Origin: Klebsormidium nitens
Taxonomy: Eukaryota > Plantae > Klebsormidiophyceae
NCBI GenBank assembly: GCA_000708835.1
Contig: DF237346.1
Location: forward strand, 22,444 to 86,443
Direction of reading: 5' to 3'
Length of the DNA stretch: 64,000 nt
In this document: in pieces, positions 1-64,000 of the stretch
How positions within the stretch are numbered: the stretch's first letter is position 1
Layout: every line of letters begins with the position of its first letter
Position numbers and translations under genes: made by a program
The notes under the pieces: generated by a model
What the model saw: the letters and a program-made list of their open reading frames with translations, nothing else
Database searches by the model: none
Told to the model about the DNA's origin: nothing

Positions 1-416
1 ACAGCAGCTGCAGCATCAATCTTGAGTCCACAATATGAATTAATATTGGCCCAGATACCACTAAGGATGTGTTGATAAAAACTGTTTATAATTTCAAAGA
101 CGTTCTGCTCTTGAAACCACGAAAAGCATCTTGGATTTCAGTGACATTGGTCCATTCCGCCCTAGCTAGTCTCAAATTGGCCGCATGCGTCTGATCGAAC
201 AGCATTGGAACAAGCTGTCGGAATCTCGGAAGGGCATTGCTGACATGAGTCTGCTTTGACTGTCGGCCCAGCAACTTGCCCGGACAACAACGTTAAGCAA
301 CATCTGGTTGTGCAGCCCCATTGGAAGCCTGGTACGGTATCTTAAACTCGCCTTGAGCATTTCGGCACGATCGAGCGCACGGCATTGCTTGTCCGCTCAG
401 CACTTTATTTGCCACC

Positions 417-3400
417 ATGGCATTGGAGGCGCACCCCTTTACGAGCTTTAATAAGCCCGGGGCTAACGGGACGCAGACCCTCATTGGGAACTGGGTGGAG
501 GAACGAGTGCTAGAGCAGAGCACCAGTTACTCCCGCTACAAGGTGGGATATCACCTCAACAAGTTTGTTATTGCTTTGAGGTACAATGCTGCAAGCCAGT
601 CTTAGCGGAAGTGGCTGTTCGTCTCGTATCTGATGGTGCATGCCGCACGGCCGGATTATTCTGCTCCAATATCCCGCGGCCGCATCCTTCTTGGTGCTCG
701 TCACTGCACTTTGTTGCATGTGAATGTTTGAGCTTCAACTGTCACCTCCTAGACCTAGCCCCAGAGGATTCCTTCTTTTCAAAGAACTGGAAAGTGCTCA
801 AAGGTGCCTCAATACGTGCCCACTTAAACAGCAACACTATTTTACTGCCTAATGGTTGCATTTGACATGAACCAAAAACCATAGTCAGGACAAATCCGGG
901 TAGTTTCCCGACCTCTCTCTCAAATCTCGTACTGCCAGGAATCCACACAACCTGACATTGCACTTGAGCCCGACAACCAATCTCGCAAACCGCTAACAAA
1001 TCTAAACACCCAAGCAAAACCATCACATGAGCTCCCAGAACGTTTGCAGAGTAGCTCCCAACCTAGTTGCGTACGGTGGTGCTGACTTGACACTTTGCGT
1101 CTCTTCAGGACTGGGCCAGCACCGCAGAGAATGGCGGCAGTGTCTACCCAAGGAAGGTCCCAAGCACAGCGACTGCCATTGAGACGGCTCCTAGAGTCAT
1201 GCCCACCTCAGAAGATTCTCAGGTGAGCTTTCTAAGATCACTTTACAAGCTTGTCGTGTGCAAGAATGCATCTTTCCTGGTAAGGTAGATGTAAGAAGAG
1301 CTACATGTGCAACATAGTTATGCATCTCCGAGAGTTGGAGTGCTACCTGTGGAAATTTGAGGACTTGATTGAGCAGTAGATAGTGGTGACTGGAGTGTCC
1401 TACAAACGCGCAGCTGTATGAGTCAAATTTAACAATTCGAAATGTCACAGACTTTGGTCCTCTCTTAAGCGTGAAGAGTATTGATAGACGGCATTCGAAT
1501 CGCCAATTCAACGGCTTTGAGAGCGATTGGAATGTTACGACGGTTCGCATCGACGAAGGGAGTTTGGCGTAGTAAGAGCTGCCTTTCGTGGCAGTCGGAG
1601 CAATGTTTGCTGCAGCTGTCATGGAGAAGAGGTCAAACAAATTTTGGGGCACAAAACACACAGGCAGAGTTGAGTCTATAAAGGGCTCGCTGGAGTCCAA
1701 TCTAACAAGGTAGTAGTGCTCGCAGGCAGCGGCAACTCACTTCATGACGGTAAAGCAGGAGACGTACGCGGACCCCAAACGAACTGAAACGGACGTCCGA
1801 ACCGCCCACTATGTGGACATGTCTAAGCTGGGCAAGAAGGGCGCCAAGATGGTGGCGGAGCTCTGGCGGGAAGCGAGGTGAGCCCACGTCTAGTTGCTGT
1901 CGAGCAGGCTGTCTTAGGGCGGCATGACGTCGCTCGGTGTGATATTGCTTGTTGATGTCCCGCAGGGATTTGAGTCTGCCTCTAACAAGGTCGGAAGCAA
2001 CCTGTGCTTCCCCGTTCATTTCAGGTTCTTCTCGAATCTTGAACAGATCCCGAGTTTCGAAGCGCTGTTGAGGCCACTTTTCTTTCGATACATCTATCAA
2101 AGAAAACGTTGTAGGCACGTCGATAGTTTCTAAAGACGAGATTTTGAAGCACCCCTCGACGTCGTCTGTTCAGCAGAAGACCTTTCTGACGATTTTTGCG
2201 CTTCCTCTCTCTCAGTGCCCTCCCAGAACCCGAGCCGCCTTCGTCTTCTTTCGAGACTACCAACCGGACTGTGCATGGGCCCCTCGACACGTCTCTCGTC
2301 AGAAATGCGATGAAGGGAAGCAGAGTCATGAAAACCCAGGACGGGAAACTGATTCCGGCAGGTGGGTTGTACAAATCTGCGAGCGAAGTTCTAATCCCTC
2401 TTTTCAGTTCACCAGGGTTCGACCATGCACTGAGTTAGGAAGGCTTCGGTTAACCCACAACGAGTAGCAGAACACGAAAAGCCAAGTGAGGGCTGCCTCG
2501 CGTAACCTTCTCGTGTGATCAAATCTAGGGGGAAGAAGACGAGCGGACATAGTCGATTGTCCTTTATGGTCTTTCCGGATCAGCTACTGGGCGCCTTGCA
2601 ACGAATACTCAAAACTCAGTAGATTGTCTGCTTCTTCCGACGGTGTAACGCTCCCATGGGTTTCCGTACGGAGATCTGTTGTTGATGCTATACCCACCTT
2701 TCTTGCTCGATGCAGAATGCCGAGACGGGACCTTTCAAAGCGAGCTGGGACTTCTGCCGCTATCGAGCCTGAATCGCAATGCGAGCTTTGGTCAGGAGCC
2801 GGATCTGGTAAGCGAGTCGTCATAAGTACTGCTGACTTCACATTTGCGTTCTCCATTTGGTACCAGACAGGTACAAGTCAAGCTTCGAGGATGATTGAGC
2901 CGCTAAATATAAGTTGCAAAAGCGGAATCGTAGGAGAACCTTTCCGAAGCCAATCTTGTGAGGCTGAAGACGAGGAAGCTCTGTCTTCAACGCAGTCCTC
3001 GGTACCAATTGCACGACGATGATAGATGCAACGCTGAGAGTCGAACAGCACGACTCTGAGGAAGCAATAAGTTGGCCAAATGTTCTGCTACGACTTGTCG
3101 AGCCTCTTCTCTGAATGCCGCTGATTTTTGCGCTAAGCTTGGCTGCACTTTTGTGAAGCGAGCGTGTGTGCTGTGAAGTCCCGCGAACTGATTGCGTCCA
3201 AGGTCCCACCTTTTGGGCGAGGCATCCCTCCGCAATCCCTCAAAGTCCACCACTACTGAGGGCCTTTTAGACGCCAGTGGCTGTGCGACCGGGGAGACCT
3301 ACCGGGCAGCCTCAGAGCTTTGGACGACTACGGTATAACGGCTTGAAACATAGGGAAGTTGTGGTCCCGCAAACGCTCAGGACTTACATGTGCATCTGCA

Positions 3401-3550
3401 CCTTTGCAGGATGCTCCGATCACCATCTACTCCACGTCTAAGGAGGGCGACTTCGCCCAGACACGTGGCGCCGGGGCCGTGCGTTTTGGAAAGTCGTGCA
3501 GATTCAGCAAACCGATAGACGACCCGACTAAAGTGGTCACGGATCAATGA
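417..3550 (+). CDS. SPAG8: Multi-exon flagellar microtubule inner protein, SPAG8/FAP143-like
   Basis: Exon 417-542 has TLIGNWVEERVLE (GNWxEE module of axonemal MIPs) and ends at AG|gtggg. Further exon-like segments occur at ~1110-1221, ~1726-1879, ~2228-2360 (SSFETTNR) and ~3270-3330. The last exon ~3409-3550 is DAPITIYS...FGKSCRFSKPIDDPTKVVTDQ*, resembling the SPAG8 C-terminal ITFW...FRKNCSFSTP motif as I recall it. Internal exon phases are not fully resolved. Confidence 0.6.
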
Positions 3551-4798
3551 CGTTCGTCTGTTGCAGCCAAGAGATTGCTGGTCACGGTGCCCACATGTTC
3601 ATTAGACCGTCTTTGGGAATATAGTGGGACTCAAAAACAGTGCTTCCAGGCTGAGGCGTGTTATTTTAAAACATTTGACTGCAAGACGGTATTGGAGATA
3701 TGCGTGTACATTGCCTTCACTGCGGCGCGCCCAGCGTGAGTGCTTACATCTCGTTTGCGCTTCTGGAATCCGAGACGACTACGCACGGACACATCTGATC
3801 AGAGCAAAAGCCCATGAAAACTTTTAACCACTTCAATTGTTTTCGGCCGGCCCGGCCTAGCTGAACATGTGAAAGGTGTCTCACTAAGCAGTTAGGTATC
3901 TCGACTCCATGCCACGCGCGCAGGGGCGCCGCGCGCATGTGAGTGGCCTTCGAGTTCAGCAAAGTGGCCAACAGCGGCGAGCCGCCCCGCGTGTGTGCAA
4001 TTAGCTGAAACTCCTCAGCTGCTCAACCTATTTTGGCGGCCGGGGTACCTATATATCATGCTCAGTACGTGCCATATATACCTAGCCTGCGAATCACATA
4101 TGCATATCATTAATTGTGCATGTACATTTACGGAAGCCGCCGATCCACGCCACGACCCCGGTAGGTGAATATGAGTCAAATCGTTTCATGGAGTTGACAG
4201 CCCGTGGCATAGGTATAGTATAATTAATTTACCATGTACTGACATTCAACGCTCTAAAGTACTGGAAATACTGGCTGCATGAGCTGCATGTCGGACATCA
4301 CTGGGCCCGAATATTCATAGCGCATATCTTCCAATGATCGCAGGCGCCCCGTGCGGCCACATGGCGGCAAGGCCTGACTGCATAAACCCTGTCACTGTCT
4401 TCTAGATGGATGCACCATGCAACGTTGGCGTGTGCTGATGCACGGTGACGAATTTTACATGGTGACTCATGCACCAACGTACGAGCAAACAGGGCGGCAA
4501 GGTTCTGTCCCTCTTGCGGTCTTGACGTGCTCGCATATGTTTCTCAAGTTGGTCAGGGCGGTGTAGTAGCGAATCCGTAGCTCAACTCTATTATCCTACA
4601 TTCTGCGTGATCGAAGTGCAGTGTCGTCAGGCGGCGCGGGTATCCGTTCCCTGATTACCCCTCAATGCACAGCTATGCTAAAGGTTTAAGAAACTCGGCA
4701 CTGTCGCCTGTTAAAACTACCTATATACATCAAAGACAGGTATTACTCGTACAACATTTACAGCATAGATTTCCGCAGGATTTTTAGTTCCCTCTCGT

Positions 4799-7700
4799 TT
4801 ACTCAAACTCTATGATCACTTGATCAGCGGCGAGGACGGACCCTACTTTCGCGGACACGGCCTTCACGACGCCTTCTTGCTCCGCCCGCAACACGTTGCG
4901 CATCTTCATCGCTTCAACCACTGCCAGCTCAGCGCCGGGCGATACCTGTACGTGCAAAAACTTGATGTCAAGAATCCTTCGAATTGAAACTCTCTATATT
5001 CGATCAAGCAATATTTCGAAGAGCATGGAAGGAGCTGTCTGCAGCACGCTGACGTGGCGTTATCGCCAACCAATGCGCGACAGCTCGTAAGTTGCAAGGT
5101 TGGGCGTTTGCAGTCAGTACTCACGTTTTGTCCCTCTTTAACGGCAACGGAGATGAGCGCACCGGGCATCGGGCTCCGCAAGAACTGCACGAGAGGGACA
5201 TGACACGTGATGTTTAGGCCATAATTCTCGATCAATAGACTCTCAGAAGCCGCTGCTTGGCACGTGGGCGAGAACGACAGGAAAGTACAACCGATCCGAG
5301 TAGTGCTGATCTGCGACAATTCCAGGTCGACCCACGACTTCAAGAATCACGGAACATTTTCAGTAAGCCCCAGATATTCAAGTCATTAGACGCAGCTTTG
5401 CTCTGCTTAATAAAATTCAGGAAGGCGTTATGATTAGACGGTAGTGGAAGCGCCAACCGTATCCCTACCTTGCTGTAGTCCACGACTCGAGGGGGCGGCA
5501 TATGCTTCGCCATGGCTGCTTGATCCGGCCTCTCAATCAACACGTCATGCTGTAGAAAAGGGCACAAGCTCAGTCGGATCGCCGTCATGCAGATCCAAAA
5601 AGAAAAGTTAAACATGATCTCGAGGCAACAAGGAAAGGAGGACTTGAGGGGACTGGATCATACAGAAGGTTCCAAGCGGTGTGTAACGAACGGCAAGAGA
5701 GTCACTCTCGTGACTTTAGTGCCAACTTCGATGTTTTGTAGTTTGTAATGTGCGTTCTACTTATCTTTCGCAAAAGCGTCGAAGCCCAGATTCAATTATG
5801 GACAATCCGCGAGCACGGTTTCATGAAGGTACTCAGCAGAGTACCAATGGAAGAGTTTTAAAAGCGCGTGCAGAACATTCTGCAGTAGTCGCCTCGAGTC
5901 TTCTGGATAACGGCAGATGCAGGAGAATCCTGTTTTGGGCTCGCGAGGTCCGCAAGTTCTCAACCGGAGCGCGTGCCCAATGAAGTCGCGTGCGCCGTAT
6001 GACCAGCAGCACACCATCTTAGCCTAACTTACTGCCCTCACAAAAAAGCAGTGAGTAAGAGAGCGCTGTTCGTTGTGCTCGCAATACCCACGACTCAGAA
6101 CAGTTGAAGGAGCTGTTACTTGCCTGCGAGCCGGCGAAGAGGATGGAGAAGCCTCGGGGCAGTTTCTTGATAATCTGGAACGACATGGGCTGCTTCTTTC
6201 CGTCGAAGTCGACGTCCACTAGGTGCGGTTGCCCCGGATTTGGTGTCAGCAACTGTACGGCAATCTTGGAGCCGTCCAACTTCACGTCCTGCATAATGGT
6301 TTGGAAAGAAGGTTATCGATTTTGTTGGGTTCATACGAATCTGAAAGACCAAGGTTTCTTGATGATCTGGAACGACATAAGCTGCTTCTGGCCGTCGAAG
6401 TCAACGTCCACTAAGTGCGGTTACCCCTGGATTGGTGTCAGCAGGTGAATGGGAATCTTGGCGCCATCCAACTTCACGCCCTGCATGGTATGTTGAAAAG
6501 AAGGCTCGTGTTTGTCTATGGCTCATTGTTGAGTACAAGAGTCAAATGTTCCTTTCTTAGGTACCAGTTCCGGCCAGAAGCATGACAGACGAACTCCTGG
6601 CAATACAGCTTTTCCATGACCTGGAGGATCGGAGGGTGTGCGAGCAGGGGAACACGATTGCGCAGTCCAGTGCTGGCACGTGCTTTCAGGTCCTTTAATG
6701 ACTACACCCCTTGAACCTGAATTTAAGATTGCCTGCCAATCCAAACACGGGTACAGTTGACTCAAACGTTGCGAGCTTTCGACAAGTAAGGATTCCCCGC
6801 AACTGCCCAGCCGCTCTGGGAAACAAGATGTAAAAGACGATGCACAATACCCACCTTCCAGCATTATCCGCAATATGCACAGATTTGATCCTGACACTTT
6901 GTTGTGATAGCGCACTTTCAAGATCTAGAAAGACTCCTGTCTCTATAACCGGGTAGTATCTTACGTATTCGCCCGTCACGTCTGACACCGGCGAGACCAC
7001 CACCTCGTGCTGCTGCCCGGCGTCGACGGTGAGTGTCAATTTGATGGGATCCCCGCTGGGGAAAATGGAGAACGACTGCTGATGCAGCTTCGCCACGTGG
7101 AGGGCTGCCGCGCTCGCGAGCATCCGGGCCTGAAAAGAAGCATAAAAGACAACGTTAATTTGCATCTTGACCAGTATCTCGACATCTTGCCTTGTCCAAA
7201 GATGTTTGAGGCTGGCCAGTATATGCCCGTGACTAAAACAAGCAGGAGAAAAGAGGGATAAAGAATAGTTGCAAAGGGACGACGATAGGGGAGGAAGCGC
7301 CTTAGAAAACGACAGCAGGGCGAGTCTTATCTTCCGTGGATTTGCGGGGATTTTGCCAGTGGGAAGCTCTCAGGATCCTTCAGCATGACGAAGCCAACGG
7401 ATATCAGCCCCCACGACTCGCTGAAGTTCTGCGGGTCAATTTCCACAGGTCTTAAGCGAAGTTTGCAAAATGGAATTTTTGTGTGAGGTTAAAGTTAGAG
7501 GGATTGCCAGCCATATTATCCCCCGTGGAAATCAGGTGAGTCCTAGACTGAGCTCACCTCTTGAGCGTCTGTCAAGTAGTCGCCCTGCCAACCCTGGGGG
7601 TAGTGCTCCTGAATGAACTTGGTCGTGATGTTGCCGGACCGGAAGTCCTGCACACATAAACCAACCATCCTTAAAGCTTTGCCTGCAAGCGCGTTTAGAA

Positions 7701-10700
7701 CCACAATTGCTTCTGATGGTCTTCCTACCATCTTCCAAGCCTCAAAGAGCATGAGCGGCAACGCCACTTCTCGAATGAATTAGAAGGGAAACCTTTGTGC
7801 ATGACGGTTCCATTCCTCCCCAGAATGCCAAGCAACGCAGGTAAGTAGACATAGCATTGCAGCGACCTTACCGGGTCGGAGATAACGGATCGCAGGAAGG
7901 GGATGTTGTGCGTGAGTCCCCGCACGACGTACGAGTCTAGCGCGTGCTCCATGGACTCTAGGGCCGCCTCGCGGGTGGGACCGTGCGTCGACAACTGCGC
8001 GCAGCAGCACAAAAATCACCAGGGTAAGGAGCCAGGTAGACCGGGTTTGGTAGACCGGATTTTTATTTTTTGTTAAAATGAGTAAATTCATTACGACAGA
8101 GTGTTAAGATTGAACTTCCGGTTCCAGTCAGCGGATCAGGCCGCGCAGTTGCACGTGCGCGAACACGCCCTGGTTTTGCCTAACTAGCCTGGTAAGGAAA
8201 CATAACGACCCATCCCGACCGGGCCCCGTTTCTTAATCCTTTGAAAGTGAGATCAGCTTCTGAGCCCTCAATTTTTTTTTTCATACTCGGCCCTCCCCGG
8301 ATCAGGACGACGTCAGCGAACGAGTGACGCAGTATAGAGTCCGAGGCAAATGCTACGAGCCCAGCAGAAGCCAACGGTTCCCGTCAAACTGTCTTTTGTG
8401 TGCATTTTGCTCCACAAGCAAAGCCTTTACGGACGGACGCTGTTGATTGGTTTTCGGGCCGCAGCAAATGACCGGTCTCGGCCTATAGTCTCGCACTTTG
8501 CAGCCTAGAAAAAGACTGCACACCTAAATCAACTTGTGTATAACCACTCATAACCACGTTCAAGCCCCCACCTTGCAGATAAGCGGGTCGTAGTAAATGC
8601 TGATCTCGCTCCCCTCCTCCACCCCGGTGTCCAGCCGCACAGTCTCCTGCTCTCGACCTCCCTCCGCGGGCCTCGCGCGCGGTTCCGAATACGTGCGCAG
8701 CCTTCCGTTGGAAGGGAGGAAGCCCCGCCGCGGGTCTTCGGCATAAACGCGCGACTCGAGAGCCCAGCCTTGGATGCGGCACGCGCGCTCCTGAGTCAGA
8801 TTTAGCTTCTGACCAGCGGCTACCTGCAGGAAAAGCAGAAGCATCCGTCAAGCTCAGGATGGGCGCAAAGGGTTCTGCTTTTTGTTCAAGGCCTTTGTTT
8901 TGCTCGCCATGCCACAAGTTTTCTTTGGCTTGTCGTGTCGCTTCCTTCTGGTTGTCATCATCGTTCTGCTCCGACTCCGTTGGAAGTCGAAATTTCGACA
9001 AGCGGGCGGGATTTTGGATCGGGCGGTACCTCATTCGGGCAATGCCTGCCTGACCCTTCCTTACCCTATGTTCAGAAGGCCGCACATTCAGCAGTGCGGA
9101 AGAGCTTATGCTTTTACGGTACACTCATCGAGGTAAGAGTCCGACAAATCTCAGAATGCTCACATTCACCTCCAGGTAAGAGCCCGACAAGTCTCAGAAC
9201 GCTCATACTCACCTCCAGCAATCCCAGTCGAAGAATCAGCTCTATGAGCGGAAAGTAAAAGCGAAACCCAAACGCCTGGACTTGTCGCGTTTTCACGCAA
9301 TCCAAGCTCCATGGCAAGAAGCTCCAGATCCCATCAATAAAAGGGGAAAAGCTTCGACCGGCAAACAGAGACCTTGACATCTTCAAACTTCGGTTGAGTA
9401 CGGGCTTCGAGAGGTCCAGTCCAAGGATGAGCTACGTGGCAAAGAACCAAGACAAAATCTTACTTTTCTGAACCAGTCCCGAGCAACAAAGATAAAGAGC
9501 TCAGGACCCTCACTTTGAGCATGAACTCCACGAGGTCAAGGGCGATGAGCCCTTTGACGGTGCCTGAACCAGAGAAACAGAACCTAGAACCCAGAGCCCA
9601 GAACTCGAACACGCAGATGGGTGTCATCAACATTTCAAACGCCTCACTTTGAGCATCAGCTCCACGAGGTCCAGCCCAGTGATGAGCTCCGTCACGGGAT
9701 GCTCCACCTGCAGCCGCGTGTTCATCTCCAGAAAGTAAAAGTTGCGGTGCTTGTCCACCAGGAACTCGACCGTCCCGGCGGATTGATACCCGACCGCTTT
9801 CGCGAGCTGCACCGCCTGCTCGCCCATGGCTTTTCGGGTCTCGGGGGTGATGAAAGTACTCGGGGCTTCCTCGATGACCTGGAAACATAAAGGGGCTCTT
9901 TTCAATCAAGGCAGAAGCGTCCTCTGACCAAAGCTTATTGGGAAAAAATGCCACAGCTTTGTGGGTCTCCGGGTTGAGGAAAGTGCTCGGGGCTTCCTCA
10001 ATCACCTGGAACCAATAAAGGACCCTTTACAATGAAGGCAAAAGCGTCTCCTAAAGCTCATCGGAGGGATTGCCACAGGTTTCCGGGTCTCCGGGTTGTG
10101 GAGCACGCTCGGGGCTTCTTCGATCACCTGGAGAGGGAAAAACGGTACTGTGATTACGGCAAAAGCGTCTGCAAACCACACCTTCTTCGAGAAGTGCTCG
10201 GGGCTTCCTCAAAACACTTGGTGAAAGAAGCGCGGTGCTTTTGAACAGCGGCGCTGAGTACAGCTCGTTTGCGAAAAGGCCAGAGCTTTCCAGGTGTCGG
10301 TGTTTGAGAAATACGCTCTGGGCTTAATTGATCAGCTGAGAAAGGAACGGGACGCTCTTATGACCGAGAAGAGAAATTTGTCGCTGAGTACTGCTCGTCT
10401 TCAAAACGGAAGTGCGTTTGCTGTGAGACTCTGTCGGAGTCAACAGCTGCAGCTGTAAAGGAAGAAAGCCTCGGGTTTCGGCTGTTGGGGATACATGACA
10501 CTCTACTTGCACTTTGTCCCCTTAATTCAGGCCTTGAAACGTGAAGTTTGGGACAGCTTGCAAGCATCTTTACCACAAATCACCCGTAGTCGTTTCCAGA
10601 AAGAGGCCGAATCTGTGCCGAAACTCCAGCTGTTGAAATTACTGACCGATTTGTGAATGGGATTCACCCCCCGTTGTATTCTGACAGACGTGCGACGCCA

Positions 10701-13700
10701 AAGACGAGCGAGTCCCTCGAGACACATGATGTTCCAATCAGAGGTCTCTTTCCGTGCTCTGGACCTGATCGTTTCTGTTCTACCTCGCCGAAGTGACCCT
10801 AAAGGGCAGCAGCTCACCTTCTGGTTTCTTCGTTGAATGGAGCACTCCCGCTCGGGTAGATAGAATGTGTTGCCGAACGAATCAGCTATCAGCTGGATCT
10901 CGATGTGCCGCGGCTGCTCAATGAACCTGCGACACGTGTCCCATAGGGGTGTGAATGATAGGCGCGTATCCACATCGAGCTCCAAAAAGTCATGTTAAAA
11001 GCAAGAACAAAGTCTGGTACAACTTAGAGCACACTGTGATGAAAGGACCAATTTCAATCGTGAAAGGTACTCATCAGGGGCTGAAAGCAGAGGACCAGCT
11101 TCATGTTGCCTAATCGGGCCAGAAAATTGGTTGACTGATGGAAGATGGACGTCAAACGGGTCGACACAGCTAGTCGTCGAAGAAACAGGGAGTAGCATTG
11201 TTTTCTCACTTAGCTGTCTCGAGCAGATTGCACTTGAGAATTAGCGTTCAACTGAGAAAGCATGTGCTATGCTCACTAATCAACGGATTGAGCATGACGG
11301 GCAGGATGCTTCTCCTTAGTCATCAAGCGGGATAGAGTAGTATTCAACGCTGGAGTACGCTCCAGTCTGCTCGAAAAACGTTTCCTTCCCGCCTGAAACC
11401 CACAGATGCTCACTTTTCGATGAAGATGCGCCCGTCGCCGAAGCTAGACACCGCCTCATCGTGGCACACGTTATACTGCTCCATCACCTCCTTCTCGCTC
11501 CTGCAAGCAGCGGTAAATGTCCAAGATCTTCTTCATCTCGAGCATGAGAGAGCATCCCTGCAACTTCGATCCTGTTCGACCGGAGGCCGGGTGTTCCTGT
11601 CGCAACGCTGCCTAGTTGAGTCAACAACTCGAATTCGAATGACTTGGAGAAGTGCTTCTGTGACGGGCAATCCGTGAAGTCTTATTCCTTCAATAGATAA
11701 CGAGGGTCTCGGATCCTCAATGGAAGAGGCATATTTGGGAAGCTTCTTTGCGAACGGAGATCGACTCGACTTCTCAATCAAGACTTCAGATGCAGCATTT
11801 TTAAAGTTTCCAGCCTTGTCAAATGTGAGCTTGCTCAACCTACCAAGCAATGCGCATGCCCTTTCCTCCCCCTCCCGCCGAAGCCTTCATCATGACCGGG
11901 TAGCCAACCGCCTTGGCTGCACCGGCAGTGCAAAGGAAAGGTCAACAACGGGTTTTGCGCAAACGGCCTGTCCTCACCAGTTTGGCGATCGTCAAAAAGC
12001 TGGATTCAGGTTCTTGAGTTCGTTTACCATAAAGAGAGAAAGTACTCTCTGTTACGCCGTTGTTGAAAGAAAAGCCGGCAACACCAAGAAAGGGGACTGG
12101 GGCTCGCCGAGCGTTCTTAGAAGGACAGGAGCGGTCGAACTTTGAGAGCGTGATGGCTGCAAGAAGGAAGTAAGATGCCACAATATACGATGAGAGAAAA
12201 GTCAAGGCAATGTTCAGTCAGGGAAGGGCAAGCGGCTCACCAACTTCTGCGGCGTGCGCAGCATCCCGGATGACGTCAGGAAATCCCGGGATCGTGTTGA
12301 CGCGGGCCCGTTTGGCCAGTTCCTTGCTCTCAATCTGGAAAAGGAAGATGCCAATCAAAGGCAGAAACGAACAAGGGACTTGATGTTGAATGGATCGCAG
12401 ACTTTCTCGGCCCGAGCCACGCACTTGGCTTGGCCAGGAGAAGTTGAGGGCGATATGAGGCACGTGCCTACGACTCTTCGAGCAGACGATTTGGACCCGA
12501 CTCCCATTCAAAAGCGGAACACCATTTTGAGATGTAGTGAAATCCCAATAATTAATGAATCAGTAACCAATCAAGATGCACCCAGAAACTGCTGGAACTG
12601 GCTCGAGGACGGGTCGAATCGTGGATTCTAAGCGTGACAGAGAGGGAGTCGGTTGTCAATGTAAGAAGTATAGAAGGGGTCGTCCGCATGCGGAGTCAGA
12701 ACCCTGTGCAGACAAGGAAACATTCGTACCTTGTCCCCCATGGCGGCAATAGCCGACGAAGTTGGACCCACGAACTTGATTCCCTCCTGTTCCAGCCGTT
12801 CCACAAAGGCAGAGTTCTCGGACAGAAAGCCGTACCCAGGATGGACCTGCAACGCCACATGATTGTTGATTAATTGAATAGGCTTTTCAGTAATTGATCG
12901 ATATAATAGACATAACTATTATAGTGCGATTGATTATTTCGGAATTAGCAGTAAAAGGGTGGCACATTTGCTCTTAACTTTTCGAAGTCAAGCGCCTGCG
13001 TCAGCTTTCAGGCACAGGCAGCATCTTGTCATGATAAGTTCCATATTGCTTTTCTTTTACGACATTCTGCTTATGAGGGGCCTTCCTGAGCCAGTTCCAT
13101 GAGCATGAGCACACATGGACCAGGCTCAGCTAAACAGTATTCTTCTTTCGCTTGAAAAGTTGGCCAAAACAATAAGAACGTGCAAAAGGACTCCGCTTTA
13201 TCCATGCATACGTAAAACGGAAGAACGTCAACACTTTATGATTGGGGCAAGGTGGCTCACCGCTTCTGCTCCGGTGCTCTTGCACGCAGCCAGGATCGCA
13301 TCAATGTTCAGATAGCTCTTGGTGGAAGCTGCAGGGCCCTGAAAGATTAAACCCCACACTCAGATGAGGATGATTCGGAGAGATCACACTGTCGTATGAT
13401 TTCGACTACGTCACTTCGATTTCAGAACGATTGAGCTACCTCCGAAAGTTTCCACCGATAAACGCGAGGAGTCCTAATGATTCTTGAGGAATTCTGATGA
13501 TTCGTTTGTACTTCTCCTTTGGTGCTCTGACCTTGTTTGGAGAACCTGTGACAAAGTACACACTATACTCAGATTCACGTGGTCCAAACTTCGGGACAAT
13601 GTGAATAAATCTTTCATGTCGACCCCAGAAAGCTTTGCCGGAGACATTTAAGCTGTTGGAATGTCTGGGATCCTCACCACGCAGACAGCCTCATCTGCCA

Positions 13701-14893
13701 TTCTGACATGGAGTGCATCCGCATCTGGTTCGCTGTGCACTGCAACGGTTTTGATCCCTAAGCGTCGGCAGCTTTTGATGACGCGGCAGGCGATCTCGCC
13801 ACGGTTTGCAATCAGAATCTTGTTGAAAAGCTGCAGGGTTCGCACAGAGGGGCAGCTGGATGAGCGAATGTTAAAGCACAGGCACGAATTCGAGCTGCCT
13901 GAGATCATGAACTTTTGGTCCGGAAATCTACCTCAGGACTTATGCATTCTTATCGTTCTGGTTACCTGCGGTGAAACTTGGAAAACCCATATGGAAGGGG
14001 CAACCGTTTGTGATTGAGGAAGCTGTCACCAACATATCGTTTTGTTGCAACCAGGTTTGACAAGAATGCCTACAGGAAGTTTGACAAAGAGTTGATCAGA
14101 AAGACAGGAATTGCTGTTCTTTGTGAGGCGTCATTCTCCTGTAGCTTTTTGCAGAATTTCTCCAGGCATACCTTCAAGTTCTTACGAAAGACTTTCAGTT
14201 TTTCAAAACATTCTTCATGGAACATATCAGCAGGGTTGGGGGCAATCTGGTTTACATCAAAACCATTTCAGTTTCTTGTTACTACCTGTGTGCCTTTTGC
14301 TGGTTTTCTGACACCTTCAGAAGTGATTTGATGAGCTTTGTCCAACCAGGGACGGCCGATCGATCACCCACCTTTTTATCTGATGAAGCTGGCCTTGCCT
14401 CAGCAGCTGCTGCATTCGGCTGACCAGCCGTTGCATATCCTCTCCCTAGATAGAATTGTGTGAACTTGTCCCGGTCCTGAGTAGCACCACCTTCTGTGCC
14501 AAACAGTGTCCCAGCAGGTGCAATCACACCCAATGCTCCACAGGGCCGGAAGTCTGCAAACCTTCCCTCTAGTTGGCGTCTTGCCCTGAAAGCAGACTTG
14601 TTTGAGAGGCCGAAGGTTTTGCGGCGTCCACTCTTTGTAGAAACCCCAGACTCTTGACAATCTGGTGGTTGTGCACTTTGCTGCCAATTGAGGTCAAACT
14701 GGCTGCCGTTGCTAAGCGCTGGCTCTGTGCCAATGTGAGCACAGCCTGCTAGGTTGTTGTCATTAACATCTCTGCTACCATTTGGACTATGCCAGCTAGT
14801 AGACGCCAGGGCTCTTGCAGCTTTGCGTGCACTCCCTCTCGCGGTGCTGTTTAGCTTACGCAAAAGAAGACCTTCCTTCAAAAGACGCGCCAT
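4799..14893 (-). CDS. PCCA: Propionyl-CoA carboxylase alpha chain (biotin carboxylase + biotin carrier), mitochondrial-type presequence, about 15 or more exons
   Basis: Exons in order: [15 protein letters not shown] (~13680-13835), [11 protein letters not shown] (~12730-12845), [18 protein letters not shown] (~11841-11916), [15 protein letters not shown] (~10820-10930), VIEEAPS...[14 protein letters not shown] (9648-9878), RVYAEDP...[30 protein letters not shown], and EAMKMRN...IIEFE* (stop 4799-4801). [12 protein letters not shown] and GNITTKF favour PCCA over MCCA (ERDCSVQRRHQK). Confidence 0.9.
6310..6490 (-). repeat. Decayed tandem duplicate (pseudo-exon) of PCCA exon 6124-6290 plus its acceptor
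   Basis: cag|GGCGTGAAGTTGGATGGCGCCAAG... mirrors cag|GACGTGAAGTTGGACGGCTCCAAG... at a 190-bp offset. The copy carries an in-frame TAA ([12 protein letters not shown]). Confidence 0.85.
9120..9560 (-). repeat. Decaying tandem copies of the 3' end/donor of PCCA exon 9648-9878
   Basis: GACCTCGTGGAGTTCATGCTCAAA|GTGAGG at ~9510-9550 copies GACCTCGTGGAGCTGATGCTCAAA|GTGAGG. A weaker copy lies at ~9390-9440 and a ~45-bp tandem pair at ~9130-9220. Confidence 0.75.
9940..10230 (-). repeat. Decaying tandem copies of the acceptor/5' end of PCCA exon 9648-9878
   Basis: ccag|GTGATTGAGGAAGCCCCGAGCAC (~10005), ccag|GTGATCGAAGAAGCCCCGAGCGT (~10127) and ...TTTGAGGAAGCCCCGAGCAC (~10210). Period is about 120-125 bp and each unit includes upstream intron sequence (GACGCTTYTGCC). 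Confidence 0.85.
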
Positions 14894-15277
14894 TTAATTT
14901 TGGAATCAAGCTCCTCAAACCTTAACAATTGCTTCACTTTTTCGACACAACAATGTGCATGGTGCTCCCGAAATTCCTAATTGCTTTCTGCCAAAGAGCT
15001 TTACGATCGTGGAAAGGTGCCAAGTGCGAACGGGCAGCTGCAAGCTACCTATCCCTTTGAAAGCGTCTGGTTCAAGCTCCAATTCTCGAAAAATTCACGT
15101 GCAATCTTCAAAGCTGAGCTGGATACCGGTAGCATGCTGCCAAGTCACTCTAGCCTTTAGGACTAACGCCGACGGCGGCCTTCGGGGCCGTCATGCGGCA
15201 TGCCGACTTGGATAGAAGCATGAGGCCCGGTTTGAAAGGCCGGTGAGAAGTACCATGCAGGAGTCGGATTTTGGGCC

Positions 15278-15725
15278 CCTTGAAAGTGTATACTAAGAAG
15301 CGTCGGGATAGCAGAAGCGTCAGCCGGCGTGACTTCGAACCGGGTGCAGACTGAAAACCGACGGTTCTGATTTTCTAGGGTTCCGGCACGCTTTCATCTT
15401 GGATGAAAGTTGAAACTCCCGTTTATCCTGTTCATGGATGCACGCATGACTCGGCCTGAGTCCGGGGCCGGATCGACCGGAATCGAAAACAGACGGAACG
15501 GATCCAAGCCTCTGCAGTCCCACGCACTGCAGATCTCCGATATTAATTTAAGGAATATTAGAATGGCTCGTGCAGCTGGCTGGGCAGGCATGCCGCCCTG
15601 TTAATAACAACATCAGCCACACGTACACCGGATGTGAGGGCATGCCATACACATGTAGAGACCATGCCCAGGTTGCATCCGGCCACTATCTACTTCGGCC
15701 CGCTTCTTAGTATACACTTTCAAGG
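15278..15725. mobile_element. MITE-like element with 25-bp perfect terminal inverted repeats
   Basis: CCTTGAAAGTGTATACTAAGAAGCG (15278-15302) has its exact reverse complement at 15701-15725, with a non-coding interior. It lies between the PCCA 5' end and the PRMT1 3' end. No clear target-site duplication. Confidence 0.55.
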
Positions 15726-16232
15726 TGCCACTGGGAAGTAAATGACCGTCACATAGGACAACGACCGTCCAATCTAGTGGCCATATGTATCTGATCATTT
15801 GAATGCATCCAATCGACATATCCTACTAACCGTCACGAGGTGGGATGTTCGAAGCAATCGTCAAACGTAGGTATGTGATTATTGAACTCAGTCCATCCCA
15901 GTCAAGAATATAAGTCAAGCGCTGGAGGATTGCCAGGTTGCCTACGTTGACGGGCACTTCATCCTTACATGCAGATTGAGTTCAAGTTTCCAACTGAAGC
16001 GCTGGACTGATCAATCAGCTTCGGAATCTCAGGTCTGCATGCTTCTCATTATGCTACTTCAGTACCTTAGGGCACCTATACGGGGTTCACATGTCTGGAT
16101 GCACTCCTCTCACAATGCTTCTTCCTTGCAACACAAAGCAAACAAAGCAGCCGCTAACCAAGTTTCTCGTAGATTCACCTGCGTCACCAAGAAGCGACTG
16201 ACGGGGTCACTAATGGCAACGTACCTCTTTGA

Positions 16233-19970
<3,738 letters not shown>

Positions 19971-22132
19971 GTGAACAGCTAAAATGCTTTCAAGAGGTAG
20001 ATTCAAGTGACTCAGGAAACCGGGACAGTCAGCAGCAATGCATTGAAGAGGTCCGATAACCAGCATTTCTTTAGGTATTATCCTTTCAATTTGATCAAGT
20101 ACGTTGAAGCCAACACCAAGTGATGTTGACAAAATCGTAGTTAAGAACCTTTTGCCAGCTGGAGTGTGCCAGGTTTTACGAAAACCATACAAAATATGTG
20201 TTCTGAAAGACTAGTGCCTTATGTTTGGTGACAAAGCAGACTGGCCACAAAAGAAGGACCCAATTAATCACTTCGTAGCACCACCAATGGCCGGAAGCTT
20301 CTTTCACAAGTCCATTCTTTCTAGATTGTACTCAAACCCCCAGTATGTCCAGCATGACGTTTCATGCCAGCCAGAAAGAGGTTTTTCCCAGAATGAGAAC
20401 AGCGATGGATGAGACGGGAATGCTAAGCGGCGGCGGACCGGGCAGCACTTTGCAGCCAAAGGTCACTCAGCTGGTTCGCCAAAGGTGGTGGCTCACTATT
20501 TGTGATAAAGAAGCCCTTAACATGGACTCAAGCCTAAGGTTTCGAAAGTCGAGGCATGCTGTAGCAACCCTTTCGCCAGAGACTACTCGAAGAGGTAAAA
20601 GCATCAGCAGCTCGGCGGTGTAAGGAATCATGTAAAAAGCAAGCCAACCAGCATCTGGACCCCCAACCTGTCAATGATCTACAATCACAGAGTCCCTTGG
20701 ACTCACCAATGGACTTACCACTGGACCCATCACGGACTGCACAGTGGTAGCTATAATATCCACTTTGGCCCTCAAAGTTTCATGACATTGACATATGCAG
20801 ACCAAAGAGGAAAGCTCAAAGAGGTTACAAGTTCTAAAGAATGCGGCTACCTAAAACAGCAAGATCTGCGAGCGGCTTACCTCCACATCCATCTCTCTTA
20901 TATGCTTGTTGAGTTCGCTCGTCCCTGTAGCGTCATCAGCGAGCTGCGCTGCCTTGCCCTTCCGCTTCCCCATAGCGTCCTGGCTGCTTGTGGAATCTAC
21001 CGGGCCAGAAGCTTTGCTGCACTTGCTGGATTATCGCCTCTCACGAGTGTCCGCCAGAAATCTTCTTGCGTGACTAGCTACCGTCCATGGAACTTTTCAG
21101 GTTTTGAAAAGGCCAGAGCTGAGAGAGGGAGTTTGAACTAGCCATGGCAAGGTTTGGTTACTTACCATTACCGGTCCCCCCGGGCCAGTGGCAGCCGGCC
21201 CCGGCCGGACTCAATGTTTACGGGTGCATGTTTGTGAGACGTCCGATCCGCACAAACGTGCATCGACGGTCGAACTGACATGACAGCATCATCGTGACAC
21301 CAATCAGCCTGGGCGGCCGCGTAGATGGGTAGTATCGCCGCACTGATCGGGCAACGGTCAGGGCCGCCAAGATTGCCGGCTTCAAGTCTGCAGGGGAAAG
21401 GCGGCTGCTTCGGCTGCTCACAGGGCATCTTCAACAATCGGCCTTTGAAGTAGTACTAGAAGTTCTGAATTGGATGAAACAATCTTGGGTACTTGGGCAC
21501 TGGCCGACGCATGACGCACAAGTGTTCTTGTTCATCAGACGCTCATTGCAAGCCACGTACGTCATTCGCTTAGTAGTACGTGCGGGGTAATCAACAAGGA
21601 AGAAAGGAACTTTGATGCAGCGGCCCGCGGCAGGTTGCACTGCAAGTTGGATTTACCTGACCATACTAAGCCACACAAGGTCAGGCCGTTCTCCTGGCCG
21701 AGGCGGCCGCCGCGATGTACGACACTGGAACACTGCATGAGCTCGAATCTCTGACAAAGCACAGAAATTCAAATCGCCCCAGCTCTGCTACCTATAGGAG
21801 ACTTCGATATCGCTCGCTTCATAAGGCAAGCTCAATTGGCTATAATGCCCGCGCCTCGAAGATTAATGTGAGTGCCAGTGACGGCACCTCAAGTATCTAA
21901 GTATATAAATCTCACGTCCTTTCGCCTTTGGTCAAGTACCTGGCTTTGACAAAACTGCTGATGCGAATCATACTATGTTCTTAGCGCGGCCATATTGGCC
22001 CAACTCGAGCGAATCATCAACGCTGAGATCGTCCTTTCGCAAAAGCTATTGGAAGTACTTTCAGCAACACTCAAAAACACTTTCTAGATAAATCTAAACT
22101 CTGGGGCACCGTTCCCGAGAAGCTTTCGTTCT

Positions 22133-25100
22133 CTAGGTGCAGAAAGTCGGCTGGTAGGTGTAAACAAAGTTGGTCTTGGTCTGGTCGCCCCTAACCCACG
22201 TGGTTAGTGACTGCATCTGCTCGAAGAGGAACTTGGCGTTGCGGACGACGGTCCCGGTGTAGTCCTCGGAGGAGAGCTCGTACTTGAAAGACGCCTCAAC
22301 GAGGACTGCACAATGGAGCAAAAGTCTTCAGTCCGATGAATCATCAAGGAATGAATTTTGGGTGGCTGATCGAACAGTCGCTCCATCTCCGAAGTGGTAC
22401 AAGGGGGAATTTGCTCCAACCAGGACCGCGGGAAGCCGTTTCCAAGATTGGCAATATGAGTAGACAATTCCAAATGAATAATTAATCGCTCTGATACACG
22501 TCAGTGGGGCCGACGACGACTTCGAGTTGCCTGCTTTTTGCAAAGGACCTAAGCGGTGGCCCAATGGTGTTACTAAACACTAGCGGTCGCCCGCTCATAA
22601 GAATCCGCAAAGCACTAGCCCACTTGCCGAAGATAGAGGGAAAGCTTCACGTCCGTAAGTTTCGAACGTACATACACGTGATAGGAGAAGCAACCAAGGT
22701 CTATGATCGGCTTTCAACGGAATCACGTGTGGCTCCAAACTGCAGCAGCTTTGTGCAAGTCCTTCTTTTGACGCGAATCACGGCCAACGACTCGACCTCA
22801 AGACGGCATTTCAGAAAAGCCCTTGCAGCGCTCTGCAGAAGATTTCTACCGAGGGAGGCCTAAAAGAAAAGTCGAGGTCTTGGCCGAAGCACGTTTGACG
22901 GCAACAGTCCGACATCATTGCCAGTACAAGGTGAATACATTTAACAGCCTTCTAATCAGGATATGTAATCGGCAAGCATCCCTGGTTTATCCCGAATTCT
23001 TACCGGGCGAGGTGGCCGTTGGTGACGTGTACCAGACGGTCACCGAGAATTCGCAGCTCAGAGCTCCGAGGTCGACAGTCTGCGGTTCGGACGAAACAGG
23101 TCCGGTTAGTATAACCCGCAAGGGGTTCCGATTGCGCCCGAAGAGGTCCGTTAGAATTTCAAACGGCAACGTAATACATGATCAGGAAGATAAGATCGGC
23201 GATCCTTTCTAGTCTGTAGATATGGCCTGACAAAAAGTCCGGGTTTGAAATCGAGCTCCCGTCGTCTTCTTGGACGTGCTCATCGACGGCCCACCAAATC
23301 CTTGGTGAATACCAAGAAAGGTTCCCCGTATTTGGATTAACTTGCCCTCAAGAAGTCTGGGTTCAGAAGCGGGTTATTACCTCGTCTTTGTAAACACGCT
23401 CCTCAATTGTGAGCCCGCCAACCTTGACCAGCGCGAGTGAGTCGGAGTAGCCGTACTTGTCACGGAAGCCGTGGAACTGCTCGTTGATGTCTTGCATCTC
23501 GTTCAGGTTCTTGCTGCAGAGGAGGGACCGTTTGTTGCACTCATATACTGCCTTCTCTTTCGACGTGCGCTTCTCGTGAAATTAAAGACTGAACCGAGAG
23601 AGACACCTCTTGGCTTATTGTAGGGAAAGTGAATTGGTCTTAGAAACATCCTGAGATATGGGCACAGGGCTTTTGAACACATCCAATAGATGCTCTCATT
23701 TATGCGGATGGTTCTCTACGTGCTGTGTGCAAGAAAGCAGCAAACCAATCTCGAAGCGACGCAGAAGGTTTCAAAAGCGATTTCCAACCGCAGCTACTAT
23801 TACCAGTCTAAGCAGGCATGTTTGCACTCACTTTAGCCTGCACCAACACTGACCTGCACTAACGCTGACCTGCACTAACACTGACCTGCACTAACACTGA
23901 CCTGCACTGACCCAACCTGCACTAACCCAACCTGCACTCACCCAGCACCGATGCTGACCGTGTTCGAACTGGACCACTTGGAATTGAAGGGAGCAGCAAT
24001 ATCCTCTTCGAACTTGGAGCTGCCGGGGTCGACTGCAGTAGACAATCAGCGTTCCGAATGAGGAAAAGCGGGTTGAAAGGCTCTTTGAAACCGGTCGAAG
24101 CTCTGATTATGAACTGAACAGCCGTAAGTCGGTTTTATGCCGCAGCTTAAGTAGTCTGCCTTCGCAGCTCGGTCCAGCGGTACGCATGTGCCAAGCCAGT
24201 AGTGGTGACGCAATCAAAACGGCCTAAAACCAGTTGTACTTGTTATGTTGGCCTTCTCAAAATTCAGCTTCCCAGTAAAGTGGTTCTAGCTACACGAGGA
24301 AGAGATCCAAGAATGGACTTCAGTGATATTATCCCTCGCTTCAGTACAACTCACAAAGAGCTCCTGCAGGCTCGTCAAGGCTTCAAGGCTCGTTATGGAA
24401 CGTGCATGATTCACTACAGAGGAGGCACAGCGAGCCGGACCTCGGGAGTTTACAAACTACTGAAAAGAAAAAGATGCGAGTACACATGTACGACAATAAG
24501 CACAACGTCGAACTTCAGACATGTGGTATGTACCAGAGGTGACGTCCTCCTTGGCAGCAATGTAGCGGTCCGGGGAACGGAACTTGAGGGTCACCTCGCG
24601 CGCGCCGCCCTCGTTGCGCTCACGGTATGCGTAGCCATTCTTGTTGACCAGGCATGTTCCTGCGCATAGCAGAACGAAAGGTTCAGTATTCCTTAATTCT
24701 CGAGTGCTTCGAACTCCAAAAACGTAGCTTCTTTGTGCGGACCTTTGTCAGCCCATCCAGTCGGAATGCTAAGAAGTTCGAACAGGGCGTCAAGGGATCT
24801 CTTTACTACACAGAAGCTTAGAGATGGTTTGAATGTGCACTTTGATGAAGCAGCAACGAGGGTGTTTCTCCCGAAAATTTCAATATCCGAAGCTCGCTTT
24901 GAATAGGATATCTTGCATAACGAGGATAGAAAGGGCCAATCGCCAGGACTTGTTACGCCTGCAGTAAGCGTAGTCTACTCTGCAGACTGATGCTGCTAGA
25001 ACAGGGGGACTAATGTACCAAATCCCGTCACTTCTTATGCTGTACATAGTGTCACGTAACAAGATATCAAACAGGAAACTTTCCATTTTTGACATAAGCT

Positions 25101-26909
25101 GTCACAGGTGCTGCAGCTGTTTAAGGTTCAGTGGCCTGGGGCCTGGGCCTTCCCTTTCAGAGTTTCGTTTGCTACCATGGGCTACACCTTATAAATTGGT
25201 GTGTAACAACAATTGAGACTGAAAGCATATCCTGCTGCAGTCTGGAATCACTCAAGGCTAAAAATAAAAGGGTTAACCGCCATATTTGCCCACCCTGGGT
25301 GTCGTAGAAGGAGATAGCCCGGGAAGTGCGGAGGTCGAAGGCACTCCCCCCGATGGTGCAGCAAGTAATCTTGGGGGCAAGGGCGGTCCACCAGTTGCGC
25401 ACCTGCCAGCAATGCTTGTTGTCAAAACTTCCCTATCCTCAAACGACCAGGAACTTACAGGTGACTTGAATTAACCAGTGGAGTACCTGTTCTTATGGCC
25501 CATGAAGTAATGGATCTACGGCAGCTGCCTCCTGGTCCCTCCTGCATATAAGGAGGTTATGCCGGAACCCAGCTTGTTGAGAAGTGGTTAAGCTTTCCTT
25601 GCCTTGGTTGTTTTACCTGTAGAAACAGTCAACAGACACCTACCAAATTTTCATGAAGGCAACACTTCTGAGTTAGATTGCCTTCCTCAGCTTAGTGACC
25701 CAACTTTCGCATCTCAATGACCCCGCCAATACTTACTGCGGTCTGGGTGGCGGCAGACCCCGGCGCGCCAGCAAACTTGGTCTCGTCCAGCAGGATCTTG
25801 TACTCGCGAGACCCGACCAGGGGGCTGCAAGCAGCGGCATCAGCACCTGGTGAAACAGGGATTCAGAGAGGTCAACTTTTGATCCAGATTCAGTCTTCGT
25901 CATTCAATATCTGGCAGGTACGATTGTCTGGCAGGTACGATTGTCAAGGAGTTGTATGCTCATTGTGATAAGGGAGGAGGTCAAAAAAAGGGGATGACTG
26001 AGCAGATTGCGTGAATGATTCTATGAAGCAGGGTCCAAAGCAAACGTTTCAATGTGCGCATACATGCTAAGGTGGATAGCCAATGAGCTCTTGAGAGATG
26101 CTGACTGCATCATTGAAGTGAAAAAGATTCAGAGACATGTCCAACTGTTTGGAAAATCCTCTCGAAAGATGAGCGGTTGTGTGGAAAGATCGGTAGGATC
26201 AGTAACCAATAAGATTCCTTGGTGCCATAGACATGGAGTTTGAGGACCCGAGTACCAGGTTGATGTTGAATGCAAGCTTGGCATATCATCGCCGATTGTT
26301 TGAGCGCCAGTGAAAGCAGGGGAATCGCATCGATGGCTTTGGTTTGATATTTGCGCTGAGGCGTCAACATGCAATAGTTGGACAGCAAGAGGATGCTTTG
26401 GGCCGCTCTGTAAATCAACCTGGTGAATTACAGGGAGTAATACAAGACTTGCGCGAATGAGCGCTGCAGCAGCCTGGAGGCAGCTTGAGCAATGTGGGTT
26501 CCACCAATCTGTGTCCGGAAAGACTACTTGCCTAGCAGGGATTTGAAAGACAGTCTCAGGATTCTTTTGGGAGGCGACAAATTGGCCGCTCGTATTCCTG
26601 CTAAGCTCGCCATCAATGCTTGTCATACATAAGCAGAGGAATGGTACAGGAAAAAAAGAATGATACACAACTATCCCAGCACCACCAGTACTACTATTGA
26701 AATGCAAGCAATTGATGTGATTTCGAATAGAAATGTATGTCAGGAACTGAATACTATACTGATGGGCACCCAAATTCCCTAATATGCCTGCGTTATTGAT
26801 CAGAACAGATCCAGACAGGAAGAGGCACAGGCTCACCTTGGAAAAGCAGGCATGCTGATGCGAGCACAATAGCCACGATGGCCAGCTGGGTGGCGGTCAC
26901 GGAGGCCAT
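22133..26909 (-). CDS. Secreted protein of a bacterial-type CYTH-like (triphosphate tunnel) family, about 8 exons
   Basis: Signal peptide MASVTATQLAIVAIVLASACLLFQ|G, then exons LVGSREYKILLDETKF, RAISFYDTQ|G, NGYAYRERNEGGAREVTLKFRSPDRYIA, SKFEEDIAAPFNSKWS, GLTIEERVYKDE, EFSVTVWY, and LVEASFKYE...TKTNFVY...CT*. All have GT-AG boundaries. The motif order matches a bacterial uncharacterised CYTH-like family as I recall it. Confidence 0.65.
23837..23947. repeat. ~16-bp minisatellite (CTGACCTGCACTAACA)n at a 5' splice site
   Basis: About 7 units start right at the donor GG|GTGAGT of the CYTH-like gene. On the minus strand several units read CAG-GTCAGT-GTTAGT. Confidence 0.85.
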
Positions 26910-27319
26910 GGCGGTAGGGCACACGTCCAAACGGTCCTGAGCTTTTCTGATAAACGTACCTTTGGTGATCGCAAATGCAGAGCACACAACGCCTGATGTG
27001 AGGGGTCAGTTGTTCCTAGCAGGGACACGGAAGGCTGGGGTGCAAATGTTGTAGGACATTGGAGCAGTGGACAAGGAACGTCAGGGAAGCGATGAGTGCT
27101 GTGCTCGGAGCTCCCTCGCTACAACAGCACAGCTGAGCACAACCAAGCACAGCCGCTGCTGCGGCGCTGGTGTGGATCAATTTGGAAGTGTCGTCACGCT
27201 GACCTCAGCAGATGCCTAGCTCACCCTATTGCACTGCGCAGCGGAATCGGGGATTCCATCGAATGAGCTCCCCATATTTAAAGCAATAGAGAAAGGACTC
27301 ATTCTCAAAGCCAGCGACA

Positions 27320-29670
27320 TTATTTCGCCCAGTTTTTCAGCCGGCAGGGGACCTCAGCAACACAGGAATTGGAATCACAATTCAGTATCCATTGTTCAAG
27401 GAAAGGAGAGGAGTGAAAGTGGAGGGCTGAGCTTCGCAACGAGTTCTTCAGTTCTTCGACCGAGCCATGACATGTGCACCTGTGCTGTGCGGCCAGCTGG
27501 CAATCCGCAATTATACTCCGTGCCTCCGAATATTCTTGAGGGATGACCACATACATTGGTACTCGGCTGTCGCCGGAAACTAGCCCGGCGCAAATGACCA
27601 CCTAGGTCATGCCGGTTCAAGACTTTAACCTTACCGGTAAACTGCTATGCCCGGTAACGGGGCCAGCCTGCAGGAAATGATTAAGGACATGGGTTCCCTT
27701 GCGCATTTTACGGGGCCAGCCGGCGTGAACTTGCTCGACTTCCCGGGCTGTTTCCCCGGACTATGAGCATCAAAAACACAGTGCCTTGTCGCATTTATTA
27801 GGGCATCTTAAGCTGATTGACACGTCAGCCCGGAGAAGGGTGCCAATCATTGCACGGCCGGAGCATCGGATACGGCCGAGTCCCCGGTCTCTACTAGCTT
27901 CCCTACAGTACTCCAACCGGGGACTCCCAAGACTCCACTCGACCAGTGGCAGAGTGGCCCGTTCAGTAGGTATGTCAGTCGGAGTTGTCAAGTGATACGT
28001 TCAAAGAAGGCCGCATGCCCACCGAGGCACTAATTGACTTCCTCCTCAGCTGAACCTATGCGACGGTCCTTCGCAGCCGGTTGCACTTTGCCAGTACTGC
28101 ACGCGTGAGTGTTAAACAAGTTGGATCATATCAGTCATGAAGCAAGGCTTTCGAACGAAGTCTACGGATCTCTGCATGCTGCATACCGTATGATAATGTA
28201 ATCACGCTCGTGCTAGTGACGTCCGGCCTAGACGGTGATTACAAGATATTTGTAGTGGCACTGCTCCTACGTCACCGCATGCGCGGGCCCGTCAGAACGG
28301 TGTTTCAGGCAACGATTTATCAACGTGTAACTCTGTAGCCTGACGTACTAGTGTTATGGTCTACCCGTGGCACTTGTCCTCGTGCGTAAAGGGCCGCGCA
28401 TCAGAACATACCGGCGGCCAGGGTATATCGTTCAAGCTCCATCTCTCTGCAATGAGCGCGAAATCCGGGCACGGGCCTTTTGAAGAGGAAGAGAGTTTAG
28501 TAGCAACGAATACCCAGGAGCTTTGATCTTCGGACAAGCTTCGAACACTCGGAACACTCCGATGCTTCAACGTTCAATTGAGAAGGGCCGCGCTCTTGGC
28601 GGCAACGGCGATGCCAGAAGTCAAAGCACTTGAGTCAGGTATACGTACCACGGAAGACTGCCAAAATGTATGCGCAAAGCTGGATTAATGGTGTCGATAT
28701 AGTACCTGCATAGAAGTGAATTAAGATATATCGTGCGTTGAGGTTGCAGCGCTGTGTTTGCCTGATCGAGCACAGTCCCAATGTTGCATCTGATTTTCAG
28801 AATCAAGGCCCATCAACTCCGCGCAAGAGTGAGGAGGAGGCTCACCTGCAACTACTTGGGGGAATTCAAACACACAGTCGGTTTGGCGGTACTGTGAAAC
28901 CGACGAGATGTCTCGAAATTAAAGAACGGCCTCCGCCTCGAAGGGAAGATAAGACACCAGGGTACTAAGAACGAGAAGCAGAGGTAAGAAGAAGAGAAGG
29001 AGTTGGGGATGTCTGTCGGTGGGATAAAACAAGAAGGAATAAACCAAAATTTCCACACCATCAATCTCAGATAATAAATTTTGCACGTTTAATCAAGTCA
29101 GGTGTCATCCGTTTGAAAGAATTACAGAAGCGACCGAAATCCGGAAATGCCCACTTGCGACGGAAAAGTAGCTGCCGGCCAGGCGAAGTGTCCGAAATGG
29201 ATGAAGAATTGAATCAAAATTCCAGCGGCGCTTCTGAACATGGCACTGATCAGGGATGGCAAAACATTCTCGTTGAAGTCGTCGCACTCGATTGATCCGA
29301 AATTGTTTTAAGAAAGGCGCCTCCGCGGGATGGTACCCCTCCGTTGCAAAACTGGAAGCATGTGCAAGAGCTGTGATCGCATGTGCATAGTGCCATGCGA
29401 TTGAATCCCAAAGCCAGAGACAACTGTAGAGGGGATAGTGCAAACAGATAAGGTGTAAAAGTGCCTGATGCCACGGAGGATGGCCTTTTTCGCGCGCCGC
29501 AAGTCGCTCCAGCGTAATGCACACTCGAGTGTCCAGGGTGACTGTGCCAGTACTAGTCTGTTCAAGTAAACCATACATCCGGTTTTGAGGTGCTAGACGA
29601 CGATTGATGGATTGAGGACAAGCTGAAACGGAGACCTTGAATTTAGACAATAGAGTAGTCACTCCCACAA
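27320..29670 (-). pseudogene. Possible degraded transposon-like coding relic
   Basis: Several interrupted minus-strand reading frames with protein-like composition (WSDLRRAKKAILRGIRHF; YYIDTINPALRIHFGSLPW; RVFEACPKIKAPG; VVIPQEYSEARSIIADCQLAAQHRCTCH). No diagnostic catalytic motif recognised. Confidence 0.2.
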
Positions 29671-31229
29671 AAATTTAAACCGAAAAATGGAACAGTACTG
29701 GCAATGTCCTGCAGGTAATCATGCGCGAAGGTCAAGGAAAACAGAATGTAGTATCCGGCCTCAAAAGTTTGAAGAAAGCGAGCCCAGTGGGGTTTGCATT
29801 GCGAAATTTCACCTTTTCAAATGTGTGATCGTTTTCCTGAGTTGACAACTCTTCAGAGCTACGAGATTCTCGAAATCTTTGTTACGTGTTCCACTGTCGT
29901 GATACGCGCCAGAGTCACATGTATATTCAGCCCGAACACGTCGGGGCATTTACCGGTCAGCTTGCACTACTTTCGAGAACGATCATTGGTCAGCTGGCTG
30001 AGCAGATGCATTTGATTACAGTTGCTGATCGTTGCCGTGGGCTTCATGAAAGAGGAGTATGGCTGACTCCTCACTATATTGTCCTGACATGACGGCTGAC
30101 AGCAGTGTATTAAAGCTCTCTCATCGCGGATTGGAACCTGTCCCGGGAAAAAAATAAAATGCGGTTCAACATTTCGCTTGAGCCCGGTCCGTACTCAATC
30201 CGACCAACTAGTCGTCTTCCAGAATTAGCACTCGGTCAAGGTTGAATTATACCGTGAAGGTAGTAAAGACTCTGCGCGGCACCTTTCGGATATCGATGTA
30301 GCACGGATTAGCCGATGATTACGTGTCGCGGCCCGCTGGCAACAAGATCCCCGGCTGGGATAACCTGGACACGCACACCAGCACACAGTACTATCCTTTG
30401 CTAATACTTGTCTATCCTAGCGCATTGAGGTGCAATCCTATTGTCTCAAAGTATTCCATGGTTACGACTCGGATGCCGCTGCGCCGACTGCGCGCGCAGC
30501 GGTCGTATGGCTGCCTGCGACGACGCCGGTCCCCAGCGCCTTGAGTCAAAGGGTGCTAGAAAACATGGCAGGCCGGCTACTGAGCTCAATGAGTCACCAG
30601 GTCGGAGGCTCTTGCCGCATGATCGTTACACCTGTCAGCTTGCCGAGCCACTGCCACGTGGCGTGGTCAGAGTCGCGCGAATCAGGTGCGGGCTGCCCGC
30701 CTGCGCCATGGCGAGACATCAGTACTGAAGCGGACGCAGCGGGTCACCGTGAATTCTTAAAGGCGTCAAAGCACTCTATTTATTCTCTCCTTTTTTGCAT
30801 CAGCAGGAGTAAAATTGCATCCGTTTTGACTCTGTATCGCGTGATTCGCACCCTTGAGGATAGATTTGGCACGCGCGGCCGCGTACCGCAAGCATCCGGC
30901 GCGGCCGGCCGGGGGCCACGATTCAGAGCGGCCGCGGCGGCGGCCGAACTGTGACCCCCCCCCGCTTACGTGGCACGCGGCCGCGGGCTCCAGACGCGCT
31001 CGGATGCCGCGCCAATTGCTTGAGTAAGCAACTTCGAATTTTGCAGAATATTACATAATGCTTTCCATAGGAATGGGAAGTTTTTGAAGTTCGATGATTG
31101 TCGGAAACTCATCACCGTCAGAAGGAAGGTGATTTGCGCGGGTTGACGGCACAGATCTGCTGCCCCGTCACCGCCAATCTCGGGTGGCGGCATAGGGCCT
31201 CCATACGCAGGCGGAACTGCGAGTGGATC

Positions 31230-31256
31230 AGTAACGTAACCTGAGGTTACGTTACT
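31230..31256. promoter_or_regulatory. Perfect 12-bp inverted repeat AGTAACGTAACC-TGA-GGTTACGTTACT
   Basis: Seen directly, about 220 bp upstream of the ATG at 31477. Function unknown. Confidence 0.4.
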
Positions 31257-32217
31257 AAAGCTGGTCTGACGTCAGGGTCACCGAAACTAGCATGATGGGG
31301 CTAGTTTCGGCTGAGACGGTGATGAGTGATGTGTCCCTTTTGACGTTTTGTTCATACCAGAGTCAGAGATTTGAGGGGCCGCTGTTTAGATCAGAACGAC
31401 TTGTAGGAGGCGCTGCGGCTGTGCACCTCTATAGCAGTGAGACGTCTCAGTGGATTGTGACGCGTCGAGGCTCAATATGGCTGCGTTGCTTGAGAGCCCG
31501 TGTGGTGCAACGAGTGAGGTTGCAGGGAGGAGTGAGGGAGTCTTCAGCAACGACGAGATGACCATGCGCAGAAAAGGCGAGCTGAGCGAGTGGGTAGGAG
31601 GGCGGGTGAAAATTTCTCAGCAGCGCCGCCTTTGGCAGGCGCTCAACGCTGCTCAGCAAACTCTTTTGAATTGAGTGTTGAAGCGACCAGAATGAACAAG
31701 CGCCAAAGTGAGGCGCTTTTGTTCAAGAGGCTCGCTAGAGGCGACTATCTGGCGTCGCTGACTCATCTTTGAATTGTTTCCTTGCCTTGTCTCAAAGTTC
31801 TTTTCAGTTTTCTCGCTCGTCCTGAGGAACTCAAGTCGGACCAGGCACCGAAGCAGGACGCCTCAGCTCTTTGACATACAAGGGCTTCGCACCCACGCTT
31901 GAAAAGTTCGTAAGAATTCCCTAAGAGTTCCACAATACCGTCCATAGAATCGTACTAACCGCCCGTGGGCGCTGGCCGTATCTTCGGTCGGCGGCAGCGC
32001 GGCCGCGATGGCCGCGGCTAGCCGGCCGCGGCCGCACCGGGCCGGGCGGCTTGCGACTGGCGGCCGCGAACGTCGGCAAAGAACGTGCTTGAAGCACGCG
32101 CCAGGGACGAAAGGTCTGCTCAACTGAAAGTACTAGGGACGCTGCGCTTCCTCGACGTTCTACAGCTTTCGCGAGGCTTGCGTCACAAGCTTTGCCCTCC
32201 TTCTCAAAACTGCATAG

Positions 32218-34097
32218 ACGATTGCAAGGATGGAATGCTTCAGCGGGATGATGCACTTCGCGGATGGCAAGAAGCTGACACCACAGCAATTTCAGTACCT
32301 CATGCTTTTCTGCAACATCCCGAGATTCAAGCGGAACGTGGAGCTCTTGAAAAGCCACTCTGATCCGCTCAGAGAGGCGGTGGGACTGCCGTTGGGAGAG
32401 GAGGGGGAGTACTTTGTGAGCAGCCAAGAGTATGAAGGATTGTCAGAAGAACTGAAGGTAAGCCTTTGAACGGATTCTTTCGCTATTGTGTACGGAAAGA
32501 TGCGAGCTTTATCCAGAGCATATATGACCACTCCCTTTGTTTCACTAGACCTATCCCCTGAACAATATAAGATTGAGAATTTTAGAAATTTATAGCACTT
32601 GTACTGTCTGAGACCTTCTCGACTTGAATCAAATTTGAAGAACGGAGGCGGAAGTGACTCGACCCTTGGAAGCTAAGAAAAGAATATGACGGTGGTTTGA
32701 CCAAGGATAGTTGGACTTTTGAACAACCACTTTTGTTAATTATTGTCTGTTCCACGAATATTGGTTTCTGTTTGTTCAAAACATTTGAGGGTCTCATCAC
32801 CTCACCTCTCCTTCTGGGCAATACCGCAGGTTAAAGTACAACGGGATCCTCTATCCTCTATTTATATCTCTTCTGAACCAGGCGCTGTCAATCACACTCC
32901 ATGCTGATGCGAAGCTTGGGGTTACCTTGGGGATGTATCTGCTGATTGGGCTTAGCTTGAGTCAAATCCTACGAACGTCACAGTAAATCAAGACCCGGTT
33001 GAAGGACGCTTTTCAGTATGGGCAGGGAGAAGTAAGTCCACCACCAATCTGATAAGAGGAGACTTTTCAGACGATGCTTTTCTCACAATACGCAGTGAGA
33101 TATCAGAGCGCATAGGTACTTAAAAAGGGGACTTTCCAGTCGGAAGCGTTCTCAAAATCGTTTTAAGACCGTACTTATTCCTGGTCCTGATTAATAGTGC
33201 GTCCTCGGGCTGAGATTTCCCCCTCGATCCAGACCATTTTAAAGACAAACTTTTGATCAATATAATGGGAACTGCATCTCCGCTATTGCCAGGTCAACTT
33301 GCAATGTTCTGGGATTCCGATGCCTGCAGGAAGCCGTTCGCAACTTCTCCAACAAGTTAAATGGGGTTCGCTGGTACAACGGTGCGGGCATCAGTGTCGA
33401 ATGCGAAACACCTGCCGGTGTTCCGGACTTGTATTGGTGTCACTGGAGGCCCTCAACCACCTACAGGGGAATCAAGTGAGAGGACTAGTCAAAAACCTTC
33501 AGAAGATGGTTGGGGCAATTGAATAAACTCTCAAATCCAGTCCTTCGTGCTGAAAGCTTAGAAGGGAGCATGCGACCCCTGCCTCATACTCCAGATTCAT
33601 ACTTTGATGCCTACTTGATTAGTGCGCAAAAGAGTGGACTGGAAAGATCGTATTATTTTTGGACGTGGTAGTTGCGAGCAGAGCAGAATCATAATCTCCA
33701 TCATGAGACTTTTCATTCCTTACATAGGAAAAGTAGATTCATTGATGTGGAGGTTTCGCGCTTCGAGTGCGGTCCTAGCTACCACGCTGGCTTTCTTTCT
33801 GGCTTAGTATTTCATTGGCGTTAAGTACTACCGAAAGAAATTACTAGCAGAGTCTAAAGCATTTACGTGATCCGCAGGTGGATAGGTTACTTCGGCAAAA
33901 GTATCACGTTTTTTCATGCGACCGAGTGGATGCAATGGATCTCCAAAAACATCCTGCAGAAGTGGGGGCTGCGGCTTGAAGGAGAGATTTGGTACCAAGG
34001 CAAGTGGATTTTATGCCGCCTAATCGGCGCCAGTCGCTCATCGTGTCCTTCATATCTCAGATTGGTCGAGAAACGTTTTGTAGACCCTGCGAAGTAG
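32218..34097 (+). CDS. Intron-containing gene of a phage/cyanobacterial-type uncharacterised family (5' and 3' ends uncertain)
   Basis: Phase-compatible exons 32218-32457, 33330-33475 and 33878-33999 give FSGMMHF..KKLTPQQFQYLMLF..RFKRN..DPLREAVGLPLGEEGEYFV..PAGVPDLYWCHWRP..EWMQWISKNILQKWGLRLEGEIWYQG. This parallels a prokaryotic/viral family I recall (LDKPL..HAAYL..F..RRMKR..REAVGLP.G.EG.Y..P.LWCQW.P..VEWL.Y....L.PWGY.LNG.V.W.GE). Confidence 0.6.
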
Positions 34098-34504
34098 GCA
34101 GACCACACGCTTGTTCGCTTCTCTGAACCTTCAAAATACGGAGAATGTTGTACAATTTCGAATGCAAAGGACTGACCTTCAAAGGTTTCTCGATATTCTG
34201 CAACAACTGATTGAAGAAAAGCACGGCTAATCGTAACATACAGAATCACTTAGACTCCCACATTCGTTGCATACCTGCTTGCGGATGAGCATCGATTCTA
34301 AAACCGGCTCATGCATATCGTCGCAGCCATTTTTTTACAATCTGAAGAATTGATTCTGAGGCCGGCTTTCTATGCACATCCTTGCAGCAATTTATTCCAA
34401 TCTGAAAGCCTTGTTGTTCTACAGGTGAAAACAGATCACTAACGGGCAGATTTGTAGCGACCACAACTGGAAAGATCACAAAGCAGGATGCGAGGTCGAG
34501 CCGG

Positions 34505-36157
34505 ATGCAGAACCTGCTGGGTGCCGCAGCTAGAAACGATGTTGCGCTGGCCAAAAGTCTGCCCCGAGCGCAGCTTACGAGGAGAGACGCTTTTGGGAGA
34601 ACGCCGTTGATGCTGGCCGCGTGCTTCGAAGCTTATGAGATGCTGGAATGGCTGACGGAGCAATCGTCTTCCGAAGAGCTGTACCTGGATCAGGCGAAAT
34701 GCACGCCCGGGGTGAGGGTCTGTTTACGATCTGTTACGTTCTGGCAGTATATGAAATTCTCAATTCAATATATGGTAGCATACGTCTACTGTCCACCGTC
34801 TCTTTGAGAGACCGAAACGGACTCGAGCTGGCTGTGGCTTATTTCAGGCATAGAGAGTCAACAGATTAGCCTGTCGACCGTTCTTTAGTAGAAAGAAGGA
34901 ACACGCCTGGCAAAAGCCGAAGGAAATAGACCGTAAATTGCAGATGCTTGGATCTCACAGCATCTCGTTGCACTTGTCTGTTCTTTTTCTGCACCGAGAG
35001 GGGCTCTTGTCTATCTGCGCTCTGCTTTAACCCGTTTTCAAAGAGTTCTAGGATCCCAGATTGACCCGAAGTGACTGATGCCGACACAACCTTAGTTCAG
35101 CTGATACTGACACTGATGATGTCAATCAAACGTTCCTGGTTTTACCCTGCATATAACGGATGGAAAGAAGGTGTGCATTCTTCCTCTTCTCTGATCGTAG
35201 TCGGAAAAATAAGTGAGTTGTCTCAATACTCGGCGCGCTAGGATACGTGTCAATTAACGCGACAGTCGGCTGGCTGGACGTGAAATTTGACTCTCTCTTC
35301 CTTTTATTCAGACGATGAACGGCCTTGACTTCGAAAAGGAGACTCTCTTCCATCTCCTCGCGCGCCTCGACCTCCAAAATCCCGCCTTCCAGCGCGCCCT
35401 GAAACACCTTTCCGCGCACCCCGTTCCGCCGGAAGCGCTGAGCTCCTTCACCGGAGAGCACCTCGACGGACCAACACCCCTGGGCCTTGCAATTGAGCGG
35501 GGAAACCGGGTCTTCGCGGAGTGGCTGATAGCGAAGGGGGCTGACGTCAACTTCCACGGGTGGGGTTTCAACTTCAACCCGGAAGGCGAGAGCTACTACT
35601 CTTATCCGCTGATGACTGCCGCAGCCGTAGAGGATCCTTACTTCGTAGAGCTGCTGTTGAACAAGGGAGCTCGCATCGACTGCGAGAACGAGCCCAGACA
35701 GTCCCTCGTAGGCAGCACGCTTGGCAAGATGACCCCGCTTCAGTTGGCTGCATACATGGGCCGCTTCGAAAACGTGCGCCTTTTGGCCTACTACGGCGCA
35801 CGATTCGAAGACACGTGGCTGAGCCAGTTCACCACGAGCCGCGATGACCCGGAGGACATCGCCGAGCTCACTGCTCAAACGGTGCGGCAAGGCGTGATCT
35901 ACCGGGATTACAGTAAACCATGGAAAAGCGCGGAAGCGCTCAAAGACGCACTGAAAAGGTTCGACGCAGCGGCACGGGAGGGCCTCTCCCGCCGCAGACT
36001 GCTGGTGGTGTCTGGGATGACGCGCCGAACGGTTCCGAGACTTCCGGAGCATTTGCTCAAGCACGTTATGGAGCTGGCAGGTCTGTTTCCGGTCGTGCAG
36101 TTTCCTGAAGATCGGCAGCTGCAGGCTCGAGCGGAGAAGTCCATAGCAAAGTACTGA
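34505..36157 (+). CDS. Ankyrin-repeat protein, 2 exons (34505-34711, 35312-36157)
   Basis: GRTPLMLAA, GPTPLGLAIERGN...GADVN, YPLMTAAA, MTPLQLAAYMG ankyrin motifs. Phase-0 GT-AG intron. Confidence 0.85.
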
Positions 36158-37301
36158 CGAAATTGGTACGAGTCACTTTTGGGATGAGCGCTTCCAGGGA
36201 TGTGGCACGGGTCTAGGTGGGGCAGCAAGAATTGACCACTGCAATTACAGTTACCATGGACTACAGCATTAGCTGAAGGGCCGAATCCATACCATTTCTT
36301 TTTACGCCTGGAACTCATTAGACTTTCCATGAAGCTTGCCGCTGAATTTTTCTTATGGTATTCTTAGGCCGCCCGTCACCTCGGCCGGGCACTTAGACAA
36401 GCTTTTACCTAACAGCTGATTGTTTGAGCAACGCACTGTTTAACGATCAATCAGGCAATCAACACTGAATTGTGTACGTAAGCCCATTCCCAGTCTGGCG
36501 GGATGGCGGCCGGGCCGCTGGCGTGTCTGGATGCGAAGACATGAAAGCATGTTCTGGCAAAGCTGAGTAGCAGTCTCATCATCATGCGGGCGGCCCCGGG
36601 GCACTATATTTCCTTAAGCTTGATAGCGCGCGAACAGACTGGAATTCCGTGCGCCGGAGGCTTGTGCAAGGGCGTAATTTGCGACCATGTGCATATGATC
36701 CCAGCCATGCCGGGCAGAGTCGCAAGACTTCCATGACACGTACGCCGGAAACATCGTATCTCATTGGTGTACGGCCTCGTCACGCGGACGGTCACGCGGA
36801 CGACGACTCAAGTGTGCACCGCCGGCCCGCCGTACATGATCCCGCATATCTCTGCATATCGGAAACAGGGCGCGGCAGCACATGCATCCAATGATCGCCA
36901 AGGCCGGCCAAGCTGTGTGTTAACGCAGGCCCGGCGCACGGCCGCGCCGTACTGAGCCGCCCCGGCCCCAAAGTGACGTACAGTGAATTGATCTGAGACC
37001 GGCGAAGTGCAAGTGACCAGAATGAAGTTTGAACCAGTCCGACTGATACATTCTGGGCGGCCCGGGGCGGCCCCGCGGGCCGGGCCCATATGCACCAGAA
37101 GATCACAAGCGCGGGCAACATGGTTTGCATGAGTCAATGATAGGATCGATTGCATGTTGATCGTTTGGACAGTAATTACAAGACTTGCTTAAACGATGCC
37201 ACCTAACAGCGTTGGAACCAAGCGCGGCCGATTATGCATTTTTAAGGGTCAACAGTTCACAGGCAATCGCCGCCATGAAGTCAACGTCAAGTAAGTCGTA
37301 T

Positions 37302-40300
37302 TTAGTTTCCAAGAGTCTGCCCTGCTTTCATGAAGAATCTGGGGAGTGTTCGCTTGGAGGACTTGGATCCTCTGTGCTGCCCCGTATGCGCTTTTAGATC
37401 TCCCTTACAGCCGGCCGCCGCTGCAGCCGACTCACAACACGTGTCAGCACGACTCGCGTCCGCAATCCACCTGTCATGAGCTTCAATATACCAATCCGGT
37501 AACACAGACGCCAGACCACCTGCTTCGTTCTTACTCAAACACTGTTCGTTGCTGCCGACCTGAGTCTCGGAGCGTTGCAAGTTCCTCTCCGGACTTGACA
37601 CCTGTGCAGCCACCCCTTTGCCGAACTCCTCTTGCTTGACTTCCCGCCGGACGTCCCATTCTAAACACGCTGCGTCCGTGTCCGCACTCGCTCGGAGCCG
37701 AGCCTTGTTATGCAACCCCGACGACCATTCCCCGGCTAGCCCCCGCAGCAAATCCTGCTCGTCCAGGAGAGTATTCACACCGCTGTCCAGAGCGCCAAGT
37801 CCCCCAGGTCTCAGTCCGCCTCTTTCCTCAGGAAGCGGCCCCGTTCCTTCGTCGAATGTCGCGAAGTCCGCGGCTTTTGGCGCAACGCTTGCCGATGCTT
37901 TAGGCGGGGATATCGAGCAGACTCGGAAGCGCTTGCTCCTGATCACGACCCGGCGCACCTTTGGAAGGGCGCTCCGTTTCCGGTTCCGTTTACCCCTCAG
38001 CACAAGGGCGTCTTCCCCGTCGTCTACAAACCCGACCCTGTCAACTCCGTCCGCACACACCGGGTTAGCCGAAACCTCTGCCAAAACCGGGTGGGGTTCT
38101 TGCAAACCACGCCCCTGACCCCACTGCTTGCACAGCTCCCCGAAGTGCGCGTTTGGACACGTGTCCAAACCGTACGGGTCCTTTCCGGCGATCGGACGGA
38201 TGACGCTCGGCCTCACCAGCCGCACGAAAGCGTCCAGCTCCACGAAGCACGAGTGCAACGAGTAGGGAACCCTAAAGAGAAGCGGCTCCCTGGGGGCGCT
38301 GGGCTCAGGCAGGGGTTTCTTTAGGCGTTCCCTCGCGGCCGCTGCCGCGCCCTGAACTTGCACCGCGCCTTTTCGCCGTGAACTGGGGAGATGCCGCTCT
38401 TGAATATCCTGCGCCGCGCCCTCAATTCCAGAACACTCCCTTGCCGACGTCAGCACGTCCGCTGCAGGCGTCACAGCCGGCATCGCGCTCCGCAACAATT
38501 CTGCCTGCTCCTCGTTCGAAAAAGTTCCGCACCCCCTGCCTTCCTCCTCCGCTTCGTCAGAACGCCTTTGCTTGCTGACACCCTCAGTAGGCCAGCCCCG
38601 GTTACCAAAACCAGGAATGGGAACCTGGGCGGTACCGCCGCTGACTCTGCTCCCAGGCGCACGATTCCCATGGCCCGGTACGGCCCCCCGGTGGTTTGGT
38701 TCGCCCGGTTGACGGTCGAGACTCCGCCAGCCTGAGGGGACGATCCCGATGGTGGGCGCGCGCGCGTTGAGAACGCGCAGGTGGTCGAAGTTGACGCTGC
38801 GGCGCGGGACGGCGCAGATGCGGGGGCGAGCTGTTTCGGACACTTCAGGCGGTTCCAGCGGTTGGGAGCGTTCGGCACTATCGGACGGTCCGCATGATCT
38901 GGAGGGCTCCGATGTTGACGGCTTTGCAGGATGACCCGACCCGGAGGTTGCGGACGGTCCGGAAGGTTCGGACGCGTTTGAGGATTGGAGTGCGTCAGAC
39001 GGTTCTGATGGGGAAGACGTTCTGGAGGCTTCGACCGGTTCGGACCGTTCGGACCGTGTCGGGGAAGCGTCGGACGGTTCAGAAGGGGCGGAGGAACCGG
39101 AGGCTTTGAGTGGTTCGGACCGTGCGGACGGTGGGGCTGTGGCGTAGATGGAGGGGCCCGGGAGGAGGGTGAAGACGTCCGGCAGGCCGAGGACCCGGGC
39201 GAAGGCGAGGCGCTCGGGAGAAACGGCGATCTGCCGGCGGGAGGAAGCGTCACAACGGGTTTCAAAAGTCGCTCTAGTTGGAAGGGTCCTTAACATTTGG
39301 TCGTTTGATCTGGCCTACTCACGGAAAATTAAAGCTTTTGAGCTTTCATAAATTGGTTGTATGGCAACAATGCGTGTGCCAAGGTTCTTTTCTACAGCAG
39401 TGGTTTCGCGAAAGGAAAAAGAAAGCATCTTGAAAGCAGACTTCAGTGGATATTGCCTCTATCTTGTAGAGACAGAAGAACAACTCAACCTCACGAGAAA
39501 CGAAGAGGGGCAAAGTCAAGAGACTGCTTCAAAGTAGCATAGTTCCCAACTAAATCAAGAAGAAGCTGAGCAGCGGATCAAGTCGTGCAGGACGCTTCGC
39601 AAGCAGCGTCGTCTCTGCAAAGTATTGTGCATTCGAGCGGCATATGAATCATCCTCGAAATAGATGGGAAGCTTTTGTAGCATCACACAGTGTGCCCTTT
39701 TCGAAAGTTAACCTTCGAAACCCTTTCCATCCTCCGCTCAACCTTCTGTAATGCGACAGAGCCGCCTGTGCCCTACCTTGGTTCGGAGCCTGGTGGCGAT
39801 TGACACTAACAAGTCCTCCTTGCCCAGGGAGTCGACTCCAATCAGTACTTGGTGTCTCGGGTGGGCTTCCAGTATCGCGCACACCTGCCGGCAGGAGAAC
39901 GAAGGAGTCCGTGAAGAGAGATTGACGCCAGCTGTTCAGTGAAATCAAACATGAGCCTTGCCGGCTGGGAGCCAATCGTAAAGAAACGCCTTTGAAAAGA
40001 TGATGCACAAAGTCCAACAATTCCTGTATCACCGAGGATCGCAGGGTTGTGCTTCAGACGAAGTTAGAAAAAACGCCTCGGATGTCCTCAGTTGGGGCCA
40101 AGTTTTTGAGCAGGGAGTTCAGAACGGTCTGGAATCTTACAACCGCACTCAGTGAGCTGAATCGAGAGATTTTTGATGATTTCAGGTGCATTTCTCTTTC
40201 AACTATGACGAAGATCAGTAATGTGCAATTCCGGCTTTCGCAATGATTGTCAGGTCCTCCTGTACAGTGTAAACCCTGTACATAAACACAGTGTAAATCA

Positions 40301-42114
40301 GCAGATTTCCCAAAAACTTTTTGGTCCGTTTGTCACTCATCAGTAAAATTCGGAAAGCGCTCCTTACCTGCTCCAGTGCTTCCGCCCGGTTGGGAAACCA
40401 GTACATCGGATGGCAATACGTGTTGTCCAAAAAGAGGACGTCAACCGGACGCCCCTGGAGGGCCTCCTGCAGCTGACGCAGTCCTGACGTCAGCGGCCGC
40501 GCGGCCTCGTCGGCGCAACCTTCTGAGCACGTGAGAGCTAGTTTGCTGGTCTCTGGAAGGGGGCGGGAGGGGGAAGGGGCGGGGGAACTAGATGTGGGAA
40601 GAAAAGCGTCCCAGCGGAAGTCGCCGGTGTGCAGCCGGGTGCCGAAGCTGCCCCGGAAGAGGAACATGACGGAGCCTGCAAAGGAGTGGACGGGACGATT
40701 CACAACCTCCGGTAATCCGAGTTTGGGTACTCAACAGAGAGTTACTGCATGTAGCTGCCCAACGGGATCATTAATGTCCATGACAAGTACAGGGCGTTCT
40801 CCGGAGGTTGTATCCTGGCAAGGTCAAATGAATGCATCTCGTAGGACGTACTGAAATTAAGATGGAGCTTGAGAGATTTTTCAAGACAATCGGTACAGCC
40901 AACCTCCATGAGAAAGTCATTGAGCAGAGGTAAACATCAGGTAACCCATACTTTCAGAACACCTCAGGTCAAAAAGCCATGCGTGCACGATATATTGTAG
41001 GAGACTCTCTCCACCGTTTGTTGACTTGCATTCGCACTATCAACACCGGTAGCCGAGGACCAAAGGGTTGGCAGAATTAGGAGTCGCAACTTAGCCAAAG
41101 GCCGGCTGGCTCTCGCCGTCTTGGTATTTCATTTTTGCATGATGGGGCAGGAACGAGACAAATTAAGCCCTTGGAGTCAGTCCATGAACAAGTCAGTGAG
41201 CCCGTTCTGTCAAGACCCATACTGGCCGCTTCCGTACTGAGAGAAACAACCTGAGACGAAACAAACAAGCGGAGACTTCACAGTTCTTTCTCTGTCTGCA
41301 AAACTTCACCATTGACTCACCGGGGCAGTGGTGCGCATCGATGGGCGTGACCTCCATCAACTCCTGTCGCTGCTGCTTGCCCCAAACTTCGACCATGGTG
41401 TGAACACCGACTTCCAAGGGGCGCAGCAGCCCCTTGCTGAAGCCGGGAAAGCGGACGCAAAGCAACTGAGCGGTCACGTGGGAGCAGTAGAGGGGCCCCC
41501 GAGACCAGGTGCTTCCCAGGCCCTTGATGTGGTCGCCGTGCATATGCTGCACGAGAGGGCAAAGATCTTTGTAGAGAGAGGGGCAGGAGGTAGGTATTGG
41601 TAAAAAAAGGGGCAAGCGATGTAAGTAAGGGACGATCTCTTCTGAGGCGTTTAGATTACTTGGTGTGAGAAGGTGACAGGGGGCATAGGGGACAATTTGA
41701 AACATCAATCCACTGCCGTCCATACGCTGCAGGAGAAAGACCATGGGAAGCCGCATTCATATAAATGCAGCTCATGCAGTTGGCCAGAATAAGCAAGGCA
41801 TGAAAATGCGGCGAAAGGGGCTGCTATTCTGCAGATCAGCGCTTGAAGAAAGCTGAGAGTTTGTGTTGGATCTTTTGCTGCTGTCTGCGATCTGGCGATG
41901 GCAGGGCTTACATATTTCAATCCTTGCTCACCATTTGACTTCAATATCACAAGGGCCTCAAACTTGGACGGACTCGGAAGTCAGCACTTAGAGAGCCTCA
42001 AAGACAAGGCTGTAATCTGAAGGTCTCACAACTTGAGAAACTCACCGTAAGAAAGTATGCTCCGCTCTGTTTCTGCCATTGGTCTACTAAGAACAGGTGC
42101 TGAAGGCCCTCCAT
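37302..42114 (-). CDS. DCLRE1B: SNM1B/Apollo-like beta-CASP metallo-beta-lactamase 5' exonuclease (DNA crosslink repair)
   Basis: MEGLQHLFLVDQW...AYFLT|HMHGDHIKGL..WSRGPLYCS...IDAHHCPG|SVMFLF...LHTGDFR...LFLDNTYC|...IGVDSLGKEDLL|IAVSPERL...VPYSLHSCFVELDAFVRLVRP. MBL and beta-CASP motifs with GT-AG junctions. Confidence 0.82.
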
Positions 42115-43461
42115 GGTCCAGAATATGACGCTCGCAGTGAACAATCTCAACTCTGCTTCTTTCGCCTTTCAGTCCCTGTAACATTGCAACACCCCACAGA
42201 GAAACGCATACCATTGAATTCAACACGGTGACGTCCGTAGCCCATCAAAAAATGTGCACTCGTCGTTGAGGAGACTGCGAGGAGGACGGAAAATAGGAGA
42301 GCGCTTCATAAGCTACACAGCCTGATTCCTGAGCTTCAATCTCCATGTCCCCCATGCATTTCCAAGATTGTTCCTTGAAATTGACCAGTGCCAACCAGTG
42401 CCGATCGCAATGTTCAACATACTTAAATATGTTGATGACAATGTTGTTCAGAATCAAATGCCTCAGCCTCAGGCTCAGGCTCAGGCTCAAGAGCAATGGG
42501 CCCCCACTCCAACTTCAACGTTTTTGAAGCAAAATTTTCGAAAAATGGACAGTTGGTTGCCGGGCTCTCGTTCCAACCGGGCAATACCAACTAGCCAACT
42601 GCTGAACGGCACAAAATCCTCCAACCTCCTGCCGCCACGTGTCCCCCCCATCCCGCGCGGAAGGCTGCGGCTTCGCGCTCGGAAACCACCCGCGATACTT
42701 AACCCCGACATCGGTGACCAGCCTTCCCCAATGACATTTCTTAAGTGACCACCTCAAAAAAATGCGCGCAACCCGCATTCCAACACTAGGGTTTGATTGC
42801 TGCTCCAGGAGGGTGCAGCGCTGATCAAGGGCTGTGCATTTGGCCCTAGCGGCTCCCTACAATCATTCATAGGCAGCCACGGCTCTGGTTCGCGACCGCA
42901 GGTGGGCCACTAAGCAGCTTTTTACCACCATGACGCAGTGAGCGCGCGCGCGCGGAGCAACACGGCTGGCCTCAATGACTCATTGCAAACCCACGACGAA
43001 GGTATCCGAATCCGGCTTGCATTTGTGCGTGTGCAAAACGAGATGGCACATGCCAACGTTAGACATGTCGCATGTCCAGTAAACGGATTGGCGTGCAGTG
43101 CTTTGCTTACCTAGCTATTCAACAGCTTGAATCTACACACCTTATGCCTTGACAACCGCGATATGGGGCTAACCAATTCAATATTTGAGCAGGAAAGCTC
43201 CAAATGCCTCAATTGCTTTAGTTGCTTCTGCAAGCAGGCAATGCATGGCAGCTTGTTCAGTTATCCAAAGTCCGAGTCTAGCTATCAGCTGTTTCGAAGC
43301 CGTCGGCTGTACTTACAATTAAAGCCAAGACACGCTTCACCATAACCTTTCCCTTTTTCTGCAATGGAGAGCGTTCGCCTTAAAACGTGCCAGTAGGGTC
43401 GCACCACTGTACATTTGCATTTGCCTGTTCACTCGGGCACAAGCACTAGTGGCAATGAAGC

Positions 43462-46400
43462 TCAACTACCTGCCAGAGGAAGCTTCAATCGAAGAACCCA
43501 TTGCTTTACGCTCTTGAGGACGGCAGGGACTTCCTCATCTCCTAGAACTTTCTTGCCCTTGGACCAAGATTGCCATCCGTACTCATCAAACCTCTCTGTC
43601 GGGACCACATGCACTAAACGAACCTTCACTCCGCTTGCGCTGGCGCGCTCCACCAGCTGCCGCATCCCTTCTGCGCTACATCGATGCTGGACGTTGCGCG
43701 TGAACTGGACTGCGTTGACCAGCCGTCGCCCGAGCAAACTAGTGAATCCCAAGACTCCTGCGTTTTTACCAACGGCTTCACATACGTGGGCCGTTCCAGC
43801 TTGGCCAAGTCGATTCCTTTGCTCGGTGCGTCATACTTCTTTTCCTTGCTGCCCCCAAACGCTTCCTGGATCTCCTTGATTGCTTGCTCCCTCTGTTCCT
43901 TCTCTGCTTCCTTCTCCGCTTCCGTCTCCATTCGTGGCCGACCCACTGCCCCCTTGGACACCTCCTTGACATCCTCGGGATCTAGCGCTATGCCCTGCTG
44001 ACACATGTCATGCCCGTTCTGCTCTAGAAGATCCCCGGTCAGTTTGCCCAAGGTCGGCTCCTCAGCCGCAGCGCGCAGCATCGTCGTCAGGTCCCGCCAC
44101 CTGCCGAGCTTAGCTTTCTGGTAAACAAGCTCTTTGATTTTTTGTGAACCGAGGGTGTAACCGACCCACTCAAGGTCTTCTGTTGCCTGCACATGACAAG
44201 AGTGCAGAGGTGATTAGGGTGCAAGTCCGTGGTATGTGGTCCATGTGCAGATGAGCGCATGTCCTCAAGTCTGCTGCACACCTCCGCTTTCAATTTGTGA
44301 GAACTTCAAAATAAGCACAAGCCTTATAAGCACAGGACCAACTAGAGAGGAGCCCATTGTGTCACCTGCTTCGTATTGCTCAAACATGCAATCCAAAGAT
44401 GAAAGGTCGGCTATCATTTCAGCCATAACTTTTGACCTGTGCGCCAAGCTGACTCACCTCGATGTGCGCGAAAATGTGTCGCACTTCACTGTCCGAAGAC
44501 TGGGCGCTCAGATTGTACAGCTCCACGGCCTGGTCGGCATCTAGCGTGCGCGCGATGTCGTCAAAAGACGAGGTAGGGTTCGCCAAGACGTGCCTGACGA
44601 GCCCGCCAAACTCCTTCGCGCGCTTCTCCATCTGCTCTTGCGACACCTGCTCGTAGAGGTGCTCCCGGCAGTCCTCCAGCTCCTTCAGCGTCCACACTGG
44701 GAGCCACCACAGGAAGCATCCCCTGCACCACCAATCCAGATTGCCCAGGTCACAAAGGCGAAGTGACCGCAAAAGCAAAAGCTTGGGGTCAGTAAGGGTG
44801 TAAGAGCCACTAGACAACCAGCCTGTTTGTGCCAATGAATGAAGGGGAAATCGCAGGTGTCAAGCCTAGGAGGTAAAAGATGATCCTGAAGGAAATAGGG
44901 GATTGCAAGAAGGCGCCTGAAGGAGGCGGCCTTGGAGCCAGGTTTGACCGATTTCCAGCGAGGTGCTGCGGTATCAATGGCTTGCAGCCAGGGTCCAATG
45001 CGTCCGTAACCTAGCCAAGGTTGCAGAACAACAAGAACAGAGGGACCGTACAACAAGCACGTATTTACAGTTGCGCGTTGCAGGCCCAGGCAAGCACCCA
45101 GGACCTTGGACACATCAAGGATTCGATTCCTCTCAAGCATGAAGAGGTCAATTTGGAGCAACTATTATCGTTGTTCCAACAACTTACCGTCCCTTGACGA
45201 ACTCCCAGTAATTGCCTCTGTTGGGCGAGCACAGTACCACGCAGCGACCGTAACCCCGGAACTGCGTGTGAGGAGGCGCTCGTCCATCTATCACTCGCCA
45301 GACAGTGGGGCGCGCAGAGAGAGCTGCACAACAAGAGGGGCCAATCACTCTGGGGTGGGAATGCGGCAAAACCTGTCACATACTACTTCATCCACAGCCC
45401 AGACCCAGAGTGTGCGCTTTCGCAGGGGCTTACACTGTCACCTGACTTCATCACGAAAGCGCACTTGCATTCAATATCCACCAACATAGGACCTTTGCAA
45501 TCTTTGAAGCTAGAGCCAACTACCATTTGCTGCATAACATGGCTTTCACGGTCGCAACATCATGTGAAACTGTTTGCTCACATTCAAGGGATGGGAAGTC
45601 AGCAGCGCTTTCAGAGGCCCTTTTTACGTTGATGGCGGATGGATCTGAGAAATCGAAGAAGATTATGGTGTCCCGTGTAGCCTCATCCTTGTACCTGCAA
45701 AGGCAGACTGAGAATGTTGGCAGGAAACGAGGAAGCATGAATCCCTTGTCTGGGAAGCCCTTGTTAGAAGCAAGGTGCGAAGCATGATGCTCAGCGACAC
45801 ACGCCACAAGTCAAAAGCAGGCGACTACAGAATTGGCCGGCCAAGATGGTGTACGGTACCTGTATGCCACTTGTGCCCCCTGCTTTGCTAGATGGTGCAA
45901 CAGCAGGACTGCAAACGCTGATTTGCCGATGCCCGGAGTGCCACTCAGGACGACCGCAAAGTCGTTCCCAAGAGCCTCGAGCTTCTTGAGCACCGTGCGA
46001 TAGGATTCCCGGATGAAAATGCTGTCCCTCAGGCCTGGCGGCATTCCCTCCCTGAGCTCGTGCGGAATGTCGATGAATCCACTAGCGATGTCTACTTGCG
46101 CGATGTACTCCGCGTATTTCTGGAGCCGCTCTGGAATAGAAAGCACATCATTATTGTGGTGGGGGCTGACCACTGGCAGATCCAACGCTTTTTTGCTGAT
46201 GCAAGAGATCCTGCATGAGTCAAAAAGTACCTGAAACACCGATCAAGCAGAATACTATGCTGACCGTGCGACCGAACGCTCCAGCACACCACGGCGACAA
46301 GTGGAGCTAGGTACAAAGCCTCACCCAGGACTGCAGGGTCTTGAGCCGCCACCGCTGCACACGGCAGAAGCTCTCTGTCAGCACTCCATACGCAGTCACT

Positions 46401-47392
46401 GGATAAGCCAACTGCAAATGCTTAGCATGAACAGCGGCAATAAGGTTGGAAGTACACTCTCTGCACCGCGAAACCTTTCCGTCTGCATGTGGCCCTGACC
46501 CATGAACCAACACACGAACCTCAGGCAAACCCAGATACAAAAGCCCTTTTGAAGCAGCAGCTCAACTCTCTCTAAACTCTTTCCACTGCGAAGCCTTTCA
46601 ACCTGCAGGTCGCCATGACCCATTGAGCAACGCATGAATTGCAGAAAACGCCAGATGCAAAACCATCCATGGCGTGTGCCCTGGCGCTCTCTTTAAGAAA
46701 CATCAACAAGTAGCAGCAGGGGATTTCCCCTGCACCACAACATTGGCAGCAGAACGCTGCCCATGGTCATTCCCATCTATGCGCTGGTTTGCTGAGCTGC
46801 TCCAAGGAGAGGATCTCTGCACAAGGCCGCTCTCCATGCGTCCGACAACGGGAGACGCACCTGGTGTCCGCTGCAGCTTCAGACTTTCTACCTCCGCCTG
46901 CATGAGCGCGGTCAGCCGCTGCTCCAGCGCGGCCTTCTGCTGCTCCAACGCGACCAATCTTTGCTCCAACGCGACCAATCTTTGCTCCAACAACTCTGTG
47001 CTCTTGCCATCAGCCGCAGCCGCAGCCGCAGCCGCAGCCACAACATCGATCTGGTTCTCCACACGTTCAATTCTCTTCTCCGCACGCTCGATACTCGGCG
47101 TGAGAGCCTGTGCCTTGAGATCTGCCACCTGAGGCTTACGGTTGTCCCCGCTGGGACTCCCAGCGGACTCTGCTCTTCCCCGGGGGGTCTCTGCCCTCGG
47201 CGAGAGGCGCCTCAGTCCTGAACACACCTTGTACTCGGAATGGAACCGGCCCAGCCTCGATCCCTCAAAAAGAGGGCGAGGAAGTGCCCTGAAACCAAAC
47301 CGCTGGGGCATTGCAGGGGTAATGTCTGCCTGCCCGCACGAACATAAAGCCTTCGCCCCGGCCGCCTTGAAGAGCACTGCGGCAGACGCCAT
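43462..47392 (-). CDS. Crinkler (CRN)-like P-loop plus nuclease-like protein with N-terminal coiled coil; 1-nt frameshift near 43715 (possible pseudogene)
   Basis: IFIRESYR..VVLSGTPGIGKSAF (Walker A), VIDGRAP, CSPNRGNYWEF, LPVWTLKELE..FGGLVRHVL, GDLLEQNGH, YVKPL..ESWDSL, then after a shift VQFT..H...VRLVHVVP. This is the typical order in CRN-type families. Exons 46861-47392, 45860-46130, to 45694, ~45190-45300, ~44460-44720 and 43462-44186. Confidence 0.7.
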
Positions 47393-48107
47393 AGAACCTC
47401 ACCAGTGACGTCTCGCGGAGACTATTGAATGCGGTGCTTAAGCCCTTCCAACCTGCCACTCAGCCCTCGCACTCAACTTCGACCACAATGCTGGTTGACA
47501 AAGCTGAGGCCCAGAAGAGCGCTAGATTCAGGGGTACCGAGCGTCGATACGACCGGTTTAGGGGGTGAACCCTGCTCACGGTGGGCGAGCCTTTCTAGGA
47601 CAGAATCAAGCGAAGCTGGAGCAATTGCTTTAAGGACAGGCTTTCCGGGAGGTCTTGTCGATTGTGCCCATGAAGATCACGATTCTCCTCAGTGTCGGCC
47701 ATCCTGCTTCGAGAGTAACCTTTTCACTCTGGCCTTTGCTCATGCGGTGGCACTAAAAGCTTAGTATCCCAAGGAGGAGCGCGCCTGCCCAGCTTCCAAG
47801 CTTTCGGCTCTCAAGTTGCATCAACAGTCAAGTTAACCCCGAACTCGGAAACCTGCTTTCTCGTTCCGGTACGGTTCCCGACTGGTTCCGACCCTGATCG
47901 ACCACCCGCGCGGACACTGGACAGTGACCAAACCGCGTCATGCTCCCTCTTGTCTGCACGTTTTGTCCTTCTGGACCAGTATTGCGAACCGTCCTGTTCC
48001 CTCGGGCCTGCACGTTTGTCAAGCTGAGCAGAGAGATTGCAAACACCATCTTAAAGCTTTCAGGCAGGGCTGCTCCACAGCGACACAGGCAGCCCTGAGC
48101 AGCAAAG

Positions 48108-48114
48108 TATAAAA
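48108..48114 (+). promoter_or_regulatory. Candidate TATA box (TATAAAA)
   Basis: Consensus TATAAAAG upstream of the + strand exon-like segments at 48.2-50.1 kb. Motif match only. Confidence 0.25.
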
Positions 48115-48769
48115 GCCCCTTCCATTGCCATCATTCTTCAATCCATGTCTTCGCAGCGATAAGCTGCCAATTCCTTCTCAACAACCTCTCACTCTCTCGC
48201 ATAATTCCAGCCACTTCAGCTAGCAATCGCTGCCAGACTCAATCCTGCAGCAAAATATCAACAGTGTACGACACCAGCAGTGACGCCCCAGCGGACGTGA
48301 CCAGCTTCTTCAGCCACCCGCCTTGGGAATCTCAGCAACGCGCCCCTGGTCAGACTTTCTGCAACTGATCTTTCTTCCTGTTATGACCGTGCAGAAAGAT
48401 CAGCAGATTACAAGTCCTATTTGTTTGAAGGGGTCAGTCAAAAGTTGCCAATCATACGCATAAAGAAAGAAGAGTCTCTAACTGCGAGCAACTCATTTGC
48501 AATCAGCAGCTATGCAAAGCCATTCTGAGCTCAAGCGCCATGAGTTGACGCATATATTGCTGGTGCTCTTAGCTTTGTGAAACGGAAAGATGAAATTGCT
48601 GGTTTGATCTCAATATTTTCATCGATCGTGAAACTTGCACGGTGTTTTTGATCTGAATGACAGGGTAAGGGCATCGTTTCAGCAGCAGGAGGTTCCCTTT
48701 TGGAAACGTGGAACTTCTGTGCTGAAGGGTTGCTTGTTCAAAACACCCGTAGGCATCAGCATACCTGCC

Positions 48770-50093
48770 ATGGGGTCTGACCTGTGCTTCCCTTGGGAAA
48801 GGTGAGCTTTATCCCCTGCACAAAGGGCAGCTCCTGAAGTTGCAGGGTAGTACAGCTTTCGAGAAGCTTTGTAATGCTGTGACATCTCGCAAAACTGCCT
48901 GCAGGTCATAGCCATGGTCGGTGCCAGGCTGATTCACCACCATTGCACCACCTCTGCAGCACACTCTCCTATGCTAGCTAGCATCTGCTCCATACTCTGT
49001 GGACCCAACCCATTTAGCTCAAATGTTGTAGCGGAACATCTTCAAGTCGACGCGCCTTTTTGCTTATTCCTCCCCCCATTCTGGACTGCCGCAGCCTGCA
49101 AAAACCCTTGTGCTGATAGTCCTTTCTCTTTGCAGCGACCTGTCGGCTTCTGATGCCTCTGAAGGAGAGGATCTTGAAGGCGTTGAGTATGAACCTCGTT
49201 CCATCGATGGGTCTAAGTCAGAAGAATCACGGAGAGCTTCTTCAATGACGATGATTCTGCCAGCGTTCAGGGGCCGAGTTTCTACCGAGCTATCAACAAT
49301 GAAATTGTTGTCAACCCCAGGAACAAGAAGAACCAGGCCCCAGTGAGTCGTTCAAAACGGAAGTGCCTCGTACACTTGCACGCTCAGCAGATTTGTTACC
49401 TTCCTTCAGAAGCATATGCTAGCACAGCCAAGTCCATGAGTGCTTTCATTTTTGTTGCTGTTGACTGTTGCTTGTCTCATTTTGAGGTGTCGATTGATCT
49501 TTGTGAAGCGGGAGGCAAGCTGCCGAGGTTATGATGGTGAGAAAATGCTCGTGTCATTGCTCTTAAGGATATTCACCGGCCTCTCCGTATCGCTGGAACA
49601 AGAACAATGCGTTTAAAAAGGATCCCCTCATAACACTCCCAATCAAAGGCAAGGTAAAGAGAGAAGGGGAGGGGCTGCATGCCTGACTAGTTTTGCCTAG
49701 TGGAAAGGGTAGTGGGTGCGACAGCTAGCAACCAGGCTCGATGGCAACATGAGCCAGAAATGGAAGGTGGAAAGTACGGCGCTGTCGCACGAAGCGGAAT
49801 ATCAAGGTTGATTTCTGCTTTAGAGCAATGGGTTGCAGCAACCTTCCGTCTTGGATATACTTGTGAGTATAATTGATGAAGTTCCATCTTTGTAGGTGCT
49901 GTCCCCTCGCCGCTTACCTGCCGGCCGCTCACCACGGAGAGTAGAGAGAGATGGGAAAATGACTTCTCCTGAGGAGGAAGATGATGGTCCAGTGCTTACT
50001 AGCGGGCAAGCACTTATGACTAAGCTTCGGCGTATCATCCTCTCACAGGAGTCACAGGAGGAGACCGCAGCAACATTGCGGCCACTTCTAGAG
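48770..50093 (+). CDS. Putative acidic/low-complexity 5' exons that could splice onto the primase-helicase
   Basis: 48770-48801 (AG|gtgag, phase 2) joins 49136 (cag|C GAC CTG). 49342 (CCA|gtgag) joins 49896-50093 (phase 0), which is phase-compatible with the acceptor at 51068. Exon 49136-49342 needs one frameshift. Confidence 0.35.
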
Positions 50094-50519
50094 GTGCGGT
50101 CGCTATGTACTTAAATCGTTTTTGATGTGTGCACTAAGATGATTTTGTGTTTTTGAAAGAACTGTCAATCCGGATTGTATAGCTTGGATTGACTCCGCTA
50201 GGAGCTGTTTCTAGTTTAGTGTGTATATATTAATGTGTATCAAGAGTGTTCTATCGATCAGCCGGTGCATGCAAGGCCTTGTACCACACAAACATGTGTA
50301 GCACACGGAGAAAATCTGATGGTATATTTGCAAAGATGCATTGCACAGAGGCAAAATGTGGTGCGGTGTATACATAAAGAGGTGTATCAGTCCGAACTTC
50401 CAAGTGCATGACATCTGTTATAGATTATGCATTTTCTTGGATGCATCAAACACCCCACTGCAGCCAAGACTGCCCCCTCGAGTTATTGCGCAGGTCTAAA
50501 AGTTTAACAAAAAACAATT

Positions 50520-51040
50520 AAAAGGGCCTTTCCTTTCTATATGTAAAATTGGCAACTTTTGACTGGCTCCTCGACCGCCGGAGTTGCACAAAACTTGAGG
50601 TGAATACAAAATGCATTTCTAGCCTAGCGTAGCCAAAACCCCTCTCCTTTTCTATATATATAATCGGTGACTTTTTGGCTGATCCCTCGGGTTGGAGTTG
50701 CGCAAGTCTTGAGTTGAATACTAAAAATGTGTTTCTAGCCTAGCACAGCCAAAACGCCTCTCCTTTTCTATGTATAAAACCGACGACTTTTGGCTGATCC
50801 CTCGACCGCCCGAGAGCAACGTAGACTAGGGAAGGAGCCATAGGAAGAATTCCTAGCCTAGCGTAGCCAAAACGCCTTGCCTTTTCTTCCTAAGATGTAA
50901 AAGCGGCGACTTTCGGTTGATCCCTTGACCGCCGTAGAGTGGCATAGAGTAGAGAAGGAATCATAGGAAGAATCTCTAACCTAGCGCAGCCAAAACGCCT
51001 CTCCTTTCTATATATAAAGCCGGCAACTTTTGGCTGATCC
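50520..51040 (+). repeat. Array of 5 units (~116-123 bp) with a 51-bp quasi-palindromic core CAGCCAAAA-CRCCTCTC..TTCTATATRTAAA..GGCAAC-TTTTGGCTG
   Basis: Cores start at ~50520 (partial), 50630, 50746, 50864 and 50987. Spacers are related to each other. Confidence 0.9.
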
Positions 51041-51068
51041 CTCGTCGCCATTTCCCTCTTGTCTCCAG

Positions 51069-54000
51069 GGGGTGACCTCTGAGGCGGATGAGTGGGGCCA
51101 TATGTGGTGCTCGCGGCTTGCACCGGTAATATCCATCTTCGAAAGCCAGCGGCTACTGGCATCCGACGCCTTTGTTGCTACATGCGACGTTGGCAACAAA
51201 GGGGCAAAGATGTACAGCATCTTTACCAGCGCGGAATCATTCGAGGAGTATATTATAAAAAATCAAGCCAACGACAGCACGCCACACGTCTATGAGGTAC
51301 TGCTTGCTTCGGAGGCCTCTTGGCTATACTTAGACCTCGACTACACGTGTCATGTTCAGAACTCCCAAGATTTCCAACAAAGACGCCAACATCTTCATCG
51401 CCTCCTCGATCACTTTTGTGCTGATGTGATGCAGCTGTCTCTTCAACATCACCAGAGAGTGAATCTGCAAGTTGCGGCCTCACATGGATCTATTGCCCAG
51501 GGGTGCTTTAAGAGCAGCGTTCATGAAGTTTTCAAAGGAATTTACTTCCCTGATCTTGAAACACGTGTAGAATTCAAGAAAGCCTTCGGTCACTTCTTAG
51601 ACCATCCTCCCGCTGAGCTAGCACACAGCGCCGAATTTGTACAATACGTGAAACCTGGCAGCACGATTATACACAAAGTTTGGGATTCGGCTGTCTATTC
51701 TTCGAACCAGGTTTGGCGTACTCTTTGTTCAAGCAAGCACGGAAGTAACCGCGTACTTTTCTCAGAAGAAGGAAGCTCGGATTGCATTCTTGACCATTTC
51801 ATTGGCGTTCGAGGAGATGAGAACTTGATTGCCGCGCATAAAGTTGAAATCGAAGTGCTCCAAGCTTACAATGCAACGGCCGGAAGCGATAGCAAAAAAA
51901 ACATCCGCAAGGATTGCGAGGGTATACAAGAGCGGTCAATCCCCTTGCGGCGGTATTACAATGACAGCTTACAAGACAAACCACTACAGAGGGACCTTAG
52001 TCCGGAAGAACTGGCGCGACTTTTGGAGTGTGCTCAACAAGATCATTTGGGCGCGACACTGGAGCGGCCACGACAGATGTGCTCAGGCACCTTCATTGTC
52101 CATATCCAAGCGCCCTCTGTAAGCCGCACCTGTTGCCTTGCCGGCCGGCCTCACAATAGCCAGGGCAATGGTCAATACCTTGTCTATCGACGGGCAAAAC
52201 CAACTGAGGCGTTGTATAGATGCTTCTCACCCCATTGCCAGTGAGTTTGAGTCTTATTTATAAGAAGTTCGATTCTCGAGCTGAATTCACGCCTTTGCTA
52301 TCACCATCGTTTTTTGCTTTCTAGGAGATAACTAGCTCTTTGAACTATCTTCAAAGAAAACATCCTCTCGTGACCGGCTGAAAATAACGCAAGGCTCTTG
52401 GTGCATGCCTGCCTGCATAAAGTTAAATAAGCAAGAGTCAGCCAAAAAGTTGCTGGCAATGGAATCAGTTTCTGTGGAAATTACAAATTGCCTTTAAGCT
52501 AACTAAGTGTTTGCTTTCTTCTTTTCTACAGAGGCACCGAGCGCCTGCTCTCTCTTGGAAGCACCCTCCGTTGGACCGAGGATTACTCGTCGCCGATGGG
52601 AATGCGGCCATATCCAACACACAGAATCAAACCCGAAACTTTGCGGACCATATTGATTAAAGCAAACAAAGGAATTGGTAAGTCAAAGGCTGGCACTATC
52701 TATCTCAAGGAAATGTTAACCATAAATCCCTCCGCCAGTTGCGTCGTCATTGCCGGCAACGTGGCGCTTGCTGGCAAGCATCTTGAGGAGCTTCATAGCG
52801 TGGGGTTATCGGACTTTGTCCTCTATTCTGAAGTGGAAGGGAGTATTGAAGACAGACGGGTTGTTGTCTGCATCAATTCTGTGCCACGATTGTCCTCTTT
52901 CGATAAAGACATCGTCTACATGGACGAAATCGACATGACTCTTAGCAATCTAAGTTCCGATGTAATGAGGGATCGGCGAATGGTATTTTTGGGGCTGCAC
53001 GAGATCGTCGAGACAGCGCGTATTGTGGTGGGCTTGGACGCAAACGTCGATAGTGCACGCGTTGTTGAATGGCTCGAAGCTGTTCGTCCTGCCGCCTCCA
53101 TCTACGCCATCAAAAATACGGGGGTTCGCCGGTCAGAGCGAACAGCTACCATCTTGCCGCTACCCCCTGCAACGAAGTTGAAAGACCGGTTTGCCCCAAT
53201 TGTGAATCGGATCCTGGCAAACGTCGAGGCAGGAGAAAACATCTGGGTAAGTTTTTCAAAGTGTTGGAAAACCTGTTAAATGCTCGAATCGCTGGTCGAA
53301 TTGCAAATACTTGTTGTTGCACTCATGCTGTAGCAAATGTCAATTGTTGACATGGTAAGATGTTTCTCTTAAAAGCATGCACTCTCAAACTGTCTTTCAA
53401 CGTTTAAATGCAAATTGAGTACTTAAAGAGTGCTTCTCATTGCAGGTTGCCTCAACAAGCAGAACCTTTATTGAGCAACTCGAAGAAGGTTTCAATGCAG
53501 CGTTCGTCAATGGAGATAAAACGATTCTTACATTCCACGGAGGAAAAACATCGGCAGAAGACAAAGAGTTGCTTCAACGAGCGGTAGCCGAACCAAATGG
53601 CTGCATGGTTGCCCACTGTCTCGGTTACTCTCCAACTATTGGGCCTGGCGTATCGATGGAGGCTAAACACTACCATCGTGGGGTAGGGATTGGATTGAAT
53701 CGCCTAGAGCATGGCCCAGATGTTTTCACTTTCACACAAATGTTACAAAGAGTGCGCGATGGAGGCAATATTGAGATATACTATATGGAAAGCGGCGCCC
53801 CCAAGTTTGCACCTTCAACCAAAGAAGACGTCTTTAGAGCGATTGAACGGGAGGACGCCCAACTGCACTCTCTGATCAATCCAACTGAAGTCCTCGACTT
53901 TCTGAAATTACGTGGCAAGCGTCCTATTTGTGATCGAGCTTCTCCCACCTGTATTGTCTACGCTAACAATGTTTTGGCAAGGTACCAGAGCGTGACAAAC

Positions 54001-55957
54001 TACGTGAGCATATTGATGAAAGATCTTGAAGAGCAAGGGCTTACAGTGGTTGACAAACTGGAGGAAACGCAGCAGGAGGTCGAGGTACAGGAAGGTCCAG
54101 CCGAGAAATCCGGATCAGACCCTGATGCAGATCTTTCCGATGATGAGTGGCGCAAGCGGTTTTGTATCTCGCAAGAGGAAAATAAAGAAATAGTGAAGAA
54201 AAGAAAGAACCATGAGGGCGTGAGTAAGCTACAGGAGAAACAACAGAAAATCTACTTTTATGCAAATGAAGTCTACAAAGTGGATTACAAGAAAATCAAC
54301 CACTCATTCCTTGTGGACTACTGCAACGATTCCACACTGATTGAGTATACAAATTATCGAAGGTGAGTCTTTCTCTCCCTAACGTCACTGCCACGGCCAC
54401 ATTTTTGTGGCTGCTAAAAGAAACAGCCAAAAGTCGCCAGTTGTACATATAGAAAAAGAGAGGTGTTTTGGCTGCCAGGGTCAAGAGTCTCTCTATCTGT
54501 TGTTTCGCGATCGGCGTTTCTGCTGCTGCTCGATGACACAGCCAAAAGTTGCCAATTTTACATATAGAAAAAGAGAGGTGTTTTGACTGCCAAATTCAGG
54601 AGTCTCTCTATCTGTTGTCTTGCGTCCAAAGTCTCTGCTGCTGCTCGAGGGAACAGCCAAAAGTTGCCAGCTTTACATATAGAAAAAGAGAGGTGTTTTG
54701 GCTGCCAAATTCAGGAGTCTCTCTATCTGTTGTTCCGCGTCCAAAGTCTCTGCTGCTGCTCGAGGGAACAGCCAAAAGTTGCCAGCTTTACATATAGAAA
54801 AAGAGAGGTGTTTTGGCTGCTAGGGTCAAGAGTCTCTCTTTCTGTTGTTCCACGTCCAAAGTCTCTGCTGCTGCTCGAGGGAACAGCCAAAAGTTGCCAG
54901 CTTTACATATAGAAAAAGAGAGGTGTTTTGGCTGCTAGGGTCAAGAGTTTCTCTATCTGTTGTTCCGCAATCAGAGTTTCTGCTGCTGCTGCTCGAGGAA
55001 ACAGCCAAAAGTTGCCAGCTTTACATATAGAAAAAGAGAGGTGTTTTGGCTGCCAAGTCAGCAAGCCTTTTTTTTGGTCTGCCCGCTACTCTACGACGAT
55101 CGAGGAGTCAGCCTAACTTTCAACTGTATCCTCAATGATCAAAGAGCATCCATTAACCCCCCCATGTTTCTATATGTAAACCTGGGAACTTTTCGCTGGC
55201 AAGGCCGGAACAATAGATGGACCCCCAAACTTAGCAGCCAAAAGTTGCCAGCTTTGCATATGATAGAAAAGTAGAGGTGTTCTGGTTGAAGTCTCTCTAT
55301 TGCTCTAGCCATTGCTCTATCACGCGGCTCGATGAGACTGACAAAAGTTGCCAACTTTACGCATGGAGAAGGGAAAGTGGTTTGACTTCTGTTTGATTAA
55401 AAAGGACGTTTTGCCGGCAGTACTAAAAAAGTGCCTTTTTTCTTTACAGGTTTCAGCGCTTTCCATACGAAATGCTTCGATCAGAATGGGAATTGACGCT
55501 TAGCAATGCCAACAATCTTCTTCCAACAAAGGATTACCTGGAGACTCGCGACAAACCCAAATACCGTATCATATTCGCGTACTCTCTACTCGCTGAAATG
55601 CTTGAAGTCTCTCCCGAGGATGTTGACCACTTGCAAATCGGCGTTTCTTACGAGATCTCTGAGAGAAACCTTCAAGCTGCCTATGAAAAACTGGTGAAGC
55701 CACAGCTAGCCTTCGTAAAGCAATGGTACGACATCAAGCAAAAAGTCCCTAAGGACAAGAACTCTGGTGAAGCAGTTATGTCGGACGCTCTGAAGCGCAA
55801 CGTTGTCAAAAAGGTTTTGCAACTTGGTCTAGGGCTGAGGTTTGAAGAGATAGCAAATAAGAAGAGCAATCACAAGTTTGTGAAGGCACACAGATTTAGC
55901 CCAGATTTATGGAAAGACATGCACGTTCGATTTGGAGGAGCAGAAGCTGAAATCTAA
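51069..55957 (+). CDS. AEP (PrimPol/herpes-NCLDV-like) primase - Zn finger - UL9-like origin-binding SF2 helicase fusion, ~1100 aa, 4 core exons
   Basis: Exons 51069-52240, 52532-53246, 53446-54362 and 55450-55957 are all phase-compatible GT-AG. AEP motifs: YEVL..WLYLDLD, SSVH, DSAVYSSNQVWR..SSKHG. Zn finger: CCLAGRPH..CFSPHC. Helicase: ILIKANKGIGKS, YMDEID, LDAN, YSPTIGPGVS, QMLQRVR. Confidence 0.82.
54424..55370 (-). repeat. Intronic array of the same 51-bp core in inverted orientation, 115-bp period
   Basis: CAGCCAAAAGTTGCCAGCTTTACATATAGAAAAAGAGAGGTGTTTTGGCTG starts at 54424, 54539, 54654, 54769, 54884 and 55002. Degenerate copies lie at ~55235 and ~55340, and a flipped partial at ~55155-55195. 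All lie within intron 54363-55449. Confidence 0.93.
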
Positions 55958-56091
55958 AATTGCATGCAGGTTGCAGTCAATCAATTTGTTTGCTTTCATT
56001 CTTATTCGCATTGAACCAATGAGTCCTTACTGCAGCATGTTTTGCCGAAGCATAAGGAACTGCAAGAGTGATGCATGCACTTCAGATGTTT

Positions 56092-56470
56092 TCATGAGAT
56101 ATTCCTCGTCTGAACTCTCTGACGATGATCATCACCTCTTGTTTCGACCTTGATTTTTTTGGTATTTTTCTTAGACGCAACACTTTTCTTTGCACCATGC
56201 TTCTTACGAGCACCGCTGTCTTTTGCGGACCGTTGAGTAGACTCGTGTCTTTGCACCTCGGGCTGTCGAAGTTGTTTCGAAAACCGAAAAATCTAGTTTT
56301 GTCGCATACGATGAAAAAGTCCCCTCGAATGGTAGATTTTTTGGTCGATCACATTTTGTTATCGGAACGATATGAACTCGATACGCAGACTGTTTCCGCT
56401 GAGATCCTCGAGTTGTTTCTTGGAGCATCACCGATACGCAAGTTGGCAACTTAACTTGTTTGCCTTGATC
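56092..56470 (-). pseudogene. MC1-like DNA-binding protein, copy 1 (5' truncated by the repeat array, frameshifted)
   Basis: GKQVKLPTCVSVMLQETTRGSQRKQSAYRV..., a direct repeat of ~60140-60520 with a frameshift before the basic tail. Confidence 0.7.
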
Positions 56471-56479
56471 TAAAAGCGA

Positions 56480-59400
56480 TTCGGCATTATTCACGATCAG
56501 AAAGTGTTGGGCATTATCTACGATCCAAAAGTGTTGAGCATTATCTACGATCCAAAAGTGTTGGGCATTATTGACGATCAGATAGTGATTGAGCGTCATC
56601 GACGATCCGATGGTGTTTGGGCATTATCTACGATCCAAAAGTGATTGAGCCGCTTATCGACGATCCGAAAGTATTTGGGCATTATCTACGATCCGATGGA
56701 GATTGATCATCTCTACGATCCAAAATTGATGGAGCATTATCTTCGATCCGATGGCGGTTGATCATTTTAATTCTACGATCAAAAAGTGAATGGGCATTAT
56801 CTACGATCCAAAGGCGTTAGGTATTATCTACCATCCGATCCGATTCTGATTGTCCGCTCTCAAACTTCGGCCGTGAATTTTCTGTTCCCCGTGGTCGACT
56901 TTTGACGACTCTGGGTCACTAAATTTGAATTGTCGGAGTTTAGAGCCGGAATTTTCGGCGCGTCGACTCACTAGGAGGTCACTGGCTACTACCCAGCCTT
57001 CAAAAACTACATTTTTTGATCAAATTTGAAACTTCGATCGACTTTCGACCGTCGTCAACCGTAGATGTGGACCGGCAGTCGTCAAAATCAGCCACATGGC
57101 TGCCACCGTGGAAGTTCGTGAGCGGAGGAACTCTAGACTAGGTCCCGAGCTCGGGACCAAACTCGGATGCAAGTTGTCTCGGGCCCCTTAAACGCGGGGC
57201 CAACATGCTGTTTTCGACGGAGCGTTCGATGCATCGAAATACGGGCGAGAGTACGACATATCGTCGAAACCCGGAAACATCGCACCTAATAAGTTTGCAG
57301 ACTGGCGCTGCAACATCTTGTCCCTGCATTTAATGGGCCCGAGTGTGGGCGTTTGTACGATCCCATGATGAATGTTCATTTGGTACGATCAAAGTTGAAT
57401 GGGCGCTTGTACGATCCAATGTTTTGGCATTATCTACGATTCAACAGTGATTGAGCATTATCAACGATCCGAAAGTGTTTGAACATTATCTACGATCCAA
57501 AAGTGTTAGTCATTAATGACGATCCGAAAGTGATTGAGCATCATCGACGATCCAAAAGTGTTTGAGCATTATTGACGATCCAAAAGTGTTTGAGCATTAT
57601 TGACGATCCAAAAGAATTTGAGCATTATCTACGACCCCAAAAGTGTTGGGCTTTATTGACGATCCGAAAGTGATTGAGCATCATCGACGATCCGATGGTG
57701 TTTCGGCATTATCTACGATCCAAAAGTCATTAAGCATTATCGACGATCCAAAAGTATCTAAGCAATGATTATCTACGATCCAATATTGATCATGGACTTG
57801 CATGATCTACGATCCGATGGCGGTTGATCATTATCTACGATCCGAAAGCGTTAGGGCATTATCTACCATCCGATCCGATTCTCCGCTCTCAAATTTTCGG
57901 CCGTGGATTTCTGTTCCCCGTGGTCGACTTTTGACGACTCTGAGTCACTAAAATTGATTTGTCGGAATTCAGCGCCGGAATTTTCGGCGCGTCGACTCAC
58001 TAGTAGGTCACTGGCTACTAGCTAGGCTACTACCCAGCCTAGCTAGCCTAGCTAGTAGCCAGTACTCGGTCGAGCCCGGCTCCAGAAAAGTTGATTTCGA
58101 CCAAATTTGGAACTTCAATCGACTGTCGACTGCCTTCGACCGTAGATATGGACTGGCGGACGTCAAACTCAGCCACATGGCTGCCACCGTGGAAGCGAAG
58201 GAACTCCAGCCTGGCTAGGTTCCGAGCTCGGGACCAAACTGTGGGCGTTTGTATGATCCCATGATGAATGTTCATCTAGTACGATCAAAGTTGAATGAGT
58301 GTTTGAACTTTGTACGATCCAATGTTTTGGCATAATCTACGATCCAAAAGCGTTAGGCATTATCTACGATCCAATGGTGTACGGGCATTATCTACGATCC
58401 AAAAGTGTTGCGCATTATTGACGATCCGAAAGTGATTGAGCATCATCGACGATCCCAAAGTGTTCGAGCGTCATCTACGATGCGGTGGCGATTGCTCAAT
58501 TTCTACGATCCAACAGTGATGGAGCACTATCTTCGTACGATCACACGATCTAAAAGTGATTTGGCATTATCTACGATCCGATGGCGGTTGATCATCATTT
58601 TCTACGATCCGGACGTGATTGAGCATTATCTACCATCCGATCCGATTCTCCGCTCTCAAACTTCGGCCGTCAATTTTCTGTTCCCCGTGGTCGACTTTTG
58701 ACGACTCTGGGTCACTAGATTTGAATTGTCGGAGTTTAGCGCCGGAATTATCGGCGCGTCGACTCACTAGTAGGTCACTGGCTACTAGCTAGACTACTAC
58801 CCAGCCTAGCTAGCCTAGCTACTGTAGTAGCCAGTGACTCGGACAAAAACTTGATTTCGACCAATTTTGTAACTTCAATCGACTTTTTCGACTGCCGTCA
58901 ACCGTAGATATGTGGACTGGCGGACGTCGAACTCAGCCACATGGCTGCCACCGTGGAAGTTTGAGCGGAGGAACTTCAGGCTAGGCCCCGGATCTCAGAT
59001 GCCTCATGTGGGCGTTTGTACGATCCGCTGATGAATGTTTATTTGGTACGATGAAAGTTGAATGGACCTTTCTACGATCCCGCGATGATGAATGTTCATT
59101 TGAAACGATCAAAGTTGAATAGGCGTTTGTACGATCCAAAGGTGACTGTTTGATTGATACGATACAAAATTGATTGGCGAGAATGTACGATCTGATGGTG
59201 ATCGGTCATCATATACGATCCAGAGTGGTTGGGCAATTGTACGATTAGATGGGCATTGTTCATTTGGTACAATTGTTTGGGCATTCGTACCACCCAAGGG
59301 TGATTGTTCTTCATGTACGATCCGCCGATGATGATGAATGTTCATTTGGTACGATCAAAGTTGAATGGGCGTTTGTACGATCAAAAAGTGATTGTTTGAT

Positions 59401-59600
59401 TGATACGATACAAAATTGATCGGCGATAATGTACGATCTAATGGTAGTTGGTCATCATATGCGATCCAGAGTGGTTGGGCAATTGTACGATTAGATGGTC
59501 ATTGCTCATTTGATACAATCGGTCGGGCATTCGCACCACCCAAATGGTGCTTGTTCTTCATGTACGATCCGATGATGAATGTTGATTTTCTACGATCCCA
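56480..59600. repeat. Higher-order array of ~27-28 bp units with core (T/G)ACGATCC, interrupted by three copies of a ~450-570 bp conserved block
   Basis: The unit is GGCATTATCTACGATCCAAAAGTGTT(G/T), with roughly 60-70 cores by eye. The conserved block (CCATCCGATCCGATTCT...CAGCCACATGGCTGCCACCGTGGAAG...) starts at 56831, 57866 and 58633. There is also a ~246-bp tandem duplication at ~59100-59590. Confidence 0.93.
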
Positions 59601-59834
59601 CAAATCTCTTTTTGCATCTTGCAATGCTTATGACACAGGTTTCAGTTATAAATTTAAAGGGGTTTGAAGATTTGGGTCTTGTTACCACTTATGCACTTTC
59701 CACAACCAAAGCACCAAGTTCTAAGCACCTTTTACGCAAGGCATAAGAATGGTTGCGTGTTTTTGCGTGAGTGAGTCTTCGAGAGCATGTTAAACGTGGT
59801 TGTGGACTATTCAGAGTTGTCAGAAAGCTTAGAC

Positions 59835-60130
59835 GATGAGCTGAGCTTTCTGACGATGAATCATCGTCTCTTGTTTAGACCTTGGTTCTTTTCACAAGTT
59901 TCTTCAGCACTTTTCTTTGCACTATGGTTCTTACAAGCACAGTTGTCTTTTGCGGACCGTTGAGTAGAACCCGTCTTTGCAGCTTGGGCTGTCGAAGTTA
60001 TTTCGGAAACCGAAAGATCTAACTTAGTTGCATAAGATGAAAAGGTCCCCTTCAACGATCGATTTTTTGGTTGATCACATTTCTTGACTGGAACGATACA
60101 AACTCGATACAAAAACTATTCCCATTGAGT
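59835..60130 (-). pseudogene. MC1-like DNA-binding protein, copy 2 (3' part only, frameshifted)
   Basis: YRVCIVPVKKCDQPKNRSLKGTFSSYATKLDLSV..., a tandem partial duplicate of copy 3. Confidence 0.7.
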
Positions 60131-60152
60131 TCATATTGAACGTGATTGTGAA

Positions 60153-60695
60153 CTATTCATCGTCTGAGCTTTCCAACGATGAATCATCTTCTCTTGTTTG
60201 GACCTTGGTTTTTTTGGCTGGTTTCTTAGACGCAGCGTTTTTCTTTGCACCGCGCTTCTTACGAGCACTACTGTCTTTTACAAACCGTTGGGTAGAAATT
60301 GTATTTTCAGCTCGGGCTTTCGAAGTTGTTTCAAAAACCGAAAGATCTAGCTTAGTTGCATAAGATGAAAAAGTCCCCTTGAACGATAAATCCCGTGGTT
60401 GATCGGATTTCTTCACTGGAACGATACGAACTCGATAAGCAAATTGCTTTCGCTGAGATCCACGCGTCGTTTCTTGAATCATCACCGATACACAGGTTGG
60501 CAGCTTGACTTGCTTGCCTTGGCATTTCTGCGTCCGGTAGAGTTGTGATCCAGCTCGAGCTCCAGCTTGACTCACGCGTCCCTTGACCGCATCAATTTCG
60601 AGACGCATATCTTAATCAAGGGCGAGCGCATCTTGGTTCTTACTATCTCTAGCTGCAACCACCTTGAAGCTTCTTTTTTGACCAGCGGCATCCAT
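60153..60695 (-). CDS. MC1-like (NCLDV-type chromosomal protein) basic DNA-binding protein, copy 3; one in-frame TAA at 60612-60614
   Basis: MDAAGQKRSFKVV...(stop)...GRVSQAGARAGSQLYR...VMIQETTRGSQRKQFAYRVRIVPVKK plus a K/R-rich and acidic tail. KRSF.V, AA.KA.SQL.R and I.ETTRGS.KK.F.Y match the viral MC1 domain as I recall it. Confidence 0.65.
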
Positions 60696-61041
60696 TGTCG
60701 ATGTAACCTTTAATGAGATAGCTTGAGAAAATAATAGTACCCCTAAGGCATTTATTGTATATGTGAGTGCATTTCATAGCTCAAGATTCAAAAATGGTTC
60801 TGAAAGAGGAATCCGCAAGCATGCTTTTTGAAAAAGTGACAAGCGAAATTTGGATAACTACTTATTGTTTTGAGAAATCTCGAGATTTCTCAACATTTTC
60901 CTTACCCCGCTTGCAGTTTATAGAAGGTAACTACAAAATGTATTCTTCTGGTCAATTTATTTTGACATGCTAGATTTTGATAACTCAATCGTCTAACCGA
61001 CATGTTACAAAATTATTTTCGGGAGGGTAAGATAACTATAG

Positions 61042-61873
61042 ATGGATGTCACGCTTCAACAAGTTTTGACTGACGGGATTCGAAGCCTAAGTGTCAGTCA
61101 AGCAGTATCTGAAGGGAATCAAGTTCCTTTGGGACCTCTGTTTTGAACCTGAGGAAATGCCTAGTAATCCAACATGGATTAAGGCAAAAGCCAAGATAAT
61201 TATTGAATCAGTTCTTGAACGATACAATAACCCTGGAAGCAGACGAACCCGTTTAGCCCCGTTCTTGGCCGTTTGTAGAAAGATGGGTTTTTCGGAGGCG
61301 TATAAGATATACTATGAACCGTTTAAAAGTCAGAAAGGTGCTCTTAAGGAGCTACGAGAACAACAGCTCGAGAAAGAGAAAATCGAAAACGGCACCGTCT
61401 ATATGAATACTGGAGAGGTTGAAACATTTGGGAAGAAACTAGCTCGAAAGGTTCGTAGTATGACATTTGTTGGGGATTCGATGCAGAAGCTCAGTACGAA
61501 GGAGATCAAAATAATCATGGTGCACTTGTTACTTGAATGGTCTATGCTTGTTGATCAAGATCACCAATCACGGGTGAAGCTATATGATCTTCCAATTGTC
61601 AGAAAAGGGGGGAAAATACGTTTAAGTGGATGTTATCTTTTGGAGACATCTCGGCGAAAAGGTTCATACAAATTGGTCTTTGAAGATGGCAATGAAATAG
61701 GATCGAGCAAAATGCTTAGCAGATACATACATCGCACACTTGAAATTCTACCACGGGAGTATCTGCTGACATCCATTTCACAGCCTGAAGTACCAATGTC
61801 AGCTTCTAACTTTGCGATCTTTTGTAGCAAAATCGAATGTGAGGGGAAGCGCTTTAATCCAAAACAGGTGTAG
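61042..61873 (+). CDS. Degenerate tyrosine-recombinase paralog lacking the C-terminal catalytic motifs; 1-nt frameshift near 61090 relative to the ATG at 61042
   Basis: Collinear similarity to the downstream YR: SVKQYLK ~ TVIAYMR; LAPFLAV ~ AAPFAIL; HLLLEWSML ~ HLLLSLYTM; LPREYLL ~ IPRKYVI; SNFAIF ~ KNFTIV. It ends at KRFNPKQV* before the LRH, MGH and Y motifs. Confidence 0.55.
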
Positions 61874-61933
61874 GTTATGCGTGTACATAAGTTCGAATTA
61901 TAATTATTATCTTGTTGAAAGATAAGTACATAT

Positions 61934-62992
61934 ATGATGGACCCTAAGCTTGCGGCCGAGGTACAATCTATCCTCAAGAATCAAAGCGATGATAAGATTG
62001 CTCGCGGAGCTCCTGCGCATCGTAGTGACTCGACGGTAATTGCATACATGCGCCAGCTATCACATGTGTACAAAGAAGGGGTATTCGGCCCCGAGATAAT
62101 GGAGGATCTCGAATGGATAAAAGCCTCCGACGCAGTGATTGCGGTCATCGAAGGTTTGACAACACGTAACGGTGAGTTACTAAAAGCACTTACAAAGAGC
62201 AACTACGCCGCTCCGTTTGCCATTTTAACTCAACATTTAGGTGCTTCAAGTGCTCAAGGTAAGTACACAAGTTACATTCAGAAGATGAAGCCATCAGAAG
62301 AGGAATTGGATCGTACGATACAGAGGAAAACACCTAAGGAGGTTGCAAATTGGGTACCTTGGGACGAGCTTGTCAAGCGGCGAGGCGAGCTCGATCAACA
62401 GATTGTCGCAAACATAGTGCCAAAATTCCAGGAGAAGAGAAGACTTACATTTTTCGATAAGCAATTAATGATGGACCACCTGCTACTCAGCCTTTACACA
62501 ATGACTCCAGGCCCGTTGAGAAACGAATATGCGGAATGCGTCTTTTTCTTTAAAGAAGATGGTGACCACGAACTTACTTTAAATCCCGGAGATGTGAACA
62601 CGTGCGAGCTGAATGATGATTTCGACCGTTGTTTCTTCCATCTGGGAAGACACAAAACTCTTGAAAAAGATGGTGTCAGAAAACTTGCCATACCGGAGAC
62701 GCTCGTGAATGTGCTTCTCAGAAGTTTCAATCTTATCCCACGCAAATACGTGATCCTAAAAAGACACTATCTTGCCTGGAAAGACAAGCCACATAAGAAC
62801 TTCACTATTGTCCTCAACGACCTTGGTCAACGCCAATTTAACAAGAACTTGTCATGTACACTTTTACGACACATTTCACATACGGAAGAGTCTTCAAAGT
62901 TGCACTCAAGAGGCGAATTGCGAGCAAAGGCGAGGTATATGGGTCACAGTCTTCGAACGGCTGATGAGCTCTATGATAGACGATATGCTTGA
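61934..62992 (+). CDS. Tyrosine recombinase/integrase (PLV/NCLDV-type), 352 aa
   Basis: Catalytic constellation: GPLRNEY (R), GRHKT (K), TLLRH (R), YMGHS (H) and DELY (Y). Intact single-exon ORF. Confidence 0.85.
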   Translation: MMDPKLAAEVQSILKNQSDDKIARGAPAHRSDSTVIAYMRQLSHVYKEGVFGPEIMEDLEWIKASDAVIAVIEGLTTRNGELLKALTKSNYAAPFAILTQHLGASSAQGKYTSYIQKMKPSEEELDRTIQRKTPKEVANWVPWDELVKRRGELDQQIVANIVPKFQEKRRLTFFDKQLMMDHLLLSLYTMTPGPLRNEYAECVFFFKEDGDHELTLNPGDVNTCELNDDFDRCFFHLGRHKTLEKDGVRKLAIPETLVNVLLRSFNLIPRKYVILKRHYLAWKDKPHKNFTIVLNDLGQRQFNKNLSCTLLRHISHTEESSKLHSRGELRAKARYMGHSLRTADELYDRRYA

Positions 62993-63001
62993 AAAGCCAA
63001 G

Positions 63002-64000
63002 CTACCGTTGCAAGCATGGGCATACGTACGTGCTTTTTGGCATATTTCCCTTGGGGAATCGAACCGGATCGGGCATTGGAGGGTCTCCTACATAGTGTTC
63101 ACAGTCTGGTTTCATACGTACTCCCGAAAGTCCTTTGAACTGGCCTCTGAGCTGAATAGAATGATCAACGTATTTTCCATCTTGTATTTGAAAATTGAAG
63201 CCATCAGCATACAGTATTATCTTCTTTTTCAAAGCCGTAGGAGTGAGAGAGCTGCTTAAACCCTCCTTTTGCGTCCAACTTTTGAAAGCATCACCAAGAC
63301 TTTGCCCAAGTCCAAGATAGTAAGTTGATTGATCTTCGGGAGTCTTAAACTCCAAGCAATCTTCAATAAAGCGCTTGCCAAGATCCGAGTCGCTGATGTA
63401 ACCTTTCAGTGCATCTTCCATTGCTTTTGGGCGCTTTTCCAAAACACGCTTGTTTGGATTAGCCCTCTTCAGGTCAAAGTAACGTTTTGCTCCTGCAGCA
63501 ATCCAAGACAAGCCCTCTTCTTTGCCTTTTTCAGATTTAAGGTATGTGTCAAGCGTGGGATCCATGAGCTTTTCACGAGGTTTATTGGGGTTTGGATTGC
63601 TCTTAAAGGTCACAATCATGGGGAGAAGCGCCATTCGTCGGGTTAGACTAAAAGACGCGTTTTCCATGATCGGCTTATAATTGGTATTCAACACTGCTTT
63701 GTGGGTGATCAGAAAGGTTTCTGGTGGAGTATGGAGTTGTCGAGCTGTGATATGACCACCTCCCGAAAGCTCTTTGATTGTTCCCTCATTTAAGATGGCT
63801 CTTTCAGAACTTTCATCGCTTTCTGCAAGCCTAGCTCCTTTTAAGGTTATTAAATGACTCGAAGGTGACCCCGCAGATCGTTTTCCGCCAGCTTCTATGA
63901 TAACGTCCCTATCCATTACAACCGCATAACTGCCAAATATCTCAAAAGATGCAATCTTGGTGAGTGATTTGCCGTTGGATCCATCCCCTTGCTTGATGAG
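63002..64000 (-). CDS. D5-like/P4-family primase-associated SF3 helicase, C-terminal part (5' end beyond the window)
   Basis: The frame stays open to the window edge: LIKQGDGSNGKS (Walker A), LKGARLAESDES (Walker B), LNEGTIKELSGGGHITARQLH, NTNYKP (sensor N), RRMALLPMIVTF. Confidence 0.88.
   Translation of the reverse strand, partial: LIKQGDGSNGKSLTKIASFEIFGSYAVVMDRDVIIEAGGKRSAGSPSSHLITLKGARLAESDESSERAILNEGTIKELSGGGHITARQLHTPPETFLITHKAVLNTNYKPIMENASFSLTRRMALLPMIVTFKSNPNPNKPREKLMDPTLDTYLKSEKGKEEGLSWIAAGAKRYFDLKRANPNKRVLEKRPKAMEDALKGYISDSDLGKRFIEDCLEFKTPEDQSTYYLGLGQSLGDAFKSWTQKEGLSSSLTPTALKKKIILYADGFNFQIQDGKYVDHSIQLRGQFKGLSGVRMKPDCEHYVGDPPMPDPVRFPKGNMPKSTYVCPCLQR

Follow-up and report, generated by a model that had tools for sequence, protein, structure and literature searches.

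A spliced AEP-UL9 primase-helicase gene beside an MC1, tyrosine recombinase and D5 helicase block in Klebsormidium nitens

Replication, integration and DNA-compaction genes crowd the end of a 64,000-nucleotide stretch of the Klebsormidium nitens genome (here the window; contig DF237346.1), which raises the question of whether they form one element or several. Between 49.9 and 64 kb, a gene that encodes an AEP primase, a Zn finger and a UL9 helicase is accompanied by an MC1-like gene, two tyrosine recombinase (YR) genes, of which one is broken and the other intact, and the 3' third of a D5-type helicase gene. GC content falls to 41-49% across the entire 50-64 kb, Rfam gives no match between 47 and 64 kb, and the named relatives of the region's genes are all K. 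nitens proteins. The window's end at 64000 cuts the D5 gene, placing the block's right end outside it; the longest matching DNA contig runs 31 bases further. The original prediction proposed a single new self-replicating integrative element, and it correctly recognized a gene mix that links giant viruses (MC1, AEP-UL9) with Polinton-like viruses, or PLVs (YR plus SF3 helicase). The reading that we favor, with about half of our confidence, is that two viral-type relics lie side by side: an intact spliced AEP-UL9 gene and a partly broken MC1-YR-YR-PrimPol/D5 block. The block probably represents the left portion of a small DNA virus, or of an element derived from one, that became integrated, and the neighbors are likely of separate origin rather than a single new self-copying element.

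The AEP-UL9 gene and its repeat arrays

The AEP primase, Zn finger and UL9 helicase belong to a single spliced gene encoding 1,148 amino acids, with one open frame of 1,169 codons, five exons and four GT..AG introns. The first coding exon (49896-50093, plus strand; ATG at 49959) continues in frame into the AEP exon, a joint present in three of four runs. That second exon (51069-52240, plus strand) encodes a C962R-like AEP primase, with its DxD, H and D motifs, and a C-H-C-C Zn finger; its relatives match AEP_C962R. The UL9-like SF2 helicase follows at 52532-54362 on the plus strand (exons 52532-53246 and 53446-54362), and both its motifs and a Pfam match to Herpes_ori_bp (PF02399, E 3e-17) bear out the earlier helicase call. 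The last exon (55450-55957, plus strand) keeps the frame open and matches paralog P0026, for which a phage search returned nothing.

RNA-type contigs (no run among those listed is recorded as RNA) support three of the introns with joints and the remaining one with a loose end. Besides the first joint, they show 52240/52532 in three of four runs, 54360/55448 (intron 54363-55449) in one of four and, likewise in one of four, a loose end of 12 bases at 53445. These splice joints are not listed among DNA contigs, whose depth is 18-22 on long contigs either side of 50.5 kb, a value that does not equate to copy number here. The same transcription unit includes upstream exons on the plus strand (47917-49342: ~47917-48348, 48664 or 48753-48801, and 49136-49342), most of whose GT..AG joints appear in all four runs. 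The left border first drawn at 50520 therefore gives way to the ATG at 49959 and a transcript start near 47.9 kb. The upstream exons contain stops in all frames as far as 49214 and show a slight resemblance to the acidic extension that paralogs have at the N-terminus (41% over 27 aa to P0100); searching those extensions against 47.4-50.1 kb gave no significant match, this one being the best at E 0.027. With its four introns, the gene contrasts with the uninterrupted frames of YR1, the D5 part and MC1 in the same region. It would derive from a giant-virus or mriyavirus-type replicase that then gained introns, spread within the Klebsormidium lineage and landed beside the MC1-YR-D5 block.

The large cis-arrays reported earlier exist, with TRF scores of 325-979 for 115-123 bp units and up to 387 for 27-28 bp units, but an iteron origin is not shown; the longer units beside AEP-UL9 sit within introns. 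Array A1 (50520-51044, 115-123 bp units) lies inside intron 50094-51068 and is inverted relative to array A2 (54410-55375, 5.5 copies of 115 bp units plus outliers) inside intron 54363-55449; in this arrangement, the pair could flip the AEP-UL9 exons. Array B (56467-59600) alternates 27-28 bp repeat blocks with three copies of a ~450 bp unit and contains a hairpin at 58010-58063 with 20-bp arms. Array B with its hairpins may be a better candidate than the A arrays for an origin or recombination site.

The MC1-YR-D5 block

The MC1-like DNA-compaction gene (60153-60695, minus strand) has an in-frame stop at 60614 and is accompanied by two partial minus-strand copies, a 3' half at 56100-56467 that is 81% identical to the full copy, and a second 3' portion at 59841-60132. 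Its intact relative P0083 gives a predicted model (pLDDT 68.7) that aligns with the MC1 proteins of giant viruses (E 5e-6 to 9e-3), in line with the first assignment. Pfam, the Atlas (best 0.81), a PDB sequence search and VIA-align (best Z 4.3) turned up no MC1 match. MC1 is a giant-virus gene rather than a PLV gene, an observation that, like the lack of a capsid gene among the window ORFs scanned, counts against the favored reading.

Of the tandem recombinases first described, one is an intact gene and its neighbor a broken paralog. The intact YR (61934-62992, plus strand, 352 aa) carries the R-K-(L)RH-H-Y signature, and its predicted model, weak at pLDDT 57.5, finds matches among the YRs of giant viruses and virophages (E 3e-5 to 1e-2). 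It has no PDB sequence match and no significant Foldseek match to the PDB; a structure comparison reaches a non-significant top Z of 5.1 with topoisomerase IB/YR folds. The broken paralog (61091-61873, plus strand) aligns to the YR profile by hhalign (83%, E 9e-6) and matches Preplasmiviricota clusters in the Atlas (0.90). It has no in-frame ATG and stops at 61871, ahead of the C-terminal catalytic motifs, and together with the MC1 stop it substantiates the predicted decay beside intact genes.

The block ends with the C-terminal third of a Prim-Pol/D5_N/SF3 primase-helicase (63002-64000, minus strand), cut by the window's end. A match to PHROG primase-helicases (E 1.5e-31), Walker A/B, motif C and an R finger identify it as D5/SF3, and it stands beside AEP-UL9 (motifs, Pfam) as the second of the two anticipated primase-helicase modules. 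Its relatives, 795-971 aa long, carry Prim-Pol (PF09250) and D5_N, not a C962R-type AEP. The K. nitens model P0092 starts with a YR fragment, and a phage search with P0091 found primase-helicase matches at 22-28% only. RNA-type contigs are absent over most of 56.2-64 kb, which is no sign of silence, since the runs were picked with 50500-56000. By analogy with their families, integration and excision of a circular DNA would be the task of the YR; its priming, copying and unwinding would fall to the Prim-Pol/SF3 protein, and its compaction to MC1. Together, these roles would point to a packaged genome with capsid genes beyond 64 kb or lost; none occurs among the window ORFs scanned, the block being cut at 64000 inside D5.

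Relation to known viruses and elements

Polinton-like viruses, such as polisuviruses, are 15-40 kb units with terminal repeats. Among streptophyte algae, which are sister lineages to land plants, we know of no DNA virus in this size class whose life is well described. Streptophyte PLV capsids are listed in PMC10120064. A YR with a primase-SF3 helicase is an ordinary PLV module according to excerpts of PMC10120064, 10.64898/2026.06.19.733378 and 10.64898/2026.10.13.758929, and the last of these also records polisuviruses that pair YR with AEP/PolA replicases and endogenous elements in which repeats bracket a second replicase. The locus resembles PLVs and polisuviruses in its YR integrase beside a primase-SF3 helicase and its integrated, decaying copies, and some of them in its second replicase, an AEP bracketed by repeats, and in its small arrays of repeats. 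Unlike the PLVs of these excerpts, it has an MC1-like gene, and its second replicase is an AEP-UL9 with spliceosomal introns. Among the PLV hallmarks, the YR or rve integrase is represented by the intact YR with its catalytic signature, and the pPolB or primase/polymerase-helicase replicase by the SF3 helicase, whose relatives carry Prim-Pol plus D5_N; no double jelly-roll major capsid, minor capsid or A32-like ATPase is present in the ORFs of the window, which is cut in D5. The main texts of preprints 10.64898/2026.06.19.733378 and 10.64898/2026.10.13.758929, as far as available and supplements aside, do not mention MC1. IMG/VR pattern scans found no relative, a blank that does not amount to absence.

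Giant viruses offer a second comparison. Phycodnaviridae-like inserts of Klebsormidium flaccidum/nitens are multiple, rearranged and of giant-virus type (PMC5294986, in part). The locus shares their host lineage, and its MC1 and YR folds match giant-virus proteins; unlike those inserts as excerpted, its D5 relatives have a Prim-Pol N-terminus. The window, which cuts the block at 64000, contains no polB, MCP, A32 or VLTF3, and the accessory genes present (MC1, AEP-UL9) are typical of giant endogenous viral elements without defining them. An AEP fused to a UL9-like SF2 helicase is known from mimivirus R8, ASFV pF1055L and yaravirus SF2_hel (10.1101/2024.02.29.582850, in excerpt), and the present fusion likewise has intact motifs. 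It differs from the proteins described there in being nuclear, intron-bearing and multi-copy in its host, with paralogs that have long acidic N-terminal extensions. Likened by domain architecture, the gene shows the AEP-UL9 fusion that this excerpt assigns to a subset of Yaraviridae within Mriyaviricetes; the HUH endonuclease, which accompanies the jelly-roll capsid in that class, has no match in the ORFs scanned of the cut window. Transpovirons and other capsid-less replication-integration modules resemble the locus in having a replicase, an integrase and, in this window, no visible capsid, but they use pPolB/DDE or an SF1 helicase where Prim-Pol/SF3, YR and MC1 occur here (10.64898/2026.10.13.758929, partial text).

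The YR plus primase-SF3 module, AEP-UL9 fusions (mimivirus, mriyaviruses) and Klebsormidium viral inserts are thus already known. An MC1 on a YR-PrimPol-D5 module and an intron-bearing replicase family did not turn up in the literature searched, and the preprint supplements and Fig. S5 of PMC5294986 may describe these genes. If MC1 is truly fixed beside YR and PrimPol-D5, a PLV-type module would be tied to the way in which giant viruses pack their genomes. The proposal of 10.64898/2026.10.13.758929 that AEP replicases move independently could be tested on the intron-bearing AEP-helicase family. Should the DNA past 64 kb turn out to be an ordinary insert of a PLV or giant virus, the locus would add a member to an already known kind.

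Linkage in other copies and competing readings

Co-occurrence in other copies was judged by equal contig size, using the longest contig per protein, and the AEP search used 50% cluster representatives, with members from 20 of 31 clusters. Three of six MC1 relatives lie on contigs of the same size as a YR relative's (91093, 54068 and 31246 bp), as do five of six D5 relatives (91093, 54068, 10087, 8654 and 4666 bp), and the MC1, YR and D5 relatives appear to form a recurring module. The 91093 bp contig carries P0003, P0082 and P0089, and the 54068 bp contig P0001, P0083 and P0091. This company of PrimPol-D5 and MC1 also upholds the exclusion of Cryptons, in which YR is the only enzyme gene. None of the 35 contig sizes of AEP relatives equals any of the 38 YR, 6 MC1 or 6 D5 sizes, a weak negative. 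The coherence first claimed is seen for MC1, YR and D5 and is not shown for AEP. AEP is linked to the module in one other record, the metagenome protein P0015. This protein, from a 5,035 bp contig, combines the D5 end (63565-63083) with the AEP end (51747-52241), both at 87% identity; a fusion in a diverged copy implies that the D5-AEP neighborhood is older than the present copy. Six named K. nitens AEP paralogs include three with UL9 and one with D5. The AEP tree, which left out P0039 from the start and, as too short, nine of 45 rows, contains about seven well-supported subclades, and its 30-row Klebsormidium-type clade has support of just 90/77. AEP-UL9 likely belongs to an intron-bearing primase-helicase family of Klebsormidium that is separate from the MC1-YR-D5 module.

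A possible, if tentative, alternative places the whole stretch at the margin of a single larger endogenous virus, be it a giant-virus insert or a small Nucleocytoviricota/PLV-like genome that has two replicases; the virus's capsid genes would lie past 64 kb, and its outermost gene would have gained introns after integration. For the MC1 and YR models the best matches are giant-virus proteins, yet the broken YR resembles Preplasmiviricota clusters, and the primase of D5 relatives is Prim-Pol (PF09250), not a C962R-type AEP. P0015 and relatives on 54 and 91 kb contigs suit a larger genome, whereas the AEP relatives have no same-sized contigs. The AEP-UL9 architecture of mimivirus R8, ASFV pF1055L and yaravirus (10.1101/2024.02.29.582850, excerpt) and the several Phycodnaviridae-like inserts in K. 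flaccidum (PMC5294986, excerpt) also agree with this alternative, but AEP-UL9 is transcribed from exons reaching 47.9 kb.

It seems rather unlikely that Klebsormidium hosts capsid-less nuclear self-copying elements built on a spliced AEP primase and a swappable helicase (UL9 or D5), some led by a 2A-like peptide, with one here joined to a YR-PrimPol-MC1 module and using inverted intronic arrays and hairpins as flipping, replication or recombination sites. Capsid-less replication-integration modules, such as Tlr1, exist. That the locus is itself one such self-replicating integrative element, with AEP-UL9 and PrimPol-D5 replicases, a YR integrase, MC1 and an array origin, is improbable. All functions do fall within 14 kb and array B has hairpins, but arrays A1 and A2 are intronic, and no ends, target site or empty site were found. 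No capsid gene occurs in the window ORFs scanned, yet the window stops inside D5 with the capsid region beyond it, and MC1 is known above all for packing DNA in virions (PMC11464507). P0015 places D5 and AEP adjacent in another copy, but it is the only other record linking AEP-UL9 to the module. Least probable of all is a domesticated host gene for repair or replication help with the viral block inserted adjacent by chance: the intact frame, conserved motifs, four introns, transcripts in several runs and subclades with close relatives from other samples would fit, but the upstream exons are broken, a poly(A) end lies within the AEP exon at 51383, the same DNA runs also contain a fragmentary second copy (joints at 51348-53118), methylation appears to extend over the gene body as well as the block, and the paralogs are numerous, several with partial gene models.

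Methylation is suggested by run X5, which closely covers 51.3-64 kb and differs from the window almost solely by C>T and G>A. This pattern reads as bisulfite data with heavy methylation, and the viral module is probably methylated. Like the low GC content, the apparently methylated stretch covers both the AEP-UL9 and the MC1-YR-D5 parts, which, together with the P0015 fusion, counts against the reading of two relics side by side.

The AEP-UL9 gene and its intronic arrays

AEP-UL9, at ~50-56 kb, is a single spliced gene whose four ORF pieces join in a continuous reading frame of 1,169 codons, with a product of 1,148 aa counted from the ATG at 49959. The original prediction of this gene is borne out: its motifs for primase, Zn finger and SF2 helicase are all preserved. 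GT..AG introns occupy 50094-51068, 52241-52531, 53247-53445 and 54363-55449. Among four runs whose RNA-type label is a guess, the joints of introns 1 and 2 each appear in three and that of intron 4 in one; intron 3 is represented by a 12-base loose end only, in one run. None of these joints is listed among DNA-run contigs, one of which spans 47352-54473 without differences and is possibly the window's own source. Further exons, interrupted by stops, reach back to ~47.9 kb. One RNA-type contig has a poly(A) loose end at 51383, within the AEP exon, marking a transcript that ended prematurely. DNA-run contigs with several skips across 51348-53118 indicate a fragmentary second copy elsewhere in those runs.

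The repeats once read as an iteron origin are present, in units of 115-123 bp, but array A1 (50520-51044) lies wholly in intron 1 and array A2 (54410-55375) wholly in intron 4, and nothing in the data shows an origin. They share a 60 bp core, A1 being inverted relative to A2; a DNA-level role may be compatible with this intron location. A 42-base look-alike of the core occupies 48429-48470, in an upstream intron of the transcription unit.

Searching 1.84 billion proteins with the AEP exon returned 31 matching clusters. In a 37-row tree, the window falls in a group of 30 rows (support 90/77), five of them named K. nitens proteins; this group splits into about seven well-supported subclades. Behind the same AEP stands UL9 in three K. 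nitens models and D5 in one, the paralog P0100; any of these gene models may be merged, and in P0100 the alternative is that the helicase was swapped. Many metagenome relatives stop at exactly the residue where the AEP exon of the window ends, which suggests a shared intron. Outside the window, N-terminal extensions of three K. nitens paralogs carry a G-x-V-[E/D]-x-[N/H]-P-G motif (P0020, aa 120; P0029, aa 332; P0100, aa 86), which we take to resemble a 2A/StopGo peptide.

The MC1, recombinase and D5 block

Of the claimed tandem tyrosine recombinases, YR1 (61934-62992, plus strand) is intact and YR2 (61091-61873, plus strand) is broken. For YR1, JGI and Logan alone supply relatives, 14 in all with 52-71% identity, and its weakly modelled fold appears to match giant-virus and virophage YRs. 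The N-terminus of YR2 matches the YR1 profile, and its likeness to Preplasmiviricota clusters is 0.90. The MC1-like gene has six relatives; Pfam, Atlas and PDB searches gave it no match, and the predicted model of an intact relative is matched by giant-virus MC1 proteins (BFVD gives seven matches at E <= 0.001, some of which bear the name MC1). In the window's own copy, a stop at 60614 separates a conserved N-terminus from the remainder. Stops beside intact genes had been proposed. The D5 part (63002-64000, minus strand) is cut by the window end; its six relatives are longer and carry Prim-Pol and D5_N domains.

Partial MC1 copies flank array B (56467-59600), in which 27-28 bp repeats are mixed with a longer unit that occurs three times. 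The first of these forms holds a perfect hairpin with 20-bp arms (z -3.7; 0 of 200 shuffles as stable); the hairpin is degenerate in another copy and the remaining one has a deletion. Short dispersed repeats, at 57295-57343 and near 60899, recur in 5-6 and three further DNA-run contigs, respectively.

Linkage and competing origins

All the parts exist as described above, and every one belongs to a viral kind already known. We favour, at about even odds, a conserved MC1-YR-PrimPol/D5 block adjoining a separately derived, spliced AEP-UL9 gene. Linkage was assessed by comparing the sizes of the longest contig given per relative, one contig per protein. Same-sized contigs join MC1 with YR relatives in 3/6 cases, D5 with YR in 5/6 and MC1 with D5 in 2/6; contigs of 91,093 and 54,068 bp each carry all three. 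One K. nitens D5 model opens with a YR fragment, and loose ends from further YR copies occur at 62797-62839 in DNA runs.

A single larger endogenous virus is a possible but less probable source. Against it, AEP relatives and MC1/YR/D5 relatives share none of 35 contig sizes, a weak argument given one contig per protein and members from 20 of the 31 AEP clusters. Counting against separate origins, the metagenome protein P0015 fuses D5 (63565-63083) to AEP (51747-52241) at 87% identity. This fusion would require an inversion, because the two genes converge in the window; it could have arisen if A1 recombined with A2 and a deletion followed, or through a chimeric assembly. One new capsid-less element, as first proposed, is improbable given the intronic arrays and, weakly, the unshared contig sizes: its gene content stands; its unity and novelty are doubtful.

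Endogenous PLVs commonly pair a YR with a primase-helicase (PMC10120064; 10.64898/2026.06.19.733378), as the block pairs YR1 with the D5 part. A 2026 preprint describes AEP/PolA replicases accompanying YRs and a second, repeat-bracketed replicase in some endogenous elements, and proposes independent movement of AEP genes (10.64898/2026.10.13.758929). AEP-UL9 fusions are known from mimivirus, ASFV and yaraviruses (10.1101/2024.02.29.582850); the window gene is likewise such a fusion, but has four introns. MC1 is a packing protein of giant viruses, also found in virophage particles (PMC11464507), and giant-virus inserts in Klebsormidium are already published (PMC5294986; PMC11244446). Two further papers, 10.1101/2025.04.19.649669 and 10.1101/2022.12.26.521929, have no bearing on this locus. 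We found no account of an MC1-YR-D5-AEP-UL9 gene set or of an intron-bearing AEP-helicase family in the literature searched, whose supplements may cover such cases.

Probable methylation and genomic setting

One DNA run, X5, covers 51.3-64 kb at high identity, and its differences from the window are almost all C>T (268 places) and G>A (365). We read this, indirectly, as bisulfite data in which conversion-resistant cytosines would reflect dense methylation of the locus; CHG and CHH methylation marks silent transposons in K. nitens (PMC5890265). GC content falls from ~50-55% before 50 kb to 41-49% beyond, and all named relatives of the AEP-UL9, MC1, YR and D5 genes are Klebsormidium nitens proteins, which points to Klebsormidium as the host. 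Intron-rich eukaryotic genes fill the left 47 kb, among them carbamoyl-phosphate synthase-like, methyltransferase, ankyrin and DNA-repair metallo-beta-lactamase genes. The minus strand at 43600-47400 carries a gene that is spliced and multi-copy; it encodes a coiled coil together with a P-loop NTPase (matched weakly to nSTAND3) and is presumably CRN/RHS-like. The DNA runs contain numerous divergent copies of it.

Follow-up and report, generated by a model that had tools for sequence, protein, structure and literature searches.

The 64,000-nucleotide stretch of Klebsormidium nitens DNA analysed here (the window) carries an AEP primase-zinc finger-UL9-like helicase gene which we consider, with moderate confidence, to be the host-spliced replicase of integrated elements that are related to Polinton-like viruses and form a multi-copy family, in a copy that has probably begun to decay through a frameshift at its 5′ end. 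The fusion itself is already known from viruses, and so are introns in integrated viruses. Between the two options of the initial annotation (the replicase of an element or a domesticated host enzyme), our results favour the replicase, domestication being the weaker option for a gene with many copies, several of them broken.

Gene structure and splicing

Reading the sequence, we joined the four exons A to D (Table 1) through three GT-AG introns into 1,103 codons and a stop codon with no internal stop, each of these introns holding 2–11 stops per reading frame; an equally long open frame would arise by chance at such composition with p ~6e-26. Exon boundaries and splice sites agree with the three introns of phases 2, 0 and 2 described initially. 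The gene start then placed at 51069 had to be moved, since this position is a splice acceptor with four further introns, known from contig joints, upstream of it, which brings the gene to seven introns.

Table 1. Features of the primase-helicase gene and its surroundings (positions in the window)
Feature	Position	Strand	Basis or detail
Leader intron	48349-48663	+	GT-AG, 315 nt; joint in 4/4 covering runs
Spliced upstream ORF, 95 aa	48770-49944 (exons 48770-48801, 49136-49342, 49896-49944)	+	
Upstream intron	48802-49135	+	Contig joint
Putative frameshift interval	49224-49320	+	Paralogue similarity in both frames
Upstream intron	49343-49895	+	Contig joint
Start of the enzyme ORF: first in-frame ATG, 45 codons	49959-50093	+	
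Intron, phase 0, 975 nt	50094-51068	+	Joint in 5/8 runs
Exon A: AEP primase-polymerase domain and zinc finger	51069-52240	+	Profile, fold model, motifs
Intron 1, phase 2, 291 nt	52241-52531	+	Joint in 4/8 runs, 3 studies
Exon B: first RecA domain of UL9-like SF2 helicase	52532-53246	+	PF02399, motifs
Intron 2, phase 0, 199 nt	53247-53445	+	Sequence, colinearity with paralogue P0002, 12-letter loose end
Exon C: second RecA domain and beginning of C-terminal region	53446-54362	+	Motifs
Intron 3, phase 2, 1,087 nt	54363-55449	+	Joint in 1/8 runs
Exon D: rest of C-terminal region and stop codon	55450-55957	+	
27-28-bp tandem arrays, longer duplications	56100-60611	.	
260-codon ORF	61091-61873	+	Weakly like recombinase family profile
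Tyrosine recombinase, 351 aa, single ORF	61937-62992	+	R-K-R-H-Y-type motifs
D5-like SF3 helicase gene, 3′ end, 332 codons	63002-64000	-	Continues beyond window

Contig joints were examined in 8 of the 24 listed runs, whose RNA status is the tool's guess (no run is recorded as RNA). Six of the seven introns are spliced out in public contigs, and the spliced contigs of the gene come from four studies, which supports the nuclear splicing that had been proposed. Junction support was obtained for introns 1 and 3 but not for intron 2, which is bridged in none of the eight runs and is represented by a loose end in one of them, matching the end of the preceding exon. For the intron at 50094-51068, more than 30 letters lie on the short side of the joint in one run only. 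The leader intron has a second possible acceptor that lengthens it to 48752, and at 48429 it carries the intronic repeat in degenerate form. Unproductive RNA forms also occur, namely an alternative donor at 52119 after which the protein stops at aa 438, a transcript end with poly(A) at 51383, and continuation of some contigs beyond donor 50094 in unspliced form. Note that a loose end at 48090, seen in one run, had no match anywhere in the window.

Domain architecture and catalytic motifs

The proposed order of an AEP primase (PrimPol clade), a zinc finger and a UL9-like SF2 helicase was upheld by Pfam, profile and fold matches. Exon A displays AEP motifs I (DLD, 51333), II (SVH, 51516) and III (DSAVY within WDSAVY, 51684), which align with those of human PrimPol and conform to the hhhDhD/E, sxH and hD/E motifs given for NCLDV-herpesvirus clade AEPs in the available part of PMC4538821; catalysis as a primase or polymerase is a prediction. 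The AEP fold model (pLDDT 86.1) matches PrimPol, D5/E5, UL52 and ASFV PrimPol. The zinc finger follows a C-H-C-C pattern (C..H at 52131-52154, CxxxxC at 52221-52238); the window's own exon gave no Pfam match for it, and the UL52-like zinc finger PF03121 reached 17.1 bits in paralogue P0002 against a cut-off of 21. Exon B matches PF02399 (E 4.2e-17, 62 bits against a cut-off of 20) and, as expected of a UL9-like SF2 helicase, motifs I–VI are present, including Walker A KGIGKS (52668), DEID (52923), LDAN (53034), SPTIGPGVS (53629) and QMLQRVR (53737); the DEAD family score stays under its cut-off in P0002. With P0002 as query, the helicase core matches HSV-1 UL9 (PDB 9HGJ, E 3e-4) and phage N15 RepA (25.7%, E 5e-5). 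UL9 differs from our gene in having no primase, and the C-terminal region here gave no Pfam or PDB sequence match, including to the UL9 origin-binding domain, although 185 of its 350 aa are conserved with P0002.

Among solved structures, human PrimPol (PDB 5L2X / 7JKL) matches exon A best (profile E 1.7e-18; Foldseek E 1.8e-11), and eukaryotic PrimPol likewise has an AEP domain followed by a zinc finger. However, a host PrimPol orthologue is stand-alone, single-copy and carries DxE in motif I, whereas our gene is helicase-fused, multi-copy and carries DxD, with ~20% identity. An ordinary host PrimPol beside a DEAD-box gene, the outcome against which the initial annotation had asked its own reading to be checked, was rejected. 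A PrimPol-like DxE protein sits outside the family on the AEP tree, on a long branch that makes its placement unsure. A chance ORF was also rejected.

Comparison with known viral systems

AEP-UL9-like SF2 fusions are found in mimivirus R8, ASFV pF1055L, Ostreid herpesvirus 1 and some Yaraviridae (bioRxiv 10.1101/2024.02.29.582850; NCVOG0024, PMC3493329), and the role of R8/F1055L-type primase-helicases is described as unclear in the accessible portion of PMC8097291. Our gene shares with these fusions the domain order, the intact AEP motifs and the UL9-type helicase motifs, at 13–17% identity only, and differs from them by its spliceosomal introns, chromosomal location, multiple copies and acidic N-terminal extension. 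The fold matches are led by the origin-binding protein of Bodo saltans virus (E 1.5e-14), pithovirus primases and ASFV F1055L (E 1.1e-12), and include the Ostreid herpesvirus 1 primase (E 1.7e-9), from a library that may contain few Polinton-like viruses, and the feature neighbours of the gene are Nucleocytoviricota clusters (0.97).

These matches would fit an R8/F1055L-type primase-helicase left behind by an endogenous giant virus, a gene whose introns were gained in the host, whose copies arose by passive duplication, and beside which the recombinase and D5 form a separate insertion. Klebsormidium carries giant-virus core genes (PMC5294986, in the part available), and spliceosomal introns are found in endogenous giant viruses of green algae, as described in the available sections of PMC9693826. 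We nevertheless judge such a relic unlikely, because no hallmark gene (family B polymerase, capsid, A32 ATPase, VLTF3) was seen among the 30 ORFs scanned in the window, where a D5-like fragment is all that turned up, the many divergent subfamilies, shallow at their tips, and the exchange of helicases suit mobile replicases better than one insertion, contig P0003 links D5 with AEP, and the recombinase is Preplasmiviricota-like. Compared with green-alga endogenous giant viruses and intron-rich mirusviruses (PMC9693826; bioRxiv 10.64898/2026.10.09.758095; PMC12768974), GT-AG introns in viral genes and processing in the host nucleus are common features; in contrast, the present case concerns the replicase family of a small element, with an intron apparently common across subfamilies, and neither giant-virus nor mirusvirus core genes were seen.

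AEP-helicase fusions have also been reported in mriyaviruses and polisuviruses, and polisuvirus replicases swap helicases while their AEPs accompany tyrosine recombinases (bioRxiv 10.64898/2026.10.13.758929, in the text available). Our region resembles these systems (same preprint; PMC11296320, as far as their available text goes) in its AEP joined to an SF2 or SF3 helicase, helicase swapping, tyrosine recombinase, short repeat arrays nearby and a second replicase within the same region. The combination of recombinase and AEP-helicase replicase by which polisuviruses are recognized is present, the linkage of the two being deduced from proximity and P0003. The differences are the introns and that neither a capsid module nor terminal repeats were found in the part within the window; endogenous Polinton-like viruses are described as intron-free in the available part of PMC10120064. 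The large-DNA-virus architecture put forward initially thus holds as viral ancestry, given the fold matches, but does not single out large viruses, since the fusion is also reported in mriyaviruses and polisuviruses and the recombinase looks Polinton-like.

A multi-copy family with an apparently shared intron

In Klebsormidium nitens the family comprises seven gene models, together with many copies in the metagenome collection, which may represent allelic versions from different strains. The closest K. nitens gene model is 59% identical, with none nearer, and word-based protein searches returned P0002 as sole match. All catalytic motifs are kept between the gene and this closest paralogue, which argues for the selection proposed initially as far as the family's past is concerned, but not for the current copy, given its probable 5′ frameshift and unproductive RNAs. 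The AEP tree (38 rows; 7 short rows omitted) contains several shallow subfamilies, and the same AEP clade is fused either to UL9 (P0002, P0013, P0050, P0053) or to a D5 helicase (P0057). Several copies are broken (e.g., P0008 without helicase and P0050 interrupted), and a collinear, unbroken metagenomic homologue shows 25% identity over 893 aa.

Intron 1 falls precisely at the boundary between zinc finger and helicase and, when unspliced, leads to a stop one residue past the last Cys of the zinc finger. Eight of ten apparently ORF-called relatives end at this very residue and three spliced NCBI models continue through into the helicase; because the former stop where the latter run on, the position of intron 1 appears common to paralogues ~32% identical. 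This intron was likely gained before the family diversified and spread, and the family would therefore have long depended on the host nucleus.

Contig P0003 carries a D5 tail and an AEP joined together (87% and 86% to the window, respectively), so that D5 and AEP genes are physically linked in another copy. P0003 is a single contig and could also come from a misassembly or from the orthologous locus in another strain. Searches requiring near-exact peptide words returned no related loci, either in viral contigs (with P0002, P0031, the recombinase, two alignments and the intronic repeat) or in metagenome contigs (with exon B or the D5 fragment), and given that requirement these negatives carry little weight.

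The 5′ end of the gene

Nine or ten ATGs lie ahead of the enzyme start, one of them in better context. The best-context start, ATG 48770 (GCC ATG G), opens the 95-aa frame, which stops 14 nt before ATG 49959. From the latter, the enzyme ORF encodes 1,148 aa, its first 45 codons being absent from the initial model. The intact frame claimed initially is thus valid for the 1,103 codons and for the whole enzyme frame from ATG 49959, but not for the frame of ATG 48770, which dead-ends.

The first half of the 95-aa ORF probably represents the acidic N-terminus that the primase-helicase originally had and, because paralogue similarity crosses from one frame to the other, a frameshift probably separates the two frames near 49224-49320. 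Indeed, the best score of the alignment to the P0057 N-terminus rises from 55 to 86 when one shift is allowed, a value reached by 0/40 codon shuffles and 4/150 block (strict) shuffles; the shift score for P0053 was reached by 0/40 and 7/150, respectively. In addition, the two frames combined would make ~1,248 aa, compared with 1,237 aa for P0002, and the acidic N-terminus stands in frame in paralogue models. The upstream exons show no resemblance to P0002, the closest paralogue (score 29). Note that the upstream region is acidic and of low complexity, and that the strict shuffle test is borderline. An assembly frameshift was rejected since contigs across the interval agree with the window, with no insertion or deletion relative to it.

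Two other readings of this 5′ end should be considered. Domestication by the host, for repair or repriming, with translation beginning at ATG 49959 and the upstream ORF serving as a regulatory leader, would agree with the 1,148 open codons and every catalytic motif present, the spliced contigs from four studies, the host-like leader and splice sites, and GC3 between element and host values. It is quite unlikely, however, for a gene with many copies of which several are broken, with no K. nitens model above 59%, a start in better context among the upstream ATGs, aberrant splice and poly(A) forms, and mobile-element genes as neighbours. Alternatively, in a live element, the short RNA and upstream ORF could throttle the replicase while splicing chooses between a stand-alone PrimPol-like protein and the full primase-helicase. 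The 14-nt spacing, the boundary position and in-frame stop of intron 1, an intron apparently conserved across subfamilies, and the whole recombinase frame would suit such a throttle, with latent algal viruses, in which introns are used in latency genes, as a precedent. Yet we find it improbable, as paralogue similarity switches frames in the manner of a lesion, inspection by eye found no canonical slippery site, decayed ORF copies lie between the genes, and paralogue models keep the acidic N-terminus in frame.

Neighbouring genes and proposed mechanism

The recombinase, ~6 kb from the primase-helicase gene, is a single 351-codon ORF, in agreement with the intron-free YR gene described initially. 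Its nearest clusters are Preplasmiviricota (score 0.98), and it looks like those of Polinton-like viruses. Its relatives (14 at 52–71% identity) are often truncated, and two of them belong to clusters of 14 and 15 members, indicating a multi-copy gene. For D5, also described initially as intron-free, that description would extend to the last 332 codons only, the part inside the window. The D5-like gene matches PHROG primase-helicase (E 3.4e-28) over the residues from 63329-64000, and the ORF at 61091 matches the recombinase family profile in a six-frame search of the window (E 6.2e-5). Between these genes and the primase-helicase, a 152-codon minus-strand frame (60153-60611) has two decayed copies. 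In four runs no contigs cover the recombinase, ORF 61091 or D5, which carries no weight as evidence. The 30 window ORFs contain no capsid or packaging-ATPase gene by Pfam, in a region that continues past the window; likewise the window holds no terminal repeats or element ends (intronic inverted repeats only), the right end lying beyond it, and Rfam gave no matches in 47000-64000. The intron-rich, host-like leader, the 6 kb to the recombinase and an element not delimited because the window stops inside D5 count against our preferred reading.

Under that reading, of a host-spliced replicase, the element origin would be bound and opened by the SF2 helicase, which would also travel along the DNA. 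Primers would come from the zinc finger and AEP, with their extension by the same module as a possibility, and host polymerases would complete the copy. Excision and integration of the element would fall to the neighbouring tyrosine recombinase. In this copy, ribosomes from ATG 48770 would yield the 95-aa peptide, and the enzyme would need re-initiation or leaky scanning at ATG 49959.

The gene would show in a concrete case how a viral replicase family became an intron-bearing nuclear gene family in an algal relative close to land plants. Whether introns precede or follow integration is an open question for algal endogenous viruses (PMC9693826, in its available part), and this family lets the order of intron gain and integration be asked directly. 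It also offers a tractable R8/F1055L-type primase-helicase for study and a model for the origin of stand-alone PrimPol-like genes out of viral fusions.

Composition and repeats

GC3 is 0.51 in the primase-helicase, 0.46 in YR and 0.41 in D5, compared with 0.62–0.71 in five host-side ORFs; the CpG ratio (0.84–1.09 in exons, 0.89 on the host side) is uninformative. Within the intron at 50094-51068, repeats of 115-123 bp are arrayed in minus orientation from about 50534 to 51044, and intron 3 contains 5.5 copies of a 115-bp repeat, inverted relative to that array, each unit with a 51-bp imperfect palindrome. More speculatively, and with low probability, self-replicating, capsid-less and fully nuclear tyrosine-recombinase elements derived from Polinton-like viruses may exist in streptophyte algae, with a spliced replicase, an ancient intron between zinc finger and helicase giving the stand-alone PrimPol-like or the full form, and the intronic palindromes as candidate binding sites. 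Within the window, 20 of the 23 CCAAAAGT words fall within 50.7–58.4 kb.

Structure and expression of the gene

Joining the four annotated exons (A to D: 51069-52240, 52532-53246, 53446-54362 and 55450-55957) gave 1,103 stop-free codons, and the joined protein aligned with its closest paralogue, Klebsormidium nitens KFL_003120135 (P0002), with 660/1,119 columns identical and no break at the three junctions, which supports the open frame and the introns of the initial annotation. In contrast, its gene start at 51069 had to be abandoned, since this position is a splice acceptor and contig joints place four introns upstream. Contig joints were checked in 8 of 24 listed runs, whose RNA status is presumed and whose joints have no DNA control; they bridged intron 1 in 4/8 runs (three studies) and intron 3 in 1/8, and the sole trace of intron 2, a loose end of 12 letters from a single run, leaves that intron apparently supported mainly through homology. 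In addition, some RNA forms are unproductive, namely those using an alternative donor at 52119 (losing the zinc finger end, with a stop at residue 438), ending in poly(A) at 51383 within exon A, or continuing unspliced beyond donor 50094.

Introns of the primase-helicase gene and host-type exons of the window (18987-19565 and 35100-42000)
Feature	Position	Strand	Basis or type
Upstream intron	48349-48663	+	contig joints
Upstream intron	48802-49135	+	contig joints
Upstream intron	49343-49895	+	contig joints
Upstream intron	50094-51068	+	contig joints
Intron 1	52241-52531	+	GT-AG, phase 2
Intron 2	53247-53445	+	GT-AG, phase 0
Intron 3	54363-55449	+	GT-AG, phase 2
Methyltransferase	18987-19565	-	host-type exons
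Ankyrin repeats	35291-36154	+	host-type exons
DNA repair metallo-beta-lactamase	37305-41756	-	host-type exons

Architecture and relatives

The viral-type AEP-UL9 helicase architecture was also confirmed. Human PrimPol was matched by a profile of 23 relatives (E 1.7e-18), motifs I, II and III lining up between the two. The AEP model from a 40-row alignment (pLDDT 86.1) matched PrimPol, poxvirus D5/E5, herpesvirus UL52 and ASFV PrimPol; its matches in a set of viral models were the Bodo saltans virus origin-binding protein, pithovirus primases, ASFV F1055L and the Ostreid herpesvirus primase. Exon B matched PF02399 (E 4.2e-17), and the SF2 motifs of the helicase are complete (for AEP and UL9 motif definitions, see PMC4538821 and PMC13483431). 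Because the C-terminal third, kept within the family, matched nothing known, origin binding is something we can only infer. Since P0031, an unbroken metagenomic protein, is collinear with the window protein (893 aa, 25%), the fusion probably predates the introns. AEP-UL9-like fusions are described for mimivirus R8, ASFV pF1055L, Ostreid herpesvirus 1 and some Yaraviridae (bioRxiv 10.1101/2024.02.29.582850; PMC3493329; for mimivirus gp8, PMC8097291), and AEP-SF2 fusions, helicase swapping and tyrosine recombinase pairing for polisuviruses (bioRxiv 10.64898/2026.10.13.758929; PMC11296320; bioRxiv 10.64898/2026.06.19.733378). The window gene is real, spliced and viral in origin, and its architecture is already known.

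The full-library search gave 30 matches, including P0026, which was discarded as unrelated repeat noise. The family takes in seven K. nitens gene models, none of them the window gene (four with the UL9 helicase, one with a D5 helicase, one with no more than a C-terminal remnant and one partial). The names of these models suggest a Klebsormidium-type alga as the host. The AEP tree (38 domains, 7 short rows left out) displayed several well-supported subfamilies with short tips, its deep order being uncertain where long branches meet. Among ten apparently ORF-called relatives reaching the zinc finger, 8 stop one residue past its last Cys, as does the window protein with intron 1 unspliced, and two end 4 and 30 residues past that point; three spliced NCBI models read on into the helicase. 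Since most of the ORF-called relatives stop where the spliced models continue, this protein-level pattern indirectly suggests that subfamilies 31-36% identical share the position of intron 1. What appears new is a replicase family that is multi-copy and carries introns, one of them, at a domain boundary, being apparently ancient; no paper on this Klebsormidium family was among the top-ranked matches listed in a mainly open-access literature. Note that a putative 2A-like (ribosome-skipping) motif, by a consensus taken from a published abstract, occurs in the N-terminal extensions of three K. nitens paralogue models, P0008 (residues 109-128), P0017 (321-340) and, in degenerate form, P0057 (75-94), and nowhere in the window.

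A probable frameshift upstream

After splicing, the enzyme frame covers 1,148 aa and opens at ATG 49959, which nine or ten ATGs precede, depending on the RNA start. The upstream ATG in the best context (48770) opens a 95-aa frame whose stop lies 14 nt before ATG 49959; its first half resembles the acidic N-terminus of the paralogue P0057, as does the enzyme-frame stretch directly upstream of ATG 49959, and the two similarities keep the order and spacing seen in P0057. The frame break was located to 49224-49320, where contigs are concordant with the window, so that an assembly error is ruled out as its source. Permitting one frameshift raised the P0057 alignment score from 55 to 86, a score matched by 0/40 codon shuffles and 4/150 shuffles keeping local composition (0/40 and 7/150 for another relative, P0053); P0002, P0008 and P0017 gave the frameshift alignment no support. 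Judged from these comparisons, the frameshift is fairly likely to be a true lesion. This probable frameshift weakens the case for present selection on the window copy, which probably yields little or no enzyme, any synthesis relying on re-initiation. A domesticated repair enzyme and a live element with a built-in throttle are both quite improbable readings.

Genomic neighbourhood and origin

The leading reading, slightly more likely than not, is that the primase-helicase replicates a family of integrated elements with kinship to Polinton-like viruses. Judging by its domains and the genes nearby, the helicase would open the element's origin, the AEP and zinc finger would prime DNA synthesis, and the recombinase would excise and insert the element. 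Host-type genes (52% GC) lie left of 47.4 kb, and the region right of the gene (41-45% GC) begins with tandem arrays and decayed copies of ORFs over 5 kb, followed by a recombinase-like ORF (61091-61873, +), a whole tyrosine recombinase (61937-62992, +) and a D5-like helicase tail (63002-64000, -). The tyrosine recombinase is multi-copy and resembles Preplasmiviricota clusters. In P0003, a protein from a single 5-kb contig, a D5 tail is joined to the middle of an AEP, with 86-87% identity to the window in both parts; within this one contig the D5 and AEP genes are thus linked in a second copy, in an arrangement that an inversion or deletion between window positions near 51744 and near 63083 would produce. 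The window, whose end falls inside D5, yielded neither a capsid gene nor a terminal repeat. Endogenous Polinton-like viruses have been treated as intron-free (PMC10120064), while spliceosomal introns are described for mirusviruses and for giant endogenous viruses of algae (PMC9693826, bioRxiv 10.64898/2026.10.09.758095, PMC12768974). Giant-virus insertions are already known in Klebsormidium (PMC5294986, PMC11244446); as an explanation of the window gene, a giant-virus relic is unlikely.

One repeat family occupies three introns of the gene (48429-48470, 50534-51044 and 54410-55387), with opposite orientations in intron 3 and in the intron preceding exon A. Each unit contains an imperfect palindrome of 51 bp whose centre is AT-rich; these repeats may act as binding sites, represent a small transposon array, or favour exon skipping or the formation of circular RNA. 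The word CCAAAAGT occurs both in them and in the block at 56462-59600, which consists of 27-28-bp tandem arrays together with duplications of 155-246 bp and is a candidate for the element's origin or terminal region. Within this block, 57177-57343 was matched at lower identity by contigs of other loci in 4/4 runs examined, and is therefore a repeat with further copies elsewhere, transcribed or genomic. A lysine-rich 152-codon frame (60153-60611, -) without a Pfam match has two decayed copies (59906-60130 and 56128-56467). Finally, an intron-rich gene (43600-47400, -) stands head to head with the primase gene leader; it has a coiled-coil and an exon of P-loop NTPase type, the latter with a sub-threshold match to nSTAND3 (E 5.4e-6).
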